The position numbers and the translations under genes were made by a program. A DNA stretch of 64,000 nt, taken from positions 1,053-65,052 of the forward strand of contig CAZBSV010000074.1 of the NCBI GenBank assembly GCA_964494795.1. The letters run 5' to 3'. Shown here in pieces: positions 1 through 64,000 of this stretch. The stretch's first letter is position 1; each line of letters opens with the position of its first letter. The notes under the pieces are model-generated. The model saw only the letters and a list, made by a program, of their open reading frames with translations. It did not search any database and was not told the DNA's origin. The DNA is from an uncultured Spirochaetales bacterium (GTDB taxonomy: Bacteria; Myxococcota_A; UBA9160; SMWR01).

Positions 1-76
1 GGCGGGCGCGCACCCGCTCGACTTCGAGCCACGAGCGCTACTCGCTTTAGCGAGCCCTTTCCCGTACCGGGAGTGG

Positions 77-2419
77 ATGCATGGATGCGTCGCGATCGGT
101 GTGCTGTGGCAACGCACTGCTTCATGCGCGGCGGTTCTGCTGACACTGTTCGCGGCTGCCGCCTCCGCGAACAGCGACTGCAGATGCGTTCCCGAGCTGG
201 TGCTACCCGGAGGCAATCTCGCGAATCTGCGAGATGTGGCGGTTGGAGGAAAGGCTTCGAGGGTCAGCAAATCCGTCACGGTTCGTTTGCGAGCTGTGGA
301 TGTCTCACCCGGCAGCTGTACGGCTGGAGAGAGTTCCGATCCGGTCGCCGTGAGCCTTGCGCTGGAGGACGACGACGGTGATGTGATTCTCGATCGCGCA
401 GCGCCAGGGTTCGTGTGCACATCGGATGAGAAGACCAACGCGAAGTTTGTCGCCATCTTCGAGGGGCCCAAGAACTGCAAGAATTCGGCGGTACCCGATC
501 ACCAATCCAACGGCGCCATCCTGGGTTCCGTATCGACGGACGACGGTGGCGCATTGCTCTTTTCGCGGAAGATCCGCTGTGCCGAAGCCGTGCCCGTCGA
601 ATTCAGCTTCGATCCACCGCCCAATTATCATGTCACACAGGGCGATACGCTGAACTTCTCGGTCACCGCGGGCCGCAGAGACAGACCCGTGAGCGTTTCC
701 GCTTCTGGGCTGCCTGCGTCGGCCAGCTTCGACGGGACGAACGTCTCGTGGGTGGGCGGGTTCGGAGAAAGGGAAGACGGAAACTACGACGTCACATTCG
801 CGGCAGACGGCGAGACAGCGCTGATCAACATCGCAACCACCCAGTACCCGATCTCGAATATGGATCTAACCGATCTGTCTGGTGCAGTGATCCAAAACTC
901 GCTCCCGGTCCCGGTCGGTGGCCAGGCGCGGGTGATTGCCAAGCCGCGTTACGTCAACCCATTGGGGGTGCCGAACATCGGCGGACAGGGTGCGAACGCC
1001 TGGAACGATTTCGTTTGGTCGATCGACGCCAACTACATCGCCGACTTTCGAACCGCGACGAACGTAGCGGTGATCGAAGGGGCTGGCGGCGGAACCACCA
1101 AGATTCGTGCGACTTTCACGGATGCAGCGCTCGGGGTGGTGACCGCGTCCGCGACTTTGGAGTCCCTCGAAGTGATTTCGATCGCGATCAGTCCAGCTGA
1201 CTTTACTCTCCCGGAGGGTTCAACCGAGCCTCTGCGGGCGACGGCCACGCTCATGGGGGGCATTCAGACGGCGAATCTTGCGTTTGGCTGGCTGTCGTCG
1301 AATGAATCGATCGCGGATGTCGTTCCAGGCAGCGTCCTGGGGGTCGCCAACGTGACCGGCCACAGCCTCGGGACAGCGACCATCACTGCGTTCAACACGA
1401 ATGGCCCGGTCGTGCGTGGCACGACCAACGTCACCTCGGTGCCTGCGCGGCGGAGTCAAGATCTGTTCGCCATGGATCGACAACCGGCCGGAAGCCGGAT
1501 CGTCTCGATCGACACGGCGGGGAATACGCAATTTCACGCAGCGATGTCGGCTCCTTACAACGATCAATTCTGTTCGTCGAGTTCCCACACGACGAACGAA
1601 CTGATGGTAGGTGGCTTCGAGGCGAGCACCGGATTTTCCGAGATCCAGCGAATCGACGCACTCGGGAATGTGACGGATGTTTTCACGAGCACCACTGTCA
1701 CTCCGCTGGGTGATACGATCGACCTAGGGGCGGTTCGATATCGGCCCGATGGGGGGGCCTACTTCGCGATGTCCGAGGGGCAACACACGTTGACGTTCGC
1801 CGACGCACTCGGGAGGCTGACTCGCATCGAAGGGCCGAATGGAAACGACGGTTTCGGCCCGATCGCGATCGCGCCGTTCGGCAACGACCGGGTGTACTCG
1901 GGGCCCTGGGGCGTAGAGCTGCTCGGGCAGGGCAACCGGGTCGAGGGCTTCGCAGATCTCGTGGCTCGTTATGATGCTTCGGCACAATCGAACCAGTTTG
2001 TCGCGCGGATGGGGGTCTCGCAGCCGCGTTTGGCAGCGCCGGGTGGTGACCTTTGGATCCTCGACGGAGGCACTGGTCAGCTCTTCCGGTTCGAGGACCT
2101 CAATCGTGACGGGGACTATTACGAAATCAAGACGACGTCCTCAGGGGAGGAGGCTGTCAAGAATGCAGTGGATGATCCGGGCGAGAGAATCCTCGCGGGT
2201 CAGCTGCCGAGCGGTTTCGACGAGCTCCATCTGAACCCCACTACCGGCAACGTGATTGCCGTTCGAATCGTGGGCACCGTTCCGCAGCACATTTCGGTGA
2301 TGATTCTCGAGGACCTGAACGGCGATGGCGACGTGGACGATGCTGGGGAGCAGGCCGTCGTCTTCGATGCAGGTGCACCGCCGGGAACCGACGCCGCCGA
2401 CGTCCTAATGAAGTACTAA
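77..2419 (+). CDS. secreted protein with bacterial Ig-like (Big_2-type) repeat and C-terminal Ca-binding-like DxNxDGD motifs; function unknown
   Basis: 780-aa ORF. Hydrophobic signal-like N-terminus (AAVLLTLFAAAASA). Big_2-like segment (ISPADFTLPEGSTEPLRATATL...NESIADVV...GTATITAFN). Two DLNxDGD motifs near the C-terminus. Confidence 0.6.
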   Translation: MHGCVAIGVLWQRTASCAAVLLTLFAAAASANSDCRCVPELVLPGGNLANLRDVAVGGKASRVSKSVTVRLRAVDVSPGSCTAGESSDPVAVSLALEDDDGDVILDRAAPGFVCTSDEKTNAKFVAIFEGPKNCKNSAVPDHQSNGAILGSVSTDDGGALLFSRKIRCAEAVPVEFSFDPPPNYHVTQGDTLNFSVTAGRRDRPVSVSASGLPASASFDGTNVSWVGGFGEREDGNYDVTFAADGETALINIATTQYPISNMDLTDLSGAVIQNSLPVPVGGQARVIAKPRYVNPLGVPNIGGQGANAWNDFVWSIDANYIADFRTATNVAVIEGAGGGTTKIRATFTDAALGVVTASATLESLEVISIAISPADFTLPEGSTEPLRATATLMGGIQTANLAFGWLSSNESIADVVPGSVLGVANVTGHSLGTATITAFNTNGPVVRGTTNVTSVPARRSQDLFAMDRQPAGSRIVSIDTAGNTQFHAAMSAPYNDQFCSSSSHTTNELMVGGFEASTGFSEIQRIDALGNVTDVFTSTTVTPLGDTIDLGAVRYRPDGGAYFAMSEGQHTLTFADALGRLTRIEGPNGNDGFGPIAIAPFGNDRVYSGPWGVELLGQGNRVEGFADLVARYDASAQSNQFVARMGVSQPRLAAPGGDLWILDGGTGQLFRFEDLNRDGDYYEIKTTSSGEEAVKNAVDDPGERILAGQLPSGFDELHLNPTTGNVIAVRIVGTVPQHISVMILEDLNGDGDVDDAGEQAVVFDAGAPPGTDAADVLMKY

Positions 2420-2472
2420 ACGCGGATTCGCGCAGCCGAATCATTGGACCCGGCCAGCGTGAATTGGTGGTC

Positions 2473-2574
2473 GAGATTTGCGGCAATGTCTTCGCGGCGC
2501 CACAGCGCGGTGATGCTCGGCTCGCCCCGCAGCCCTTCGATCACGATCCGGATCTTCTCTTCAGCGGAAAACCG
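2473..2574 (-). pseudogene. IS3-family transposase OrfA fragment (HTH part only)
   Basis: Inside ORF 2416..2679. The segment RFSAEEKIRIVIEGLRGEPSITALWRREDIAANL matches the conserved IS3/IS911 OrfA N-terminal motif and then diverges. There is no OrfB and no inverted repeats. Confidence 0.5.
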
Positions 2575-2599
2575 CCATCGAATCTTGGCGCTGCTGCTA

Positions 2600-2631
2600 A
2601 CCGGCGCTGGACCGGCGCTGGACCGGCGCTG
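2600..2631. repeat. 11-nt tandem repeat accggcgctgg, about 2.9 copies
   Basis: Read directly: accggcgctgg accggcgctgg accggcgctga. Confidence 0.8.
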
Positions 2632-2680
2632 ACCAGTTGTCTGCCGTTCCGCGAAATGGGCGTAAATACTTGGAATCAAA

Positions 2681-2722
2681 TGGAGCGCGAGGCGGGATTC
2701 GAACCCGCGACCCTCAGCTTGG
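2681..2722 (-). repeat. 42-nt duplicate of the 3' end of tRNA-Gly(CCC); att-like direct repeat
   Basis: tggagcgcgaggcgggattcgaacccgcgaccctcagcttgg matches 5803..5844 of the intact tRNA with 1 mismatch, in the same orientation. It covers CCA, acceptor 3' arm, T-arm and part of the anticodon stem only. Confidence 0.85.
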
Positions 2723-2762
2723 AAAAGCGCAAGAGGCCCAAGAAGTAACGCCTAGTTACACC

Positions 2763-3032
2763 TCCTCCCTTGTCGCTCTTGTGCCCTCGGCTCTGCGTAA
2801 TCCCGGTAACCACGATCTCGTCCACGTGCGGGCTCAGCGTCTCGTATAGCCAGGCACTCTGCAGCCCTTCCTCGAAGACCAGATGCTTGTGTCCGGGAAT
2901 CATCCGCACCGCCTCGACGAGCGCCTGGCCGTTGGTCTCGGCCGGAAAATCCCGAAGCTTCCGGCCCTTCTCGGAAATCACCGCCAGCGTGCAGCTCGCG
3001 GCGTGTACGTCCATCCCGATGTAGCGTTCCAT
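2763..3032 (-). pseudogene. IS110-family transposase, N-terminal fragment only
   Basis: MERYIGMDVHAASCTLAVISEKGRKLRDFPAETNGQALVEAV... is typical of the IS110 DEDD transposase N-terminus, with a GAGGAGG RBS upstream. Homology stops after about 90 aa, where the reading frame runs into the tRNA-derived repeat. Confidence 0.65.
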
Positions 3033-3197
3033 CGGTGCCTCCTCTCGTTGGGTGTTGTTGACTCCGCAACTCGAGGATGCCCGGTGAGGCCGGGAGGCAC
3101 CAACCTTCGTGCTCTCGGGGACTTACGTCACGAACCGCAGGCGCCATACCCATATGATGCTTATGATCATTCTGTCCACGACCAGAGGAGCCCGCGA

Positions 3198-3884
3198 ATG
3201 GCGCTGTTCGAACGAGAAGAAACTGATTTCGGTTCTGATGTCGCCACGCGCGCGCTGTCGGTGACCGCCGTCGAGAACGACTTCGTCGAAGGCGTTTACG
3301 AGAAAATCGCCAGGGTCTACGATTTGACCTTTGGCCCGACGCTGCATCCGGGGCGTCTGGTTGCCCTCGAGCAGATGGGCATCACGCCAGGTGACCGGAT
3401 CCTCGAGGTTGGCATCGGCACCGGCATCAATGTGTCCCTCTACCCGCGCCACTGCCACGTCACGGGGATTGATTTCTCGGCAAAGATGCTCGAGAAGGCG
3501 CGGGAGCGAGTGGCCCGGAAGGGGCTCTCGAACGTCTCGTTGCACGAGATGGATGCCGCGCGCCTCAGCTTTGCGGATGGATCCTTCGACATCGTCTACG
3601 CTCCGTACGTGATCAGCGTGGTCTCCGATCCCGTTCGGGTCGTCCGCGAGATGCGCCGCGTCTGCCGGCCGGGCGGCAAGATCATCGTCTTGAACCATTT
3701 CAGGAGTCTGAACCCGATCCTGTCCAGGATCGAGCGGGCCATCTCGCCCTTCACCGTCCACATTGGCTTCAAGGCGGATCTCGACCTGCCCGGCTTCCTC
3801 GCGCAGGCGGAGTTGCGGCCCATTTCCATCCAAAAGGTGAGCTTTCCGCCGATCTGGTCGCTCATCAGCTGTCTCAAGGACTGA
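3198..3884 (+). CDS. class I SAM-dependent methyltransferase, PmtA-like (phospholipid N-methyltransferase family)
   Basis: ATG at 3198 preceded by GAGGAG. SAM motif ILEVGIGTGIN. The pattern VYDLTFG...GIDFSAKMLEKA...MDAARLSFADGSFDIVYAPYVISVVSDP...RVCRPGGKIIVLNH resembles rhizobial-type PmtA. Confidence 0.75.
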   Translation: MALFEREETDFGSDVATRALSVTAVENDFVEGVYEKIARVYDLTFGPTLHPGRLVALEQMGITPGDRILEVGIGTGINVSLYPRHCHVTGIDFSAKMLEKARERVARKGLSNVSLHEMDAARLSFADGSFDIVYAPYVISVVSDPVRVVREMRRVCRPGGKIIVLNHFRSLNPILSRIERAISPFTVHIGFKADLDLPGFLAQAELRPISIQKVSFPPIWSLISCLKD

Positions 3885-3898
3885 TCACTTCCCGGTAA

Positions 3899-4150
3899 GC
3901 GCTTCGCGAACCCCATGTTTCGGATGACGTAGAACGTCGCATTCTGCTTCCTCGCCTGTCCGCGACAGCGAAATTTTCCACGCTGGCAGTACCGGCCATA
4001 CGGGCCTCGGTGCGGGTCGTTGACCCCGATCAATCGATCGCTGACGTGCGCATGATGGACGAGATGCTCGAGCGATCCGTTGGGCGGCAGCACTTGACCG
4101 CGCTGGAGACCCTCCTGTTTCAGGTCAGCGCCACCGATCCGGCAACGTAC
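3899..4150 (+). pseudogene. possible remnant of an FtsX/MacB-type ABC permease with an internal deletion
   Basis: The frame reads ...AIRASVRVVDPDQSIADVRMMDEMLERSVGRQ directly joined to LLFQVSATDPATY. Both are conserved motifs of ADOP/MacB-like permeases, but the transmembrane helices between them are missing and there is no credible start. Confidence 0.35.
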
Positions 4151-4299
4151 ATCCAATGCGGGGAGTCCTCGGGTTCAAGCAGTCAACGCAACACATTCGC
4201 GCTCGCGCGCCGGCCGTAGCAGAATCGGCTCTTGGAACGGTTACGCTGCCAATGAGCGGCGCCGCTACGCTGTGCCCCGCCTCACCGCAAAGGACCCAC

Positions 4300-5691
4300 A
4301 TGGCCATCGAAGCCACCGCTGCCACGAGCGGCGTCGCCCCCGCCGAGCCGCTCGCGGACCGGAAGACGCTGCGCCGAGTGCTTGTCGCCGCCTCCGTCGG
4401 CACCCTGTTCGAGTGGTACGACTTCTACCTCTACGGCAGCCTCGCGATCTTCTTCGGCGCGTTGTTCTTCCCTTCCGGTAACGAGACGGCACAGTTGCTT
4501 GCGAGCCTCGCGACGTTCGGCGCGGGCTTCGGCGTGCGGCCGCTCGGCGCCATCGTCTTCGGCCACATCGGCGATCTCGTCGGCCGCAAGTACACGTTCC
4601 TCATCACGATGGTGACGATGGGCTTGAGCACGGCGCTCGTCGGCTTCCTGCCGACTTACGCGACCGCCGGGCTCGCCGCGACCGGGTTGCTCGTGCTGCT
4701 GCGCCTGCTGCAAGGCTTGGCGCTCGGCGGCGAGTACGGCGGCGCGGCCACGTACATCGCCGAGCACGTGCCCGATGCGAAACGGGGCTATTACACGAGC
4801 TTCATCCAAACGACGGCCACGCTCGGCTTCTTCTTGAGCATGGGCGTGATCGGCGCGACGCGCATCTGGTTGGGCGAGGAGGCGTTTCGCGAGTACGGCT
4901 GGCGTATCCCGTTCCTGCTGTCGTTCGTGTTGCTCGGCGTGTCACTCTACATCCGGCTCAAGATGAAGGAGTCGCCGCTGTTCACGAAGCTCAAGCAGAG
5001 CGGTGGCACGGCCAAGAATCCGCTCAAGGAGAGCTTCACGAACCCCGTCAATCTCAAGTACGTGCTCCTCGCATTGTTCGGGGCAACGGCGGGCCAGGGC
5101 GTTGTCTGGTACACGGGCCAGTTCTACGCGCTCACGTTCCTGCAGAACGCGCTTGGGCTAGTGTGGAGCGACGCCTACATCATCATGTCGATCGCGCTGC
5201 TGATCACGACGCCGCTCTTCATCGCGTTCGGCGCGTGGTCCGATCGCATCGGCCGCAAGAGGATCATGCTCGGCGGTTGCGCGCTGGGCGCCGTCACCTA
5301 CGTGCCAATCTACATGGCGATGGACTACTTCTCCGATCCGCTCAACTGGCCCGCGATGATCATGCTACTCGCGGTCCAGATGGTGTACGTCTGCATGGTC
5401 TACGGGCCGATCGCGGCATTTCTCGTCGAGCTCTTTCCGACCAAAATCCGCTACACGTCCATGTCGCTGCCGTATCACATAGGGAACGGTTGGTTCGGCG
5501 GCTTTCTGCCGCTGATCGCCACGGCCGTGACGGCGTCGACGTGGGCTCGCGATACGTTCGGCGAGGGTGCGATCTACACGGGGTTGTTGTACCCGATCGG
5601 CGTCTGCATTCTGACGGTGGTGGTGGGATCGCTGTACGTCCGTGAGACGAAGGACCACCGCATCGATGCGGTGGACCCCCGGAAACATTGA
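4300..5691 (+). CDS. MFS transporter, metabolite:H+ symporter (ProP/KgtP-like) family
   Basis: ATG 4300 with AAGGA RBS. Motifs FEWYDFYLYG, GHIGDLVGRKYTF and LQGLALGGEYGGAATYIAEH. About 12 hydrophobic segments. Confidence 0.85.
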   Translation: MAIEATAATSGVAPAEPLADRKTLRRVLVAASVGTLFEWYDFYLYGSLAIFFGALFFPSGNETAQLLASLATFGAGFGVRPLGAIVFGHIGDLVGRKYTFLITMVTMGLSTALVGFLPTYATAGLAATGLLVLLRLLQGLALGGEYGGAATYIAEHVPDAKRGYYTSFIQTTATLGFFLSMGVIGATRIWLGEEAFREYGWRIPFLLSFVLLGVSLYIRLKMKESPLFTKLKQSGGTAKNPLKESFTNPVNLKYVLLALFGATAGQGVVWYTGQFYALTFLQNALGLVWSDAYIIMSIALLITTPLFIAFGAWSDRIGRKRIMLGGCALGAVTYVPIYMAMDYFSDPLNWPAMIMLLAVQMVYVCMVYGPIAAFLVELFPTKIRYTSMSLPYHIGNGWFGGFLPLIATAVTASTWARDTFGEGAIYTGLLYPIGVCILTVVVGSLYVRETKDHRIDAVDPRKH

Positions 5692-5802
5692 AGAACGTAC
5701 GCGGCTGCGCCTAAGCGTCGAACGGAGAGGCGGCGCCGGTGAGGTCGAGTGCCACAAACAACAACGCCCCCGGCACAAGTCAGCGAGGGCGAACAGGTTT
5801 AT

Positions 5803-5878
5803 TGGAGCGCGAGACGGGATTCGAACCCGCGACCCTCAGCTTGGGAAGCTGATGCTCTACCAACTGAGCTACTCGCGC
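5803..5878 (-). tRNA. tRNA-Gly (anticodon CCC)
   Basis: The minus strand reads GCGCGAGTAGCTCAGTTGGTAGAGCATCAGCTTCCCAAGCTGAGGGTCGCGGGTTCGAATCCCGTCTCGCGCTCCA. It folds as a cloverleaf with anticodon loop TTCCCAA and an encoded CCA. Confidence 0.95.
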
Positions 5879-5935
5879 CCGCCCCCGAAGACTGGCACGG
5901 CGCTGCCAGCAAGGCAACCGCTGAAGCGCGCCCGT

Positions 5936-6226
5936 TCAGCCCTCTCGGTAGGTGGTGTGCGTGGGGCGGGCGGTCAGGATGTTCTGCTTGCCCCAGTCGG
6001 TGACCTTCTTGAAGGCCTCGGAGCGGATGAAGCCCCCGAAGGCCTCGTCACTCTCCCAGCGAGACACGATCAGGTAGACGGGCGCACCCTGGTCGACCCG
6101 TCGATAGACATGGGATTCCGCGTGGCCGTCGATGCTCTGCATCAGATCGATGACCTTCGCGCAAGCGGCCTCGAAGATCGCGCCCTTGCCTTCGTGGACG
6201 AAATAATTCATTCCGATGGTAACCAC
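5936..6226 (-). CDS. antibiotic biosynthesis monooxygenase (ABM) domain protein
   Basis: 96 aa. The pattern GMNYFVHEGKGAIFEAA...YLIVSRWESDEAFGGFIRSEAF is typical of ABM/Dabb-fold proteins. Confidence 0.7.
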   Translation of the reverse strand: MVTIGMNYFVHEGKGAIFEAACAKVIDLMQSIDGHAESHVYRRVDQGAPVYLIVSRWESDEAFGGFIRSEAFKKVTDWGKQNILTARPTHTTYREG

Positions 6227-6313
6227 CGACCCGCCCTCCGCTGAACTCGAGTGCGGGCAGGATAGCCACGCCGCGCTGCGGCGGGCAATCGGCGAACGCC
6301 GTGCGGCGAGCGA

Positions 6314-7375
6314 TCAGTCGTCGAGCAGCTCGACCAGCAGATCTTCCGGCTCGTCGTCGTCGAACTTCGGCGGCCCCGCGCTGGCGCTCGCCGGGGAGCT
6401 GCTGAATCTTGGGATCGGCGCGCTACCGGCCAGTCGAGCGGACTTGACCATCGACGCCAACTCGGGATCCAGTTCGCTCAGGGTCTGTTGCAGTTCGGGG
6501 TCGGCCGCCTCGATCGGCGATCCCGCCCGGCTCGACGCGCCCGCGCCCGCGCCCGAAACCACCGCCGCCCAGCCGAGGTCTCGGTGTGCGCGCTCGACGT
6601 CGATGCGAGTCATCCGATTGCGGCCGCACAGGAAGGCCTCGAAGAGCGCATTGTCGGCCAGCGTGTTGATCAAGCCCGGGTATCCGCGCCCGAATTCGTG
6701 AAGCGCGATTACGGCTGCCCGATCGAGGATGTCCGGATCGCCGCCCGCCTGGCGGACGCGATGCGCGAGATAGCCGGAAGCGGCATCGAGATCGAGCGCA
6801 CCGAGTGCCGCGCGGACATCGATTCGGTGGGCGAGCGAAGGGTCCGCGCTCAGCGATCGATCGAGAATCTCCTGGCCAGCCAGCACGAGCGACAGCAAGC
6901 GCCGATCCTCGTACTCGAGCCTGAGCAGGCTGCAGACTTCTGCCAGCGCCCCGCGCTTGGCGAGTGCATGCGCGTCATCGATGATCAGCACTGGCTGTCG
7001 ACCTTCTTCACGAACGATGGCGAGCTGGTCGTAGATCTGCGCAATCATGCTCTCGCGCTCCGGCGCGGGGTCTTCGACGCCCAGCTGCCGGGCAAAACGC
7101 TTGAGCATCCAATTAGCGTCGGCCGCAGCGTCGAGCACCACCATCATGCTCGCTTCGAAAACCTCTTCTTCGAGACATTCGAGCAGCCGGCGCACCAGCA
7201 TCGTTTTGCCGCTGCCGGTCTCTCCCGTGAGCACGCAGAGGCCCTTGCCCTGGCGAACGCCCCGCTCCAGGCGTCGCAGTGCGCCTTCGTGCGGGTCGCT
7301 CGCGAAATACGCTTTCAGCTGCGGCTCGTTGCGAAAGGGATCTCCGCTGAGTCGGAAATGATGAAGATGATCCAC
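6314..7375 (-). CDS. ExeA/GspA/MshM-like AAA ATPase
   Basis: N-terminal FRLSGDPF motif. Walker A GETGSGKT, Walker B VLIIDDAH. RLLSLVLAGQ...L pattern as in ExeA-family secretion/pilus ATPases. Confidence 0.75.
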   Translation of the reverse strand: MDHLHHFRLSGDPFRNEPQLKAYFASDPHEGALRRLERGVRQGKGLCVLTGETGSGKTMLVRRLLECLEEEVFEASMMVVLDAAADANWMLKRFARQLGVEDPAPERESMIAQIYDQLAIVREEGRQPVLIIDDAHALAKRGALAEVCSLLRLEYEDRRLLSLVLAGQEILDRSLSADPSLAHRIDVRAALGALDLDAASGYLAHRVRQAGGDPDILDRAAVIALHEFGRGYPGLINTLADNALFEAFLCGRNRMTRIDVERAHRDLGWAAVVSGAGAGASSRAGSPIEAADPELQQTLSELDPELASMVKSARLAGSAPIPRFSSSPASASAGPPKFDDDEPEDLLVELLDD

Positions 7376-7386
7376 GTGCAGCTACC

Positions 7387-10300
7387 TCAGACGAAAGAAA
7401 TCTTCTTCTTGCGCCGCTTGGGGGTTTTCTCAGCCGATTCGTCGGCTTCGACGAGATCGCCAGCGTCCTCTTCGCCAACGGGCCCGGAAGAAGCGCCTTT
7501 CTCTGCCGCCCCGGATCTCGACTCCGCGCTGTCTGCAGCCTCGACCTCCGCGACGACATCGTCGAAGCTCTCCCAAATCGGAGGCGCCTCGGTGGCAGCG
7601 CCGGCTTGCGTCGCGGCCTTGGACTCGATCGCCGCGAGCTGGGTCTCGATCGGCGCGGACTGGGTCGCGATCGGCGCGGAATCGTCGAGATCCCCGAGGA
7701 ACTCGTCGAACGATTCGTATTCGTCGGTGTCAACGCTCGCGCCTTCGCGCGGATCGGATTCCTCGGACTTCTGGAGCTCTGCGAGCCGCGACGCAACGTC
7801 CGCGAAATTCGGATCCAATGCTTGAACTTCTTCATACGCCATGCGTGCCGACGCGATATCCCCGGTCGCTTCGTACGACTTTCCGAGATCCAACTTGAGC
7901 GCAAAAATCATCTCGTTGGAAAGCCCACTCGATGCGAGCGCTTCCTTGAGATGGCCAATCGCTTGCTCCGGCTCACCCGTGTCTTGCGCGCACATTCCCA
8001 GCAGATGGAGACAGCCGATGCGGCGCTCCGGGTCGCCCATCGCGAGCCGAAATTCTCCAATCGCATCGCTGAACAGACCCATCTCCCGATACGCGATTCC
8101 GAGATCGTAGTGGGCTTGATAATCTCCCTCAGACAGCGCCGCACTGACTCCCTTCTTGAACTCGGCAAAGACCGAAGCGAAGCCATCTTCCGAAGTGTTC
8201 CCGCGGCCCGCGGCTCGATCGATTCTCGACGAAGAAGCGCCCGCATCCCGATCGAGCGACTGGCTCAGTTCAGCGGCCAGATCGAACCCGAACGGGTCGC
8301 CGTCCGGTTCGGGTGCGTGGCCCTGTACGGGTGCGTGGCCCTGTTCGGGTGCGTGGTCGTGTTCGGCTGCGTGGTCGTCGGAAGCCTCGGCGAGAGCCGC
8401 AACGGAATCCGCGCGCCCTGCATCCGCTACCGACTCGCCCGGGGTCTCCGACACTTTGGGAACACTCGCGAGCGAACCCGTCTCATCCTGTTCGTCCGAC
8501 TGGGATTGGTCTTCCGCTGCATCGTCGCCGAGATTCGAGTCGAGATCGAGTTCGCCGGAATCCTCGAATCCGAGATCGGCCGCAAAATCTTTTGCGGCTT
8601 CGTCGCGCGCTCCCGCTGCAACGCTTTCTGCTTTCGCATCTCCGGCTTCAACGGCCTCGGCGCCTTTCAGCAGCGCGGTCTCGCGGGCGATCGCAGCGGT
8701 GGCGCCCAGATTGCCCTGCCAGTTCGCGAGATCCTCGCCGATATCCGATCCCGCCAACGCCGCCGATTCGCCATTCTCGGGCTCGGAATTTGCTGCCGTC
8801 GTCGCCGGAGCGCCGACCCCCGGTCCAGCATGATGCCCGCGCTGGGCGGAAATTTCCCCGAGCCGGACCATCGCGTGCGGGTGATTCGGCAGCAGCGCGA
8901 CGATCCGCGAATAGACGGCCTCAGCTTCATCGAGCAGACCCTGCTCCAGGTAGAAGTCCGCTTCTTCGAGATCCTCCGCGACCTTCTCCGGGCTTGCATT
9001 GCTTTCGCTCGGGCCGGAAAACGTCATCGCGTCGCTGTCGACTTCGGCGTCGTCGACGGCGTCCTCGTCGCCTGCAGCGCCGTGGCGGACCGAAATGTCG
9101 GTGATACTGATCTCGTCCAGCTCGGCGTCGCCGGCCGAACCCAGGCCGCCCGCTGCCGCGGCGAGACTCGATTGGCCTGTCGACGCGTCGCTTGCGGAGG
9201 GCTGCGCGAAGCTCGCGTCGTCGATGTCGATCTCGATGTCGATTCCGTGGACCGAAATCTCCGCGAGATCGAGTTCGGGTAGTTCCGAATCATCGAATCG
9301 TGCGGTTTCCGGATCCAGCGTCACACCGGCCGGATCATCGGGTATGGACAATTCATCCGAGGATTCCCCGCTGAGATCGTCTGCGATCCCCTGCCTACCG
9401 GGAGCCGATCCGGTCGCGCGGGGAGTCGGTCCGGCCGCGCGTGGAGCCGATTCGGTCGCGCGGGGAGTCGATCCGGCCACGCGGGGAGCCGATCCGGTCG
9501 CGCGGGGAGCCGGTCCGGCCGCGCGGGGAGTCGGTCCGGCCACGCGGGGAGCCGATCCGGCCGCGCGCGCAACCGACAGCTCGAGTTTCCCGGCGGCCGT
9601 CGGATCGAGCGCCGCGACTCGGCTGCGGAGCAACTCTGCCGAACCGACCTCTCCCGATTCGGCAGCCAATCTCGCCGCTCGAGACCACATCTCGACGGCC
9701 TTCGCGACGTCATCTCCCTCCGCGTAGGCCTCGCCGAGTTTTTCCAATGCCAGGCGGTGATCGAGATCGCGCGCGAGAATGCTCTCGAGGTTCGCGATGG
9801 CCTGATTGCGCTTCCCGTAGCGAAGATAGACGCTCGCTTCGGCCAGCAGCTGACCGACATCGATCTCGTCATCCCGTGGTCCTGAATCGCCCGCGGGCTT
9901 CTTAGCCAGCGAACCATTGGGCGAGAGGCGCGTCATTTCATTCGAGTCGGAGATCGGACTCAACGGACCCGAGCGAATATCGTCCAGATCTCCGTCGCGG
10001 CTCAGAATGCCGAACCCAGAATCGTCATCCGAAACCAGCAGGGTCGTATCGGACAGCAGGTCTCCATCGAGAAGCGTCGTCTCATCGCCAATCAACAGAT
10101 CGTCCAGCAGCTCATCGTCGCCGAGTTTTTCGTCGTCACTGATGTAACCGTTGGGTGTATCCTTCGAGCCGATCTCGTCGAGAGGCACGTAGCGCTGCAA
10201 GATCTCGCGAGTGCGTTCTTCATCGCCACGTTCGCGATAGAGCTCCGCCAACTCGCGATACAGAGCCACGAGATCCTCGTCGCGCTTCTCGAGCCGGTAG

Positions 10301-11028
10301 ACGTCGGCCAACAGCTCGAAGTGTTCAGGCGATCTGTCTTGTCCGAGCGCGCGCTTCGCGAGCGCCTCGGCGCGCTCGGTGGCACCTTGCTCGATCAGAT
10401 TCCGCGCATACCGGGCAATCGTCTCGACGCGACCGGGTTCGACCTCCAGAATCCGCTCGAACACCTTCCCCGCAGCTTCCGAGTCGCCCTGAAGCTCGAG
10501 CTCGCTGATGACGGCGTCGTATTCAGAGACGGCCTGTTCCTTCAGACCTTCCTGATGGAGCAGGTCGGCGACCTTGATTCGACTGGTTGTATTCGATGGA
10601 TCGATGGCGGCCATCTTCCGAAGCAGGCCGAGCGCTTCCTGCTTCTGGCCCGCCTTCCGATAGCCTTCCGCTGCTGCTTCGAGACAGCCGATCGCCTCGG
10701 CGGTCAGGCCCATGCGCTGATAGAGTTCCGCGAGCGGCTCGTAGGATGTGAATGTATCGGGTTGCAGATTTTGAATCTGCTTGAAGACCGCGACAGCACG
10801 AGCATCGAAGCCCTCGTGCATGAACTGATCGGCTACGACCGAATACGCACCGATCGCTTCACCGATCTGCCCCCAACGCCGGTAGGTGTCACCGAGCTCC
10901 AGACGCAACTTGGAGTCGCGCGGATCAAGCTTGAGCAGCTTGCCGAATTCATTGAGCGCCTTGTCCTTGGCGCCCTTTTGGGCGTGCTTGCGCGCCGCCT
11001 CCAGAATTTTTCGCTTGTCCGCCGCCAA
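7387..11028 (-). CDS. large multi-block TPR protein with acidic low-complexity linkers; SgmX-like by architecture and position
   Basis: 1213 aa. There are TPR blocks at the N-terminus, the middle and the C-terminus, separated by D/E-rich disordered regions. It sits downstream of pilQ on the same strand. The SgmX comparison is an inference from recalled Myxococcus xanthus locus organisation. Confidence 0.7.
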   Translation of the reverse strand: MAADKRKILEAARKHAQKGAKDKALNEFGKLLKLDPRDSKLRLELGDTYRRWGQIGEAIGAYSVVADQFMHEGFDARAVAVFKQIQNLQPDTFTSYEPLAELYQRMGLTAEAIGCLEAAAEGYRKAGQKQEALGLLRKMAAIDPSNTTSRIKVADLLHQEGLKEQAVSEYDAVISELELQGDSEAAGKVFERILEVEPGRVETIARYARNLIEQGATERAEALAKRALGQDRSPEHFELLADVYRLEKRDEDLVALYRELAELYRERGDEERTREILQRYVPLDEIGSKDTPNGYISDDEKLGDDELLDDLLIGDETTLLDGDLLSDTTLLVSDDDSGFGILSRDGDLDDIRSGPLSPISDSNEMTRLSPNGSLAKKPAGDSGPRDDEIDVGQLLAEASVYLRYGKRNQAIANLESILARDLDHRLALEKLGEAYAEGDDVAKAVEMWSRAARLAAESGEVGSAELLRSRVAALDPTAAGKLELSVARAAGSAPRVAGPTPRAAGPAPRATGSAPRVAGSTPRATESAPRAAGPTPRATGSAPGRQGIADDLSGESSDELSIPDDPAGVTLDPETARFDDSELPELDLAEISVHGIDIEIDIDDASFAQPSASDASTGQSSLAAAAGGLGSAGDAELDEISITDISVRHGAAGDEDAVDDAEVDSDAMTFSGPSESNASPEKVAEDLEEADFYLEQGLLDEAEAVYSRIVALLPNHPHAMVRLGEISAQRGHHAGPGVGAPATTAANSEPENGESAALAGSDIGEDLANWQGNLGATAAIARETALLKGAEAVEAGDAKAESVAAGARDEAAKDFAADLGFEDSGELDLDSNLGDDAAEDQSQSDEQDETGSLASVPKVSETPGESVADAGRADSVAALAEASDDHAAEHDHAPEQGHAPVQGHAPEPDGDPFGFDLAAELSQSLDRDAGASSSRIDRAAGRGNTSEDGFASVFAEFKKGVSAALSEGDYQAHYDLGIAYREMGLFSDAIGEFRLAMGDPERRIGCLHLLGMCAQDTGEPEQAIGHLKEALASSGLSNEMIFALKLDLGKSYEATGDIASARMAYEEVQALDPNFADVASRLAELQKSEESDPREGASVDTDEYESFDEFLGDLDDSAPIATQSAPIETQLAAIESKAATQAGAATEAPPIWESFDDVVAEVEAADSAESRSGAAEKGASSGPVGEEDAGDLVEADESAEKTPKRRKKKISFV
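9410..9570 (-). repeat. 21-nt tandem repeat, about 8 copies, in-frame in the TPR gene (heptapeptide PRxxGxx)
   Basis: Units ccggtcgcgcggggagtcggt / ccggccgcgcgtggagccgat ... encode PRVAGPT PRAAGPA PRATGSA PRVAGST PRATESA PRAAGPT PRATGSA. Confidence 0.9.
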
Positions 11029-11283
11029 CGGCGCCGCCCTGAACCCACGCAGAATGAGCGATTAAACGTGCAAATGGGTGGGGTATTCCCCCTCCAATAC
11101 TACCTATCGGCCATCGAATGGTTGTCTTGAGGATCCGCGCGCGTGCTCCGACGCTGCGAAACCGGCCGTGCGCCGAGCGGATCGGGGCAAACGTGGATCG
11201 AGCCGTGCTGTAAAATGCCACCGCGAGCGCGACGCTGCGCGCTTCCCGCGAGTTTTCGCCCCGCCAGGCAGATTTTCCCGGCC

Positions 11284-11730
11284 TTAGGGCTCCAGGTGTT
11301 CGAGCAGCGCGTTGAGGCCGAGCCCATAGCCCATCGAGCCGAAGCCGCTGATCACTCCGAGCGCAATATCCGAAATGAAAGAGTGCCGGCGGAATTCCTC
11401 TCTCGCGAAGATGTTGGAGAGGTGAACCTCGACGATCGGAAGTCCCGTCGCAGCCAGGGCGTCGCGCAGGGTAACGCTCGTATGGGTCAATCCACCGGGA
11501 TTGATCAGGATGCCGTCGGCCCATGATTGCGCCTCTTGAATCCGATCCACCAGCGCTCCCTCGTAATTCGACTGGAAGAATTCGACCTCGGCTCCCCACT
11601 CCTTGGCGGCCGAGCTGAGATCCCCGTTGATCTCCTCCAGCGTGGTGGTGCCGTAGATGTCCGGCTCTCGGGAGCCGAGCAGGTTGAGATTCGGCCCGTG
11701 GACGACCAGGATCCGCTGTGGTTCAGGCAT
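11284..11730 (-). CDS. aroQ: type II 3-dehydroquinate dehydratase
   Basis: [21 protein letters not shown]...[16 protein letters not shown]...[21 protein letters not shown] 11730 with GAGGAG RBS. Confidence 0.9.
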
Positions 11731-11772
11731 CGCTCGATCTCCTCGCAAACGCCGTCCGCCGAGGCGCAGTTT

Positions 11773-12165
11773 TCAGAACTCGTGGCGGATGGCGTGCATG
11801 TGTCGCCGGATGAGATAGCGCGCCTTGCCGAGGTTGCCATCTCGCGCCAGCGCGAGAACCAGGAAATTCTCGTCGTCGACCGGCTGGAAGATCAGCATGA
11901 AGCCCTTGACGCGGATGATCGTCTCCTCCAGCGCGCCCCCACCGAGAGCATCCGAGGCGCGTCGGATGTCCGTCAGGATGCGGCCGAATTCGATGCCCGC
12001 GGTGCCGACCTCCACCGCTTGATTGGCGCCGCGCGAGTGCGCGGAACCAGCGGAATCATCCGCCGTAAATTCTTCGATCGCGATCCCGTCGTTGCCCATC
12101 AACACCGCGCCGATTCCGCCACCGCAGCCTTCGACGATCGCGCGGAGGGTCGCCTCGAAATTCAT
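11773..12165 (-). CDS. Roadblock/LC7 domain protein (MglB/MglC-like)
   Basis: 130 aa with a Robl_LC7-like pattern (GIGAVLMGNDGIAIEEF...IIRVKGFMLIFQPVDDENFLVLALARDGNLGKARYLIRR). ATG 12165 with GGGGAGGG RBS. The start overlaps the upstream stop (ATGA). Confidence 0.75.
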   Translation of the reverse strand: MNFEATLRAIVEGCGGGIGAVLMGNDGIAIEEFTADDSAGSAHSRGANQAVEVGTAGIEFGRILTDIRRASDALGGGALEETIIRVKGFMLIFQPVDDENFLVLALARDGNLGKARYLIRRHMHAIRHEF

Positions 12166-12755
12166 TGCATCCCTCCCCTGATATTCATGAGCCAACGCTC
12201 CAGTCGTTCAATCTTCCGCGGGCTGCGATTTCGAACCTTCGCCTGCACACCGCCAGACGATGATTCCATCAACGCGCGTATCCGCGAGGCACCGCGCTCG
12301 TCTCCTTGCTGCGCGAGCAATTGCGCGACGGTGCGAGTCGCGAAGTTCGAGTTCGGTGACGCGAATTCGTCGACGAGCTCGAGCTCTGTCTCCAACATCG
12401 CCTGCTGCGCGATTGCGTCGGCATCGATCACTTCGTCCGGATCGGTCTCCGCCGAATCGAATGCGCGTTCGAACTCTCCCGCGCTGAGATCCAGGCCAAA
12501 GACGCCGGCGGAATCGGACTGATCGGTGACTTCGACACCCAGGTTCGAATCGGCCCAGGACTCCATCACACGACGCGCTTGATCTACTTGCCCTTGATCC
12601 AGTAGCACCAGCGCCATCACGACGGCGCCCTCGGCGCTCTCCGGCTGCTCGTCGAGTCCGAGACGCGCCAACTGCTGCGCCTGATCGAGCTTTCCCGCTC
12701 GCCGATGCCCCTCGGCAAGCATCGCAAATTCCGCCCACTGCTTCGCATCACGCAC
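12162..12755 (-). CDS. small TPR-like / acidic protein of unknown function
   Basis: GTG 12755 preceded by GGGAGGGG. An N-terminal TPR-like helical pair (AEFAMLAEGHRRAGKLDQAQQLARLGL...ALVLLDQGQVDQARRVME) is followed by an acidic linker and a conserved-looking tail (FATRTVAQLLAQQGDERGASRI...KIERLERWL). It overlaps the aroB stop by 8 nt. Confidence 0.55.
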   Translation of the reverse strand: MRDAKQWAEFAMLAEGHRRAGKLDQAQQLARLGLDEQPESAEGAVVMALVLLDQGQVDQARRVMESWADSNLGVEVTDQSDSAGVFGLDLSAGEFERAFDSAETDPDEVIDADAIAQQAMLETELELVDEFASPNSNFATRTVAQLLAQQGDERGASRIRALMESSSGGVQAKVRNRSPRKIERLERWLMNIRGGMQ

Positions 12756-13911
12756 GCTTTGAGTTCCCCTCCCGCCAACGGGCCGCGGCGCCGGCAGAGC
12801 CAGACCGACGCCTCGCGGCGGGTAGCACATCGCGCGGGCTCAGCGGAAAAGTCTGGGCGCCGCCGATTCCGCGGAGCACGACGAAGCGAATCTTCGAATC
12901 TGCCATCTTCTTATCGACCTTCAAAGCATCGAGATAAGCACTTCGGGGATAATCTGGCAGCTCGCTCGGAAGCCCGAATCGCAGGACCAGACTGCGGATT
13001 CGCTCGGCAGTACCCGCGGGGGAGAACTCCAGCTCTTCGGACCGCCGCGCGGCGACCAGCATGCCGATCGAGACGGCTTCTCCGTGGAGCAGTCCTCGGT
13101 AGCGGGCCAGCTTTTCGATCGCGTGGGCCATCGTATGGCCAAAATTGAGGATCTGGCGCAGACCCGACTCGCGTTCGTCGCGCGCCACCACCTCCGCTTT
13201 GATCGCACAGGCGCGCTCGAGTGTGGGAATCAACTCCTGCGGATCGAGTTCCAGCAGGCGCTCGGCATTCTGCTCGAGGCGTTCGAAGAGTTGCAGATCC
13301 CAGATCGCGGCCGCTTTGATGACTTCCGCGAAACCCGCTGCCCGCTGCCGAACCGATAGCGTGCCCAGCGTTTGCGTGTCGATCCAAACCAGCCGAGGCT
13401 GATGGAACGCGCCCACGAGATTCTTCCCCTGCGGGAGATTGACGGCGACCTTGCCTCCGATGCTCGCGTCGACCATCGCAAGCACGGTCGTCGGTATCTG
13501 AATGAAGGGTACACCGCGCAGGTAGGAAGCAGCCGCAAAGCCGGCGAGATCACCGACCATTCCGCCTCCGAGTGCGACGATGGGCGTGGTCCGGTCCGCG
13601 CCGAACTCGATCAGCGCGTCCCAGAGCTTCGACAGCTGTCGCGGATTCTTGCTCGAATCACCGTCGGGAACCGAGATCTTGCGAACGCGGTAACCGGCCG
13701 CCCGGAGCGAGCGCTCGAGAATTCCAGCGTAGCGCCGGGAGACCGGCGGTACCGTCACCACGAATGCGCGACTCGACGGCGCGCAGTCGGAAATCGCGCG
13801 TCCCGCACCCGTTAGCGTTCCGACACCCAACTGGATCGGATAACTGCGCTCGCCGAGATCGACGGTCAGGCTGCCCACGATGCGGCCAGTTCGATCTTTG
13901 GCATCACTCAC
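12748..13911 (-). CDS. aroB: 3-dehydroquinate synthase
   Basis: ALGGGMVGDLAGFAAASYLRGVPFIQIPTTVLAMVDASIGGKVAVN and GHTMAHAIE motifs. GTGA overlap with aroK. Confidence 0.9.
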   Translation of the reverse strand: MSDAKDRTGRIVGSLTVDLGERSYPIQLGVGTLTGAGRAISDCAPSSRAFVVTVPPVSRRYAGILERSLRAAGYRVRKISVPDGDSSKNPRQLSKLWDALIEFGADRTTPIVALGGGMVGDLAGFAAASYLRGVPFIQIPTTVLAMVDASIGGKVAVNLPQGKNLVGAFHQPRLVWIDTQTLGTLSVRQRAAGFAEVIKAAAIWDLQLFERLEQNAERLLELDPQELIPTLERACAIKAEVVARDERESGLRQILNFGHTMAHAIEKLARYRGLLHGEAVSIGMLVAARRSEELEFSPAGTAERIRSLVLRFGLPSELPDYPRSAYLDALKVDKKMADSKIRFVVLRGIGGAQTFPLSPRDVLPAARRRSGSAGAAARWREGNSKRA

Positions 13912-14468
13912 ACGGGAGCCCTCTTCCCGGCTTGCGGCTCACGCCCCTCGCATTGTCGGCCGAGGCGGCGCCGTATCTCTTCGACCACCGCCTCGAGCGT
14001 CCGGCCATCGGTATCGACTTCGATTTCAGCCGTCTCGTACGCGTTCGCGCGCTTTGCGAGCAGGCCTTCGATTTTTGCCCGGCGCTCCGCGGCCGCAAGG
14101 CCTTCGAGCAGCGGTCGGCCCGAGCCGTCAGCGAGCCGGGCGAGCAGCGAATCCGGCGACGCCTTCAGATAGATCACGCTTCCCGTACGCTCCAGCAAGG
14201 CTGCAACACCCGATTGAGCGATCGCGCCGCCACCCAGAGCGACCACGGCATCTGCTTCGCTGAGTTCGTCGATCGCCTGGCGCTCACGACTGCGAAACCA
14301 CGACTCGCCCTCGGTCGCAAAAATCTCGGCGACGCTCATCCCCGCCGCGCGCTCGATCTCCGAATCCGTGTCGATGAAGCGCCGATCCAGCGATCGCGCC
14401 AGAAGCGCTCCCACGGCGGACTTGCCGGCTCCCATCATGCCCACCAACCAGATTGGCCGATTTCCCAT
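13908..14468 (-). CDS. aroK: shikimate kinase
   Basis: IWLVGMMGAGKSAVG Walker A, DTDSEIE, ALGGGA. The start at ATG 14468 is preferred over GTG 14480 but remains uncertain. Confidence 0.85.
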   Translation of the reverse strand: MGNRPIWLVGMMGAGKSAVGALLARSLDRRFIDTDSEIERAAGMSVAEIFATEGESWFRSRERQAIDELSEADAVVALGGGAIAQSGVAALLERTGSVIYLKASPDSLLARLADGSGRPLLEGLAAAERRAKIEGLLAKRANAYETAEIEVDTDGRTLEAVVEEIRRRLGRQCEGREPQAGKRAPV

Positions 14469-14486
14469 CGATTCGAACACTACATG

Positions 14487-14510
14487 AAAAGGGGGGGCCG
14501 AAGCCCCCCC
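14487..14510 (-). terminator. rho-independent terminator between pilQ and aroK
   Basis: The minus strand reads GGGGGGGC-TTCG-GCCCCCCC followed by TTTT: an 8-bp GC stem, a tetraloop and a T-run, 46 nt after the pilQ stop. Confidence 0.7.
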
Positions 14511-14555
14511 TCACCTTGCAATCGAACCGGCTGTCCGCTTCAGCGGAAGGCGGGC

Positions 14556-17500
14556 TCAGGCATCGTCCCCATCCGGCACGACCACGCGCGGGGTCACGAA
14601 AACCAGCAACTCCTTGCGGCTCTCGCCGGTTTCGTCGCTTCGGAACAGTGCGCCGAGCAGCGGGATCTTGTGGAGATAGGGGACGCGCGATTGCCGCTCC
14701 GACTTGTCGATCACGTAGATTCCACCCAGGACGAGGGTTTGCCCGTCCTTGATGAGGGTCATCGTCTTGACCTGGTTCTTCGCGATGGCCGGCGAACCGG
14801 TCAGCGTGAAGACGCTGTCGTCGGGGGCGTTGCGCGTCACCGCGATCTTCATGATGATGCTCTTGTTCGCCGTGATGTGCGGTGTCACGTCGAGTTTCAG
14901 CACTGCGTCGACGAATTCGAGCTGTGCATCGCCGTTCTCGAACGTCTGGAACGGAATCGAGACGCCTTGCTCGATCGTCGCCTTGCTGTTGTCGAGCGTT
15001 ACGACTCGCGGACTCGAAATCACCTTGCCGTCGCCATTGACTTCCGCCGCCTGCAACTGCAGATCCACGTTGAATGTATCGTCGAGGATCCAGCCAGCGA
15101 GATTCAAGAATCCGTTCGGGTTCGCGGTGATCGGGTTGGCGATCAGGGCATCATTCCCCGCGGTGGGTGTGTAGAGCCAGTTGTCAGGCAACTTGTCCGG
15201 ATCTGCTCCCAGCGCCCACACGGTGCCGAATTCCCGAGAGAAATCGAGGCTTGCTTCCACGATCTTCGCCTCGATCATGACCTGCGGCGTTTGCGTATCG
15301 ATCGCCTTGATCAGCGCCGTTGCCTCAGCGATCACCGAAGGAATGTCCTTGATGATCAGCGTGCTGGTGCGCTCGTCCGTCGTGACGGTTCCGCGCTCCG
15401 GTGTCAGCAGTTGCTTGACCATGGCGGAAACCTGTTTCACGTCGGCAAAATTGACGGGCTGAAGCTTGACGATCAGGTCTTCGAGCCTTTCCTTCGAGCG
15501 GCGCTCCTGCAGGCGCATTTCCTCTTCCTGCTGGATTTCGACGCTCGGCGCGATCCGCAGAATGTTCCCGACGCGCATGAATCCGAGCCCCTTGGTGAGC
15601 AGGACGACATCGAGAGCCTGATCCCAGGGAACCTCGACCAGGCGTACCGTCACCTTGCCCTTCACGTCGTCGCCTGCGATCACGTTGAGTTCCGACACTT
15701 CAGCGATCAGACGCAAGACGTCCGCGATGTCCACGTCCTTGAAATCAAGTGAGATCCGTCGGCCGATGTATTGCTTTTCGGCCGACAAACCGCCCGGCGT
15801 CAACAAGTCGATCGCGGATTCGGGCTCGATCGAGGCGGGCATCGATTCCGAACTGGAATCGGAAGCCGGCTGCTGCGAAACATCGGAGTCAGCACTGTCC
15901 GGCGTCGAGGCAGGCACGCCCTCCAGCTGAGCCTGGGCGAGCATCGCCTGATCCTGGCTCATCGCAGGCGGCGCAACGGCCACCGCTCCGGTGCGTGGGA
16001 AATCAATCACCAGCAGTGAACCGCGGCGCGTAATCTCCGGTTGCAGATCCGCAGCGCGCTGCACGACCAACCGAACTTCGGGTTCTTCCATTTCGGGCTG
16101 ATCGAATGCGGTGACCAGCGAGATCGGACCACCGGGCTCAGGCGTAATGCGCACGGCGGCCTCAGGGTCCACCTTCGCTCCTCGGAGCGAGATGATCACC
16201 GTCTCGGACGTCGGCTCGAACACCGCGTAGTCGACCGGCGAGTCAGCCAAGACCACGATGCGATCTCGAGTGTCCTGATTGTCGAACTCGATCCCGTAGA
16301 TCGAAACGATCGCGCTGCCAGTCTCGGCGATAGCGGACTCGATTTGCTGCGTCTCCGGAGCCTCCATGGAATCGACAGGCGCGTCGATCGGATCCGCCCA
16401 GGCAGCTACTTCAGCCGGCGTCAAATCTGCTTCGACGACCGGTGTCACTGCAGCGACTTCGCCTGCCGCGATCTCGTCGGCCTCGGCACCCAGCTCATCG
16501 GGCGAGCTGCTCTGCGTCTCCGCATTGCCAATTTCTGCGATCTCGACGGGAGTTGCCATTGGAGCAGCCCCTCCCGTGGCTGCAACCAGAGCGGAGTCGA
16601 TCTCCGGCCCGCGGCCGAGGGCAATCACCAATCCAGCGGCGGTCGGCACGACCCTGCGACCATCGAAGGGCTGCGCGGTACTGCCGCCATCGACCACGAC
16701 GCGGATCTTGTCGACGTGTTCGCCCACGCGGACCCTCGACACCAGCTCCGAATCCAGTTCAATGGTCGAAAGATCCGCTGCATTCTCCAGTTCGAGAAGG
16801 TCTACCACCAGCCGCGACGGATCTTCGAGGGTGAAGGTCATCACGCTCGAGATCAATCCGTTCGCGCGAAGCTTCACGAGGACGCCCTCGCCGGCCTTCT
16901 CGACGTCCACGCCCGTGAAGCGGGTCGCGGGTGTCGGGTCTGCAGCCGCCTCCATCACATCTGCAGCCGCCTCCACCACATCTGCAGGCGCCTCCATCAC
17001 ATCTGCAGCCGCCTCCACCACGTCTGCAGGCGCCTCCATCACATCTGCAGGCGCCTCCGTCAAATCTGGGGACTGCTCAGCCGCGCTAGATGCCCAGGGA
17101 TCGAAGGCATCTGCCTGCGCGTGTTCCAGCGTCTCGGCACCCGAGTCGAGCGCCGCAGCGGCGAGATCGCCAGAAATTCGAATCTGCAATCCACCAGCAA
17201 CGAATTGCACCTCGTGCTCCGCGGGCGCGTCGAGGAAGACTTCTACGCGGGTCATTGCGTCGCTGGTTCCCGTCGAATAGGGCGCCACCAAGACCTTCGC
17301 GACGAGCCCGTCGCCTACGATCACGGGCTCGATCGCTCGATCGGCGCGCGCCGCCAGATCCACGATGATGCGATCCGGGTTCGGTTGCCCGAATGCCGTG
17401 AAGATCGGGTGATCCGGTCCGACCAGCGTAACGATGGTGTCACTTCCATCACGCTCGACCTGGATCTCCGAAATGTCCTGGTCCTGCGACGACTGAGCCG

Positions 17501-17603
17501 TCGTAGATCCGGTGCCAGCGCAGCCAACGGTTCCGCCGGCCAGCAAGGCCGCGAGCGCCGTCACCGCCGCAATGTGGAACCGACCGCTTCTAAATCCCAG
17601 CAT
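14556..17603 (-). CDS. pilQ: type IV pilus secretin PilQ with N-terminal AMIN-type domains
   Basis: The C-terminal secretin domain (...ATIEQGVSIPFQT...TLVLGGIY...RVPYLHKIPLLGALFR...ELLVFVTPRVV) is preceded by an STN/N0-like region and repeated AMIN-like modules. ATG 17603 with a GAGGGGGGG RBS inside the pilP end. Confidence 0.9.
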   Translation of the reverse strand: MLGFRSGRFHIAAVTALAALLAGGTVGCAGTGSTTAQSSQDQDISEIQVERDGSDTIVTLVGPDHPIFTAFGQPNPDRIIVDLAARADRAIEPVIVGDGLVAKVLVAPYSTGTSDAMTRVEVFLDAPAEHEVQFVAGGLQIRISGDLAAAALDSGAETLEHAQADAFDPWASSAAEQSPDLTEAPADVMEAPADVVEAAADVMEAPADVVEAAADVMEAAADPTPATRFTGVDVEKAGEGVLVKLRANGLISSVMTFTLEDPSRLVVDLLELENAADLSTIELDSELVSRVRVGEHVDKIRVVVDGGSTAQPFDGRRVVPTAAGLVIALGRGPEIDSALVAATGGAAPMATPVEIAEIGNAETQSSSPDELGAEADEIAAGEVAAVTPVVEADLTPAEVAAWADPIDAPVDSMEAPETQQIESAIAETGSAIVSIYGIEFDNQDTRDRIVVLADSPVDYAVFEPTSETVIISLRGAKVDPEAAVRITPEPGGPISLVTAFDQPEMEEPEVRLVVQRAADLQPEITRRGSLLVIDFPRTGAVAVAPPAMSQDQAMLAQAQLEGVPASTPDSADSDVSQQPASDSSSESMPASIEPESAIDLLTPGGLSAEKQYIGRRISLDFKDVDIADVLRLIAEVSELNVIAGDDVKGKVTVRLVEVPWDQALDVVLLTKGLGFMRVGNILRIAPSVEIQQEEEMRLQERRSKERLEDLIVKLQPVNFADVKQVSAMVKQLLTPERGTVTTDERTSTLIIKDIPSVIAEATALIKAIDTQTPQVMIEAKIVEASLDFSREFGTVWALGADPDKLPDNWLYTPTAGNDALIANPITANPNGFLNLAGWILDDTFNVDLQLQAAEVNGDGKVISSPRVVTLDNSKATIEQGVSIPFQTFENGDAQLEFVDAVLKLDVTPHITANKSIIMKIAVTRNAPDDSVFTLTGSPAIAKNQVKTMTLIKDGQTLVLGGIYVIDKSERQSRVPYLHKIPLLGALFRSDETGESRKELLVFVTPRVVVPDGDDA
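16939..17068 (-). repeat. 21-nt tandem repeat, about 6 copies, in-frame in pilQ (heptapeptide ADVxEAx)
   Basis: tctgcagccgcctccatcaca / tctgcagccgcctccaccaca / tctgcaggcgcctccatcaca ... encode APADVMEAPADVVEAAADVMEAPADVVEAAADVMEAAAD. Confidence 0.9.
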
Positions 17604-17608
17604 CGAAC

Positions 17609-18199
17609 TCACCCCCCCTCACTACGACGGATCCGCATTTCGATATCTTTTTTCGTCACGTTGCCCAGATAATCCACATAGGTCTCGTTGATGACGACCA
17701 AGTTGTCATCAATCGTTGTTACCATCCCTTCGTTCTTTCCGATTCGCGTGCCCTTCGCGACGATGTAACTATGACCAGCCGGGTCCTCTACCAACGCCCT
17801 CGCGGATCCCGTATTCCAGACCACCGCAACGATCGATAGTTGGCTGACGTCGAATTGCTCCAGCGGTCCGCCAGCCACTTCTTGGCTCGAGATTTCCTTC
17901 CTCTCCCACTCGAACGACCGGAACGGATCCCGCAGGCCCTCCTTGTCGTAGAGCATTCCGGGCCCGGTTCCGGCGAAGCTGCCATCGATCGCCGGTGCGA
18001 CGGGAACCGCGGCGACTTGACTCGGCTGCACGGCGGGCGCCGCCGCGGCTTCACCCTTCTTCGCCTTCCGCTCGGCTACGCGCGCGTTTAGCTTGGCGCG
18101 CTCCTGTTGAAACTCGGCCTGGGTCGGCTGGTTGGCCTCTTCTTTGCAACCGACCAGCGCCAACAATCCGATCGAGATCGCGATGGCTGCAATTTTCAC
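17609..18199 (-). CDS. pilP: type IV pilus assembly lipoprotein PilP
   Basis: GTG 18199 with GGAGGGG RBS. Lipobox LLALVGC. C-terminal PilP domain (LRDPF...LEQFDVSQLSIVAVVWNTGSARALVEDPAGHSYIVAKGTRIGKNEG). Confidence 0.75.
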   Translation of the reverse strand: MKIAAIAISIGLLALVGCKEEANQPTQAEFQQERAKLNARVAERKAKKGEAAAAPAVQPSQVAAVPVAPAIDGSFAGTGPGMLYDKEGLRDPFRSFEWERKEISSQEVAGGPLEQFDVSQLSIVAVVWNTGSARALVEDPAGHSYIVAKGTRIGKNEGMVTTIDDNLVVINETYVDYLGNVTKKDIEMRIRRSEGG

Positions 18200-18242
18200 G
18201 CTACCCCTCCGCCCCGACCGACGTCCGCGAAGTACGCCCCGT

Positions 18243-18842
18243 CTACGCACCGGTTTCGGCTCCGACAAATCGGAACGTTGTCGCGGTTCCAGTCACCTTG
18301 AGTCGCGTGGAATCGAGCGATTCCATCGAGACCGCCAGCTTCAACGACCCCATGTTCACGATTCGCTTCAGCTGCGACAGAAGCTCAAAGAACTTTCCAA
18401 TGTCGTGATACTCGCCATCGAGCTCGATGGCGATCGGAACCTCGGCATAGAAATCGTGCAATATTTCCTGCTGCCGCTGAAAGGAGCGAATCTCGACGCC
18501 AGCTGTCTTGCCGAGATTGCTGATGTCGGTCAGCAGCACTTCGAGCTGCTGCTCGTTCGGGAGCTGGCGAAGCGCCTTCTTCAACTGCAGCTCGAGAGCT
18601 GCGATCTCAGCCTCGAATGCCTCGATGTTTCCCGCGACGAGTCGCACCTCGCTCAGCTTTCGCTGGAGACTCAACTCCTCCGCCTGAAGCCGCTCGAGTT
18701 CCTGAGCCTTCGCCTCGTAGATCCCAAAGTAATAGGCGACACAGCAGAGGATCCCGATGCCGGTGAGGATTCCGATTCGCACCCCCTTCGGAAGCTTCAG
18801 GATCTTGTCGAGCTTTTCTCGCGTATCCGCGCTGATTTCCAT
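18243..18842 (-). CDS. pilO: type IV pilus assembly protein PilO
   Basis: One TM segment, a coiled coil, then the PilO core (LPNEQQLEVLLTDISNLGKTAGVEIRSFQ...YAEVPIAIELDGEYHDIGKFF). GGAAGGAG RBS. Confidence 0.8.
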   Translation of the reverse strand: MEISADTREKLDKILKLPKGVRIGILTGIGILCCVAYYFGIYEAKAQELERLQAEELSLQRKLSEVRLVAGNIEAFEAEIAALELQLKKALRQLPNEQQLEVLLTDISNLGKTAGVEIRSFQRQQEILHDFYAEVPIAIELDGEYHDIGKFFELLSQLKRIVNMGSLKLAVSMESLDSTRLKVTGTATTFRFVGAETGA

Positions 18843-18856
18843 CGTCGCGCTCCTTC

Positions 18857-19429
18857 CTAGGTCGCGTCTGCCGCTTTTTTCGGATTCGGGTTCACGAGCA
18901 CCGCGCGAATCGTGAAACTCACCAAGCGCAGTCCGTCGGTTTCGGCACCCAGCTGTGTCTTGTCGAGATCCACCTGCTTGAAATACTCGGACTCGCCGAG
19001 ATGCCTCAAAAAGAGAGCAACGAGGTCGTTGTCGAGACTCTTCCCTGCCATCACGATCGCCGGGCCTTCGGTGGCGAGAGATGTCAACCAGAGTCGATCG
19101 GGCGTGCGCGCTGCCAGTTCCGCTAGCACCCGGACCGGCCCGCTTCGCGCGCGATCCAGCTCATCGATGACGTCGATCTTGGTCTGTAGCTGCTTCTTCT
19201 TTTCCCGGAAGGCAGCGACCTGCTCGAGCTGCGGCGCATACTGATCGATGTCGCGCTGCATCTGTTTCTTGCGAGCCTCGGACTCGCCGATGTCTTCGAC
19301 GATATTCGAATGCGCGAACCCGATCACCGCAGCCACGACGAGTGCGATCAGAGTCCCGTGCATGAGGAACTGGTGCAGTTCCACTTTGCGCCGGGCTTCG
19401 CGAACCGGGAGTAGGTTGATTTTCAGCAT
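18857..19429 (-). CDS. pilN: type IV pilus assembly protein PilN
   Basis: MLKINLLPVREARRK N-terminus, single TM segment, Fimbrial_assembly-like C-terminus. TAATG overlap with pilM. Confidence 0.8.
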   Translation of the reverse strand: MLKINLLPVREARRKVELHQFLMHGTLIALVVAAVIGFAHSNIVEDIGESEARKKQMQRDIDQYAPQLEQVAAFREKKKQLQTKIDVIDELDRARSGPVRVLAELAARTPDRLWLTSLATEGPAIVMAGKSLDNDLVALFLRHLGESEYFKQVDLDKTQLGAETDGLRLVSFTIRAVLVNPNPKKAADAT

Positions 19430-20508
19430 TATGAGTCCACCCTCCGCAACGCGAGCCCAACACCCACCCCGAGAGACGGCGCGAGGTCCTCTAGATAGGA
19501 TGAGTCGAACCTTGAACTCGGCGCCATGCGCGCAAGCGGATTCAGCAACTCGACCGGGAGGCCGGTTCTTTCGTGAAATGCGTTCTCGAATCCTGCGACG
19601 CAGGAGCTGCCGCCCGACAGGTAGACCCGCTCGATCCGACTGTCAGCGGTCGTCGCGGCGTAAAAGTCGAGCGAGCGACTGATTTCGCCAATCACGGTAT
19701 CGGAGACCGTCCGCATCGCCTGCTCGACCTCTTGAGGCACGACTTCCTGGCTGACTTCCGAGCGCCTTCCACCGAGCTTGAGCCGTTCGGCTTCTTCGAA
19801 GCTCACTGTCAGGGCCTTTTGGATTTCCTCGGTGTACTGATTTCCCGCCGTTGTGATGTCGCGCGTGAAGGCCGGAGCGCCGTTCGACACGATGTTGATG
19901 TTGACCACCTGTGCGCCAATGTTTACGAGCGCTACCGTCTGGTTTTCGCTGGTGTCGTAGTTGGCTTCGAACGCGTTCTCGACCGCAAACGCGGCGACGT
20001 CGATGGCAGCCGGAATCAGGCCTGCCTCCGTGATCACCTGAACGTAGTCGTCGATCAGATCCTTCTTGGCAGCAACCAGCAGCACGTCCATTTGCCCTTC
20101 CGTGCCACCAGAGTCCAGGATCTGGAAGTCGAGATTTACCTCATTCACGTCGAACGGGATGTATTGCTCGGCCTCCCAGCGAATCTGTTCTTCGAGTTCC
20201 GCCCGCGACATGGTCGGTAGACTTACTTTCTTCACGATCACCGAGTGCCCGCAGACGGCAGCTGCGGCGTATTTCGTCTTGATCTTCCCATTCTCGATCG
20301 CTTCACGAATCGCATTTGCGATCGCGCTCGAGTTCAGAAAGGCTCCCTGCACGATCGCCTCGTTGGGCAGCTTTGCCACACCAATGTGGGTTAGCTCGAA
20401 CTCGCGATCCCGCCCTTTGATCATGATCTCGACCGCTTTCACGCTCGAAGATCCGATGTCCAGGCCAATCATTGATTTTCCGCCGAAGTTTCCGAACCTA
20501 AACTTCAC
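19429..20508 (-). CDS. pilM: type IV pilus assembly ATPase-fold protein PilM
   Basis: Actin/FtsA-like fold motifs (IGLDIGSSSVKAVE, LVNIGAQVVNINIV, VYLSGGSS). GTG start overlapping the upstream HTH gene stop (GTGA). Confidence 0.9.
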   Translation of the reverse strand: MKFRFGNFGGKSMIGLDIGSSSVKAVEIMIKGRDREFELTHIGVAKLPNEAIVQGAFLNSSAIANAIREAIENGKIKTKYAAAAVCGHSVIVKKVSLPTMSRAELEEQIRWEAEQYIPFDVNEVNLDFQILDSGGTEGQMDVLLVAAKKDLIDDYVQVITEAGLIPAAIDVAAFAVENAFEANYDTSENQTVALVNIGAQVVNINIVSNGAPAFTRDITTAGNQYTEEIQKALTVSFEEAERLKLGGRRSEVSQEVVPQEVEQAMRTVSDTVIGEISRSLDFYAATTADSRIERVYLSGGSSCVAGFENAFHERTGLPVELLNPLARMAPSSRFDSSYLEDLAPSLGVGVGLALRRVDS

Positions 20509-20834
20509 GATTCACAGCCTCCGTCGGCCTGGGACTGCCTTTGGGGTGAGTTCTGACTTGCGCCTGCGCCTCGCGAAGCATCCGAGCCGCGGTCGCTTTG
20601 GAGTGCTTCGCTTCGAGAGACTGCCGATCCCATCGGGGCGGTTCCGAAGACCTGAGACTTTTCGGAAATCTTCATTCCGAGCGCGAGCAGGATCTTGCGC
20701 TTGGTATCGAGACGGCAGGCACGGCCGGCTTCGACGCGATCGATCGTCAAGGTGGAGAGGCCCGCCTTCCGAGCGAGCTCGGCCTTGCTCATCATGAGCG
20801 ATTCGCGATAGCGCTGGACGTTATTGCTCGGCAC
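20505..20834 (-). CDS. XRE-family helix-turn-helix protein
   Basis: 109 aa. HTH_3-like segment (MSKAELARKAGLSTLTIDRVEAGRACRLDTKRKILLALG). GTG 20834 preceded by GGGGGAGGGGG. Confidence 0.7.
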   Translation of the reverse strand: MPSNNVQRYRESLMMSKAELARKAGLSTLTIDRVEAGRACRLDTKRKILLALGMKISEKSQVFGTAPMGSAVSRSEALQSDRGSDASRGAGASQNSPQRQSQADGGCES

Positions 20835-21080
20835 CGCCCCCTCCCCCTGCCTGTCGGATGCCAGCGGCTGATGGCTCGAGCCCCAGGTTCGACGTTCGAG
20901 AGTATCGGCGTGCTGTTACGGGGACTTGAGAGAACCTGCGTCCGGTGCATGGTGTGGCGGATCACCGCCTCGGATGCGCAACTAGCCGGCAATCGAGCGG
21001 GCGAGGTGGGGGTATGGGGGCAGGTCTTCGGCCTGGGGCTGCCTCAGGATCCCGCGGAAAATCACCGATACGCAGGCACG

Positions 21081-22439
21081 ATGCCCGATCGCATTTTGCT
21101 CATCGAGCCCGATCTGAACACGCGAGACGGCCAGCTGATCGCGTTGTCCGAGCTCGGTTTCGATGCCGTGGCAGTCCTCGACGCCGAGCAGGCCTTCCGG
21201 GCGATCGCGGAGGCGCCACCGGACATCATCCTCTGCGACGCCTTCGCCCCGGGCACGGATGATCTCGAACTCGTTTGGCAGCTCTGCAGGCGCGCGCCCG
21301 AAGCAACCCTGTTGGTGACCTCCGCACCGAGCGACTACGAGGCAGCGATGGAGGTCGCCCTGCGAGGCGCTCACGATCACATCAGCAAACCGCTGCGTCC
21401 CTCCGAGCTTCGATTGAAGCTGCGCAACGCGAAAGAGCGGGCGCGGCTGAGCGGCCAATATCGGCTTCTGCGCTGGGAAATTGCCAAAGTGATCGGCGAG
21501 CGTCCGATCGTCGCAGCGTCCGGCCCGATGATTCGGCTGCTCGAGAATATGGAGCGGGCGGCTGGCTGCGAGAGAACGCTCCTGCTGGTCGGCGAATCGG
21601 GAACCGGAAAAGAGGTCATGGCGCGCGCGATTCACGCCCTTTCGAGCCGACGCCATCACAGCTTCGTCGCCGTGCAATGCGCGGCAAGATCGGCCGAGTC
21701 GATATTGGCAGAGCTTTTTGGCGACCGTTCCGCGGCGCCGAATTACGGGGAGCGAACGCAGCGGGGCCTCTTTCAAGACGCCGAGCGGGGCAGCCTGTTT
21801 CTGGACGAAGTCGGAGAGCTGCCGATCCGCGTTCAAAACGAACTCCTCCGCGTGTTGAACGAAAAGCAGGCCGAATCGAGTTCGGAGCCCAGATCCGGCA
21901 CGGTCGATATCCGAATCATCGCCGCTACGGCCCGAAACCTCCGACAAGACGTCTCCGATCGCCGGTTCGAAGCGGAGCTCTTCGAGCACCTCGATCCCCT
22001 CCGACTGGATATCCCTGCTCTACGGGATCGACGCGAGGACATTCCCCTTCTCGTCGATCATTTTCTCGACCACTACCGGCACGAGCTGGTGAAGCCAATC
22101 CGCGGGATCGCGGAAGACGCGCTCGAACGACTCGTCGCGCATCCGTGGTTCGGAAACATTCGCGAGCTGAAGAACGTGATCGAATCGGCCGTCATGTTCG
22201 CGCGCGGAGAGCGGATCGCGATCCAGGATCTTCCACCCCGAATCCTGCTGGCTCCTGCGGCAAGCGACCCGCTCCGCGACGATCTCTGCCTCAAGCGAAG
22301 TCGTCGAGCCTTCGAAATCGACATGATTCGAAGGGCACTGCGCGCCACCGGCGGCAACCGCACCCACGCCGCGAAACGGCTCGAAATCAGCCATCGCGCG
22401 CTGCTCTACAAGATCAAAGAGTATGGGATCGACGCCTGA
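21081..22439 (+). CDS. response regulator with AAA+ bacterial enhancer-binding-protein domain and Fis-type HTH, lacking the GAFTGA motif
   Basis: REC (DIILCD acceptor, ISKPL). Walker A GESGTGKE, Walker [11 protein letters not shown]-terminal GGNRTHAAKRLEISHRALLYKIKEYG. Where GAFTGA is expected (after ELFG) the sequence is DRSAAPNYGERTQ. Confidence 0.85.
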   Translation: MPDRILLIEPDLNTRDGQLIALSELGFDAVAVLDAEQAFRAIAEAPPDIILCDAFAPGTDDLELVWQLCRRAPEATLLVTSAPSDYEAAMEVALRGAHDHISKPLRPSELRLKLRNAKERARLSGQYRLLRWEIAKVIGERPIVAASGPMIRLLENMERAAGCERTLLLVGESGTGKEVMARAIHALSSRRHHSFVAVQCAARSAESILAELFGDRSAAPNYGERTQRGLFQDAERGSLFLDEVGELPIRVQNELLRVLNEKQAESSSEPRSGTVDIRIIAATARNLRQDVSDRRFEAELFEHLDPLRLDIPALRDRREDIPLLVDHFLDHYRHELVKPIRGIAEDALERLVAHPWFGNIRELKNVIESAVMFARGERIAIQDLPPRILLAPAASDPLRDDLCLKRSRRAFEIDMIRRALRATGGNRTHAAKRLEISHRALLYKIKEYGIDA

Positions 22440-22443
22440 GCGC

Positions 22444-23832
22444 TCAGGCGTCGTCCGAGGAATCGAGCCCGAGCTTCTCGAGTCTATATCGAAACGAGCG
22501 AAAGGAGATGCCAACGAGCTGGGCGGCTCGCTTCTTGACCCCGTTGGCGGCCTGCAGCGCCTCTTTGAGCAGGCTCCGCTCGTACTCGTTGACCATCGCC
22601 TCGAGGTCGATTCCGCCACTGTTCGTGATGCGGCGCGGCTCGCCAAATTCCGCGGGACTCAGCACGACAGGAGGAAGTGACTCGAGGTCGATCACCTCCG
22701 TACGACTGAGCGCAACGGCCCGCTCGACCACGTTCTCGAGTTCCCGGACGTTTCCGGGGAAGCGATACTCACTCAACCTGGCCATCGCCTCATCGCTTGC
22801 GTGCGTGACGGCCTTCTCGAGCTCGGTCGAATATTTCTCGATGAAATGAGTGACCAACAGCGGAATGTCTTCCTTTCGATCCCTCAGTGGAGGGAGCGGG
22901 ATCTCGATCACATTCAGCCGGTAGTAGAGATCTTCTCGAAAGCGCCCAGCGACCACTTCTTCATCCAGGCGCCGGTTGCTGGCTGTGATGATCCTGGCGT
23001 CAGAGCGGGCATCGGTGGATGCGCCCACTCGCCGAAAACATTTTTCCTGGATTGCGCGGAGAAGCTTCACCTGAACCGAAAGCGTCAGTTCGCCGACTTC
23101 ATCGAGAAACAGCGTTCCGCCGTTCGCGACCTCGAATAGCCCCTCTTTGTTCTGAACCGCTCCGGTGAATGCGCCCTTGACGTGGCCGAAGAGCTCCGAC
23201 TCCAGCAGGGTCTCGGGAATCGCCGCGCAATTGACTGCCACGAAGGCCTTGTCGCGACGCGGGCCGCCCTGGTGGATGGCACGCGCGACGACTTCCTTAC
23301 CGGTTCCACTCTCTCCGCTGATCAGTACGTTTGCCTTGCTGTCCGAAACCTGGGCGATGAGTTCACACACGCGCCGGATCACGACGCTGTTCCCGATGAT
23401 GGAGCGGTCGCGGCTCTGGCTCCGCAATTCCCGGCGCAATCTGCGGTTTTCACTCGAAAGAAGTTTCTTCTCGAGCGCTTTTTCCACCACGATCCGAAGC
23501 TCGTCGACCTTGAATGGCTTCGTCACGTAGTCGTAAGCACCTTCTTTCATCGCGCTGATGGCGGTCTCCGTGCTCGCAAACGCGGTGATCATGATGACTA
23601 TGGTCTCGGGCGAGGTCTCGGTTGCCGCGTGAAGAAGATCGATCCCCGAGCGGCCTGGCATCTGAATGTCGGAGATGACGACGTCGAAATCATCACTTTC
23701 AAGCTGAACCAACGCCGTGTCGACGTCGCCTGAGGTGACGACGTCATAGCCCTCGCTCCTGAAGAAGATCTCGAGAAACTCCTGCATGCTGCGTTCGTCA
23801 TCGACGACGAGTATGCGAGCCTTGGCGCTCAA
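22444..23832 (-). CDS. pilR: sigma-54-dependent response regulator PilR
   Basis: REC ([10 protein letters not shown]), [21 protein letters not shown], Fis HTH. Follows pilS with a TTGA overlap. Confidence 0.85.
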
Positions 23833-25532
23833 TCCGAATTCTCCGCTCTCGGTATCCGGAGTCGCACCGTCGTGCCTACGCCCACACTGCTCTCCAGATT
23901 GACCGTTCCGCCGTGCTTCTCGACGATTCGATGGACGGTCGCCAGGCCAAGGCCCGAGCCGTCGCGTTTGGTGGTGAAGAAGGGATCGAATATTCGATCC
24001 AGTTTGTCCGGCGGTACTCCGACGCCGTCATCTGCGACGGCAATCTCCAGCCAGCCGACCCTCTTTTCCCCCTCCCCGCTTCTTCGGTCCTCTTCCGAGC
24101 TCGCTTGAGATCGGCCGACATCCAGAGCCCTGGCGCTGACCTGCAATCGGCCACCGCCAGGCATGGCTTGCACTGCGTTGAGAACCAGATTCCACAAGAC
24201 CTGCCGCAGCTGCGCGGAGTCCGCGAGAGCCGTCAGCTGGTCCTCCAGCGCGACGTCGATCTCGATTCCTTCGGGCTTTGTGGCTTCGAACATCTTGAGA
24301 ACCTCGCCGATCGCCTCTCGGAGCGAGACCGCTTCCAATCGGAGCGGGCCCGGACGCGCGTAGCTCAGGAAATCCGAGATCAGGTGGTTGAGCCGATCCA
24401 CCTCTCGCAACACGATGCCCATCAGCTGTTCCGAATCGATCGAGCCTTCCTCGCCAGCCCTGCCATCCTTCAGCATCTCGATCGAGCCGGATATCGCCGC
24501 CAATGGATTCCGAATCTCGTGCGCGATGCTTGCTGACAGCTCGCCGATCGCCGCGAGGCGCTCGGATTGACGCAGGCTGGTCTCCATCTCCACCACATCG
24601 GTGACATCCTGGAAGATCACCACGTGCCCCTCGGCTTCGGCTTCTCGGTCGCGCAGCGCATAGGCTCCGATGCCGAGGTACCGAAGCGTTCGATCATGAG
24701 CCTGATAGGTCATCCGCCTGCGGGAGCGCGAGCTCTCCTCCGGCAGGAGACCAACGCCAAGCAGGTAATCCGAAATTCCCGGCAGAACCAGCTCCACGTG
24801 TTTTCCGATGACTTCTGCCCGATCCAATTTCGTGATTCTTTCCGCCTCCGAGTTGAATGACGTGATATGTCCGTCGAGGTCTGTCGTCATGAGGCCGCTC
24901 TTGAGGCTCTCCACCGTGCGCTCGTGAAGCGTCTTCAGGCGGCTGAGGTCGCTGGTGCGTTGCACGAGCGCCTCTCCGGTCCGCAGCAATTCCGCCGCAA
25001 GCAAACTCGCTAGCCACGCGACGAGAATGATGCCGGCCGCGTTGACCAGCCACATGCTCAGCAGGACGGGCATCGGTTCCGGCGGCCCAATCTCGTGTAC
25101 TGGGAGCCAACCCTGATGGCCGGCCAGGATCACCAATCCATAGACGGAAGCGCCGGTTACGGCACAGATCATCGCTCCGCGCCGCTCCAGCAGCATGGAG
25201 CCGTATACCGCGATGAGGACGTAGAGGAACGCGAACGGGGAATCGGAGCCGCCCGACAGATGGACGAGCGCACTGACGATTGCGATGTCCGTTGCGATGT
25301 TCAGTACAGAAAAGCGCTGGATTTTTTTGACACGGCGAAAGATCAGCCCGTAGGCAATCGTTGCCACGAAAGCGAAGATCAACGTGCCGTAGAAGCCGCG
25401 CCACTCGGCAGGCGAGTAGCTCCAACCCGCGGCCTCCAGCGCGACGGCGATTCCGAGGCTCAGCAACGAAAGCGCGAGCCGAGCCGCCATCAGGATCAGG
25501 AGTTTCTTCTCGAGTCCATCATCGGCGCTCAA
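23829..25532 (-). CDS. pilS: sensor histidine kinase PilS
   Basis: Multi-TM N-terminus, PAS-like region, H-box SASIAHEIRNPL, HATPase_c (DDGVGV...GSGLGLA). TTG 25532 with GGGGAGAG RBS. Confidence 0.8.
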   Translation of the reverse strand: MSADDGLEKKLLILMAARLALSLLSLGIAVALEAAGWSYSPAEWRGFYGTLIFAFVATIAYGLIFRRVKKIQRFSVLNIATDIAIVSALVHLSGGSDSPFAFLYVLIAVYGSMLLERRGAMICAVTGASVYGLVILAGHQGWLPVHEIGPPEPMPVLLSMWLVNAAGIILVAWLASLLAAELLRTGEALVQRTSDLSRLKTLHERTVESLKSGLMTTDLDGHITSFNSEAERITKLDRAEVIGKHVELVLPGISDYLLGVGLLPEESSRSRRRMTYQAHDRTLRYLGIGAYALRDREAEAEGHVVIFQDVTDVVEMETSLRQSERLAAIGELSASIAHEIRNPLAAISGSIEMLKDGRAGEEGSIDSEQLMGIVLREVDRLNHLISDFLSYARPGPLRLEAVSLREAIGEVLKMFEATKPEGIEIDVALEDQLTALADSAQLRQVLWNLVLNAVQAMPGGGRLQVSARALDVGRSQASSEEDRRSGEGEKRVGWLEIAVADDGVGVPPDKLDRIFDPFFTTKRDGSGLGLATVHRIVEKHGGTVNLESSVGVGTTVRLRIPRAENSD

Positions 25533-25559
25533 GAGAACTCTCCCCGCAGCGGTCCGCCG

Positions 25560-25619
25560 GCTAGCGGGGGAAGCTTCGCTTCCCTGGCGGCGCCCCTCGA
25601 ACCCGTTCCGGGTTCGAGC
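25560..25619. repeat. 60-nt double-hairpin extragenic element, copy 1
   Basis: gctagcgggggaagcttcgcttccctggcggcgcccctcgaacccgttccgggttcgagc. The hairpins are GGGAAGC-TTC-GCTTCCC and CTCGAACCCG-TTC-CGGGTTCGAG. It is 57/60 identical to the reverse complement of 47208..47267. Confidence 0.9.
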
Positions 25620-25627
25620 GGCTTGAA

Positions 25628-26839
25628 TCAGCCGATGGTGTCCGCAATCTTGAAGATCGGCAGGTACATCGCGATCAGCATCGCACCAACGGTGCCTCCG
25701 AGGCCGACCATCATGATGGGCTCCAGCATCGCGGTAAGCGCATCGACCGCAGCGTCCACTTCTTCGTCGTAGAAGTCCGCGATCTTTCCGAGCATCGTCT
25801 CCATCGCTCCGGTTTCTTCGCCCACCGCGATCATCTGAACGACCATTCCAGGGAACACCTTCGACTCGGCTAGCGGCTCAGCGATCGTGCGCCCCTCTGA
25901 AATCGCCGTCCGCACCTTTGCGAGTGCTTCTTCGATTACCACGTTACCCGCGGTCCTCGAGACGATGTCCAATCCATCGAGGATCGGAACACCACTCGCG
26001 ATCATCGTTCCAAGCGTTCTGGTGAATCGCGCGACGGCCACCTTTCGAATCAGGGGGCCAAATACCGGCGCTTTGAGAAAGAGGCTGTCCGTCGCGCGGC
26101 GAAAATTCCGAGATCGCCTCCGCGCCTGGCCGAACGCAATTCCCACCGCCACTACACCCACGAGAAAGATTCCGAGCCACTCTTGCATGAAGTGGCTCAA
26201 GTTCACCACCACTTGCGTCGGCCCGGGAAGTTCACCACCGAAGTCCGAGAACATCTTCTCGAAGGTTGGAATCACCTTCACGAGCAGCAACCCGACGACG
26301 CCGACCGCCACCACGAGGACCGTGGTCGGATAGACCATCGCGCCCTTCACCTTTCGCGCCAGCGCATCGGCTTTTTCGAGGTAGACCGCCAGCCGATTCA
26401 GGATCGTGTCGAGAATACCTCCGATTTCACCCGCCGCGACCAGATTGCAATAAAGGGAATCGAACGGCTTGGGGTGCTTGGAAAGCGCGTCGGCGAACGT
26501 CGATCCCTGCTCGACATCCGAGCGGGTTTCATCGATCGCCAACTTGAACGTCGGGTTATCCTGCTGGTCGCCGAGAATCTTCAGACATTGAACCAGCGGA
26601 AGACCCGCGTCGATCATCGTCGCGAACTGCCGCGTGAAGATCACGAGTTCCTTGGTCTTGATCTTCTTCTTGAGAAAACCAAGATATTCCGAAATGTCCT
26701 TCGCTTTTGCGGCGACCTTGACCGGCGTGAGCATCTGACCGCGAAGCTGCGCCTCGACGGCTTCTTTGCTCACCGCCTCCATGGTGCCCGCTTTCACGGT
26801 TCCTTGTCGCGTCTTACCCTTCCAGGTATAGACCGGCAT
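25628..26839 (-). CDS. pilC: type IV pilus platform protein PilC
   Basis: Two T2SSF repeats (FTRQFATMIDAGLPLVQCL ... FTRTLGTMIASGVPILDGL). GGAGGGGG RBS. Confidence 0.9.
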   Translation of the reverse strand: MPVYTWKGKTRQGTVKAGTMEAVSKEAVEAQLRGQMLTPVKVAAKAKDISEYLGFLKKKIKTKELVIFTRQFATMIDAGLPLVQCLKILGDQQDNPTFKLAIDETRSDVEQGSTFADALSKHPKPFDSLYCNLVAAGEIGGILDTILNRLAVYLEKADALARKVKGAMVYPTTVLVVAVGVVGLLLVKVIPTFEKMFSDFGGELPGPTQVVVNLSHFMQEWLGIFLVGVVAVGIAFGQARRRSRNFRRATDSLFLKAPVFGPLIRKVAVARFTRTLGTMIASGVPILDGLDIVSRTAGNVVIEEALAKVRTAISEGRTIAEPLAESKVFPGMVVQMIAVGEETGAMETMLGKIADFYDEEVDAAVDALTAMLEPIMMVGLGGTVGAMLIAMYLPIFKIADTIG

Positions 26840-26868
26840 CGTCTTTCACCCCCTCCAGTGCTCTTCGA

Positions 26869-27975
26869 TCAACTCTTTCCAGCGGATCGGCGCCCCGCCT
26901 GATTCGCTCCGCCGCTCTGAGTCATGAGGTTTCGGAGCTCGTCAACGTCCGGGCTTCTACTCATGGCGCTTTCCATCGAAATCAGCCGCCGTTGATGGAG
27001 CGACGCCAACGATTGGTTCATCGTCTGCATGCCAAACTTCTCCTGGCCGACCTGCATCGACGAATAGATCTGATGGATCTTGTCTTCGCGGATCAAGTTG
27101 CGAATCGCTGCATTCGGAATCATCACTTCGAGCGCCATCGCGCGACCGGGTCCATTTGCTTTCGGAAGCAGCGCCTGACACAGAACACCTTCCAGCACGA
27201 AGGAGAGCTGAGCTCGAATCTGCGCCTGCTGGTACGGCGGAAACACGTCGACCACGCGATTGATCGTCTGGACAGCCGAATTCGTGTGCAGCGTCCCGAA
27301 AGCGAGGTGCCCCGTTTCGGCGACGGTCAATGCAGCCTCGATCGTCTCGAGGTCCCGCATCTCGCCGATCAGAACGACGTCCGGGTCCTGACGCAGGATG
27401 TACTTGAGAGCCAGTTTGAAACTCGCGGTATCGGCACCCACCTCACGTTGATTGACGATGCAACCCTTGTGCGGGTGTAGATACTCGATCGGGTCCTCGA
27501 TCGTCACGATGTGCTCGTTGCGCTCCTGGTTGATCTTGTTGACGATCGCTGCGAGCGTCGTCGACTTTCCCGAACCCGTCGGGCCCGTGACCAGGATCAG
27601 GCCTCGGGGCCTCTCGCTGAGCTCGCTCACGATCTTCGGAAGGCCGAGATCTTCGACGCTCGGAATCGTGTACGGGATCGCCCGAAACGCCCCTGAAACG
27701 TTGCCGCGCTGAATGAAGACGTTTCCGCGGAAGCGCGACAATTTTTGCACGCTGAACGAAAGGTCGAGCTCGTTGTTCTCCTCGAAGCGGTGCTTCTGGG
27801 CGTCCGTCAGAACCGAATAGCAGAGTTGCTTGGTTTCGGGAGGCGAAAGTGGCGGCATCCGCAATGGATGCAGCTTTCCATCGATCCGAAGCTGCGGCGA
27901 CGTGCCCGTGGTGATGTGAAGGTCGCTCGCGCCCTTCTCGATCATCGCCTTTAGTAGTTGATGCATGTTGGCCAT
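26869..27975 (-). CDS. pilT: twitching motility retraction ATPase PilT
   Basis: GASDLHI, GPTGSGKSTT, IVTIEDPIE, GEMRD, GHLAFGTLHTNSA, AIRNLIRE motifs. Confidence 0.9.
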   Translation of the reverse strand: MANMHQLLKAMIEKGASDLHITTGTSPQLRIDGKLHPLRMPPLSPPETKQLCYSVLTDAQKHRFEENNELDLSFSVQKLSRFRGNVFIQRGNVSGAFRAIPYTIPSVEDLGLPKIVSELSERPRGLILVTGPTGSGKSTTLAAIVNKINQERNEHIVTIEDPIEYLHPHKGCIVNQREVGADTASFKLALKYILRQDPDVVLIGEMRDLETIEAALTVAETGHLAFGTLHTNSAVQTINRVVDVFPPYQQAQIRAQLSFVLEGVLCQALLPKANGPGRAMALEVMIPNAAIRNLIREDKIHQIYSSMQVGQEKFGMQTMNQSLASLHQRRLISMESAMSRSPDVDELRNLMTQSGGANQAGRRSAGKS

Positions 27976-27984
27976 TGCGGGCTC

Positions 27985-29685
<1,701 letters not shown>

Positions 29686-29841
29686 GGACCGCCTGCCTCC
29701 TGATCCCGACGCGACGCCCCAGCCGCAGACGCCGAATCCAGCGGCGCGCGATGGGGAATCGCAACGATCCCTGCCCCACTGCCCCATGCCGTGGAATTCG
29801 TCGGGAACCCGCCGGGTTATCGGCGGCACGCAAGATGGGCT

Positions 29842-31074
29842 TTACTGTGCGTTGGGCTCGGAGGAAGAGTCTTCGGAGTTCTCAGCGGCCCGCTCGAGCT
29901 CCTGCCACGAGGTGTGGCGAAAGCGCAGGACCGCGAAGCCGAGCGGCGTCACGATGAGCCAGAAAGCGGCGTGCAACAGCGTCCCAAGCGCCACCGCCAA
30001 CTCCGGTGACACGCCGAAGGGCTCGAGGGCGATCCGGCAAGCCGCGTGGTAGGTGCCGAAAAAACCCGGTGCGGACGGGATCGCAACCGCCATCCCGACG
30101 GCAGCCAGCACGATCCAAGCCGCCACCAGCGTTTCGAACGGCCCGCCGAAATCGATCCGGAGAGCCCAAAAGCCCGCCAACATGGGGACCGTGGAAGCGA
30201 CGAACCAGACCAAGATCGAGTGAAGTCCGATCCAGAAGAGGTGAGATCCGCCCTTCAACGCGCCGAGGCCCTCGCCAAATCGGCTCAGGACATCGACCAG
30301 ATACTTGCCGAAGCGCGCCGGGAAGGGTCGGAGCAGCCAGCTCGCGGCGCCGATCACGAGATGGGGCGCGAGCCGGAGGGTCAAGACCCCGATCAGCGGC
30401 GCGGCCGCGACCGGAATCAGCGCATACGCGACCCGCGCGAGCACGTCCTCGCTGCCCGAGCCGCGCAGCGAAATCGCGAGGCAGGCGAGCCCGAGCACCA
30501 TGACGGTGTCGATCACGCGCTCGAGGATGACCGTGCCAAACAGAGCCGCGGACGACGCTCCGACCTCGCGGCTGAGATACATCGGCCGAATGATCTCTCC
30601 CAGTCGCAGCGGAAAAATATTGTTCGCCATGAATCCGACCGCCGTGGCCCGAAACAACGGGCGGACGCCGATCGGCTGAATGGGGTCCGTCAGATGGCGC
30701 CAGCGCATGGCGCGCAGCTGGATCACCGCGAGATACGAGGGAAGCGAGAGTCCGATCAGCAGCAACCAGTTCGCTTGGCGAAGCGTCGACGCAACCAGGG
30801 CGATGTCCACGTCCCGAATCACGTACCAGATGAAGCCAGCCGTGATCCCGAAACCCAGCCAGACGCGGTAATCCCGGATCCGGCTGCGACGGCGGGGAGT
30901 CTCGCTTCGAAGCGCTGTGCGTCCGCCGACCGTCAGGGCAGACCCAGGATGGCACGAGCCGCAGCGACATCGGTCGCGATCTGCGCTCTCAGCGCGTCGG
31001 CGCCCGAGAATCGCCGCTCTTCCCGCAAGCGCTCTACGAACGACATCTCGATGCGGCGCCCGTAGGCGTCGCAC
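29842..31074 (-). CDS. flippase-like (UPF0104 / lysylphosphatidylglycerol-synthase TM region) membrane protein
   Basis: Multi-TM protein with RAMRWRHL, FMANNIFPLRLGEIIRP and ERVIDT motifs. The only in-frame start upstream of TM1 is GTG 31074, which overlaps the ribF 3' end by 142 nt, so the start is uncertain. Confidence 0.6.
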   Translation of the reverse strand: MRRLRAPHRDVVRRALAGRAAILGRRRAESADRDRCRCGSCHPGSALTVGGRTALRSETPRRRSRIRDYRVWLGFGITAGFIWYVIRDVDIALVASTLRQANWLLLIGLSLPSYLAVIQLRAMRWRHLTDPIQPIGVRPLFRATAVGFMANNIFPLRLGEIIRPMYLSREVGASSAALFGTVILERVIDTVMVLGLACLAISLRGSGSEDVLARVAYALIPVAAAPLIGVLTLRLAPHLVIGAASWLLRPFPARFGKYLVDVLSRFGEGLGALKGGSHLFWIGLHSILVWFVASTVPMLAGFWALRIDFGGPFETLVAAWIVLAAVGMAVAIPSAPGFFGTYHAACRIALEPFGVSPELAVALGTLLHAAFWLIVTPLGFAVLRFRHTSWQELERAAENSEDSSSEPNAQ

Positions 31075-31883
31075 TCGAGATCGATCAGGTGCGCCTCGGC
31101 CTGCAGGCGACCGCCGCCGCCGAAGGTGGGCCGGGTACCCACGTTCATTACGGCCGGCAGTTCGACACCGCGCTCGGGAACTCCGTCATCGATGAAGGCC
31201 ACGCGACCGACGTAGACTCCTGCGCCCGGAAGGATCTCGTTCTCGGGCTCGAGATTTGCGGTCGGGAATCCCAGCGTGCGCCCCCTCTGGTCGCCTCGGG
31301 TGACGCGGCCGCGGACACTATAAGCGCGACCCAGCATCCGGCCGGCCTCTTCGACGCGCGACTCGACCACCAGCTTGCGGATTCGCGTCGAGTTCACGTC
31401 GCTCCCATCCATCGTGACTTCCGGAATGATCGTGACGGAAAATTCCAGCTTCGGCCCGAGTTCCGTCAGCAGCCTCATCGACCCTTCGCGATCTCGGCCG
31501 AAATGGAAGTCGTAGCCGACATAGACCTCGACCGGTCGAACCCGGCGATAGAGGATCTCACGAATGAATGTTTCGGCAGACGTCGAGGCGAACGCCGTGT
31601 CGAATTTTTCGACGATGACCGCATCGATGCCCGCCTGATCGAGCAGTTCGATCCTCTGTTCGAGGGTCGTGAGCAAGCGCGGCGCCTGGTCCGGTCTCAG
31701 CACCTTGATCGGGTGCGGTTCAAAGGTGAAGACGACGGACGTTCCCCCGCACGCGCGTGCGCGCGCCACGACGAGATCCGTGATCGCGCGATGGCCCACG
31801 TGCAATCCATCGAAGTTGCCGACCGTGACGACGGGTCTGTGCAAGGGACGGCTCAGCGCACCGCTTCCCGCGAAATACTCCAA
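30933..31883 (-). CDS. ribF: bifunctional riboflavin kinase / FMN adenylyltransferase
   Basis: VVTVGNFDGLHVGHRAI, FTFEPHP, LGFPTANL and HLIDL motifs. A TTG 31883 start is proposed; the ORF extends to 32009. Confidence 0.85.
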   Translation of the reverse strand: MEYFAGSGALSRPLHRPVVTVGNFDGLHVGHRAITDLVVARARACGGTSVVFTFEPHPIKVLRPDQAPRLLTTLEQRIELLDQAGIDAVIVEKFDTAFASTSAETFIREILYRRVRPVEVYVGYDFHFGRDREGSMRLLTELGPKLEFSVTIIPEVTMDGSDVNSTRIRKLVVESRVEEAGRMLGRAYSVRGRVTRGDQRGRTLGFPTANLEPENEILPGAGVYVGRVAFIDDGVPERGVELPAVMNVGTRPTFGGGGRLQAEAHLIDLECDAYGRRIEMSFVERLREERRFSGADALRAQIATDVAAARAILGLP

Positions 31884-31898
31884 TGCTAGACTCCCGGC

Positions 31899-32975
31899 GT
31901 GCGCATCCTTTCGCGCTACTTCCTCACCAACTACCTGAAGTGCTTTGCCCTGATTCTGATCGCATCGATCATCGCCATCGCGGTGATCGAGTTGATGCTC
32001 AACCATCAAATTATCTTCGAACGCCGCGGGGGGGCGATGGGGTTGGCGACCTATCTCCTCCTACGCATTCCATCCTACTACTTTCGCGATCTGATACCGA
32101 TCGCATGCTTCGCCGCCGTGCTATTCGGCATCGGTCTCCCCGCGCGCTCGCACGAGATTACCGCGATCAGGGCCGGAGGCATCGCGCCCGCGCGAACGGT
32201 CATTCCTCTGCTCTGCGCGGCCGCTGCTCTTTCCGGCATCACGCTATCCCTCAACGAATCGCTGGTCGTCCAGGCCTCGCGGGCCTGGGCGCGCGAAATG
32301 CATCCCAGAGGAAACATCGCGTTCCGCCAGAATTCGTTCTGGTACTACCGGGGGAACGCCCTGTATAGCGTTCAAGGGGTCGATCGAGAAGCGGGCATCC
32401 TTCGCGGCGTCAGCGTCTACGAACGCGGCCCAGAGGGTCGACTGATCGAGATCGTACAGGCCGAACGGGTCGACGTGCGAGACGCTGGGCATTGGCGCTT
32501 TCTCGACTCAACGTCGCGAACCTTCGATCCGAAGCACCCAGCGAAACCACCCGAGGTCACACATTTTGCGCAGTGGAGCCGCGATGTCGCGGCGGACGAC
32601 GACCTCTTGATGCTCGAGGCTAGCGCGAAGAACCTGTCGCTTCCCAAACTCGGCGCCTACATCGAAGCCCAGGTCCGCGCCGGCAGAAACGCAACGCGCC
32701 ATCTCGCACTCTATCACGCGCGCCTGTCCGAACCGTGGACGGTGCTTCTATTCGCCTTGCTCGCCGCGCCACTGGGATTTGCGGTCGAACGCAATCGAAG
32801 CCTCGCCGCATCCGCGCTGACGGGAGTCATCATCCTGGCCATCTTCTACACCTCGCGCAGCGCGGCGGAAATGCTCGCGCAAAGGGAATTTGCGGCCGCG
32901 GCCGCGAGTCACTGGCTGATCCTCGCCGCCTTCGGCAGCTACGCAGTGGTGCAGCTTTTCCGGGTTGCGCGCTGA
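31899..32975 (+). CDS. LptF/LptG (YjgP/YjgQ) family permease
   Basis: MRILSRYFLTNYLK N-terminus, SHEITAIRAGGI motif, 6 predicted TM segments with a central periplasmic domain. Confidence 0.75.
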   Translation: MRILSRYFLTNYLKCFALILIASIIAIAVIELMLNHQIIFERRGGAMGLATYLLLRIPSYYFRDLIPIACFAAVLFGIGLPARSHEITAIRAGGIAPARTVIPLLCAAAALSGITLSLNESLVVQASRAWAREMHPRGNIAFRQNSFWYYRGNALYSVQGVDREAGILRGVSVYERGPEGRLIEIVQAERVDVRDAGHWRFLDSTSRTFDPKHPAKPPEVTHFAQWSRDVAADDDLLMLEASAKNLSLPKLGAYIEAQVRAGRNATRHLALYHARLSEPWTVLLFALLAAPLGFAVERNRSLAASALTGVIILAIFYTSRSAAEMLAQREFAAAAASHWLILAAFGSYAVVQLFRVAR

Positions 32976-32979
32976 CCGC

Positions 32980-33873
32980 TCAACGCCGATCTGCACCCCC
33001 GCCGCTAGCGTCGAGAAACTCGAAGAATTCCGAATCGGGCGACAGAATCAGCGTGGTTCCTTCACCGATCGTCTTCCGATAGGCCTCGAGGCTGCGAACG
33101 AATGCATAGAAGTCGGGCGCCTTGCCGTAGGCGGCCGCGTAGATGCGCGCCGACTCGGCATCACCCGCGCCACGCATGATCTCCGCTTCACCCATCGCGT
33201 TCGCGACGGTCACCCGCGCATCGCCATCAGCCACTGCTCGGATCTCTCGGGCGTCTTCTTCTCCCTCGGCCCGGTACTTCCGCGCGAGTCGCTCGCGATC
33301 CGTCTTCATCCGCGCGTAGACGTTCTTCTCGATCGCGTCCGGAAGTTCGGTCCGGTTGATCCGAACGTCGTGGATCGCGATTCCGGTCCCCGCAAACGAA
33401 TCCGCTACCCGCTTGCGGATCGCCTGCATGATCTCGCTGCGCCGGTCGGTGAGAAGTTCCGCGAGCGTGTGCCGCGCGACGATCTCGCGCACTCCCGCGC
33501 GCACGACGCGGTCCATCTGTTTCTCGGCCTGCTGCATTCCCTTGGGAAACGACGAGATGAATGCGGTCAGGTCATCGATCTTCCACATCGCGTAATTGTC
33601 GACCACGACGCGTTCCTGGTCCTTCGTCTGGATCACGTCCTGCTCGGTATTGAGATAGAGCCGACGCCGCTCGTAGGTCTTCACTTCGTCGAGAAATGGC
33701 ACGCGCAACGACCATCCGGGCTCGGTCTCATTGATGACATCGCCGAATCTCAAGATGATCTGCTGCGTGCCCTCCTGCGTGATGAGCACCGGGCCGATCC
33801 CTCGGCTGCCGGCGGCGATCAAGGCCACAGCCAGAGTCGACAAGAGGGCGATCACGAGAAAGAGTCGCTTCAC
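32980..33873 (-). CDS. hflC: protease modulator HflC (SPFH family)
   Basis: N-terminal TM segment. The SPFH core and the ERLARKYRAEGEEDAREIRA...AEIMRGAGDAESARIYA pattern are typical of HflC. Confidence 0.85.
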   Translation of the reverse strand: MKRLFLVIALLSTLAVALIAAGSRGIGPVLITQEGTQQIILRFGDVINETEPGWSLRVPFLDEVKTYERRRLYLNTEQDVIQTKDQERVVVDNYAMWKIDDLTAFISSFPKGMQQAEKQMDRVVRAGVREIVARHTLAELLTDRRSEIMQAIRKRVADSFAGTGIAIHDVRINRTELPDAIEKNVYARMKTDRERLARKYRAEGEEDAREIRAVADGDARVTVANAMGEAEIMRGAGDAESARIYAAAYGKAPDFYAFVRSLEAYRKTIGEGTTLILSPDSEFFEFLDASGGGADRR

Positions 33874-34880
33874 GGTTTGCCCCGCAAATCATCGTCGAGC
33901 GACAGATGCGGCAACACGCCCGCGACTCCAGGCTCGATGATGACCATTCGCACGCGGGGCAGCACGCCTTCCATCGTCTCCAGATAGAGTCGCTTTCGGG
34001 TCACTTCGGGGGCCGCCTGGTAGGCGGCAACCAGCGCGTTGAAGCGCTCGGCCTCTCCCCGGGATTCCGCGATCTTCGAATCGCGATAGGCCCTCGCGGA
34101 TTCCCTCAGCTCGATCGCCTCGGCGCGGGCCTGGGGGAGCACCTCGTTCTCATAACCCTTCGCCTGGTTGATCGCGAGATTCGCATCCTGCGCGGCGGCG
34201 ACGACGTCGTCGAACGCCGCCCTCACTTCTTGCGGCGGCTGCACCTGTTGCAATTCCACCTGCATCACCTCGACTCCCATCTCATAGGAATCGACGATGT
34301 CCTGCAACAGTCGCGCGCTCTCGATTTCGACCTCGCCGCGCCGCTCCGTGAGAACGCCGTCCACCGTCATTCGGCCGACGATCTCGCGCACCGCCGCCTG
34401 CGCGGCGTCGCGCAGGGTCGGCACGATATCAGCTACGCCATATTGCGACTCGTAGGCGTCGCTCACTCGGTACTGCATGACGAAACCGAGATCGACGATG
34501 CTGTTGTCTCCGGTTTGCATGCTGGACTCATGCTTGCTTTGGCTGTTCTGCTCCGCCTCGCCCTCCCGAACGCCGAACTCCAAGCGCATGATTTCCGAGA
34601 CGTTGACGATCTCGTGGGTCTCGATGGGTGAGGGAAGACGCCAGCGCAGTCCCGCCTGCGGCTCGGTTCGCTGGTAGGCGCCCAATCGCAGGATGATCGC
34701 CGACTGTCCGGGCTTGAGTTGATAGAAGCCAAAATGTTCGGCGCCCGGAAAACCCAGATACGCCCAAGCCGCGCTCCCCGCGAGTAGCAACAACAGCAGA
34801 ATCACACTGCTCAGCAGCCGCCGCACCGAGCGATTCACCTTCGCATCGACCGAAGGGTCTGCGTCCTCTCGAGGAGCCAT
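33870..34880 (-). CDS. hflK: protease modulator HflK (SPFH family)
   Basis: TM segment plus SPFH core. VQPPQEVRAAFDDVVAAAQD...AKGYENEVLPQARAEA pattern. 4-nt overlap with hflC. Confidence 0.85.
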   Translation of the reverse strand: MAPREDADPSVDAKVNRSVRRLLSSVILLLLLLAGSAAWAYLGFPGAEHFGFYQLKPGQSAIILRLGAYQRTEPQAGLRWRLPSPIETHEIVNVSEIMRLEFGVREGEAEQNSQSKHESSMQTGDNSIVDLGFVMQYRVSDAYESQYGVADIVPTLRDAAQAAVREIVGRMTVDGVLTERRGEVEIESARLLQDIVDSYEMGVEVMQVELQQVQPPQEVRAAFDDVVAAAQDANLAINQAKGYENEVLPQARAEAIELRESARAYRDSKIAESRGEAERFNALVAAYQAAPEVTRKRLYLETMEGVLPRVRMVIIEPGVAGVLPHLSLDDDLRGKP

Positions 34881-34883
34881 CGA

Positions 34884-35672
34884 TCAGGCTCCGCCGCTGT
34901 CTTTGGAAGCGCCCTTGGGCATCGAGACGAGATTCTCGTAGAAGGGGCGCAGGATGTCGATCGGAACCGGAAAGATCGTCGTCGAATTGTTTTCGGTTGC
35001 GATCTCGGCGAGCGTCTGTAGATACCGGAGCTGCAGCGCACCCGGCTCCGTGCTGAGCACCCGCGCTGCGTTCGCGAGCTGCTGAGCGGCTTGAAATTCG
35101 CCCGCGGCGTGGATCACCTTCGCGCGCTTCTCGCGCTCGGCTTCGGCCTGCTTGGCCATCGCCCGCTGCATGTCCGGCGGCAGGTCGATTTGTTTGACTT
35201 CGACCGCGCGAACCTTCACCCCCCAGGGTTCCGTCTGCAGGTCGATGATCACCTGGAGCTTCTGATTGATGTCTTCGCGCTCCGCGAGAAGCTCGTCGAG
35301 CTCGGCCTGGCCGCAGATGCTGCGAAGCGTCGTCTGAGCGAGCTGCGAAGTTCCGTACAGATAGTTCTCGACCTGGATCACCGCCTTCTCGGGGTGCAGC
35401 ACGCGGAAGTAGAGCACCGCGTTGACCTTCACCGAGACGTTGTCGCGCGTGATGACCTCCTGGGAGGGCACATCCATCACGATTTCGCGCAAGCTGATGC
35501 GCACCATGCGGTCGACGCCCGGAATGATCCATTTGAAACCCGCCGTCTTGACGCCGACGAATCGCCCCAGCCGAAAGATCACACCGCGCTCGTATTCTGC
35601 GATGATCCGAATGCCAAAAACGAAAAGCGCCGCAAGCGTCCCAATCACAACCAGCAATCCCAGTCCCATCAA
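34884..35672 (-). CDS. stomatin-like SPFH/Band 7 protein (QmcA/YbbK-like)
   Basis: [13 protein letters not shown]...[17 protein letters not shown]...[25 protein letters not shown]. Confidence 0.85.
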
Positions 35673-35802
35673 TCCCCTCCCCTCGATGCCCCTATGCGAC
35701 TCTATCCCTCTCCAGCTCGATGACTCTATGCCGCGCCGTCCGGCTCGGAAACTCTATGCGGTGATGCCGCTTCGATCAGCCGCTCGCGACCGGATCGGCG
35801 TT

Positions 35803-37140
35803 CTAATCGGAGCGCGCGCGGCGCACGCGAAGCCGCAGCCCTTCGACCGCGGTGACCTCCACGGACTCGCCGCTCTCGATCTGCTGGTCGGCCTTGGCCG
35901 ACCAGTACTCGCCCCGAATGAAGACCTTGCCATCCGGGCACAGCGGCGTCCGCGCCTCGCCGATCAGGCCGAGCAGCTCGTCGACACCCGTCGTCTGCGC
36001 CCGAAAAACGCTTCGCGTCACGATCAGCACGATGGTCCCCGCACAGATCGCGAAGCCCGCCACCACGGGTACCAAGAACGTCCAGAATGGCAGCGTGAGA
36101 TCGCTCAGCTCCGGCATGTCGAATATCATCGAACCGCCAACGAGCATGCAGATGACTCCCAGCGTGAACAGCACGCCGAAGGACGTGACGAAAATCTCCA
36201 GCACGAGCAGGATCATCCCCACGAGCATCACCAGCAGGCCGATCCACGAGAACGGCAGGATCTGCAGTGCGAATCCGGCGACCACCAGGCAAAGCGCCCC
36301 GAGGATTCCCGGCACCAGCATCCCGGGCTGTTGAAACTCGATGTAGAGACCCAGCATTCCGGCCATCACGAGTAGCACCGCGATTTCCGGGCTGGCGAGG
36401 AAATTGAAGAATCTCGTCATCCCCGTCATCTCGATACTGCGAACATCCGCGGCTTCCGTTTCGAGGACGACCAGCGTCCCGTCGCCGATCTCGACCTCCA
36501 TTCCCTGGACTTGTTTGAGGAGATCCGCCCGATCCGAAGCCACCAGGTCGATCACTCCGAGTTTCAGCGCCTCGTCCTGGGCGATCGCTTCGGCCTCGCG
36601 CACCGCGCTGATCGCCCACTCGACGTTGCGTTTTCGCTCGGTGGCGATCGATTCCATGAACGCCATGGTCATCTTCTCGGCCTTCTCCATTCCCACGTCA
36701 CTGCGTTCGTCGTCCTCTTCGCGCTTCCCTCCGCCGCCCGATACGCTGATTGGAGACGCTGCGCCGATGCTGGTTCCGGGCGCCATCGCGGCGATGTGGC
36801 CCGCGAGCGTGATGAACGTCCCGGCAGAAGCCGCCCACGCGCCCCTCGGCGCGACGAACACGATGATCGGCACATTCGCGTTGAGCATCGCCTGGATGAT
36901 GTCCTTGGTCGACGCGAGCAGCCCGCCTGGCGTATCGAGTTCGATCAGGAGCGCTTCGGCACCGTCGGATTCACTCTGCCGAATCGCGTCCTGGATGTAG
37001 TCGGATGACGCCGGATTGATCGAGCCATTGATCGCAATCAAGTTGACGTGGCCCGCCGACGCGTTGCCCGCGAGCAGCGCGAGTGAACCCAGTGCAACGG
37101 CGAGAATGCGAATCGAGCGCGCCGACCCGAACGACATCAT
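35803..37140 (-). CDS. NfeD-family membrane-bound ClpP-class serine protease
   Basis: Signal peptide, ClpP-like domain (LIELDTPGGLL...AASAGTFITLAGHIAAMAPGTSIGAASP), 4-5 TM segments, C-terminal NfeD OB-fold (KVFIRGEYWSAKA). ATGA overlap with coaBC. Confidence 0.8.
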   Translation of the reverse strand: MMSFGSARSIRILAVALGSLALLAGNASAGHVNLIAINGSINPASSDYIQDAIRQSESDGAEALLIELDTPGGLLASTKDIIQAMLNANVPIIVFVAPRGAWAASAGTFITLAGHIAAMAPGTSIGAASPISVSGGGGKREEDDERSDVGMEKAEKMTMAFMESIATERKRNVEWAISAVREAEAIAQDEALKLGVIDLVASDRADLLKQVQGMEVEIGDGTLVVLETEAADVRSIEMTGMTRFFNFLASPEIAVLLVMAGMLGLYIEFQQPGMLVPGILGALCLVVAGFALQILPFSWIGLLVMLVGMILLVLEIFVTSFGVLFTLGVICMLVGGSMIFDMPELSDLTLPFWTFLVPVVAGFAICAGTIVLIVTRSVFRAQTTGVDELLGLIGEARTPLCPDGKVFIRGEYWSAKADQQIESGESVEVTAVEGLRLRVRRARSD

Positions 37141-38441
37141 TTGCTGCCTTTTCGCAACTTGACGATCCGGTCGAGCAGTTGCGCGGCGACCGCGCTCTTG
37201 GCAAGCGACGGCAGCTCTTCGATCTGCCCGTCCGGCCAGACGAAGACGGCCGCGTTGGAATCCGAATCGAAGACCGCCGCCTTTTCGCTGATGTCGTTCG
37301 CGACCAGAAGGTCGCAGCCCTTTCGCGCGAGCTTCCTGCTCGCGGCGGCGATCAGGTCGTGGCTCTCGGCCGCAAACCCGACCAGCGTGCGCTCGCCCTT
37401 GATCTCGCAGAGCTCTGCAAGGATGTCGGGATTGCGGACCAACTCGAGCGTCAGGCCCGCCGAATCCGCGAGGTCTTCTTTCTTGATCTTGCGTTCCGAG
37501 TATTGGGCGGGTCGAAAATCGGCCACGGCTGCGGCCATCACGGCGATGCTCGACGCCCCAAACTCCGATAGCACGGCATCGCGCATCTCACTCGCCGTCC
37601 GGACATCCAGCCGGCGCACACCCGCTGGCGTAGTCAGCGCAGTCGGTGCCGCGACGAGAACCACTTCGGCGCCGCGCCGCGCCGCCTCGGCGGCGACCGC
37701 AAATCCCATCTTGCCGGAAGATCGATTGCCCAGATAGCGCACCGCGTCGATCGGCTCGCGGGTCCCGCCTGCGCTGACCAGAATCCGCTCGCCTGCGAGA
37801 TCGCGGGTTCCGAGCAACAAGCTGGCTTCCGCGGCGATCGCCTCAGGCGGCGACATCCGGCCGGCGCCTTCCCAGCCGCACGCGAGTTCTCCGCTTTCCG
37901 GGCCAATCGAGCGGACTCCGCGCTCTCGCAGAACTTCCATGTTGGCACGCGTGGCCGGATGCTCCCACATGTTCACGTTCATCGCGGGTGCGACGAGAAT
38001 CGGCGCGCGCGTCGCGAGCAACACCGCCGACACCAGATCGTCGGCGAGCCCGCAGCGAAGCTTCGCGAGACTGTTGGCGGTGGCCGGCGCGAGGATTGCG
38101 AGTTCCGCCCAGTCCGCGAGCGAGATATGGTCGATCTCCCCTCCTTGGGAGGGGTCGAAGCGATCATTCTGGAAGGGGTCGAAGCGATCATTCTGGTAGG
38201 GGTCGAAGAGATCATTCTGGGAGGGGTCGAAGCGATCATTCTGGGAGGGGTCGAAGAGATCCTTGCGCACTGGGTAACCGGTCAGCGTCTGGACCACCAG
38301 CGGGGTGACGAACTGCTGGGCGTTTTCGGTCATCGCGCAGCGCACGCAAGCGCCAGCCCGACGCAGGATCCGGATCAACTCCGGAACCTTGTACGCCGCG
38401 ATACCGCCGCTGACCGCGACCAGGACACGCCGCTGTTCCAT
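37137..38441 (-). CDS. coaBC: bifunctional phosphopantothenoylcysteine decarboxylase / synthetase, carrying a tandem-repeat insertion
   Basis: VLVAVSGGIAAYK, APATANSLAKL, PAMNVNMW, ACGWEGAGRM, SAGGTREPID and GNRSSGKMG motifs. ATG 38441. Confidence 0.9.
   Translation of the reverse strand: MEQRRVLVAVSGGIAAYKVPELIRILRRAGACVRCAMTENAQQFVTPLVVQTLTGYPVRKDLFDPSQNDRFDPSQNDLFDPYQNDRFDPFQNDRFDPSQGGEIDHISLADWAELAILAPATANSLAKLRCGLADDLVSAVLLATRAPILVAPAMNVNMWEHPATRANMEVLRERGVRSIGPESGELACGWEGAGRMSPPEAIAAEASLLLGTRDLAGERILVSAGGTREPIDAVRYLGNRSSGKMGFAVAAEAARRGAEVVLVAAPTALTTPAGVRRLDVRTASEMRDAVLSEFGASSIAVMAAAVADFRPAQYSERKIKKEDLADSAGLTLELVRNPDILAELCEIKGERTLVGFAAESHDLIAAASRKLARKGCDLLVANDISEKAAVFDSDSNAAVFVWPDGQIEELPSLAKSAVAAQLLDRIVKLRKGSK
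38151..38264 (-). repeat. 24-nt tandem repeat, about 5 copies, in-frame in coaBC (octapeptide D[LR]FDPxQN)
   Basis: ggggtcgaagcgatcattctgg(a/t/g)a units at 38151, 38175, 38199, 38223 and 38247. They encode DLFDPSQN DRFDPSQN DLFDPYQN DRFDPFQN DRFDPSQG. Confidence 0.9.
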
Positions 38442-38570
38442 CGCTTGGCCTCGGGAATTTCCTTTGTTGGCTGCGAGGTTAACGGAACCCGGGCGAAGCA
38501 ACAACGAAGCTTCGGGCCCGCGTGGGTTGGCGTCAGCGCGCCGCTCGATCGAGCCTCTCCGCCGCGCCGC

Positions 38571-39083
38571 TCAGCCGAGCCGCACAGGCCCGATCCTTTC
38601 CTGAAGCTTCTTCGCGACAAGCGAGGGAACGAAATCGTCCACGGAGCGTCCGAGTCGAACGAGCTCTTTGAGCCGAGAGGAGCTGACGTAGAGATACTCC
38701 TGACTGGACATCATGAAGACCGTCTCGATCTCCGGGTAGAGGTGCTTGTTCATCAGCGCCATCTCGAATTCGTATTCGAAATCCGACATCGCGCGCAGGC
38801 CGCGAATGATGACCTTCGCGCCGATCTCCATCGCAAAGTCGACCGTCAGGTTATCGAACGCCGTGACATCGACTCGCGGTTCGTCACCGAGCACCGATCG
38901 GAGCATGCCGATTCGCTCGTCCTTGCTGAAGGTGCCTTCCTTTTCGACGTTGAAGGCAACCGCGATCACGAGCCGGTCGAAGATCTTCAGCGCGCGCTGC
39001 ACCACGTCGAGATGGCCGTTGGTGAGAGGATCGAAGCTCGCGGGAAATACGGCGACCGTCGTTTTGCCGTTTCGATCGGCCAT
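38571..39083 (-). CDS. coaD: phosphopantetheine adenylyltransferase
   Basis: AVFPASFDPLTNGHLDVVQRA, RGLRAMSDFEYE, SSSRLKE. Confidence 0.9.
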   Translation of the reverse strand: MADRNGKTTVAVFPASFDPLTNGHLDVVQRALKIFDRLVIAVAFNVEKEGTFSKDERIGMLRSVLGDEPRVDVTAFDNLTVDFAMEIGAKVIIRGLRAMSDFEYEFEMALMNKHLYPEIETVFMMSSQEYLYVSSSRLKELVRLGRSVDDFVPSLVAKKLQERIGPVRLG

Positions 39084-39095
39084 CCAAGCTCCTCG

Positions 39096-39737
39096 CTATT
39101 TTCCTTGCTGCGCGACGAACCGAGCCACAACCGTGTCGCCATAGCGCCTCTCGTCGAGCGCCGACAATCCCTCGACTTGCGGCGAAGGATGACGCTTGTC
39201 GCGCTCGAGCACCACCATGGCGCCGGGAGGCAGCACTCCGGAATCCACCAGCGCCTCGAACGCGCGCGCGGGCTCCTCGGAAGCGTAGGGGGGGTCCATC
39301 AGCACGAGATCGAAGCGCTCCCCGGCTCGTCCGAGGCGACGGATGACACCCGGCGCATCTCCGGCAAGAGCCTGCGCGACGAGATCGAGCTCGAGCGAGG
39401 TCAGATTCGCTCGCAGAACCTCGAGTGTCGGAATGTCCCGCTCCACGAAGGTCGCTGCCGCAGCGCCCCGAGAAATTGCCTCGATTCCGAGCGCCCCACT
39501 CCCCGCGTAGAGGTCGAGCACGCGCGCGCCTTCGAGGTTTCCGAAACGAGCAAAGAGTGCCTCGCGCACCCGGTCGGCGGTCGGTCGAACCTCACCTTGC
39601 GGAACCCGGAAGCGCCTGCCCGACAAGCGCCCCCCGGTTACCCGAAGACGATGAGCAGCAGCGCGCAACTCAGCGGTCCGATGAGCAACTGGATCGCCCA
39701 ACACATAATATTGACTCGCGATTAGGGAAAACTCCAT
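39096..39737 (-). CDS. rsmD: 16S rRNA (guanine966-N2)-methyltransferase RsmD
   Basis: RVTGGRLSGRRF...RPTADRVREALF...VLDLYAGSGALGIEAISRGA...DPPY. The start is uncertain: ATG 39737, or an internal TTG near 39650. Confidence 0.8.
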   Translation of the reverse strand: MEFSLIASQYYVLGDPVAHRTAELRAAAHRLRVTGGRLSGRRFRVPQGEVRPTADRVREALFARFGNLEGARVLDLYAGSGALGIEAISRGAAAATFVERDIPTLEVLRANLTSLELDLVAQALAGDAPGVIRRLGRAGERFDLVLMDPPYASEEPARAFEALVDSGVLPPGAMVVLERDKRHPSPQVEGLSALDERRYGDTVVARFVAQQGK

Positions 39738-39957
39738 GCGCGACCCTTTCGCTCGCACCAAACCTAGGCAAAAACACTACCTCCGCTCTCGATTTCCCCG
39801 CAATCGCCGTCGACAATCGGCGTTTTGAAAAAGCGTTCGGGATGACGACTTCGTCAAGCGACACCCTGGCGGGGATTTCAGTCGAAATAACCGCCGCGCA
39901 CTCTTGCTCTCGCTGGTGTTCCATCCTACACTGCGCCGATTCGCAGATGACGCGACT

Positions 39958-39987
39958 TTGTGATTTTGCTCTGCGAACTCTTACAAT
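39958..39987 (+). promoter_or_regulatory. candidate sigma-70-type promoter (TTGTGA-N18-TACAAT)
   Basis: Motif match in a locally AT-richer 380-nt spacer, about 150 nt upstream of the HTH gene at 40141. Sequence match only. Confidence 0.3.
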
Positions 39988-40140
39988 CAACCACGCACTT
40001 CATCGACCGCGGCCTGGTACGAGCAACGAGACACCAACGAAAGCACGGACACAAGCTGCGACACGATGTCGAGTGTCACGACTGCCGCCCGACCCAGGGT
40101 GGTCGCAGTCGCGACCGCACAAATCAGGAGAAACGAACAA

Positions 40141-40380
40141 ATGGCTACAGCTGCAGTTTCACGTCTCAAGCGGAAGCTTCCTGAGAGACTGGCCGCCGTC
40201 CGCGGAGATCGTTCTCAGCGACAGTTCGCGCGTGATCTCGGTGTTTTTCAGCAAAACGTCAACCGATACGAGAGCGGCACGACGCCGCACACGGATTTCC
40301 TGATCACGCTCGCGCTCAAGGAGAACATCTCGATCGACTGGCTGCTCCTGGGCAAGGGTAAGTTGCGAAAGGGCCGCTAG
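40141..40380 (+). CDS. small XRE/phage CI-repressor-type HTH protein
   Basis: 79 aa. AGGAGA RBS. SQRQFARDLGVFQQNVNRYESGTTPHTDFLITLALKENISIDWLLLGKG resembles the Phage_CI_repr HTH domain. Confidence 0.7.
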   Translation: MATAAVSRLKRKLPERLAAVRGDRSQRQFARDLGVFQQNVNRYESGTTPHTDFLITLALKENISIDWLLLGKGKLRKGR

Positions 40381-40405
40381 CCAGGCTTTGCCGTTCCAAC
40401 CATTC

Positions 40406-40441
40406 GAGGGCCCGGCCGCCAAACGCCGGGCCCTCGTTTCT
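40406..40441 (+). terminator. GC-rich stem-loop after the HTH gene (probable terminator)
   Basis: GAGGGCCCGGC-cgccaaac-GCCGGGCCCTC is a perfect 11-bp stem followed by GTTTCT. The T-tract is weak. Confidence 0.55.
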
Positions 40442-40516
40442 GGGACCGATCCCCTCGTTTCTGGGACCGATCCCGTCGTTTCTGGGACCGATCCCGTCGT
40501 TTCTGGGACCGATCCC
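40433..40516. repeat. 21-nt intergenic tandem repeat, 4 copies (tcgtttctgggaccgatccc+1)
   Basis: TTCTGGG recurs at 40438, 40459, 40480 and 40501 (exact 21-nt phase). The array starts inside the terminator tail and ends in the small palindrome CGATCCC-atctaatg-GGGATCG. Confidence 0.9.
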
Positions 40517-40787
40517 ATCTAATGGGGATCGCGCCCCGCCACAAAGCCCGCCGGAACCTCTCCCGGCCGCCGCTGCCGGATTGAGACCCTCGGCGGTCGA
40601 CAAATGGGAAAAGAACTTCACACAGCATCCGCTTCGCGGGCATCTCCTCCACGCGAAATTCATCCGCAACAGATCACCTAGCCACGCGATTTTGATCCGA
40701 TATCGGCTGCGGCCCGGGTCGGGGCACGCTTCTTGCTCAATCCCCGATCAGTGCGTGGATCCATGCGGGATCCGGATCGGAGGCCAG

Positions 40788-41120
40788 GTGCAGCTGCTCG
40801 CATTCGCCACGTTGGCCCTTTCGGGCTTGGACCACTGGACCACTTATGTGTGCCTGAGCCAGGGCTTCGAGGGTTGGGAGGTGACGGAAGCCAATCCGCT
40901 CTCGGACTGGCTCTTCCAGACGGTGGGGCTCGTCCCGGGACTGCTGGTCGACAGCGCGTTGACGCTCGCGGCGGTGGCCTTCCTGCTGACGACGCGCCGC
41001 CTGCCCTTGCTGTTCAAGAAGACCTTCTTCGGACTTGTGGTCGCCTCCACCGGATACGCGGTCTTCAACAACTACCGGGCGATGAACGCGCTCGGAATCT
41101 CGCTTCTCGGCATCGGGTGA
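40788..41120 (+). CDS. small integral membrane protein (DUF5658-like)
   Basis: GTG 40788 with GGAGG 4 nt upstream. About 110 aa with 4 hydrophobic segments and the motif LSGLDHWTT...EANPL. The start and the family assignment are tentative. Confidence 0.5.
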   Translation: MQLLAFATLALSGLDHWTTYVCLSQGFEGWEVTEANPLSDWLFQTVGLVPGLLVDSALTLAAVAFLLTTRRLPLLFKKTFFGLVVASTGYAVFNNYRAMNALGISLLGIG

Positions 41121-41125
41121 CTGCC

Positions 41126-41737
41126 ATGATTCGGCGCCTTCTGCTATCGCTGTCGTGCCTTGCCTTCGGAACGCTCTCGTGCGGCCACTTTCCGCGGCCG
41201 CCCGCGGCGGACAGCCTGCCTCCGGTGTCGCTCGCGCTACCGGAGGCCGCAAGTGAACAAGCTGCGGCCGACCCAATGGTGGAGCGCGCGATCCATTACC
41301 TGAAGGGGCGCCGTACGGCGCTCAGCGACCCCGAGATCGCACGCGTCGCCGACACGATCGTTCGCGAGGCCAACCTCCGGGGCATCGATCCGAATCTCGT
41401 GATCGCGGTAATCCACATCGAGAGCCGCGGCAACGCGTTCGCGCTGTCACCGGTCGGCGCGATGGGAATGATGCAGATCATGCCTCCGACCGGCGAAGAA
41501 CTCGCCGGGAAGCTAGGGATTTCCTGGATCGGTCCGCAAACGCTGTTCGATCCGCTGGTGAACGTGCGGATGGGCATCGCGTATCTCGAGGAACTCGAGC
41601 GTCGTTATGGAAACACCGCGACGGCACTCGCGGCCTACAACTGGGGACCGGGTCGCATCGATTCCAAGATCCAGCGCGGCGATGCCCTACCGGTTCTCTA
41701 CTCCGGATCCGTGCTCGCCAGCTACCGATCGCACTGA
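41126..41737 (+). CDS. lytic transglycosylase (SLT domain) lipoprotein
   Basis: Lipobox FGTLSC. Catalytic region IESRGNAFALSPVGAMGMMQIMPPTG...AAYNWGPGR. Confidence 0.8.
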   Translation: MIRRLLLSLSCLAFGTLSCGHFPRPPAADSLPPVSLALPEAASEQAAADPMVERAIHYLKGRRTALSDPEIARVADTIVREANLRGIDPNLVIAVIHIESRGNAFALSPVGAMGMMQIMPPTGEELAGKLGISWIGPQTLFDPLVNVRMGIAYLEELERRYGNTATALAAYNWGPGRIDSKIQRGDALPVLYSGSVLASYRSH

Positions 41738-43179
41738 TCGCGATCCGACGCGGCGGGAATCTCGCCCTGCGCCAGTTCCGCGGCAAACCGGTCCACGGCA
41801 GCCATCGCCGCTTCGTCGCTGCCGGAAAATCCGTTCACGAGAATCGAGAATACGAGCGGCTCGCCGCTGGCTGACAGCGCGTAACCCGAAAGCGCCGTCA
41901 CGCGCGTGAGAAGGCCGGTCTTCGCGCGCACCCGGTTGGCAGCTTCACCGCTGCGCTTCTCCAACGTGCCGTCCGACGCCGCGATCGGCAACGCCGCGAC
42001 GAACTCCGGCCCGAAGCGAAACGAGTCCCTCGCGATCCGCAGCGCCGACACCAGCGTGCGCGGCGTCACGCGGTTGTCATAGGACAGTCCCGAACCGTCT
42101 ACGCTCGACATCCCCGCCAGATCGACACCGAGCTGTTCGAGTTGCGCGCGCACGGCCGAAATGCCGGCCGGCCAACTTCCCACACCCGCGTCGCGCGCAC
42201 CAAGTGCCTTGACGAGCATCTCAGCCATCGTGTTGTTGCTGTACTTGAGAAACAGCTGCACGAGATCCGCCAAGCTCTTGCCTTCGAATGCGAGCACGGG
42301 AAGCATCGACTCGGGCACGACGCCGAGGCGATCCTCTGCTTCGACGCCTTCCACGCGGATCCCGTTGGACTCGAGTTGCGCGCGCAGCACCGAGCCCGCG
42401 TAGCGGACGGGATCGAGCACGCTTCGGGGGTAGGTCTTCGATTCGCTCGCCGCGCGCACGACGCCCGAGACGCTGACTTCCTCGGCGCCGCCCAGCCGGC
42501 TTCGATCGACGGCGAGACTCGTTTTGGCTTTTCGCTCGCCGGTTGCCGCGAGGTTCTTGAGCCGCAGATAGGAAACCGGAGGATCCAGCCGCACGCGAAC
42601 GGGATCGCCCGCTTTGCGCCCCGCTTCGACCGTGGCCGAGAAAGCGCTGTAGTTCGCGGTCAGCGCGGCGACCGGTCCGTGGTAGGCGCGAGCCGAAGTC
42701 TCGCCCCAGTTCGGATGCCAGAATTCGGCGTCGAATGCGCTGGCATCGAGCAGCAGCCCTTTGCGGACGCTGCGGATTCCGCGCAGCCGCAAATCGGCGG
42801 CGAGGCGCCAGTATTCCTCCGAAGTGAGTCCCGGATCTCCGCCTCCGCGAACCCCGAGCCAATCGACGCCACCGTCGGCGTCCGGCCGCGCATCCGCGAA
42901 GATCTGGGTGGTGAATCGGTGCGCGGGCCCCCAGGCGGCGAGCAGCGCAATCGCAGTCAAGACCTTCTGGTTCGAAGCGGGAATCAGTGCGTGGTCCGGC
43001 GCGCGCTCGTAGAGCACCCTGCCGTCCTGTTGCGCGACCACCAACACACCGATGCGCGCGTCCTTCAGCGCCGGAGCGCGCAGCGCGGCGTCGAGGCGAC
43101 CCGCAAACTCCGCCGCCGCGGCCGATCCGGCCAGCGACACAGCGAGCGTTGCCGCGGTGACACTCCAGACGCGACGCAT
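41722..43179 (-). CDS. dacB: D-alanyl-D-alanine carboxypeptidase/endopeptidase (PBP4, S13 family)
   Basis: ATG 43179 with GGAGGAGAGG RBS. Signal peptide, SxxK motif PASNQKVLT, DGSGLS, KTGLLTRV (KTG). 16-nt convergent overlap with the SLT gene. Confidence 0.8.
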   Translation of the reverse strand: MRRVWSVTAATLAVSLAGSAAAAEFAGRLDAALRAPALKDARIGVLVVAQQDGRVLYERAPDHALIPASNQKVLTAIALLAAWGPAHRFTTQIFADARPDADGGVDWLGVRGGGDPGLTSEEYWRLAADLRLRGIRSVRKGLLLDASAFDAEFWHPNWGETSARAYHGPVAALTANYSAFSATVEAGRKAGDPVRVRLDPPVSYLRLKNLAATGERKAKTSLAVDRSRLGGAEEVSVSGVVRAASESKTYPRSVLDPVRYAGSVLRAQLESNGIRVEGVEAEDRLGVVPESMLPVLAFEGKSLADLVQLFLKYSNNTMAEMLVKALGARDAGVGSWPAGISAVRAQLEQLGVDLAGMSSVDGSGLSYDNRVTPRTLVSALRIARDSFRFGPEFVAALPIAASDGTLEKRSGEAANRVRAKTGLLTRVTALSGYALSASGEPLVFSILVNGFSGSDEAAMAAVDRFAAELAQGEIPAASDRDQCDR

Positions 43180-43423
43180 CGATCCTCTCCTCCGGTGCTG
43201 CCTGCCGGCTCTACGGCGCAACTTCGGTTCTTGTGGATTCTTTTCCTGCGCCCAATCCTGCGTTCGAGCGCTCGAGCGACTCCGCTGGAGCAAGGGCTCA
43301 GCGCTGAGGTCACTTGCGCCGAGAAGCTGGGGGAGCTTCTGGGATGTTCGCTTGACGCGAGTCAGCTTATCCGGGAGGCTGCGACGCGGCAATCGAGTTC
43401 GGCTCGACGCGTCTGGGGGGATC

Positions 43424-44725
43424 GTGCTCAACGCGATATTCATCGCGCTGCTCGTAGTTGCGGTCGTGACCGCGGCCGGCAACGGCAGGATGCCGGCCGT
43501 CAACCAGGCGCTGTTCGACTCCGCGCGCGACGCCGTCAACATCGCGCTCGGGCTGATCGGAACGATGGCGCTGTGGCTCGGATTCATGCGCGTGCTGCGC
43601 GACGCGGGCGTGATGGCGAACATCGCGCGCGCGCTCGCTCCCGTGATGCGCTGGCTATTCCCCGCGATTCCGCCTGATCACCCCGCGATCAGCGCGATGA
43701 TCCTGAACATGTCCGCGAACGTGCTCGGACTCGGCAACGCCGCAACCCCGTTCGGCCTCAAGGCGATGCGCGAGCTGCAGAAATTGAACACCAACAAGGC
43801 CGTCGCGACGGATTCGATGGCGCTGTTCCTCGCGATCAACACGTCGGGGCTCGCGGTCATCCCGACTGGCGTGATGGCGGTCCGCGCGAGCCTCGGCTCG
43901 GCGAACCCGGGCGGGATCTTCCTGCCCTCGATTCTCGCGACCCTGTGCTCGACGATCACCGCGATCGTCTTCGCCAAATTTCTCGCGCGCCGCAAGATAT
44001 TCTCACTCGACCGCTACGCGTCGATCTACCCCACGGATGCGAGCGAACCCGAACCGGACGTTGACGACATCGAGCTGCCGCAGGCTCCCGAGAGCCGGTC
44101 GTTCTCGCGCTGGGGCGTTGCGCTGATGCTGGCCGTCGCCGCCTGGGTGGTCGCGATGATCGTCCGCGACCTCGCGGTCGCCGAGGGCAACACGCGGGAA
44201 GCGATGCTCGCGATCTTCAACAGCTGGCTGATGCCGCTGCTCGCGGTCGGGATCGCCCTCTACGCGCTGGGCGCGCGGGTCAAGGTCTACGAATCGCTGG
44301 TCGAGGGCGCGCGCGAGGGTTTCCAGATCGTGATCATGATCATTCCCTTCCTGGTCGCGATCCTCGTCGCGATCGGCGTGTTTCGCGCTTCGGGAGCGCT
44401 CGATGCGGTGCTCGCGGCCGTTTCGCCCGTGACATCCCTGATCGGATTTCCCGCGGAAGCGCTCCCAATGGCGATCATCCGCCCGCTTTCCGCCCAGGGA
44501 GCGCTCGGCGTCATGACGGAAACGATGAAGATCTACGGTCCGGATTCCTTCATCGGCTACCTGGTTTGCGTGATTTCCGGCAGCACCGAGACCACCTTCT
44601 ACGTGCTCGCGCTCTACTGCGGGAGCATTCGGCTCCGCGCTACCCGACACACGGTGTTTGCGTGCGTCGCCGCGGATATCGGCGGCGCGCTCGCCTCGCT
44701 GTTCTGGTGCCGGGTATTCTTCTGA
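43424..44725 (+). CDS. nucleoside-recognition-domain membrane protein (fused SpmA/SpmB-like)
   Basis: GTG 43424. Multi-TM protein with the motif NMSANVLGLGNAATPFGLKAM and a second Gate-like half. Confidence 0.7.
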   Translation: MLNAIFIALLVVAVVTAAGNGRMPAVNQALFDSARDAVNIALGLIGTMALWLGFMRVLRDAGVMANIARALAPVMRWLFPAIPPDHPAISAMILNMSANVLGLGNAATPFGLKAMRELQKLNTNKAVATDSMALFLAINTSGLAVIPTGVMAVRASLGSANPGGIFLPSILATLCSTITAIVFAKFLARRKIFSLDRYASIYPTDASEPEPDVDDIELPQAPESRSFSRWGVALMLAVAAWVVAMIVRDLAVAEGNTREAMLAIFNSWLMPLLAVGIALYALGARVKVYESLVEGAREGFQIVIMIIPFLVAILVAIGVFRASGALDAVLAAVSPVTSLIGFPAEALPMAIIRPLSAQGALGVMTETMKIYGPDSFIGYLVCVISGSTETTFYVLALYCGSIRLRATRHTVFACVAADIGGALASLFWCRVFF

Positions 44726-44780
44726 TCCGCGGCGCGGGGTCGGTGACGCCCCCAACACCCGCGCAAGCCAGGAAGCCCGC

Positions 44781-45866
44781 GTGAACCAGAATCGATCCAG
44801 ACAGCAGAGCGAGGCCCTCGTCGCAGAAGTCGTCCGCGCGCAGCTCGGGGCCGCGGTCAGCCGATTCAGCTGGTTGCGCGGCGCACTCGGCTTTCGAAGT
44901 TTCTCGAGGATCTGGCTCGAAGCATCTGAAACAACAAGACAATCTCTCCCTGAAACGCTGATCGCGCGGATCGAGGCCGCGGACGATCCGAGCCGCAGGC
45001 CCGCGGGCGTTCTCGCCGAGCCCGCCCTCGAGCCGATCCGCGCACTGCTCGAATCCGAGGGCCTTCCGGTGCCGCGGCGCTTCGGCGCGGATCCCGCGCG
45101 CGGCATCGAACTGCTCGAGGACCTAGGCGAGCGCTCGCTCGCGGATTTTGCGCGCAGCGCGGATGCGCGAGAACTCGACAGCCTCTACCGCGAAGCCTGC
45201 GAACTCCCGCCGCGGCTCCAGCGGATCGAAGCGCGCCCGGGCGTCGCAAACTTCGCGCGCCAGCTCGACGACGCCCACTTGCGCTACAAGGCCGAGCGCT
45301 TCGCGCGCTGGAGTCTCCACCGCGATCGCGCGGCGAGCCCCGAGGAGGCCACGGTCGTGCGCGAAGCTTTCGAGCGGATCGCGCGAGAGATCCGCAGCGC
45401 GCCGCGGCGGCTCGCGCATCGGGACCTGCAAAGCGCGAATCTCCAACTCGTCGAAACGCCTCGAGGTTCAGCTGCCAAGATGCCGTTTCGACTCGTGATG
45501 ATCGATCTCCAAGGTGCGTTCATGGCACCGCCCGAATACGATCTGGTCTGCCTGCTGCGGGATTCCTACGTCGAGCTCACTGAAGCCGCAGTGGCCGCGC
45601 ATCTCGCGCGCGTGCGATCCGCGCTGCCGGACTGCCCGGACGCGGAGATCTTTCAGCTGCGCTTCGACCTTCTCACCCTCAGCCGCAAGGCGAAGGACCA
45701 CGCGCTGTTTCGCGCGGTCGCGCGCGAGCGCGGGGACGAGCGCTATCTCCAGTACCTGCCAGCGACGCGCCGCTATCTCCAGACAGCGGCCGCGCGCGTT
45801 GCATCAAAATACCCAGAATACGCTGACTTGAATCATCTGATTCAAGCGATTCCGGAGCTTCCATGA
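44781..45866 (+). CDS. amgK: aminoglycoside-phosphotransferase-fold kinase, AmgK-like (anomeric MurNAc/GlcNAc kinase)
   Basis: GTG 44781 with AGGAAG RBS. APH catalytic region LAHRDLQSANL...MIDLQGAFMAPPEYDLVCLLRDSY. It is 4-nt-overlapped with a MurU-like gene. The symbol is tentative. Confidence 0.6.
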   Translation: MNQNRSRQQSEALVAEVVRAQLGAAVSRFSWLRGALGFRSFSRIWLEASETTRQSLPETLIARIEAADDPSRRPAGVLAEPALEPIRALLESEGLPVPRRFGADPARGIELLEDLGERSLADFARSADARELDSLYREACELPPRLQRIEARPGVANFARQLDDAHLRYKAERFARWSLHRDRAASPEEATVVREAFERIAREIRSAPRRLAHRDLQSANLQLVETPRGSAAKMPFRLVMIDLQGAFMAPPEYDLVCLLRDSYVELTEAAVAAHLARVRSALPDCPDAEIFQLRFDLLTLSRKAKDHALFRAVARERGDERYLQYLPATRRYLQTAAARVASKYPEYADLNHLIQAIPELP

Positions 45867-46783
45867 GAGCCATGATCGTCGCAGCCGGGCTCGGAACCCG
45901 ACTGCGGCCGCTCAGCGGGCTGCGGCCGAAGCCCGCGCTGCCGGTGCGCGGCATCCCGCTGATCGCCTACACGCTGGCACTGCTCGCCCGCCACGGCGTG
46001 ACGCAAGTCGTCGTCAACGCCCACCACCTGCCGGAGATCCTGATGGACGCGGCCCGGCGCCATTGCCCGGCCGGCATCGAGCTGCGCTTTTCGATTGAAA
46101 CCGAGCTGCTCGACACCGGAGGCGGCATCCGCCGCGTCGCGGATTTTCTGCGCGAGAGCGACCCGTGCCTGATCGTCGCGGGCGACATGCTCTTTGACGC
46201 GGACCTCTCGGCGCTGGTCGCCAAACAGCGCGAGCGCAGGGACGCGTGGACGCTCCTGCTGCGCGAGGGCGACCCGCGCGAGCCAAGATTCGGCAGCCTC
46301 GGCGTCGACGCGGAGGGCCGCCTGCGCCGCATCGGTCAGCGCTTCGACCTCGGCGGCGAGATGCGCGCGGGCATCTACAGCTGGGTGAACGTCGTGGCGG
46401 CGCGGGCCTTCGATTCGCTCCCCGCGCGCGAAATCTTCAGCCACCTCGACCATTGGATTGCGCCGCAGCTCGCGTCCGGCGCTGCGGACATCCGCGGCGA
46501 AATCCTCGCGGCAAAAGCGTTCTGCTGGGAACCCGTGGGTACGCCCGCCGAGTATCTCAAAGTCAATCTCGAGCCAACGCACCTTTCCTACCAGCAGGCG
46601 ATCGCTGGCGCGCAGCGCGCGGGCGCGCGGATCGTAGGAGACGTCGTGATCGGCGCGAATGCGACGCTCGGCTCCGGTGTGCGGCTGCAGCGCGCGGTCG
46701 TCTGGGACGGCGAGCGGGTTCCCGACGGGCTGGAAGCGAGCAACGGCGTCTTCGCCGGGGGAGTCTTTCACTCGGTCGATTGA
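45863..46783 (+). CDS. murU: sugar-1-phosphate nucleotidyltransferase, MurU-like
   Basis: MIVAAGLGTRLRPLSGLRPKPALPV, VVVNAHH, LDTGGGI, VAGDMLFD. The pairing with the AmgK-like kinase supports the call, but the symbol is tentative. Confidence 0.65.
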   Translation: MRAMIVAAGLGTRLRPLSGLRPKPALPVRGIPLIAYTLALLARHGVTQVVVNAHHLPEILMDAARRHCPAGIELRFSIETELLDTGGGIRRVADFLRESDPCLIVAGDMLFDADLSALVAKQRERRDAWTLLLREGDPREPRFGSLGVDAEGRLRRIGQRFDLGGEMRAGIYSWVNVVAARAFDSLPAREIFSHLDHWIAPQLASGAADIRGEILAAKAFCWEPVGTPAEYLKVNLEPTHLSYQQAIAGAQRAGARIVGDVVIGANATLGSGVRLQRAVVWDGERVPDGLEASNGVFAGGVFHSVD

Positions 46784-46796
46784 ACGCCTCTGCGAA

Positions 46797-46930
46797 GGTT
46801 GGTTGCACGGCTTCGCTGACGGAAGTTGGTTGAACGGGTTCGCTGACGGAAGTTGGTTGAACGGGTTCGCTGACGGAAGTTGGTTGAACGGGTTCGCTGA
46901 CGGAGGTTGGTTGCTTGGGTTCGCTGACGG
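46797..46930. repeat. 27-nt intergenic tandem repeat, 5 copies
   Basis: GCTGACGG recurs at 46815, 46842, 46869, 46896 and 46923. The unit is gttggttgaacgggttcgctgacggaa. It starts 14 nt after the murU-like stop. Confidence 0.9.
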
Positions 46931-46978
46931 GGGGCCATCGGGCTCAAACACCATGTCGCCCGATGGCCCCCCGTCAGC
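46923..46978. other. perfect 21-bp inverted repeat (hairpin) with 14-nt loop
   Basis: gctgacggggggccatcgggc - tcaaacaccatgtc - gcccgatggccccccgtcagc. The 5' arm begins with the last copy of the 27-nt repeat. Confidence 0.85.
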
Positions 46979-47207
46979 GCCCCGAGTGACGTTTTGAAGG
47001 ATCGAGCCGCCGATTGCAGGGGTTCTTTTTCACGCGCGGGCGGCAAATTTGCTTTGGGGTCGGGACGCGAGAGCTGGGAGCGACATGCGGTTGGAGCGAA
47101 TGCGCTTGCGCCCTGACCCCCAGAGCAGAGCCGATGTGCTGAATCCGCGTGCGGGGCAGCGAGCGGTTGCGCGCCGGTAGCTGGGGAAAGAGCTGGCGGT
47201 CCTAGCA

Positions 47208-47267
47208 GCTCGAACCCGAAACGGGTTCGAGGTGCGCCGCAAGGGAAGCGAAGCTTCCCCCGCTAGC
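47208..47267. repeat. 60-nt double-hairpin extragenic element, copy 2 (inverted relative to copy 1)
   Basis: gctcgaacccgaaacgggttcgaggtgcgccgcaagggaagcgaagcttcccccgctagc. Its terminal gctagc contains the anmK stop codon (TAG, 47263-47265). Confidence 0.9.
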
Positions 47268-48411
47268 GATCGATCTTTCCTGGTGAGATCTCACCCAACA
47301 CGACCGCGTGACGCGCCCCGGTACATTGGGGCAGGTGATTCGGGATTCCAAGCAGCGCGTGGCGACCCATCAACGCGAACGCCATCGCCTCCGCGGCGCG
47401 AGCCGGTACGCCGACCGCGTCGAACGGGGCGATCGGCACGCCCGGCAGTGCCGCGCCGAGCGCGTCCATCAGCGCGGGATTTTCGACGCCTCCGCCGCCG
47501 ACGAGCATGCGATCGACGCTCCCGTCCAGAAAATCCCGCTTTGCGCGCGCGATCGATTCTGCGGTAAAGGCCACGAGCGTCGCGACGAGATCGTCATCGG
47601 CGCGGCCTTCGCGGCGCGATTGCCGCGCGAGCGCTTCGGCCTGCTCGAGCCCGTAGCGCTCGCGACCGGTCGATTTCGGCGGACTGCGGCGCAAGAAATC
47701 GTCGTCGAGCAAGCGCGCCAGCCAATCCTGACGAACGCGCCCGCGACGCGCGCGCACGCCACCGCGATCCAGCGCCTCCCGACCGTCCGAGAAGAAGGAA
47801 ACCGCGCCGTCGATCAGCGCGTTGGCGGGGCCGACATCGAAAGCGATCACGTCTTGCGCCCGGCCACCGCGCGGCAGCCAGCTGAGGTTTGCGATGCCGC
47901 CGAGATTGAGCACGAGGCGACTCTCGTCGGGGTCCGAGAGCGCGGCAAAATGGAAGAACGGCGCGAGCGGTGCGCCCTCGCCACCTGCCGCGATGTCCCG
48001 CGGGCGAAAATCCGCGACGGTCGTGCAACCCGTCCTCTCCGCGATCAGCGACGGGTCCCCGATCTGCAGCGAGGCCCGCAGCTCGGGATGGTGGGCGACG
48101 GTCTGACCGTGCGATGCGATCGCGTCGATCTGCGAGAGCGGGATCTGAGCGCCGTCGGCGAGCGCGATTGCCGACTCCGCGAAGCGCTCCGCGAGCAGCA
48201 CGTCGAGGGCCGCGAGCTCGCTCAGCGCGCTGCCCGGCGGCAGGCGCCCCGCCGCGAGCGCGTGGATGCGGCGCTGGAGCGACTCGGGAAATGGATCCTG
48301 GCGAAACGCGACGAGCGCAAACGGCCTCGGCGCAGTCCCCTCCGGCCACTCGACGAGCGCCGCATCCACCCCATCCGCGGAGGTTCCCGACATCAATCCG
48401 ATCACGCGCAT
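47263..48411 (-). CDS. anmK: anhydro-N-acetylmuramic acid kinase
   Basis: MRVIGLMSGTSADGVDAALVEW N-terminus and NLGGIANLS motif. Typical length of 382 aa. Confidence 0.85.
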   Translation of the reverse strand: MRVIGLMSGTSADGVDAALVEWPEGTAPRPFALVAFRQDPFPESLQRRIHALAAGRLPPGSALSELAALDVLLAERFAESAIALADGAQIPLSQIDAIASHGQTVAHHPELRASLQIGDPSLIAERTGCTTVADFRPRDIAAGGEGAPLAPFFHFAALSDPDESRLVLNLGGIANLSWLPRGGRAQDVIAFDVGPANALIDGAVSFFSDGREALDRGGVRARRGRVRQDWLARLLDDDFLRRSPPKSTGRERYGLEQAEALARQSRREGRADDDLVATLVAFTAESIARAKRDFLDGSVDRMLVGGGGVENPALMDALGAALPGVPIAPFDAVGVPARAAEAMAFALMGRHALLGIPNHLPQCTGARHAVVLGEISPGKIDR

Positions 48412-48442
48412 GCGGCGAGCTTACCTCGTTCGCGGCCGGCCA

Positions 48443-48472
48443 TTTGACAGTCGACGCGACTGCCGGAAAGAT
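48443..48472 (+). promoter_or_regulatory. candidate sigma-70-type promoter (TTGACA-N18-AAGATT)
   Basis: Perfect -35 hexamer and weak -10, about 60 nt upstream of the small membrane protein gene. Motif match only. Confidence 0.3.
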
Positions 48473-48533
48473 TCGGCCGTCCCTGCCCCGACCTTGGGGT
48501 AGAAATCTCTCACATCGAAGCGGAGATCAACGC

Positions 48534-48791
48534 ATGAAGGATTCGTCGCGGACCCAGGGCGGTCTGATCTGTATCGGCGTCGCCATACTGGGGGCATGCT
48601 TCCTGCTCGCCTTGCTTCAGCAGAGTTACTGGGCGATCGCGATCCCGGTCGCGGCGATCGTCTTCTTCGCTCTCGGCCTGACTTTCTGGGTCGGTTACAC
48701 GATCGCCACGATCCAAGTCGAACCGATGGAGGACCAGCAACCGCCCGCGACGGGCGAAGCGAGCAGTCCCGCGCGCGACGCGTCCAACTGA
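48534..48791 (+). CDS. small two-TM membrane protein
   Basis: 85 aa. GGAG RBS. Two hydrophobic helices (LICIGVAILGACFLLALL; AIAIPVAAIVFFALGLTFWVGY). It ends 6 nt before the first glycosyltransferase gene. Confidence 0.5.
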   Translation: MKDSSRTQGGLICIGVAILGACFLLALLQQSYWAIAIPVAAIVFFALGLTFWVGYTIATIQVEPMEDQQPPATGEASSPARDASN

Positions 48792-48797
48792 GCGGCC

Positions 48798-50057
48798 GTG
48801 CGCATCGCGCTGCTCAGCTATCGCGGAAATATGTACTGCGGCGGGCAGGGAATCTACGCCGCCGCACTCGCGGGCGAGTGGAAGCGCGCCGGGCATGACG
48901 TGCACGTCTTTGCGGGCCCGCCCCTGCCCCAGCTCGCGCCGGACATTCCGCTGCACGAAATTCCGAACGACAACGTGTTCGGACAAAAATATCCGGACTT
49001 CGTCGATCCCCGGTCGCCGTTCTCGCTCTTCAAACCGATGAGCCTGTGGGAACTCGGGGTCTCGCGCTTCGGCGTGTTTCCGGAGATGCACAGCTTCGGA
49101 ATGCGACTGATGCTGCGCTGGCCGCGTATCCAGGAACGCCATCGCTTCGACATCGTCTTCGACAACCAATGCCTGAGTTGGGGGTTGCTCGGCATCCGGG
49201 CCATGGGAGTCCCGGTCGTCTCGGTGATCCACCACCCGCTCCACATCGACCGCGAAGCCGATTTTGCGATCGACCGACGCCTGTCGAAGCGCATCCAGCG
49301 AACGCTCTACTTCCCGCTCTGGATGCAACAGCAGGTCGCGCCGCGGCTCGACAAGATCGTGACGGTCAGCCAGGCGTCGAGAGCGGCGATCGAGCGCTAC
49401 TTCGGGATCCCCGAAAAAGACATCGCGGTGGTCTACAACGGAACCGACACCGAGACGTTCCGGCCGCTCGACGGCATCGAAAAACAGCACGATCTGCTGT
49501 TCGTCGGACGCACCGAAGATCGCAAGAAGGGCGTCCAAGACATGCTCGAAGCGCTCAGCCTGCTGCCCGACTGCGTGCGACTGAAGATCATCGACGGCCG
49601 GATCCCGAAGGACGGACTGGTGCCTCGCGCCATCCGCCGGCACGGACTCGAGCAACGCGTCACGATCGTCGACCGGATGCTCGAGGTCCGCGAACTCGTC
49701 GAACAATACGCGAGCGCGCGGATCGCGTTGGTTCCGTCCTACTTCGAGGGCTTCGGCTTCCCGGCGAGCGAAGCGATGGCGTGCGGCTTGCCGGTCGTCG
49801 CCAATGCGGCGGGAGCGCTCCCGGAAATCGTGGGCAGCGATGGCGAAGCCGGCTGCTTGGTAGCGCCGCGAGATGCGCGCGCGATGGCGAAAGCGATCTT
49901 GGATATCCTCTCCGAGCCCGGACGCGCGGAGCGGATGGGCCGCAACGCACGCCGAAGGATCCAGCACGCGTTTCGCTGGAGTGACGCGGCGGCCGGACTC
50001 AGCGCCGTATTCGAGGAAACGATTCGTGCTGCTCACAGTCGATCTCGAGCGACTTAG
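48798..50057 (+). CDS. GT4-family (GT-B fold) glycosyltransferase, paralog 1
   Basis: N-terminal SYRGNMYCGGQGIY motif. C-terminal FEGFGFPASEAMACGLPVVANAAGALPEIV (EX7E-type region). Confidence 0.8.
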   Translation: MRIALLSYRGNMYCGGQGIYAAALAGEWKRAGHDVHVFAGPPLPQLAPDIPLHEIPNDNVFGQKYPDFVDPRSPFSLFKPMSLWELGVSRFGVFPEMHSFGMRLMLRWPRIQERHRFDIVFDNQCLSWGLLGIRAMGVPVVSVIHHPLHIDREADFAIDRRLSKRIQRTLYFPLWMQQQVAPRLDKIVTVSQASRAAIERYFGIPEKDIAVVYNGTDTETFRPLDGIEKQHDLLFVGRTEDRKKGVQDMLEALSLLPDCVRLKIIDGRIPKDGLVPRAIRRHGLEQRVTIVDRMLEVRELVEQYASARIALVPSYFEGFGFPASEAMACGLPVVANAAGALPEIVGSDGEAGCLVAPRDARAMAKAILDILSEPGRAERMGRNARRRIQHAFRWSDAAAGLSAVFEETIRAAHSRSRAT

Positions 50058-50748
50058 AGTTCGCTCCGGCGAGCGGATCCTCGACGCGGGCTGCGGCGAG
50101 GGACGCCACTGCCTCGGCGCGCTCGAGCGCGGCGCGCACGTCGTCGGCCTCGATCTCGACCGCAATGCACTCAACGCCGGCGCGCACAACCTGCGCGAGC
50201 GCGCCGAGAAGTGCGGCCGTCTCGGTGCGATGATTCGCGGAAATACGCTGCGGCTTCCGTTTGCGGATGGGGCGTTCGACAAGGTCATCTGTTCCGAGGT
50301 GATGGAGCACGTCCACGACTTCCGGGCAGCCGCGCGCGAACTCGCTCGCGTCACGCGCCCGGGTGGCTGGTTGGCGGTGACGATCCCGACCGCCACGAGC
50401 GAGCATCTCTATCTGCGGGTCGGCGACGACTACTTCGAATCCCCGGGTGGTCACATCCGCATTTTTCGACCGCGGCAATTGGCACTCGGCCTCGCGGAGG
50501 CCGGATTTGCGACGGTGGGTGTCGGATTCGCCCACGCGCTTCACACCCCATATTGGCTACTCCGCTCGATCGCGGGCTTGTCGCGCGCGGACGACAGCGC
50601 GCTCGTCCAGCTCTACCGGAGGTTCCTGCTGCGCGCGACGGAGTCGATCTTCCTCACTCGCCTCGAGCGGCTGCTCAACTACTGCTTCCCGAAAAGCCTG
50701 ATCCTCTACGCCGAAAAGCGCGGGCCGTGCGCGCTTCGCAGCCGCTGA
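50026..50748 (+). CDS. class I SAM-dependent methyltransferase
   Basis: GTG 50026 with GAGGAA RBS, overlapping the GT gene end by 32 nt. ILDAGCGEGRH, FDKVICSEVMEHV, RPGGWLAVTIP. Confidence 0.75.
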   Translation: MLLTVDLERLRVRSGERILDAGCGEGRHCLGALERGAHVVGLDLDRNALNAGAHNLRERAEKCGRLGAMIRGNTLRLPFADGAFDKVICSEVMEHVHDFRAAARELARVTRPGGWLAVTIPTATSEHLYLRVGDDYFESPGGHIRIFRPRQLALGLAEAGFATVGVGFAHALHTPYWLLRSIAGLSRADDSALVQLYRRFLLRATESIFLTRLERLLNYCFPKSLILYAEKRGPCALRSR

Positions 50749-50749
50749 A

Positions 50750-52150
50750 GTGGAGCCCGCGCCGAGCGAGCGCCGCGACACGGATTCGCAACCACGCCCC
50801 CAGGCGCCGCTGCGGATCTGCTTCATCGCGTACCGCGGAAACATGCACTGCGGTGGACAGGGCGTGTATCTCTGGTTCCTCGTGCGCGAACTCGCGCGTC
50901 TCGGCCATCGGGTCGACGTGCTCGTCGGCCCCCCCTATCCGGATCCGATGCCCTTCGCGAATTCCACGACCGCGCTGCCCAACGAGCAGTTCTGGGGCAA
51001 GTGGTTCCTCGGCGAGCGGCAGCGCTTCATCCCGAAACCCCACCCGCTGCGAATCTTCGAGCCGCTCAACTTGTACGAACTCGCCGCGAGCTACTTCGGA
51101 TTCTTGCCGGAGCCGTTCGCGTTCAGCCTGCGCGCGTATCGCGAAATCGCGGCTCGAACCCGCGCGGGCATACGCTACGACCTCGTTCACGATGTCCAAT
51201 GCCTCGGATATGGGACGCTCGGGATCCGCAAGCTGGGCATTCCCGTCGTCAGCACCGTCCACCATCCACTCACGATCGACCGGCGCGCCTCGTTCGCGCG
51301 CGACCAGAGTCTGCGCGAAGCCATCGGCACGACGAGCTTCTACCCGGTGAGCATGCAGGGGTTCGTGGCGCGGCGACTCGACGGCCTCTTCACGTCCTCG
51401 GCGGCGAGCGCGCGCGAAATTGAGCGGGATTTTCGCGTGCGCGCCGAGCGCATCCGAATGGTCGCGAACGGCGTCGACACACGGCTCTTTCGGCCGGCGC
51501 CCGGCATCGAACGGGACGCGAACGAGATCCTCTGCGTGGGCCGGGCCTCCGATCCCAACAAGGGCATCGGAAATCTGATCGAGGCGCTCGCGCGCCTACC
51601 GCGCCAGATTCGGCTCACGCTCGTCGACGACGATCACCCCAACAACCCGGCGCGCGAACGCGCCAGGCGCCTCGGCTGTGCGGACCGGCTCTGGATCACG
51701 GGCCGGATCGAGAATGACGACCTGGTGCGGCGCTACCAACGCGCGTCGCTCGTGGTCGCGCCCTCGCGCTACGAGGGATTCGGGCTGCCCGCCGTCGAAG
51801 CGATGGCGTGCGGCACCCCCGTCGTCGCATTCGCGGCCGGCGCACTGACGGAAGTGATCCGCGCCACCGGCGGCGGCGTGCTCGTGCCGCCGGACAAACC
51901 CGAAGCGCTGGCTCGCGCAATCGCCGATTTGATCGCGCGACCCGAACTCTGCGCGATGCTCGGCAAGCGCGGCAGCCTCCGCGTCGGCGAAACCTATGCC
52001 TGGCCGCGCGTTGCACGCGCCACCGCAGCCGCGTATGTGGAAATCATCAACGTTTTTCAGCAGCGTCGAGGTCGGCCCGCGAGGACGACGACGTCCGAGA
52101 GCCCGGGCAGCCGGCGCGCCATACCGTCGAGCCCCTCGAGCAGCGCGTGA
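50750..52150 (+). CDS. GT4-family glycosyltransferase, paralog 2
   Basis: AYRGNMHCGGQGVY N-terminal motif, YEGFGLPAVEAMACGTPVVAFAAGALTEVI. Its C-terminal tail overlaps the convergent methyltransferase gene by 94 nt. Confidence 0.8.
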   Translation: MEPAPSERRDTDSQPRPQAPLRICFIAYRGNMHCGGQGVYLWFLVRELARLGHRVDVLVGPPYPDPMPFANSTTALPNEQFWGKWFLGERQRFIPKPHPLRIFEPLNLYELAASYFGFLPEPFAFSLRAYREIAARTRAGIRYDLVHDVQCLGYGTLGIRKLGIPVVSTVHHPLTIDRRASFARDQSLREAIGTTSFYPVSMQGFVARRLDGLFTSSAASAREIERDFRVRAERIRMVANGVDTRLFRPAPGIERDANEILCVGRASDPNKGIGNLIEALARLPRQIRLTLVDDDHPNNPARERARRLGCADRLWITGRIENDDLVRRYQRASLVVAPSRYEGFGLPAVEAMACGTPVVAFAAGALTEVIRATGGGVLVPPDKPEALARAIADLIARPELCAMLGKRGSLRVGETYAWPRVARATAAAYVEIINVFQQRRGRPARTTTSESPGSRRAIPSSPSSSA

Positions 52151-52836
52151 GCGAGCGGAGCCGGCAAACGGTCGAGTGAGCGCGACCAGCCTGGCATCCC
52201 CCAGCCGATCGAAATTCCCTCGACGATCTCGAGCTCGAGGGAGCGGCGCGCCTGCTCGCGCATCAAGGCGATCTCGTAGCGGGTGAAGTGGTCGCTCGGA
52301 ACGTCGTAGTGGCGCCGCCCGCGCCGCAGCGATTTTCCGAGCAAGCCCTCCTTGAGTGCATCGACTCCGCGCGCGACCCGGCACGCGAGCGATTCGAAGT
52401 TGGCGATCGCGAGCACCACGCGCCCTGCGTTACGGGTTACGCGCGCCATTTCGGCGATGGCATCGAGGGGTCGATCGAAGTGATCGAGCGCTCCCTTGCA
52501 GATCACGCCGTCGAAGCTGCGATCTCGAAACGGCAGCGCGTCCGACCAGCTGCGAACCCAAGCCGGCGCGGGGCCACGCGATTTCTCGGCCTGCAGGCAA
52601 GCGAGAGCCGACATCCGCTGCGAGGGCTCGGCGCCAACCGCCCACGAACCCCGCTCCGAAATTGAAATTGCGTCCTGGCCGAAACCGCTCGCCACGTCCA
52701 GCACGCGCGTCGCGCGACCCGGTCGCACGAGGTCGAGACTGCGCGCCGTCATTCGCTCGAACAGGTACGCGCTGTCGCGGGTCGTCCCCGTTGGCACCAC
52801 GTCGCGCATATCGCGATCGAGATCTGCAACTCTCAA
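52057..52836 (-). CDS. class I SAM-dependent methyltransferase
   Basis: VLDVASGFGQDA, FDGVICKGALDHF, RNAGRVVLAIAN. Start is TTG 52836 or ATG 52809. Confidence 0.7.
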   Translation of the reverse strand: MRVADLDRDMRDVVPTGTTRDSAYLFERMTARSLDLVRPGRATRVLDVASGFGQDAISISERGSWAVGAEPSQRMSALACLQAEKSRGPAPAWVRSWSDALPFRDRSFDGVICKGALDHFDRPLDAIAEMARVTRNAGRVVLAIANFESLACRVARGVDALKEGLLGKSLRRGRRHYDVPSDHFTRYEIALMREQARRSLELEIVEGISIGWGMPGWSRSLDRLPAPLAHALLEGLDGMARRLPGLSDVVVLAGRPRRC

Positions 52837-52926
52837 GCCGGAGCGAGTCTAGCCCGGCGCCTCAGGGGCGGCAGACGGGGCCGCAGTTCGCGCCCTAAAC
52901 GGTTGATTCCAATACGCTGTCAGGCT

Positions 52927-54255
52927 ATGAAGTCGACTCGCGCGCTTGGGCGCAGAGCCCCGAGCAGTATGCTCAACGGACGCATGGCCGAAACCGCACC
53001 CGCAAAATCGGGTCTATTATCCGGATCGTCGGCCGAGACCCCGGAGACGCATCTCGGTGGCCTCCGCTCGTTCCGAATCATTGGCCTTTCGATCGTCGCG
53101 TTCGCAGCGGTCTACGTCGTCAGTCTCGACGTGACCGAAATCATGCTCCAGCGTCACTTTGCGCGGCAGATCGAACACGCTCTTCACGTCAGTCCCACGG
53201 GCGGCCCAATCACTTCGCAGATCCAGGCGCGCATCCGCTGGCTGCTGGACAACTCCCAGTGGATTCAACTCGGCGAGGTGCGCGTCAGCGTCCACGTCTA
53301 CGCCGCCGACGGCATCACCCCGCTCTACCTCGAAGATCGCTTCATCCCGACGCCCGAGACCCTTGACCCCGTCGCGAGCATGACCGAGGCGGTCCGACTG
53401 CTGCCCGCGAGCTACTCGCTCGATGTTGCGGTCCCGCCGCGGGGAACGCTCGCAATCGCGATGCTGTTCTCATACGGCGCGATCTTGATCACCTCCCTCT
53501 TCTTCTACAACCGCGCGGTCACCATCCGCGACAGCCGGCTGCTGGCGTCCGCGTTGGCCGAGCGAGAATCCACCGCGCGGCGCACCGAAACGATCGCCGA
53601 CGAACTCAAAGAGGTGCGCGAGCGACTCGGCAAGATCGAGCCCAGCGAGCGCTCGCAAGCCGAAGAAATTCGCGAGCTCCAGCGCGAGCGGCAGCTTCTG
53701 GGCGGAAAGCTTGTGGACCTCGCGGAGCGGGAGGCCGAACTGCGCCGCACCGCGGAGCGTTCGATCGAACTCGACCAGGAGCGGCAGGCCCTCGAAGATC
53801 TGCTCGAGGAAGCCAGCGGTGACCTCACGAGCAAGGATGACGAGATCCGGGATCTTCAGGTGCGCCTGAAATCGGCCTCGAAGAACGCCGAAGCCCGCAG
53901 CGGTGGGCGCACCCGCGCAGCCGAACAATGGGCCCGCAGGTTCCGCACCCTCTACAAGAGCGTGGAGTTCGACGACCGCGTGATCCATGACCTGCTGTCT
54001 CTCGGAGACGAGACCACGAAGCTCAAAGCCGAAGAGGGAATCAAACGCCTGGCCGACGACTCCGACCTCACCGCGATCCGTCGCAAGGTCGGCGGCCTGC
54101 CACCGCAGCTCTCGATCTACGAACTCGGATTCGCGGGCAAAGGACGCATCTACTACACGCGCGGCCGCAATCTACGCTGTCGTGTGCTGGTCATCGGCGC
54201 AAAGAATAGTCAGAAGACCGATCTGGAGTACCTGAGTCGGCTTCCCTCCGACTAG
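52927..54255 (+). CDS. two-TM membrane protein with long coiled coil and C-terminal RelE/ParE-superfamily (HigB / addiction-module-killer-like) domain
   Basis: TM helices FRIIGLSIVAFAAVYVVSL and LAIAMLFSYGAILITSLFFY. A charged heptad-rich segment of about 170 aa. C-terminus VEFDDRVIHDLL...LSIYELGFAGKGRIYYTRGRNLRCRVLVIGAKNSQKTDLEYL. The start is uncertain (TTG 52903, ATG 52927/52969). Confidence 0.6.
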   Translation: MKSTRALGRRAPSSMLNGRMAETAPAKSGLLSGSSAETPETHLGGLRSFRIIGLSIVAFAAVYVVSLDVTEIMLQRHFARQIEHALHVSPTGGPITSQIQARIRWLLDNSQWIQLGEVRVSVHVYAADGITPLYLEDRFIPTPETLDPVASMTEAVRLLPASYSLDVAVPPRGTLAIAMLFSYGAILITSLFFYNRAVTIRDSRLLASALAERESTARRTETIADELKEVRERLGKIEPSERSQAEEIRELQRERQLLGGKLVDLAEREAELRRTAERSIELDQERQALEDLLEEASGDLTSKDDEIRDLQVRLKSASKNAEARSGGRTRAAEQWARRFRTLYKSVEFDDRVIHDLLSLGDETTKLKAEEGIKRLADDSDLTAIRRKVGGLPPQLSIYELGFAGKGRIYYTRGRNLRCRVLVIGAKNSQKTDLEYLSRLPSD

Positions 54256-54700
54256 CCTTTCCCGTGACGCCCATCAGCTGACGCAGGGTCGCCTTCAGCT
54301 TTGCGTCGTCCCAGGGTTTCGTGACGAGCGCGCGGATGCCGATCTCCGCGAGGCGCTCGGGCGGAATCTCCTGGGTCCAACCCGTGATCAGCATCCGAAT
54401 CGCATCGGGACTCGACTCCGCCGCTCGCTCGAGCAACTGGACACCGCTCATGCCGGGCATCTTGTGATCGGAGAGGATCGCGTCGACGCTGCGCTCGGCG
54501 AGAACCCGCAACGCAGCTGCCGCACTTTCGACAGCGACGATCTCGTAGCCCTCGCGGCGAAGTGACCGCTTCAGCGCGGAGAGGATCTGGGCTTCGTCGT
54601 CGACGAGCAGGAGTGTGGGCCGAGTCGATCCTGTTTTGACTTTCGATCCGGCCTTGCCCTTCAATCCGCGCCCCTTTCTCGGTCCGCACCCGGAAGCCAT
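54191..54700 (-). CDS. single-domain CheY-like response regulator
   Basis: LLLVDDE, ILSDHKMPGMSG, LITG, VTKPW. 65-nt convergent overlap with the preceding plus-strand gene. The start overlaps the kinase gene end. Confidence 0.8.
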   Translation of the reverse strand: MASGCGPRKGRGLKGKAGSKVKTGSTRPTLLLVDDEAQILSALKRSLRREGYEIVAVESAAAALRVLAERSVDAILSDHKMPGMSGVQLLERAAESSPDAIRMLITGWTQEIPPERLAEIGIRALVTKPWDDAKLKATLRQLMGVTGKASRREADSGTPDRSSDYSLRR

Positions 54701-56286
54701 ACCGTGAACCGGGTTCCCACACCGGGTTCGCTGTCGGCCACGAGACTGCCGCCGTGGCGTTCGACGATGTTGAAACTCGTCGACAACCCCAGGCCGGTAC
54801 CGACCCCGACTTTCTTCGTGGTGAAGAACGGATCGAAGATCCGGCCCATGTGTTCGGGAGCGATTCCCACCCCCGTATCCCTCACGATGATCGCGACGCC
54901 GCCCGCCCGGGGCTCCGTCTTCAGCCAGATCGTTCCCGTCTTTCCGCTGTCTCCAATCCGCTCTTCGACGGCCTGATAAGCGTTGACGAGCAGGTTCATG
55001 AACACCTGCTGCAGCTGCATCGGGTAACAGTAGACGGCGGGAAGGTTGCGATACTCCTTCTCGAGCTGCACCAGGTGTTTCATCATCGGCCAGACGATGC
55101 CCGCCGTCGAATCGAGGAACTGGTTGACGTCCGCCAATACGCGGTGCTCGCTGTCGCGGTGCGAGAAATCGCGCAGGTCGTGAACGATGTGGCGAATCCG
55201 CTCGGATCCCTCTTGCGACTCGCGAATTGCCTTGGCGAAATCGGAGAGCACGAACGCGACATCGAGTTCCTTGGCAGCCGCAGTCAGCGCACTCGAACTG
55301 CGTTGGATCTCGGCGAGATCCGCACCCGCCACGGCTGCCTGCAGCGCATCGACTTCGCGCCAGGCGCGCTGCAGGTCACCCAGGTACTCGGCCATCTGGA
55401 ACAGATTTGCGTGAATGAATCCCATCGGATTGTTGATCTCGTGGGCGACGCCGGCAGCGAGCTGCCCGATCGAGGCCATCTTCTCCGTCTGCAGGACTTT
55501 GCGCTGCAATAGCTTTATTTCGGTGAGATCCGAGAATACGGCGACGGCGCCGAGCTTGGCGCCCGCGCTATCGAAGACCGGCGCGCTGGAGATTCCGATC
55601 GGCACGCTCGTCCCGTCGGCTCGCGTGAGGGTCATCTCCATCCCCTTGAAGCGCTCCCCGGTTTCGAGCGTGCGCGCGACGTGATTCTGATCGCGCGGAA
55701 CCCCGCGGAAGCAGCTCTCGATCAGCTGCCCGCGCAATTGCTCCGCGTTCGCACCGAGGATCTCCTCGGCCGGAGGGTTCGAGAAGGCGATCCGGCCCTC
55801 GAGATCGACCACCAACAGCGCGCTATTCAAGTTTTGGATGATGTTCTGGTTGTAGCTCTCGAGGTCGCGGATCCGACGCTCCGCGACTCCCTGGTCGCGA
55901 GCCGCTCGCCAGCGCTGAATCTGCTCCAACGCAACCACGGGCAGCACGTCCGAAAATTCCTCGCCCGCAACCACGCAATCCGCCGCGCCTCGCCGGAAGG
56001 CTTCGAGCGCGGCTTCCTCACTCGGGCTGCAGTGGACCACGATCACCGGCGGGCCATCGACCTTGAATGCTTCGAGCAAATCCCAGCATTCGGAACCGAG
56101 CGCCGACTCCACGACGATCAGGTCGACCGGCGCATCCCGGCATCGGCCGCGGCAGGCAGCCGCATCGCGCACGGTCTCGATCGCTGCGCCCGGACCCAAC
56201 CGGCGCAGGGCCATGCCGGGGTCCGGCCCGGCGGACTGCGCGGAGCGCGCAACGATGATCCGAACTCCGGCGCGCGCTCGCTCCAC
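54661..56286 (-). CDS. histidine kinase with N-terminal pseudo-receiver, PAS, HisKA and HATPase_c domains
   Basis: The REC-like N-terminus has E at the acceptor position (DLIVVESAL). PAS-like region (LNSALLVVDLEGRIAFSN), H-box AAGVAHEINNPM, N/G boxes (LLVNAYQA; DTGVGI; GTGLGLS). Confidence 0.85.
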   Translation of the reverse strand: MERARAGVRIIVARSAQSAGPDPGMALRRLGPGAAIETVRDAAACRGRCRDAPVDLIVVESALGSECWDLLEAFKVDGPPVIVVHCSPSEEAALEAFRRGAADCVVAGEEFSDVLPVVALEQIQRWRAARDQGVAERRIRDLESYNQNIIQNLNSALLVVDLEGRIAFSNPPAEEILGANAEQLRGQLIESCFRGVPRDQNHVARTLETGERFKGMEMTLTRADGTSVPIGISSAPVFDSAGAKLGAVAVFSDLTEIKLLQRKVLQTEKMASIGQLAAGVAHEINNPMGFIHANLFQMAEYLGDLQRAWREVDALQAAVAGADLAEIQRSSSALTAAAKELDVAFVLSDFAKAIRESQEGSERIRHIVHDLRDFSHRDSEHRVLADVNQFLDSTAGIVWPMMKHLVQLEKEYRNLPAVYCYPMQLQQVFMNLLVNAYQAVEERIGDSGKTGTIWLKTEPRAGGVAIIVRDTGVGIAPEHMGRIFDPFFTTKKVGVGTGLGLSTSFNIVERHGGSLVADSEPGVGTRFTVWLPGADRERGAD

Positions 56287-56420
56287 GGGAACTCGCTCCT
56301 ACTCGGGAGGGCCTGTCACACGACGGGCGCTGAGATCAGCGTGCAATGCGGGGGGAAGCCGAGACTACAGGATCGGGCCACGCCCCAGCAAGCGCCAAAT
56401 CCGCCACGCGCAGCGCCACC

Positions 56421-56500
56421 TTGGCTGGACTCGGTTCACCCTGGTCAGCCTCGGATCGCCCTGGTCAGCCTCGGATCGCCCTGGTCAGCCTCGGATCACC
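56421..56500. repeat. 20-nt tandem repeat, 3 exact-phase copies plus 1 degenerate
   Basis: ctggtcagcctcggatcgcc at 56441, 56461 and 56481, preceded by a degenerate copy. It lies in the 209-nt spacer between the activator gene stop (which it overlaps) and the kinase gene start. Confidence 0.85.
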
Positions 56501-57920
56501 GTGGCTGGGTGCGAATCTTCGAGGCGATGTCGTGCTTGGCGAGTTTGCGGTAGAAGGTGCTGCGCCCAATTCCAAGCATATTCGCAGCCGCGCTGGCGTC
56601 CCCCGCGCATTCCGCCAGCGCGCGCTCGAGCGCGCATCTCTCGTAGGCGTCCAGGGAAATCGGTAGGCTCGTCGGAGCGAGCGCCGAAACGGCTCGCGTC
56701 GCGGGTCGATTGATCGCGAGATCCGAGACGCGCAGACGCGGCCCGCGCGCGAGCGCCATCGCCGACTCGATGATGTTCTCGAGCTCGCGAACGTTGCCCG
56801 GCCAATCGGATGCCATCAGAAGTTCGAGCGCTCTCTCTTCGATGCCCTCGACGCGCGAATTCTCATCTGCGTGCTTGCGGAGAAAATGCTGCACGAGCAG
56901 CGGAATGTCCTCGCGCCGCTCCCGAAGCGGAGGGATCACGATCCGAACCACGTTGAGTCGATAGAAGAGATCCGTTCGAAACCGACCTTCCTCCACCATC
57001 GTCGCCAGATCGCGATGGGTCGCCGAAATCACGCGAATGTCGACGGGGACCGCACTCGCCGCGCCCACGGGCCGAACCTCTTTCTGCTGCAGGGCTCGCA
57101 GCAACTTCGCCTGGACGGCGGGCGGGATCTCGCCGATCTCGTCGAGAAAAAGGGTCCCGCGGTTCGCGATCCGGAACAGGCCTGGCGCACCAACCGCACC
57201 GGTGAATGCACCCTTTTCATGCCCGAACAACTCGCTCTCGATGATGCTCTCCGGCAGCGCCCCGCAGTCGACGGGAACGAAGTCGCCTCCCGATCGCGGG
57301 CTCGCGGCGTGAATCCCGCAGGCCACCAACTCTTTGCCGGTTCCACTCTCCCCCTGCAGCAGAACATGACTCTCGTTGTGCCGGAGGCTGTGAATCTTGC
57401 TCGCAAGAGTACGCATCGCCGGCGAATTGCCGACGAGCGCCGGGATCGAGGCGCGCGCGCGCAGCTCCGTTTCGAGTTCCCGGTTGCGGCGGACCAACCT
57501 GCGCCGCTCGATCGCCTTGCGCACGGTCGTCTGGATCCGATGCACGTCATCGAACGGCTTTTCGAGATAGTCGAAGGCGCCTTTTCGGATGCAACCGACC
57601 GCGCTCTCGATACTGCCGTGACCGGTCATGACGATCACTTCGATTTCGGGGCGCGCGCTCTTGATCTGCTCGAGCAGTGCGAGCCCGCTGACCGGTCCGA
57701 GCAAAAGGTCCACCAGGGCGACGTCGAGGCGCGGATCGGAGAGATGCGGCGTCGCCTCGCTCACGGACTGCGCGAGCGCGGTTTCGTAGCCCGCGCGCTC
57801 GAGAACGCGCTTGAGCGACTGGAGCAACAGCGGCTCGTCGTCGACCAACAGAACGAAGCCCGAGGCTTCGGGCGCCGAGAAGCGGCGTGCGTCGGGCGAT
57901 TCCGCGCTCGCAGGTGTCAT
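56496..57920 (-). CDS. sigma-54-dependent NtrC-family response regulator
   Basis: REC (VALVDLLLG), [21 protein letters not shown], Fis HTH (AANMLGIGRSTFYRKL). ATG 57920 is preferred over TTG 58001. Confidence 0.85.
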   Translation of the reverse strand: MTPASAESPDARRFSAPEASGFVLLVDDEPLLLQSLKRVLERAGYETALAQSVSEATPHLSDPRLDVALVDLLLGPVSGLALLEQIKSARPEIEVIVMTGHGSIESAVGCIRKGAFDYLEKPFDDVHRIQTTVRKAIERRRLVRRNRELETELRARASIPALVGNSPAMRTLASKIHSLRHNESHVLLQGESGTGKELVACGIHAASPRSGGDFVPVDCGALPESIIESELFGHEKGAFTGAVGAPGLFRIANRGTLFLDEIGEIPPAVQAKLLRALQQKEVRPVGAASAVPVDIRVISATHRDLATMVEEGRFRTDLFYRLNVVRIVIPPLRERREDIPLLVQHFLRKHADENSRVEGIEERALELLMASDWPGNVRELENIIESAMALARGPRLRVSDLAINRPATRAVSALAPTSLPISLDAYERCALERALAECAGDASAAANMLGIGRSTFYRKLAKHDIASKIRTQPR

Positions 57921-57955
57921 GGAAGTCGTATCGGTCCCGAATTCGGGACGCTTGA

Positions 57956-59536
57956 ATGCCGAGGTCGGGGTCTCTAAGATACCCGGCGCCCCCTCCGCCA
58001 AGCGGAGTCAACCCACTGCGCAGCTCCAACATTCTCGTCGTCGATGACGAGGAACTCTATCGGCGAGCCCTCGAGCGCATTCTCGTCCGCGCCGGGCACC
58101 AGGTTGCCACCGCGCGAGACGCGATGGCGGCGCTCAGCCTCGTCTCGAGTCAGCCGACCGACCTCGTCCTGGCCGATATCCGGATGCCGGGCATCAACGG
58201 CCTCGAATTGGTGCGACAGATCCACGAGATTGCGCCGGATCTGCCCTGCATCGTCATCACCGGGCATGGCAGCCCCGAAAGCTCGGTGGAGGCGCTGAAG
58301 GCCGGAGCCTACTGGTACCTCGAAAAGCCCTTCGACCAGGGGCATCTCGATGTCGTTCGCAGGCTCGTCGAGCAGGCCATCGAGCACGGCCGACTCAAGT
58401 CTGAGAATCGAATGCTCCAGGGTCAGCTGCGTTCGCGGTATCGATTCGAGAACATCATCGGCACCAGCGCCGCGCTGCGCGGCGTGCTCGAAACCGTTTC
58501 GAAAGTGGCCGCTTCGGACAGCACCGTCCTCATCACGGGTGAGAGCGGAACCGGCAAGGAACTCGTCGCGCGCGCGATCCACTTCAACAACAAGCGGGCG
58601 GACAAGATGTTCGTAACCGTCAATTGCGGGGCGATCCCGGAAGAACTTCTCGAGTCCGAACTGTTCGGCCACGTTCGCGGCGCCTTCACGAACGCGGTCG
58701 CCAACCGCGAAGGCCGATTCTCCGTCGCCCACGAGGGAACGATCTTCCTCGACGAAATCGGCGACATGAGCCCCACCTTGCAGGTGAAGTTGTTGCGCGT
58801 ACTGCAGGATCGGACGTTCGAGCCCGTCGGTTCATCGAAGACCCAAAGCGTCGACGTGCGCGTGATCGCCGCCACCAACCAGAATCTCGACGAAGCGATC
58901 GCGCAGCGCCGCTTCCGCGAGGATCTCTACTATCGACTCAACGTGATTCCGATCGTGGTTCCTCCGCTGCGAGATCGCCGCGACGACATCCCGCTGCTCG
59001 CGCAGCACTTCTTGAACCTCGCCAACGAGGGCCGAGGCGAGCGGGCCGTGGAATTCTCCGACGAAGTCATCGCGCGATTGGCAGAATTCGACTGGCCCGG
59101 AAACGTGCGTGAACTCGAAAACCTCGTGGAGCGCATGGTCACGCTCTGCTCGGGCCGTGAAATCGTCGCGAGTGACCTTCCGAAGTCGCTGCAGAAGAGC
59201 GCTCCGCCGCGCCCGTCGGCGCCGCAGATCCCACCCCAAGGCTTGAGCTTTCGGGACGTCGTGGACCAGTTCGAATCGGACCTGATTCGCCAGGCACTCG
59301 AAATCACCCACGGCAACAAGAACCGCGCCGCGCAGCTGATCCAGATGAATCGCACCACGATGCTCGAGAAGATGAAGAAGAAAGGCGTCAAGTTCGATGC
59401 GGGGTCGAGCGATTCAACACGAGTGGACGGAACGCTTCGCGCCGAGGCTGCCGATCCGCGCGAAGTCGACGGGTTCGCAAACACGACCGCTGGCAGCGAA
59501 GCCGGCGACTCGCCAAACCCGCGGCGCACGCACTGA
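57956..59536 (+). CDS. sigma-54-dependent NtrC-family response regulator with variant GAFTNA loop
   Basis: REC (LVLADIRMPGING), [21 protein letters not shown], Fis HTH (GNKNRAAQLIQMNRTTMLEKMKK). Divergent from the previous activator with only a 35-nt spacer. Confidence 0.85.
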   Translation: MPRSGSLRYPAPPPPSGVNPLRSSNILVVDDEELYRRALERILVRAGHQVATARDAMAALSLVSSQPTDLVLADIRMPGINGLELVRQIHEIAPDLPCIVITGHGSPESSVEALKAGAYWYLEKPFDQGHLDVVRRLVEQAIEHGRLKSENRMLQGQLRSRYRFENIIGTSAALRGVLETVSKVAASDSTVLITGESGTGKELVARAIHFNNKRADKMFVTVNCGAIPEELLESELFGHVRGAFTNAVANREGRFSVAHEGTIFLDEIGDMSPTLQVKLLRVLQDRTFEPVGSSKTQSVDVRVIAATNQNLDEAIAQRRFREDLYYRLNVIPIVVPPLRDRRDDIPLLAQHFLNLANEGRGERAVEFSDEVIARLAEFDWPGNVRELENLVERMVTLCSGREIVASDLPKSLQKSAPPRPSAPQIPPQGLSFRDVVDQFESDLIRQALEITHGNKNRAAQLIQMNRTTMLEKMKKKGVKFDAGSSDSTRVDGTLRAEAADPREVDGFANTTAGSEAGDSPNPRRTH

Positions 59537-59683
59537 CGCTGCAGCGCGGGTTCGCTCGGCAGCGGCAAGACGCTGACGGTTCCGTAACCGTTCTGCGCCC
59601 CGAGCGTCGAAACGCTGACGATGTTGCGCGGCTGTGATTCCTGCAGCCGCCGCCGGCGGCAGCTGATCCGCTGAGCAAATTCT

Positions 59684-59707
59684 CTCTCGAGATCTCCCTC
59701 GAGATCT
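59684..59707 (+). promoter_or_regulatory. tandem 12-nt direct repeat with embedded palindromes (possible activator binding site)
   Basis: ctctcgagatct ccctcgagatct, followed by an A-tract. It is about 100 nt upstream of the sigma-54 promoter motif. Its function is inferred from position only. Confidence 0.35.
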
Positions 59708-59808
59708 AAAAAAGCCAAGTGAAATCAATAGCCTAGGCGCTCTCGCCTCGACCCTCTTGCCGGGCGCATGCGCATTTCGAGGCGGCCGGCGTTGGGGTCT
59801 CGGGACGA

Positions 59809-59826
59809 TTGGCACAGCGCGTGCTT
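59809..59826 (+). promoter_or_regulatory. sigma-54 (-24/-12) promoter motif
   Basis: TTGGCACAGCGCGTGCTT has GG and GC separated by exactly 10 nt, with one mismatch to TGGCAC-N5-TTGC. It lies about 90 nt upstream of the FliA-family sigma gene. Confidence 0.6.
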
Positions 59827-59914
59827 CTTCACGCAAACGGCGGCACGCGGCGCTTCGATCGCCCGATTGCCCTGAGATCAACCCGGTTGCGTTCAGCCTA
59901 GGAGAAAACCCGCC

Positions 59915-60679
59915 ATGGAAGGTCTGCTCAGAGAAGCGAAGGAACAGCATTCCGAGGTCCCCCCGCTGCTCAAAGAGCAGATCGTGCTCGAGCACACGCC
60001 GCTGATTCGTTACATCGTGAATCGAATCGCCGTGCGCCTACCCTCTCATATCGATCTCGACGATCTGCACAACACCGGTGTGATCGGCCTGATGGACGCG
60101 ATCGACAAGTACGACCCCGACAAGAACTGCAAATTCAAGACCTACGCGGAATTTCGCATCAAGGGCGCGATTCTGGATCAACTTCGCTCGCTCGACTGGG
60201 TGCCGCGCAGCGTTCGCCAGAAGAGCCGACGACTCGAGCGAGCGTACGGCGAAGTCGAGCAACGACTGGGACGCACCGCGAGCGAAGACGAGGTCGCAGA
60301 TTCGCTCGGAATCCAGATCGACAAATTCTACGAACTCATCAACCAGGTGCGCGGTATATCCCTGGTGAATCTCGAAGAAATCCGCGGAACCAACTCGGAC
60401 GGCGATCGCACGGGAACCTATTCCGACATCGTCGAAGACGTGAATTCGGAGAATCCGTTCGCCTCACTCAAGGTTGCCGAAAGCAAGCAGGTGATCGCGG
60501 ACATGATCGGAACACTCCCCGAAAAGGAACGCCTGGTCATCTCGCTGTACTACTACGAAGACCTCAACATGAAGGAAATCGGGTCGATTCTCGGAATCAC
60601 CGAGTCGAGGGTCTGCCAGATTCACACCAAATCCGTCTTGCGCCTGCGGTCGAAGCTCAAGGGAATGTTGGACCGATAG
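59915..60679 (+). CDS. fliA: FliA/WhiG-family (sigma-28 type) RNA polymerase sigma factor
   Basis: Region 2 (DDLHNTGVIGLMDAIDKYDP...FKTYAEFRIKGAILDQLR), region 3, and region 4.2 (LNMKEIGSILGITESRVCQIHTKSVLRLR). AGGAGA RBS. Confidence 0.85.
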   Translation: MEGLLREAKEQHSEVPPLLKEQIVLEHTPLIRYIVNRIAVRLPSHIDLDDLHNTGVIGLMDAIDKYDPDKNCKFKTYAEFRIKGAILDQLRSLDWVPRSVRQKSRRLERAYGEVEQRLGRTASEDEVADSLGIQIDKFYELINQVRGISLVNLEEIRGTNSDGDRTGTYSDIVEDVNSENPFASLKVAESKQVIADMIGTLPEKERLVISLYYYEDLNMKEIGSILGITESRVCQIHTKSVLRLRSKLKGMLDR

Positions 60680-60716
60680 ACGGATCGTCGCGCGAGCGGG
60701 TGTTCGCCCGAGAGCT

Positions 60717-61451
60717 TCAGTCGGACTCTTTCTCGTTTCGAACGAGAATCAGCGTGATGTTGTCTTCGCCCCCGCGCTCGTTTGCGAGATCGACGAGTTG
60801 CGCGCAGACCGCATCGAGGTCGGAGTCCGAGTTGGCCGCCTCCGCGATCTCATGGTCGTGAACGAGCCCCGTCAACCCGTCGGAACAGAGCACGAAGAGA
60901 TCCCCCGGAGAGGATGTCAGCTCCGCGAGGTCGGGAGCGACCTCGCGGCGCACGCCGATCGCACGCGTCAGCACGTGCCGATGCGGGTGCTCGCGCGCCG
61001 CCGATGCCGAGATCTCGCGCCGCCGCACGAGTTCGCCGACCACCGAGTGGTCGTCCGTGAGTTGCCGGATGCGCCCCCCGCGGATCAGGTAGCCGCGGCT
61101 ATCTCCAACGTGCGCGAGTGCAATCCGCCCGTCCGCGGCAAGCAGGGATACCAGGGTCGTCCCCATGCCGGCGAATTCGGCCTTCGTTTGGGCGGCGACG
61201 TAGATCTCGCGGTTCGCCGCTGCGACCGTGCAGCGCAATTTCTCGGTGAGCGTGGCCGAAGAGCCTTCGAGCGCTTCGAGCGCGCCGACCGCCGCTTCGG
61301 CCGCGAGCCGGCTCGCGAGCTGGCCGGCCTTGTGGCCCCCCATGCCATCGGCGACGACGAAATATCCGAGTTCCGCGGCGATCGCGTAGCAGTCCTCGTT
61401 GGCGCGCCGGCGGCGGCCAACATCGGTACGGGCGGCGGATCGGAGGATCAT
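60717..61451 (-). CDS. PP2C-family Ser/Thr protein phosphatase
   Basis: TDVGRRRRANEDCY, VADGMGGHKAG, GTTLV, HVGDSRGY, LCSDGL, GGEDNITL. Confidence 0.85.
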   Translation of the reverse strand: MILRSAARTDVGRRRRANEDCYAIAAELGYFVVADGMGGHKAGQLASRLAAEAAVGALEALEGSSATLTEKLRCTVAAANREIYVAAQTKAEFAGMGTTLVSLLAADGRIALAHVGDSRGYLIRGGRIRQLTDDHSVVGELVRRREISASAAREHPHRHVLTRAIGVRREVAPDLAELTSSPGDLFVLCSDGLTGLVHDHEIAEAANSDSDLDAVCAQLVDLANERGGEDNITLILVRNEKESD

Positions 61452-61698
61452 GCTCGCTGAGGGCCCCTCGCAGGATTTCACGGCTCCGCCGGTCGACCGA
61501 AGCTGCCGGAGGCGGAATACTCTCCCCCGGGTTCATCGGAAGGAGGCGAGACCGGCTTGACCCGCAGCCGGCTGAACGCAGCGCGACACGAGCAAAAAAC
61601 CATTCAATTTCAGGGAATCCGCCGTCGATACTACATCTCGAGGATGACTTGCCCGAGCAACGCCGTCCTGCGCCGCGAGCGCACCCTTGGGGGGGACC

Positions 61699-63210
61699 AT
61701 GCCGAAGACGATTTTATTGGCCGACGACAGCGTCACGATCCAGAAAGTCGTAGGCATAAGCTTTGCCAGCGAGGATGCGATCGTCGTGACCGTCGACAAC
61801 GGTGACGATGCGATCACCAAGACTCGCGAAATCCGTCCCGACATCGTCCTCGCAGACGTCGTGATGCCCGGCAAAAACGGCTACGAGGTCTGCCAAGCGA
61901 TCACAAACGACCCGGATCTCGCGCACATTCCGGTGCTGCTGTTGACCGGAACCTTCGAGGCCTTCGACGAAGCACGCGCGCGCGAGGTGGGTTCGGCGGG
62001 CCACATCGCAAAACCCTTCGAAGCGTCAGCCCTGGTCGCCGAGGTTCGGCGTTTGACGGACTCGGCGTCCGCCAAAGCGTCCGCCAAAGCGTCCGCCAAG
62101 GCGCCCGCCAAGGCGCCCGCTTCGCCGCAAACCGCGCCCACAAGGCCGGCCGCCCAGCAAGCTGTCGCGGTCGATGCATTCGACTTTTTCGACGACGAAA
62201 TCGGAGGGGCCGAGATTCCGCCCGCCGAACTCGCCGACGAAATGCTGGGCGACTTCAAATTCCAGGGCAGCGAGAGCGCAATCGCATTCGACGCTGACGT
62301 CCGCGGCGAATCTGCGGACTCGCGCGAGCGATTCGTGCCCATCACGCCCGATGTGGCCCGTGCGGTCGAGGCCGTCGAAGTCCGCCGCGTGTCCTCCTAT
62401 GCCGACGCCGCCGAGACCAGCGCTCCGTTCGCGACGTCGCGCGCAAGCGCGGCGGCGCCGGTATTCGACGACAGCCTCGACGATTCACTGTCTCCCGATG
62501 CGAGCCGCAGTGGCGATCGACCGTTCGACTTCGCACTCGCCGGCGAAATCGCGGATGCGACGGATCCGCTCGCCGAATTCGACCTGATGCCGCCCGTGGA
62601 CGCAGACGACCTCGCGCATGCCACAGTGATCGACCCACTCGGCGCTTCCGGCTACGACGTGTCGTCCTCGGACCTCGGACCGCCAATGCGCGACACCGCA
62701 CCGGATCTCGTGAGCGTCGCGCGCGCCCGCCAGCACGAGGCCGAGTTGACCGTGTTGGCAGCCGACGTCCCGCTCGAAGCGGAACCGATCTTCGACGACG
62801 ACTCATTCGGATTCGGGTCACCCGCGAACGACCTCACCCGCGTCGTGCGCGAAGATCCCGTGTACGCGAACTTTGCGACCCCGCGGCCGCCCGACGTCGC
62901 GGTCGAAGAGGACGAGCCCGAGAGCTGGCCTTCCCGGCGCCGCAGCGTGACCGCGCAAACTCCGCGCGCCGACCGCAAGGCAGACTCCGCGGCTGCGCTG
63001 ATCGCGAAGATCGGACCCGAATTGCGTCAGCAACTCCACGACACGCTCGAGAAGATCGCCTGGGAGTCGTTCGGCGACCTCACCGAAGCGATCGTCCGGC
63101 AGTCGGTGGAGCGCGTCGAATCGATCGCCTGGGAGGTCATCCCGCGGATGGCCGAAACCCTGATCGAGGAAGAAATCCGCAGAATGAAGAACGAGCCCGA
63201 AGACGCGTGA
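61699..63210 (+). CDS. response regulator with receiver domain, about 330 aa of acidic/Ala-Pro-rich linker and a conserved-looking C-terminal helical domain (RomR-like architecture)
   Basis: REC (ILLADDS, IVLADVVMPGKNG, LLTG, IAKPF). Low-complexity middle. C-terminus LHDTLEKIAWESFGDLTEAIVRQSVERVESIAWEVIPRMAETLIEEEIRRMK. ATG 61699 after a G-run RBS. Confidence 0.75.
   Translation: MPKTILLADDSVTIQKVVGISFASEDAIVVTVDNGDDAITKTREIRPDIVLADVVMPGKNGYEVCQAITNDPDLAHIPVLLLTGTFEAFDEARAREVGSAGHIAKPFEASALVAEVRRLTDSASAKASAKASAKAPAKAPASPQTAPTRPAAQQAVAVDAFDFFDDEIGGAEIPPAELADEMLGDFKFQGSESAIAFDADVRGESADSRERFVPITPDVARAVEAVEVRRVSSYADAAETSAPFATSRASAAAPVFDDSLDDSLSPDASRSGDRPFDFALAGEIADATDPLAEFDLMPPVDADDLAHATVIDPLGASGYDVSSSDLGPPMRDTAPDLVSVARARQHEAELTVLAADVPLEAEPIFDDDSFGFGSPANDLTRVVREDPVYANFATPRPPDVAVEEDEPESWPSRRRSVTAQTPRADRKADSAAALIAKIGPELRQQLHDTLEKIAWESFGDLTEAIVRQSVERVESIAWEVIPRMAETLIEEEIRRMKNEPEDA
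62065..62120 (+). repeat. 12-nt tandem repeat, about 4.5 copies, in-frame (SAKA/PAKA)
   Basis: gcgtccgccaaa x3 then gcgcccgccaag x1-2. They encode SAKASAKASAKAPAKAPA just after the receiver domain. Confidence 0.85.
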
Positions 63211-63382
63211 GCCGCGCGGCTGCGGGCTCGGCGCGAGCCGCAGCGCCAATGCGATCGATCGGCCCAGCCGCGTTCGCTTCGGCTATCCTGGGCGCTCCCC
63301 CCGCTCGACCCACGGGGCGACCATCGGCGCGCGCTGCACGGGCAGCCGCTCCACGGCGATCGATGGGGTCGAGGGAGTTCGC

Positions 63383-64000
63383 ATGGGTGGTCCGGCGGCC
63401 CTTCCTCCGCATTTCACGCCCCTACCTCCGCGGGTCACGCCGCTTCCTCCGCGGGTCACGCCGCTTCCTCCGGGCTGGACCTGGCTTCCGCTCGTCGAGT
63501 TAGCGCTCAGCGAAGACATCGGCGCTGGTGACGCGACGACACCGCTGATCGTCGAAGCCGGCCGCGAGGGCTCCGCGGTCATCGAGGCGCGCCAACCCCT
63601 CGTCGTCTGCGGTCTCGAAATCGCGTTTGAGGTGTTTCGCAAGCTCGATCCCGCGATCGAGCTCCGAGCCCGCTTCCGCGACGCAGAGCGGGCCGAATCC
63701 GGAGACATCCTCGCGACCGTCCAGGGCGACCTGCGCGGAATTCTCGCCGCCGAGCGAACCGCGCTGAATTTCCTGATGCGAATGTGCGGTGTCGCGACTT
63801 TTACGCGCCGCTTTGTCGACGCCGTTTCTGGAACAGGCGCGCGCATCGTCGACACCCGCAAGACCCTGCCGGGCTGGCGCAGCCTCGACAAATACGCGAC
63901 ACACATCGGCGGCGCGACGAATCACCGCGTAGGGCTCTACGACGGCATTCTGCTCAAAGACAATCACGTCGCGATCGCGGGCGGCGTCGGCCTCGCAGTC
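63383..64000 (+). CDS. nadC: nicotinate-nucleotide pyrophosphorylase (quinolinate phosphoribosyltransferase), 5' partial at window end
   Basis: This frame is not in the supplied ORF track and is open to position 64000. ATG 63383 with GAGGGAG RBS. ALSEDIGAGDATT, ERTALNFLMRMCGVAT, DTRKTLPGWR, GGATNHRVGLYDGILLKDNH. Confidence 0.8.
   Translation, partial: MGGPAALPPHFTPLPPRVTPLPPRVTPLPPGWTWLPLVELALSEDIGAGDATTPLIVEAGREGSAVIEARQPLVVCGLEIAFEVFRKLDPAIELRARFRDAERAESGDILATVQGDLRGILAAERTALNFLMRMCGVATFTRRFVDAVSGTGARIVDTRKTLPGWRSLDKYATHIGGATNHRVGLYDGILLKDNHVAIAGGVGLAV
63401..63490 (+). repeat. 21-nt tandem repeat, about 4 copies, in-frame at the nadC 5' end (heptapeptide LPPxxTx)
   Basis: cttcctccgcatttcacgccc / ctacctccgcgggtcacgccg / cttcctccgcgggtcacgccg / cttcctccgggctggacctgg. 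They encode LPPHFTP LPPRVTP LPPRVTP LPPGWTW. Confidence 0.85.

Follow-up and report, generated by a model that had tools for sequence, protein, structure and literature searches.

The gene at positions 52969..54255 (+) of the window, by which we mean the whole 64,000-nucleotide stretch of DNA analyzed here, encodes a bitopic-hairpin inner-membrane protein with both its N and C termini in the cytoplasm; the C-terminal domain is remotely homologous to RelE/ParE (BECR-fold) toxins, specifically to their Gp49/HigB branch. Rather than being a toxin-antitoxin module, the gene founds an uncharacterized family of fixed architecture that is inherited chromosomally in Myxococcota and Desulfobacterota. 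That the protein is a RelE/HigB-type relative and at the same time no part of a toxin-antitoxin system is, in our judgment, highly probable. Its most likely role, we infer, is that of a membrane-tethered, RNA- or ribosome-directed effector which is regulated within the same protein.

The gene was delineated from the list of open reading frames, the homologues, their alignments and the start region, and comprises 428 codons plus a stop within an uninterrupted ORF at 52903-54255 (+) with a GC3 of 0.78. A database protein of 428 amino acids (P0001) is its 100% identical twin. Besides ATG 52969, where P0001 begins, the possible starts are ATG 52927, ATG 52984 (the conserved 'MAE...') and TTG 52903. 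The initial annotation had placed the start at 52927, which is a possible ATG, but sequence comparison with the homologues supports 52969 or 52984. No clear Shine-Dalgarno sequence is present at any candidate start, no sigma-54 promoter match upstream of the gene is conserved among the Myxococcota loci, and no sigma-70-like promoter or terminator signal at the gene rises above shuffled expectation. A reading of the ORF as two genes joined across a frameshift was ruled out, as no break interrupts the frame and >1000 full-length homologues are collinear with it; this is a single intact gene.

The four parts that had been read from the translation were all found, namely an N-terminal tail, two transmembrane (TM) helices with ~105 residues between them, a long helix and a C-terminal α/β domain, all encoded on the + strand. 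The cytoplasmic tail (52969..53070) is weakly conserved, with an identity of 0.30 within Myxococcota, and is predicted to be disordered (pLDDT <50 for residues 1-25). TM helix 1 (53071..53127; residues 35-53, FRIIGLSIVAFAAVYVVSL) was assigned from hydropathy windows >1.6 and lies within an AlphaFold helix spanning residues 29-71, and TM helix 2 (53449..53508; residues 161-180), also assigned by hydropathy, opens a continuous AlphaFold helix from residue 160 to residue 300. Basic residues are found on the cytoplasmic sides of both hydrophobic segments: R33 and R36 are reported as preceding TM1, and NRAVTIRDSR comes after TM2. The periplasmic α/β domain of ~105 amino acids between the two helices (53128..53448) was modeled by AlphaFold with a pLDDT of 86-96 and the order H-H-E-E-H-E, and is collinear between Myxococcota and Desulfobacterota. 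It gave no PDB, Pfam or Foldseek match, belongs to no known family and is presumably a sensor or interaction domain.

The charged cytoplasmic helix that follows TM2 (~120 amino acids; 53509..53868) is read as a coiled-coil stalk, and in the AlphaFold model it runs unbroken to residue 300, mostly at pLDDT >90. The earlier proposal of a membrane tether that includes a coiled coil is correct. HMM matches of the stalk are weak and of coiled-coil type only (SMC, Rad50, UPF0242). Existing annotations such as SbcC ATPase, Zn-ribbon protein and myosin derive from the coiled coil and are misleading. Alignment columns delimit a conserved acidic motif inside the stalk, ERQALEDLLEEA (53779..53814), whose residues E271 and E276 are invariant in both phyla in the family alignment; the basic C-terminal domain may dock onto this motif in cis. 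The flexible basic linker after the stalk (53869..53913; residues 301-315, with pLDDT <50 for residues 298-314) is the least conserved of all regions.

The C-terminal domain (53914..54252, +; residues 316-428, about 110 amino acids) was assigned to the RelE/ParE superfamily, as Gp49/HigB-like, from structure models, Foldseek, hhalign and HMM matches. Its predicted order in two AlphaFold models is helix-β1-α1-α2-β2-β3-β4-α3, which contains the RelE/ParE order β1-α1-α2-β2-β3-β4(-α3). The model of the isolated domain (pLDDT 82.5, RelE topology) retrieved YoeB, RelE, YafQ, HigB, HigB2, ParE and Cami1 from the PDB with a Foldseek probability of ~1.0 and target TM-scores of 0.55-0.72, and an independent full-length AlphaFold model returned the same RelE/ParE toxin matches; the Foldseek E-values for these predicted structures are only ~1e-3. 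Matches with a probability >0.9 were, for the two models, nearly all RelE/ParE-superfamily toxins, the exceptions being a few TrmO chains and one insecticidal toxin. In hhalign, 88 columns of the family profile aligned with the gp49 family of phage N15, and the score of 32.5 (E 4.4e-5) is ~8 sd over the shuffled controls (150 column-shuffled profiles: mean 12.2, sd 2.4, maximum 19.9); a reversed profile scored 12.4 and an unrelated domain 13.1. Sub-threshold HMM matches among 34 family members were to TIGR02683 (23/34), PHROG 3445 'toxin' (21/34) and Pfam Gp49 (6/34), and the best member reached E-values of 2e-4 to 4e-4 against the Gp49/TIGR02683 models.

No RelE-type match reached a curated HMM threshold (Pfam PF05973 / NCBIfam TIGR02683): the window domain scored 15.5 bits against TIGR02683, for which the cut-off is 62.85, and gave no match in a Pfam search. 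The assignment thus rests on remote-homology and predicted-structure evidence, and with hhalign above its shuffles, matches in three HMM libraries and consistent Foldseek results for two models, the earlier RelE/HigB-like call holds at scores below the curated cut-offs. When aligned in hhalign with a lone E. coli RelE sequence, the β1-α1 motif only was matched, with a probability of 1.6%, so that the family alignment is needed. HMMER profile searches of PDB sequences with the C-terminal domain returned no toxin, only a spurious aminopeptidase and a TRIM25 coiled coil.

The pocket of HigB-TAC is formed by K58, E66, R68, N73, R77, F93, K95, Q98 and K99 (PMC9098466), and we mapped these residues onto the family and counted the occupants of each position across 424 unique domains. 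Near-invariant in the C-terminal domain are R324, Y329, E355, R372, K373, E385, R393, Y395, G410, K412 and Q415; R393, the equivalent of RelE R61, is kept in 424/424 domains, K412 (RelE R81) in 423/424, the K58-like pair R372 and K373 in 423/424 and 422/424, E385 in 422/424 and Q415 in 421/424. Equivalents of HigB-TAC E66, R77, K95 and Q98 are conserved at ≥99%. The initial annotation had proposed to check the catalytic residues of RelE/HigB, and the outcome is divided: the RelE R61 and R81 equivalents are virtually invariant, but the position of RelE K54 / HigB-TAC R68 is occupied by G, V, I, L, E or D and is not basic, and the equivalents of HigB-TAC F93 and K99 are likewise not kept. Because these three positions are not conserved, catalysis may be lost or altered.

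A reading in which the RelE fold has lost catalysis and serves instead as a binding module, docking ribosomes, RNA or a partner protein at the membrane, is in our view unlikely, though it is the strongest of the alternatives. The candidate partners would be the neighboring response regulators or secretion/pilus components, and the protein would then act as a scaffold or anti-factor, not as a nuclease. The R68A, K99A and K58A substitutions each abolish the toxicity of HigB-TAC (PMC9098466), which lends weight to the loss of the R68 and K99 equivalents, together with that of F93; a harmless domain would also be the easiest explanation for the missing antitoxin, and ParE shows that the same fold can work without RNase chemistry (PMC11980606). 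Against this, the near-exceptionless residues R393, K412, Q415, E385 and R372/K373 line a Gp49-type RNA-binding/catalytic pocket, the domain is strongly basic with a mean net charge of +6, and one would hardly expect an interface for protein contacts alone to keep such a residue set across two phyla. To an active, signal-gated mRNase we give somewhat less than an even chance.

The domain resembles Gp49/HigB toxins in predicted fold, secondary-structure order, collinear profile and basic character, and shares with them the F-E-L, G-R-x-Y and K-x-T/S-Q motifs along with the E66, R77, K95 and Q98 equivalents. It differs from them by the missing R68, F93 and K99 equivalents, by scores short of the curated HMM thresholds and by an extra conserved N-terminal helix (R324...Y329). 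Gp49/HigB toxins are free-standing proteins of 90-120 amino acids with a downstream HTH antitoxin, neither of which applies to the window protein, and its gene lies on the chromosome in conserved synteny and is not carried by a phage or plasmid.

A search for homologues with the same domain order, which had been suggested at the outset together with a survey of their neighborhoods, showed that the full-length homologues share one collinear layout. With a hand-made degenerate DNA pattern, at least 120 species-representative genome loci were retrieved, all from Myxococcota and Desulfobacterota, and the family is present with a single architecture in 120/120 of the loci listed. Conservation peaks in the RelE-like domain, with identities of 0.77 within Myxococcota, 0.52 within Desulfobacterota and 0.38 between the phyla, compared with ~0.55, 0.3 and 0.2 for the other regions. 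An exhaustive phmmer search with the C-terminal domain yielded 191 representatives, in all of which it is C-terminal in a protein of 370-430 amino acids or a fragment of one, and with the genome loci included it occurs only at the C-terminus of membrane proteins of 370-450 amino acids; short matches, considered as a free-standing version of the domain, proved to be gene fragments on short contigs. Separately, one homologue (P0314) carries a precomputed Pfam PF28006 assignment. As originally stated, an antitoxin gene is missing: no antitoxin-like neighbor of HTH, RHH or Phd type was found in the window or in ~125 related loci. Small conserved neighbors were considered as antitoxin candidates and proved to be rpsF, rpsR, rplI, REC proteins or antisense artefacts. 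What defines a type II toxin-antitoxin system was not found, neither an adjacent antitoxin gene nor a small stand-alone, sporadic, mobile-element-associated toxin.

The neighbors are those described initially. A CheY-like single-domain response regulator (54191..54700, -) is convergent with the gene and overlaps its 3' end by exactly 65 nt, and is followed by a PAS histidine kinase (54661-56286, -) and a sigma-54-dependent response regulator (56496-58001, -), both with NCBIfam and Pfam matches. Upstream lies a block kept in Myxococcota that consists of a GT4 glycosyltransferase, a methyltransferase, a second GT4 and a divergent methyltransferase (48798..52836). The convergent regulator arrangement recurs in Myxococcota loci, with the overlap missing in one (L003); a two-component gene is convergent downstream in 19 of the 20 Myxococcota loci with enough sequence, and the gene order is invariant although the genomes share just 51-81% identity. 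This conserved position suggests a functional link between the gene and the convergent regulator. Two-component genes are, however, very common in Myxococcota and Desulfobacterota.

In Desulfobacterota, a TPR lipoprotein is encoded directly upstream in 37 of 45 loci. Other neighbors of the family are an ExeA-like ATPase with an OmpA domain, MshE-PilMNO-secretin genes, PEP-CTERM proteins (in seven loci), sigma-54 two-component genes, topA and rpsF. This setting recalls the XrtA/PEP-CTERM regulatory set PrsK-PrsR-PrsT (Haft, 2006, PMC1569441) and the MSHA-type pilus accessory genes MshM/MshN, in that the Desulfobacterota gene adjoins a TPR lipoprotein passing the PrsT cut-off, an ExeA/MshM-like ATPase and sigma-54 activators, with PEP-CTERM proteins and MshE-PilMNO-secretin genes nearby. 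The window protein itself, however, matches no family of these sets and none of the XrtA/PEP-CTERM NCBIfam families (TIGR029xx/TIGR030xx). The TPR match is not specific, as the TPR lipoprotein also passes the MamA and PilW cut-offs, and the ExeA-like ATPase scores below the TIGR03015 cut-off. A PrsK/PrsR identity of the adjoining kinases and activators was rejected, all of them being below cut-off and generic NtrC/AtoS-like, and orthology of the adjoining REC-only regulators across the two phyla is not supported, their similarity being generic and at REC level only. The gene neighborhood suggests a link of the protein to envelope and sigma-54 genes.

In agreement with the initial annotation, no description of a fusion of membrane anchor, coiled coil and RelE-like domain was found in the literature, the nearest systems being ToxM and Cami1. 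In ToxM, an N-terminal BECR toxin domain is followed by one TM helix and by a disordered periplasmic region that ends in a C-terminal domain; an upstream gene in the same transcript encodes its antitoxin, ToxR, of RHH or HTH type (Gerdes, 2025, PMC11980606). Both ToxM and the window protein place a RelE/ParE domain at the cytoplasmic side of the inner membrane and a periplasmic domain in the same protein, but in the latter the domain order is reversed, there is a second TM helix as well as a long coiled coil, and an upstream antitoxin is missing; membership in ToxM was rejected, as domain order, TM count and the absent toxR do not fit. Cami1 (PDB 8phj) is a CARF-RelE fusion and an ancillary effector of type III CRISPR. 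It, too, is a RelE-fold domain fused to a sensor without an antitoxin, and is ribosome-targeting and signal-gated in cis. It differs in being soluble and defense-linked, with a cytoplasmic CARF sensor that binds cyclic oligoadenylate, whereas the presumed sensor of the window protein is periplasmic or membrane-embedded and its gene lies in an envelope/regulatory context.

Both precedents bear on the possibility that the protein is a defense or abortive-infection toxin (ToxM-like, or a fused toxin-antitoxin) which is silenced by an in-cis or unrecognized antitoxin until the entry of phage or foreign DNA triggers it at the membrane. RelE/ParE domains in multidomain proteins are often defense-linked, and ToxM has been proposed as a membrane-associated BECR toxin (PMC11980606); Cami1 shows a RelE domain gated by a fused sensor, and the conserved acidic stalk motif could serve as a built-in inhibitor. 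Yet PADLOC-DB returned no defense family apart from weak coiled-coil-type matches of the stalk (JetC, LmuB, PbeC) and none for the C-terminal domain, no viral contig matched the family, and the ~125 related loci showed no HTH or RHH partner. Defense genes are usually patchy and located in variable islands, whereas this gene keeps one architecture in each of the species-representative loci and an invariant order beside housekeeping and envelope genes in genomes of low shared identity. Owing to this stable chromosomal context, we regard a defense role as improbable.

[quoted passage not shown] Such a view could draw on HMM matches that all lie below curated cut-offs, on profile searches of PDB sequences without a toxin and on modest Foldseek E-values for structures that are predicted, but it is countered by the collinear hhalign match well above its shuffles, by the recurrence of one toxin family in three independent HMM libraries for the majority of a diverse set of members, by the near uniformity of the top Foldseek matches for two independent models and by motif positions that fall on known functional residues. 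A ParE-like gyrase poison is the least credible option: ParE structures occur among the Foldseek matches and one member weakly matches Pfam ParE_toxin, but the sequence signal is specific to the ribosome-dependent Gp49/HigB branch (PMC11980606, Table 1), the RelE R61 and R81 equivalents are invariant, and a membrane tether fits membrane-bound ribosomes better than gyrase.

Because the gene lacks an antitoxin and is stably chromosomal in two phyla, it seems that a toxin fold was co-opted here for housekeeping or regulation at the membrane. The full explanation that we favor, a domesticated RelE-type domain outside any toxin-antitoxin system and controlled in cis at the membrane, has in our estimation an even chance of being correct. 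In this explanation the RelE-like domain would be a basic RNA-directed effector, either a ribosome A-site mRNA endonuclease or at least a ribosome/RNA binder, and would be held at the membrane by a stalk of roughly 18 nm. Control would reside inside the same polypeptide and not in a separate antitoxin: the periplasmic domain, in Desulfobacterota probably with the co-encoded multi-TPR lipoprotein, would supply a signal that travels through TM2 and the stalk, possibly involving the conserved acidic motif of the latter. The setting would be cell-envelope biogenesis (surface polysaccharide, PEP-CTERM proteins, an MSHA-type pilus or secretion) together with sigma-54 two-component regulators, and the output would be local translation control of envelope-destined mRNAs.

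It is tempting to speculate further, though we consider this rather doubtful, that bacteria possess, in this protein, an equivalent of IRE1-type regulated mRNA decay, in which a RelE-type nuclease would enter the A site of membrane-bound ribosomes and cut or stall envelope mRNAs. The trigger would be a periplasmic signal on pilus, secretin or exopolysaccharide assembly, sensed with the TPR lipoprotein, and the long stalk would swing the domesticated nuclease, an antitoxin-free housekeeping use of a toxin fold. The likeness to eukaryotic regulated IRE1-dependent decay is a functional analogy only: a membrane anchor is combined with a sensor in the lumen or periplasm and an RNA-cleaving domain in the cytosol (the last two predicted here), with predicted action on membrane-translated mRNAs. 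There is no homology: IRE1 cleaves RNA with a kinase-coupled KEN domain.

RelE/ParE-family domains have mainly been described as small, antitoxin-restrained toxins or as defense effectors. Here, conservation is strongest in the toxin-type domain of a chromosomal membrane protein whose architecture is fixed, in a family found in at least 120 species-representative genomes of Myxococcota and Desulfobacterota, the latter being major marine sulfate reducers, without antitoxin or mobile-element association. Databases label the gene 'hypothetical protein', and this analysis supplies a name and a testable hypothesis for a widespread gene. If the domain is inactive, the family would illustrate cleanly how a toxin fold can become a binding module; if it is active, the family would represent membrane-localized, signal-gated translation control of envelope proteins in bacteria and a clear case of toxin domestication.

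The gene lies in an uninterrupted open reading frame on the forward strand (52903-54255), whose GC content by codon position is that of a genuine gene, with a GC3 of 0.78 in a genome of 64% GC. ATG 52927, chosen as the start in the initial annotation, is possible; a database protein of 100% identity starts at ATG 52969, giving the 428 aa by which residues are numbered here, and the conserved 'MAE' with which most homologues begin corresponds to ATG 52984. More than 1000 full-length homologues (51-81% identity) have their parts in one and the same collinear order; this rules out an overlooked frameshift or an artefact of two genes and supports the earlier reading as a single gene. The full-length AlphaFold model (mean pLDDT 81), combined with hydropathy, predicts a disordered N-terminal tail (residues 1-34), TM1 (35-53), a well-predicted alpha/beta domain of ~105 aa (54-160) and TM2 (161-180), followed in the model by a single continuous helix ending at residue 300, a basic disordered linker (301-315) and a compact C-terminal alpha/beta domain (316-428). 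Both TM helices are flanked by basic residues on their N- and C-terminal sides, which places the termini, the charged stalk and the C-terminal domain in the cytoplasm and the ~105-aa domain in the periplasm. This layout agrees with that first read from the translation (tail, two TM helices, extracytoplasmic part, stalk and C-terminal domain), and we regard the membrane topology, long stalk and flexible linker as shown.

The C-terminal domain had been assigned to the RelE/HigB-like toxins. In single-sequence HMM searches with the window protein, Pfam gave no match for this domain and TIGR02683 (RelE/ParE family toxin) an E value of 0.017. When 34 diverse C-terminal domains were scanned, 23 matched TIGR02683, 21 PHROG 3445 ('toxin') and six Pfam Gp49 (PF05973), with almost no other family recurring in these scans; no curated family threshold was reached. 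For profile-profile comparison an alignment of the phage N15 gp49 family was built, and hhalign matched it to the family profile over 88 columns, approximately the whole domain, with an E value of 4.4e-5 and a score of 32.5. Against this, 150 column-shuffled gp49 alignments scored 12.2 on average (sd 2.4, maximum 19.9), the reversed profile 12.4 and the unrelated periplasmic domain 13.1. Two AlphaFold models, of the domain alone (pLDDT 82.5) and of the full-length protein with a more diverse alignment, both have the RelE order of secondary-structure elements. Foldseek matches in the PDB (probability near 1.0) were almost all RelE/ParE-superfamily proteins for either model, including S. aureus YoeB, T. 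thermophilus and E. coli RelE, YafQ, S. pneumoniae HigB, V. cholerae HigB2, ParE and Cami1 (CARF-RelE). Judged by profiles and predicted structures, the domain truly belongs to the RelE/ParE superfamily, if only distantly, and is nearest the Gp49/HigB branch; both the original observation and the domain assignment are upheld.

[quoted passage not shown] We mapped these positions by the hhalign register and counted residues over 424 unique family domains. Conservation of the catalytic residues, a check proposed in the initial annotation, proved partial. E66 (E385 here, 422/424), R77 (R393, 424/424), K95 (K412, 423/424), Q98 (Q415, 421/424) and a K58-like pair (R372/K373, 423 and 422 of the 424) are retained, but R68 is replaced by G387 (G, V, I, L, E or D in the family, not basic), F93 by an invariant Gly (G410), and the K99 position (416) is variable. 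The domain is basic (mean net charge +6), and no other part of the protein is as strongly conserved (identity 0.77 in Myxococcota, 0.52 in Desulfobacterota and 0.38 between them, compared with about 0.55, 0.3 and 0.2 for the remaining regions). The pocket therefore appears to be under strong selection, yet is no textbook copy. On these sequence grounds, binding of RNA or the ribosome is likely, and catalysis no more than plausible. The main rival explanation holds that the fold has lost catalysis and now serves for binding, a reading favored by the loss of the K54/R68 equivalent and by the lack of an antitoxin of any kind.

With the domain alone as query, phmmer run exhaustively against 1.84 billion representative proteins returned only 191 proteins, nearly all with the domain at the C terminus of a 370-430-aa protein, the short matches being fragments of such proteins. 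A second, more distant group (~380 aa, ~40% identity in the domain) has the same order of TM, periplasmic domain, TM, coiled coil and domain, and its periplasmic domain can be aligned, again collinearly, to the one in the window protein. Scanning species-representative genomes with a degenerate DNA pattern for G-R-x-Y...G-[TA]-K-N-[TS]-Q gave at least 120 loci; in 120/120 matches listed the domain was terminal in such an ORF, which, with the full-length homologues, bears out the shared domain order. The carriers among the matches listed are Desulfobacterota (mostly Desulfobacterales) and Myxococcota, cultured ones including Desulfoluna spongiiphila, D. limicola, Desulfonatronovibrio hydrogenovorans and Desulfamplus magnetovallimortis; the same pattern found no match in 2.9 million viral contigs. 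Across the searches made, the domain occurs only in the TM/coiled-coil architecture. All source annotations of homologues read 'hypothetical protein' or are coiled-coil artefacts, and one IMG annotation reads 'putative component of toxin-antitoxin plasmid stabilization module'; one Desulfobacterota homologue (P0314) has a precomputed Pfam match to PF28006.1. The gene belongs to an undescribed family of fixed architecture in Desulfobacterota and Myxococcota.

In Myxococcota the gene order is invariant across genomes with only ~52% identity in the studied protein: GT4, methyltransferase, GT4, divergent methyltransferase, the gene itself, a convergent CheY-like regulator, a PAS kinase and a sigma-54 regulator, and further along a second sigma-54 regulator, a FliA/WhiG-type sigma factor, a PP2C phosphatase and another receiver protein. 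The glycosyltransferase/methyltransferase genes form a compact block in the window (48798-52836) and lie upstream wherever sequence suffices; in one related locus (L001) they are preceded by APH-like kinase, NTP-transferase and AnmK genes of the cell-wall sugar recycling type. A convergent two-component gene is found downstream in 19 of the 20 loci with enough sequence. The neighbors originally reported are correct: the CheY-like gene (54191-54700, reverse strand) shares 65 nt with the 3' end, and the PAS kinase and sigma-54 activator come next. The overlap (54191-54255) recurs in L001 but not in two other loci (L003 and L004), in which a gap of 14 nt separates the genes, so it is not conserved; the convergent transcription might nonetheless be of importance.

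In 37/45 Desulfobacterota loci the gene immediately upstream, read in the same direction and typically ~60 nt away, encodes a multi-TPR lipoprotein of ~760 aa. It exceeds the NCBIfam cut-off for PrsT (XrtA/PEP-CTERM system), but other TPR families' cut-offs as well, which makes the PrsT name only indicative. Genes for proteins with a terminal PEP-CTERM sorting signal (VPEP, hydrophobic stretch and basic tail) beside or near the gene in seven short loci, such as L081 (6965-7687), L120 (6911-7594), L125 (6219-6959) and L126 (7845-8954 and 13232-14110), hint at a link with the exosortase system. What lies downstream differs between loci: an ExeA/MshM-like ATPase with a fused OmpA domain, an MshE-PilM/N/O-secretin-pseudopilin cluster (directly after the gene in L127 and L050), topA or rpsF-rpsR-rplI in some loci, and in 14/59 a receiver, kinase and sigma-54 activator set in the same orientation as the gene. 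An ExeA/GspA/MshM-type ATPase gene follows the homologue in several loci, and a window ORF at 6314-7375 (reverse strand) has an N terminus (HHFRLSGDPFRNEP...) that resembles such ATPases. The window also holds a type IV pilus cluster ~25 kb upstream (14556-29829; PilM/N/O-like, 1018-aa secretin-like and PilB/PilT/PilC-like ORFs), with a kinase and sigma-54 regulator pair inside it (22444-25532).

As first noted, no HTH or RHH antitoxin-like gene was seen in the neighborhoods examined. The context is that of a vertically inherited cellular gene tied to envelope, surface-polymer or pilus biogenesis and regulation, and not that of a toxin-antitoxin or defence cassette. A defence toxin is a much less likely reading, and PADLOC reported no defence family, weak coiled-coil-type matches aside. 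Two-component genes are abundant in both phyla, the adjacent receivers are not specifically orthologous between Myxococcota and Desulfobacterota, and no sigma-54 promoter was found upstream of the gene; the link to two-component/sigma-54 regulation is therefore suggestive only. Much less likely, too, are a ParE-like gyrase poison and a RelE resemblance arising by chance.

Gp49/HigB is the closest family, with fold and motifs in common, but the studied domain differs in reaching no family threshold, in having no antitoxin and in not standing alone. [quoted passage not shown] By its own account, that analysis did not include multidomain BECR proteins for which no antitoxin could be identified. 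Cami1, a RelE fused to a sensor without an antitoxin, is closest in working principle. As the initial annotation had supposed, we found no TM-coiled-coil-RelE fusion described in the literature. The gene product is best called a domesticated, membrane-tethered RelE/Gp49-like domain.

This basic domain retains most pocket residues and has no separate antitoxin; its control may be built into the same polypeptide. By analogy with its relatives, the domain would act on RNA, with the ribosomal A site as the most probable location. The periplasmic domain would be the source of a signal, in Desulfobacterota possibly together with the co-encoded TPR lipoprotein, passed on through TM2 and the stalk. 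The stalk is only ~20% identical between phyla outside an acidic motif, ERQALEDLLEEA (53779-53814; 'NEEEM..EI..LE..L' in Desulfobacterota), two of whose glutamates (E271 and E276) are invariant in both phyla. This motif may serve to dock the basic domain, in which case it would mimic the acidic antitoxin helices of toxin-antitoxin pairs. The ~120-residue stalk and 15-residue linker would allow the domain to reach ribosomes translating at the membrane, and an attractive model is that the protein may exert local control over mRNAs for envelope-destined proteins.

Follow-up and report, generated by a model that had tools for sequence, protein, structure and literature searches.

A FliA/WhiG-family sigma gene in a type IV pilus context raises the question of what this sigma-28 homolog regulates and by what it is itself controlled. 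The question is addressed here for a 64,000-nucleotide stretch of DNA, analyzed at its full length and referred to as the window, together with related loci. A sequence-only reading of the window had proposed that the gene is under sigma-54 control, with an NtrC-family activator encoded immediately upstream. Our main reading, to which we assign a probability of roughly 60%, is a cascade in which a histidine kinase, the activator EBP-B and sigma-54 would switch on the sigma-28-like factor, which would in turn drive type IV pilus operons together with a feedback arm.

The sigma gene and its predicted sigma-54 promoter

59915–60679, + strand: FliA/WhiG-family sigma factor, 254 aa (TIGR02479; RBS AGGAG; ATG at 59915)
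59809–59826, + strand: predicted sigma-54 promoter TTGGCAC-AGCGC-GTGCTT = TTGGCACAGCGCGTGCTT (pattern match, and conservation in 80/80 loci)

In a family-model search, the sigma protein scored 276.8 bits against TIGR02479 (FliA_WhiG; cutoff 189.6) and 291.5 against the WhiG equivalog NF004935, under the cutoff of the latter model (343); Pfam regions r2, r3 and r4 were all detected. The top PDB matches were 6pfv and 6pfj (235 bits), which we take to be Streptomyces WhiG, followed by E. coli FliA (6pmi, 195 bits). Sigma identity among 80 related species is 84–99%, and the genome collection yielded 512 confirmed relatives, placing the module in hundreds of species-level genomes. The lineage is assigned to Myxococcota_A through L045, a relative that is a UBA9160 isolate. 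In all 80 species the sigma gene sits in a signalling module, outside flagellar clusters, and the locus is best explained as a regulatory module that an uncultured Myxococcota lineage has conserved. The RsiG motif E..S..R...Q...D was not detected in the six frames of the 64-kb window; the gene for an anti-sigma partner may lie in another part of the genome.

The near-consensus -24/-12 element that had been described about 90 nt before the sigma-28-type gene was recovered, with GG at 59811–12, GC at 59823–24 (the 10-nt spacing) and the GC 91 nt ahead of the ATG. The segment TGGCAC-AGCGC-GTGCT (59810–59825) deviates by one mismatch from the 16-mer TGGCAC-N5-TTGCW, and the sigma mRNA is predicted to start near 59836. 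A scan for sigma-54 patterns, which had been suggested as a check, returned the site among three window matches at ≤1 mismatch, of which it alone keeps an intact TGGCAC, but the loose pattern was not enriched across the window (16 matches at ≤2 mismatches versus 18.4 expected). The decisive evidence for the predicted element is instead comparative conservation: TTGGCA(C/T)-N5-nTGC precedes the sigma gene in 80/80 related loci with enough upstream DNA, 62–187 nt ahead of the ATG. In an alignment of 76 upstream sequences (A1; mean column identity 45%), the nine bases of TTGGCA and TGC are the sole invariant columns and the spacer is variable, a pattern that supports strong purifying selection on a putative -24/-12 element. 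Since the window contains five genes for sigma-54 activators, rpoN is presumably present in the genome. The core of the earlier proposal, a FliA/WhiG-type sigma gene behind a predicted sigma-54 promoter, thus holds across the 80 loci.

The adjacent activator and the intergenic region

57956–59536, + strand: EBP-B, NtrC-type response-regulator activator with a GAFTNA loop (Pfam and NCBIfam matches)
56496–57920, - strand: EBP-A, a second NtrC-type sigma-54 activator, with the canonical GAFTGA loop (Response_reg, Sigma54_activat, HTH_8)
54661–56286, - strand: cytoplasmic PAS histidine kinase (PAS, HisKA and HATPase_c domains)

EBP-B carries Response_reg (PF00072), Sigma54_activat (PF00158, 1.5e-72), AAA_lid_14 and HTH_8 (PF02954) domains, in agreement with its initial description as an NtrC-family activator with GAFTNA. 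Its translation contains the receiver Asp and intact AAA+ motifs (Walker A GESGTGKE, Walker B DEIG), and the loop reads GHVRGAFTNA. Among 65 EBP-B orthologs the loop is GAFTNA in 54, the fifth position being S in four, H in three, G in three and D in one, which supports GAFTNA as a conserved trait and the norm of the orthogroup. In Desulfovibrio vulgaris, activators with D or H at the fifth position (GAFTDA, GAFTHA) have predicted sigma-54 regulons and are regarded as functional (PMC4641369); no record of N at this position was found in the literature on activators. EBP-B is a natural GAFTNA activator with which to probe how far the sigma-54-contacting loop tolerates change. The PAS histidine kinase, syntenic in nearly all related loci reaching that far, probably serves the neighboring activators as their sensor partner.

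An EBP-B homologue lies ≤1.5 kb upstream of the sigma gene in 65/80 related loci; most of the 15 others end too early upstream, and in two (L067 and L071) EBP-B is further away, such that the EBP-B-to-sigma order is kept in nearly all loci that extend far enough upstream. We infer that EBP-B acts at the sigma-gene promoter, adjacency to the sigma gene being the sole basis for this assignment. Given the five sigma-54 activators in the window, the promoter might be real and yet be served by EBP-A or by a remote activator, or the sigma gene might be mainly cotranscribed with EBP-B. Neither a terminator-like site nor a sigma-70-like promoter was found on the + strand of the EBP-B/sigma gap and, as no terminator was found, EBP-B transcription may read through into the sigma gene. 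However, a nine-base invariant -24/-12 element would not persist if read-through sufficed, EBP-B adjoins the sigma gene wherever upstream DNA exists, with few exceptions, and EBP-A, present in 41/59 loci covering its region, is missing from 18/59 that retain the promoter and the upstream blocks described below. We therefore consider this alternative improbable and retain EBP-B as the proposed activator.

59574–59588, + strand: block A, TGACGG(T/A)T(T/C)CGTAAC, candidate enhancer element about -240 from the -24 element (alignment A1)
59604–59629, + strand: block B, GCGTCGGA-n-CTGACGCTnCTGCGC, imperfect CGTCG/TGACG inverted repeat, candidate enhancer element at about -210 (alignment A1)
59641–59662, + strand: block C, GC-rich inverted repeat (T/C)GCCGCC-N3-6-GG(C/T)GGCA, candidate enhancer element at about -170 (alignment A1)
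59684–59707, + strand: 12-nt tandem palindromic repeat CTCTCGAGATCT CCCTCGAGATCT (Tandem Repeats Finder)
59708–59737, + strand: block E, A-tract and IHF-like site at about -90 (alignment A1)

The 12-nt repeat had been put forward as the enhancer bound by EBP-B. It is present where it was described, at a distance of 102–125 nt from the downstream -24 element; its palindromic sequence and a neighboring AT-rich patch (an A6 tract comes next) would, like this distance, suit such a role. Tandem Repeats Finder reports it as a weak array (59681–59707, period 12, 2.2 copies, score 47), not above the window background, in which about a dozen other arrays score 40–49. When the DNA upstream of the sigma gene was compared across the retrieved loci, the repeat decamer was found only in L001, which has the same sequence as the window. 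The repeat lies in a nonconserved stretch and is missing from orthologous upstream regions even where sigma is 95–99% and EBP-B 78–85% identical. It is specific to this sequence, an enhancer role being very unlikely, and was rejected as the candidate.

Four blocks (A–D), spanning about -240 to -130, are instead conserved and position-locked relative to the -24 element. A loose pattern for block A is in place in 32 loci, with three occurrences elsewhere in 794 kb, and block B is in place in 47 loci. Within block E, AATCAATAGCCTA at 59723–59735, preceded by A6, matches 12/13 positions of WATCAANNNNTTR, which we take from general knowledge to be the IHF consensus; the A, C and T columns of this block are nearly invariant in A1, and the sites of L063 and L064 match the consensus perfectly. 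This predicted IHF-like site and the A-tract fall between the candidate enhancer blocks and the promoter. No covariation-supported RNA structure was detected in the upstream-region alignment, and the upstream region matched no Rfam family. The position-locked blocks and IHF-like site are better enhancer candidates than the tandem repeat.

A sigma-28-type motif and its predicted targets

60717–61481, - strand: Stp1-type PP2C Ser/Thr phosphatase, convergent with the sigma gene (NF033484, 258 bits, cutoff 230; syntenic)
61699–63210, + strand: orphan receiver protein, RR (Response_reg the sole Pfam match)
57928–57955, - strand: putative sigma-28-type promoter of EBP-A, TCAAG-N15-ACCGATAC (motif match)
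61533–61560, - strand: putative degenerate sigma-28-type promoter of PP2C, TCAAG-N15-TCCGATGA (read from sequence)
61604–61631, + strand: putative sigma-28-type promoter of RR, TCAAT-N15-GTCGATAC (top PWM hit in the window; exact pattern match)
25628–29685, - strand: pilB, pilT and pilC, motor and platform (T2SSE, MshEN, T2SSF); pilB start GTG at 29685 (start codon and RBS)
29817–29844, - strand: putative sigma-28-type promoter upstream of pilB, TAAA-N16-GCCGATAA (both consensus halves exact)
14556–20834, - strand: small XRE/HTH_3 gene (20505–20834), then pilM, pilN, pilO, pilP and pilQ (Pfam)
20902–20929, - strand: putative sigma-28-type promoter upstream of HTH-pilMNOPQ, TCAAG-N15-GCCGATAC (motif match)

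The search for sigma-28-type promoters that had been recommended, carried out on the window and the related loci, was productive: T(C/A)AA-N16-nnCGATA occurs far more often than expected, and its positions are syntenic. The window contains five matches versus 0.25 expected, a number reached in 0/100 shuffles; four lie upstream of pilB, HTH-pilM, EBP-A and RR, and one is inside pilT. Across 794 kb (80 loci), TCAA-N16-nnCGATA occurs 129 times versus approximately 1.8 expected from base composition, and 123 of the 129 matches fall, correctly oriented, in three intergenic sites of conserved synteny, four of the remaining six being upstream of a displaced RR gene.

Around the sigma gene, the motif is found upstream of RR in 51/58 loci and, in its strict form, upstream of PP2C in under half (29/66). 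It precedes EBP-A in 34/41 loci with this gene, versus 2/18 without it. The true EBP-A start is likely ATG 57920, not 58001, and in 28/37 loci the EBP-A ATG lies 7–8 nt past the -10 octamer, a geometry that predicts a leaderless or near-leaderless transcript. RR consists of a receiver, a low-complexity acidic/Ala/Pro linker of about 300 aa and a conserved C-terminal tail of about 70 aa. Homology searches gave it no named relative, the C-terminal search returning unnamed fragments only. By architecture alone, RR resembles Myxococcus xanthus RomR, which has a receiver, a long Pro-rich linker and a Glu-rich tail (PMC2034494); in contrast to the Pro-rich RomR linker, that of RR is acidic and Ala-rich, not clearly Pro-rich.

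The type IV pilus context noted earlier was borne out, as pilQPONM, pilS/R and pilC/T/B were all found in the window. The putative pilB promoter is kept in 8/10 of the closest PilB relatives, with divergent spacers, and is missing from most of the distant ones; these relatives are metagenome contigs, tied to the sigma-bearing lineage by PilB identity only. The motif ahead of HTH-pilMNOPQ is present in 7/7 relatives, 91–105 nt upstream of the HTH gene. Gene order in L163–L169 is the same as far as the loci reach (HTH, pilM, pilN, pilO and usually pilP), and one of these pilM loci (L166) shares an assembly with a sigma locus (L030).

The sigma factor of the module presumably reads this motif, its predicted targets being the type IV pilus operons and the neighbors of its own gene. 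The link between motif and protein is one of sequence comparison, and the -35 half more commonly reads TCAA than the TAAA of enteric bacteria, points that would also fit a site for another factor or a promoter read by a different sigma. Against this stand two blocks at fixed spacing with free spacer sequence, an orientation that always points to the downstream gene (50–160 nt from start codons, or 7–8 nt from the leaderless ATG), agreement with the flagellar-clade consensus that worked for Rubrobacter WhiG, and clustering around the only FliA-family gene in view. A different reader thus appears quite improbable, and assignment to the module's sigma is preferred.

Could the protein nonetheless be an ordinary flagellar FliA, its flagellar genes located elsewhere in the usual hierarchy of Vibrio or Geobacter and the pilus and neighbor promoters being minor additions? 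Several flagellated groups routinely place fliA under sigma-54 (PMC2725144), JGI homologs bear the automatic name "sigma factor for flagellar operon FliA," and the view of this genome is 64 kb. The initial observation of no flagellar genes held for the window, where 46 reading frames scanned against Pfam contained no flagellar family, but does not extend beyond it, as some uncultured Myxococcota encode flagella or flagellar assembly (bioRxiv 10.1101/2021.07.06.451402). A second FliA paralog, or flagellar genes, may be present elsewhere in module-bearing genomes. On the other side, the sigma gene adjoins a signalling module and no flagellar genes in 80/80 loci, all conserved sigma-28-type promoters found belong to pilus or signalling genes, and a Danish Myxococcota survey including UBA9160 does not mention flagella. 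A conventional flagellar role is therefore unlikely.

The proposed cascade and known systems

In the cascade we favor, the PAS histidine kinase would phosphorylate EBP-B, whose binding sites would be blocks A–D (about -240 to -130) and not the tandem repeat. With the DNA bent at the IHF-like site (about -90), EBP-B would remodel the sigma-54 holoenzyme at TTGGCAC-N5-GTGCT and so turn on the FliA/WhiG-family sigma gene. The sigma factor would then read T(C/A)AA-N16-nnCGATA ahead of pilB(-pilT-pilC), HTH-pilMNOPQ, the RomR-like RR, PP2C and EBP-A, the leaderless EBP-A having the kinase gene downstream. The predicted result is expression of the pilus machinery together with feedback or feed-forward onto sigma-54 signalling. 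The basis of this reading in sequence and comparison comprises gene identities, synteny, -24/-12 conservation, motif conservation with positional locking and nonconservation of the repeat; operon structure, direction of regulation, the blocks bound and IHF involvement are what we infer.

A further proposal, which we hold tentatively and at somewhat less than even odds, is that an ancestral flagellar sigma has been rewired into a dedicated type IV pilus regulator in a phylum-level group of uncultured and possibly nonflagellated Myxococcota(_A), with sigma types alternating from sigma-54 to sigma-28 and back (EBP-B to sigma to leaderless EBP-A plus kinase). The alternation follows from one predicted target being the sigma-54 activator EBP-A. 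If true, rewiring would constitute an independent Gram-negative parallel to the WhiG-controlled pili of Actinomycetota, with transcriptional sigma-54 gating in place of the c-di-GMP/RsiG switch. The predictions are testable without culturing the organism, and the defined promoter motif can be used for regulon mining in uncultured Myxococcota.

PilS/PilR and sigma-54 control pilA in Myxococcus xanthus and Pseudomonas, and myxobacterial pilus regulation is known mainly in this form, from one model species that to our knowledge lacks a FliA-type sigma. The module resembles this system in that sigma-54 and NtrC-type activators would govern pilus genes, and a pilS/pilR pair is also present in the window. 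However, PilS/PilR act directly on the pilin gene, whereas sigma-54 of the module would act via an intermediate sigma on pilBTC and pilMNOPQ, such that the pilus motor and assembly operons are predicted to form a second regulatory tier under a flagellar-clade sigma.

The upper part of the cascade is reminiscent of sigma-54-dependent fliA, as in the Geobacter sulfurreducens fliA operon and in Vibrio and Campylobacter as cited in PMC2725144: a sigma-54 promoter and an NtrC-type activator lead to a sigma-28-family gene and a second promoter tier. In contrast to those hierarchies, the sigma gene here lies outside a flagellar operon, and its activator carries GAFTNA. The conserved targets predicted for it comprise type IV pilus operons plus signalling genes, one of which encodes another sigma-54 activator. 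Retention of flagellar-clade regulators or parts for other uses, including pilus-driven motility, has precedents in nonflagellated Legionella oakridgensis, which keeps FliA (PMC5655016), and nonflagellated Lysobacter enzymogenes, in which flagellar export components are co-opted for twitching motility (PMC7277350). Flagellar loss is documented for both species, whereas the module lineage is only possibly nonflagellated, and, unlike the targets predicted here, those of L. oakridgensis FliA do not include pilus genes.

The closest parallel for the lower part is Rubrobacter radiotolerans WhiG, which controls type IV pilus genes (PMC8325347); WhiG-pilus regulons are also predicted in other Actinomycetota (PMC12871210). 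Shared features are a sigma-28/WhiG-family sigma, for which WhiG is the closest PDB match in the present case, TAAA/GCCGATAA-type promoters within the pilus gene cluster and feedback onto signalling genes. The module differs in belonging to another, Gram-negative phylum, in that the motif of the RsiG-type c-di-GMP anti-sigma was not found in the window, and in that control appears transcriptional (sigma-54 and activator) rather than post-translational (c-di-GMP). Confirmation would make it, after Rubrobacter, the second independent instance of a sigma-28 factor co-opted for pili. Control of fliA by sigma-54 and of pili by WhiG are each already known; their combination in one cascade, as proposed here, is new.

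Sigma factor gene, upstream activator and intervening promoter

The region 57956-60679 comprises two co-oriented genes, an NtrC-type sigma-54 activator (EBP-B) and a sigma factor of the FliA/WhiG family, situated within a cluster of signaling genes:

54661-56286, minus strand: PAS histidine kinase
start ~57920, minus strand, between the kinase and EBP-B: EBP-A, a second sigma-54 activator
57956-59536, plus strand: EBP-B, NtrC-type response regulator with Response_reg, Sigma54_activat, AAA_lid_14 and HTH_8 domains
59684-59707: 12-nt tandem repeat, followed by an A6 tract
59809-59826, plus strand: -24/-12 element TTGGCACAGCGCGTGCTT, its GC 91 nt 5' of the sigma ATG
59915-60679, plus strand: FliA/WhiG-family sigma factor, 254 aa (TIGR02479)
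60717-61481, minus strand: PP2C phosphatase
61699-63210, plus strand: orphan receiver protein

The sigma protein scored 276.8 bits against the FliA/WhiG family model TIGR02479 (cutoff 189.6), in agreement with the sequence-only reading. Its best PDB matches were 6pfv/6pfj (235 bits), labeled only "RNA polymerase sigma factor" in the PDB table and which we take to be Streptomyces WhiG-RsiG complexes, and then E. coli FliA (6pmi, 195 bits). Upstream, the NtrC-family activator with a GAFTNA loop that had been described directly 5' of sigma was recovered with its domains and coordinates; in translation, Walker A (GESGTGKE) and Walker B (DEIG) are both intact.

Relatives were scanned at one genome per species; 512 were confirmed and 80 loci were kept, all from uncultured Myxococcota MAGs, with sigma proteins 84-99% identical to that of the window. 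Placement of the lineage in UBA9160 / Myxococcota_A follows the isolate name of a single relative (L045) and bioRxiv 10.64898/2026.07.10.737566, and is accordingly tentative. In 65 of these loci, sigma has a homologue of EBP-B no more than 1.5 kb to its 5' side; the other 15 mostly meet contig ends upstream, and two (L067, L071) carry EBP-B farther from sigma. The fifth position of the sigma-54-contacting loop is N in 54 orthologs, S in 4, H in 3, G in 3 and D in 1. As most of the orthogroup has GAFTNA, it is read from these sequences as a tolerated, lineage-typical loop state and not a defect. Activators of D. vulgaris with D and H at the fifth position have been accepted, with predicted sigma-54 regulons (PMC4641369); a search of the activator literature gave no paper on GAFTNA. 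The sigma-PP2C(-receiver) locus occurs twice in the MAG JADFQO01, on separate contigs (L006 and L010) whose sigma proteins are 97% and 92% identical to that of the window, a duplication more likely to reflect a mixed bin than paralogs.

The 378-nt gap between EBP-B and sigma contains the -24/-12 element, the 12-nt tandem repeat and the A6 tract. A loose sigma-54 consensus matched the window 16 times against 18.4 expected, a frequency as in shuffled sequence, so the window by itself leaves the reality of the promoter unsettled, but comparison of relatives settles it: TTGGCA(C/T)-N5-(G/C/A)TGC(T/A) was present 62-187 nt 5' of the ATG in all loci whose upstream DNA extends to 188 nt or more. In an alignment from -240 to +30 (n = 76), mean column identity was 45%, only the columns of TTGGCA and TGC were invariant, and variation was free across the 5-nt spacer. 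This pattern of conservation is the signature expected of a working -24/-12 element, and the proposal of a sigma-54 promoter about 90 nt before the FliA-family gene is borne out at that level. Neither a sigma-70 promoter nor a plus-strand terminator was found between EBP-B and sigma. Transcription of sigma by read-through from EBP-B is possible, given a gap free of plus-strand terminators. Another good sigma-54-like element, GGGCACGCTTCTTGCT (40722-40737, plus strand, one mismatch), adjoins the start of an SLT transglycosylase ORF.

Candidate activator-binding elements

The tandem 12-mer had been proposed as the enhancer of the sigma-54 promoter. The repeat exists at 59684-59707, but it occupies the least conserved stretch of the gap and is missing from L003-L008, whose sigma proteins are 95-99% identical, and from all other loci except L001, which is the window's own sequence. 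Tandem arrays of like strength are also common elsewhere in the window. An enhancer role for the repeat was rejected because it is absent in relatives and unexceptional in the window. Alignment of the relatives instead exhibited five conserved blocks, each at a set distance from the -24 element:

59574-59588, ~-240: block A, TGACGGTTTCGTAAC, conserved candidate element
59604-59629, ~-210: block B, GCGTCGGA..CTGACGCTnCTGCGC, conserved candidate element
59641-59662, ~-170: block C, inverted repeat TGCCGCC-N3-6-GGCGGCA, conserved candidate element
~-140: block D, CGCA-N6-TGCG(C/T)A, conserved, degenerate in the window's own subclade
~-90: block E, A-tract and IHF-like site, 59723-59735 matching 12/13 positions of WATCAANNNNTTR

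The idea that these blocks form a structured RNA or belong to a known RNA family was rejected: an Rfam scan by e-value of the conserved upstream region returned 0 matches, and RNAalifold gave neither a consensus structure nor covarying pairs for the blocks. Protein-binding DNA is therefore the preferred reading of the blocks, and any pairing of a given protein with a given block would be conjectural. A second sigma-54 promoter formed by blocks C and D was dismissed, as the GGCA...TGCGCA spacing of ~23 nt is incompatible.

A sigma-28-type motif at pilus and signaling genes

The rest of the window encodes pilQPONM, pilS, pilR, pilC, pilT and pilB together with housekeeping genes, and a Pfam scan of 46 of its reading frames detected no flagellar families; the type IV pilus context without flagellar genes noted earlier thus holds for the window. 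No type IV pilin signature (GFTLIE-like) was present in any frame of the window, and no RsiG-type c-di-GMP anti-sigma motif in its six frames. What the sigma factor regulates had been left as a question. Searches for sigma-28-type promoters, run in the window and the loci, yielded pilus and signaling genes as putative targets. The flagellar-clade pattern scanned was TAAA / GCCGATAA. In the window, TMAA-N18-CGATA matched five times against 0.25 expected (0/100 shuffles reached five), with four matches 5' of pilB, the HTH-pilMNOPQ operon, EBP-A and the receiver gene. The remaining match (27429-27455, minus strand) falls within the pilT coding region, where it may serve pilC as an internal promoter or may have arisen by chance.

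Across the 80 sigma loci (794 kb in total, from ±6 kb around the sigma gene), TCAA-N16-nnCGATA exhibited 129 matches against ~1.8 expected, as estimated from base composition. Three syntenic intergenic sites hold 123 of these, pointing to the downstream gene, and four of the other six lie 5' of the receiver gene where it is displaced. The motif precedes the receiver gene in 51/58 loci and PP2C in 29/66, and occupies the EBP-A site in 34/41 loci with EBP-A as compared to 2/18 without it. The EBP-A ATG falls exactly 7-8 nt past the -10 octamer in 28/37 loci. This fixed spacing fits the requirement of a leaderless transcript and, by position, argues strongly for the motif being a promoter; the EBP-A mRNA accordingly appears leaderless (57918-57955, minus strand). 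The mechanical ORF call places the EBP-A start too far upstream, at 58001, and the putative promoter takes up the whole of the 35 nt between the divergent EBP-A and EBP-B. No locus carried a sigma-28-type motif 5' of the sigma gene itself, and autoregulation was rejected.

At the pilus operons, the window has an exact TAAA-N16-GCCGATAA in the intergenic gap 5' of pilB. Conservation at both operons was put to an independent test. Among the ten metagenomic relatives nearest to the window's PilB, eight have T(A/C)AAG-N15/16-(G/A)CCGATA 94-160 nt 5' of pilB, with mutually unrelated spacers; almost all more distant relatives are without the motif. Two distant AT-rich relatives (L125, L148) have TTAAAGT-N-GCCGATA just 5' of pilB, which suggests sigma-28 control of pilB in further lineages. 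All seven loci fetched via PilM homologs carry CTCAAGTCCnCG(T/A)AAC-N5-(G/A)CCGATA 91-105 nt 5' of the HTH gene before pilM, and one of them (L166) shares an assembly with a sigma locus (L030). In the window this small XRE/HTH_3 gene (20505-20834, minus strand) shares 4 nt with the start of pilM and is the first gene after the putative promoter, an arrangement kept in 7/7 relatives examined. The activator divergent from pilM starts near 21081 (MPDRILLIEP; relatives 451-463 aa), the 613-aa mechanical call (20598-22439, plus strand) being over-extended.

The receiver protein has a ~300-aa acidic/Ala/Pro low-complexity linker, including a SAKA repeat, and a conserved helical C-terminal tail of ~70 aa without a Pfam or PDB match; a search with the C-terminal domain returned 28 fragments, all unnamed, and no PDB relatives. 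Its likeness to RomR is one of domain architecture only. Long tandem repeats (20-27-nt units, 3.5-4.9 copies) occur at 56430-56504, 40431-40516, 38146-38261, 46798-46930 and 63399-63472, at least the first of them being intergenic, in the gap that separates the EBP-A stop from the start of the kinase gene.

Proposed circuit and comparison with known systems

Gene identities, synteny and motif conservation, as established from the window and its relatives, are consistent with a circuit in which the PAS kinase would phosphorylate EBP-B, which would switch on the sigma-54 promoter, a pairing of activator and promoter that we infer together with the use of IHF. The FliA/WhiG-type sigma so produced would then recognize the motif and read promoters of pilBTC, HTH-pilMNOPQ, the receiver protein, PP2C and leaderless EBP-A, these operon extents being predicted. 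The kinase gene lies downstream of EBP-A, and the reading of these promoters by sigma would feed back on sigma-54 signaling.

In Geobacter, Vibrio and Campylobacter, fliA has been shown or predicted to depend on sigma-54 (PMC2725144), and non-flagellated L. oakridgensis retains FliA (PMC5655016). The absence of flagellar genes here applies to the window and to ±6 kb around the sigma gene in relatives; other uncultured Myxococcota encode flagellar assembly according to the literature. Control of pilus genes by WhiG was established in Rubrobacter with the same consensus search plus start-site mapping (PMC8325347), and by WhiG-type sigma-28-family factors is predicted in other Actinomycetota (PMC12871210). 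Rubrobacter WhiG, however, belongs to Actinomycetota with c-di-GMP/RsiG gating, whereas the present sigma belongs to Myxococcota, with predicted gating by sigma-54 and a GAFTNA activator and a window without an RsiG motif. The predicted targets also differ from those of known systems in including both pilus operons and a second sigma-54 activator. The parts are known singly; as judged from sequence, the novelty is their combination of lineage (Myxococcota), transcriptional sigma-54 gating and pilus plus activator targets, which would make this a new variant of a known arrangement.
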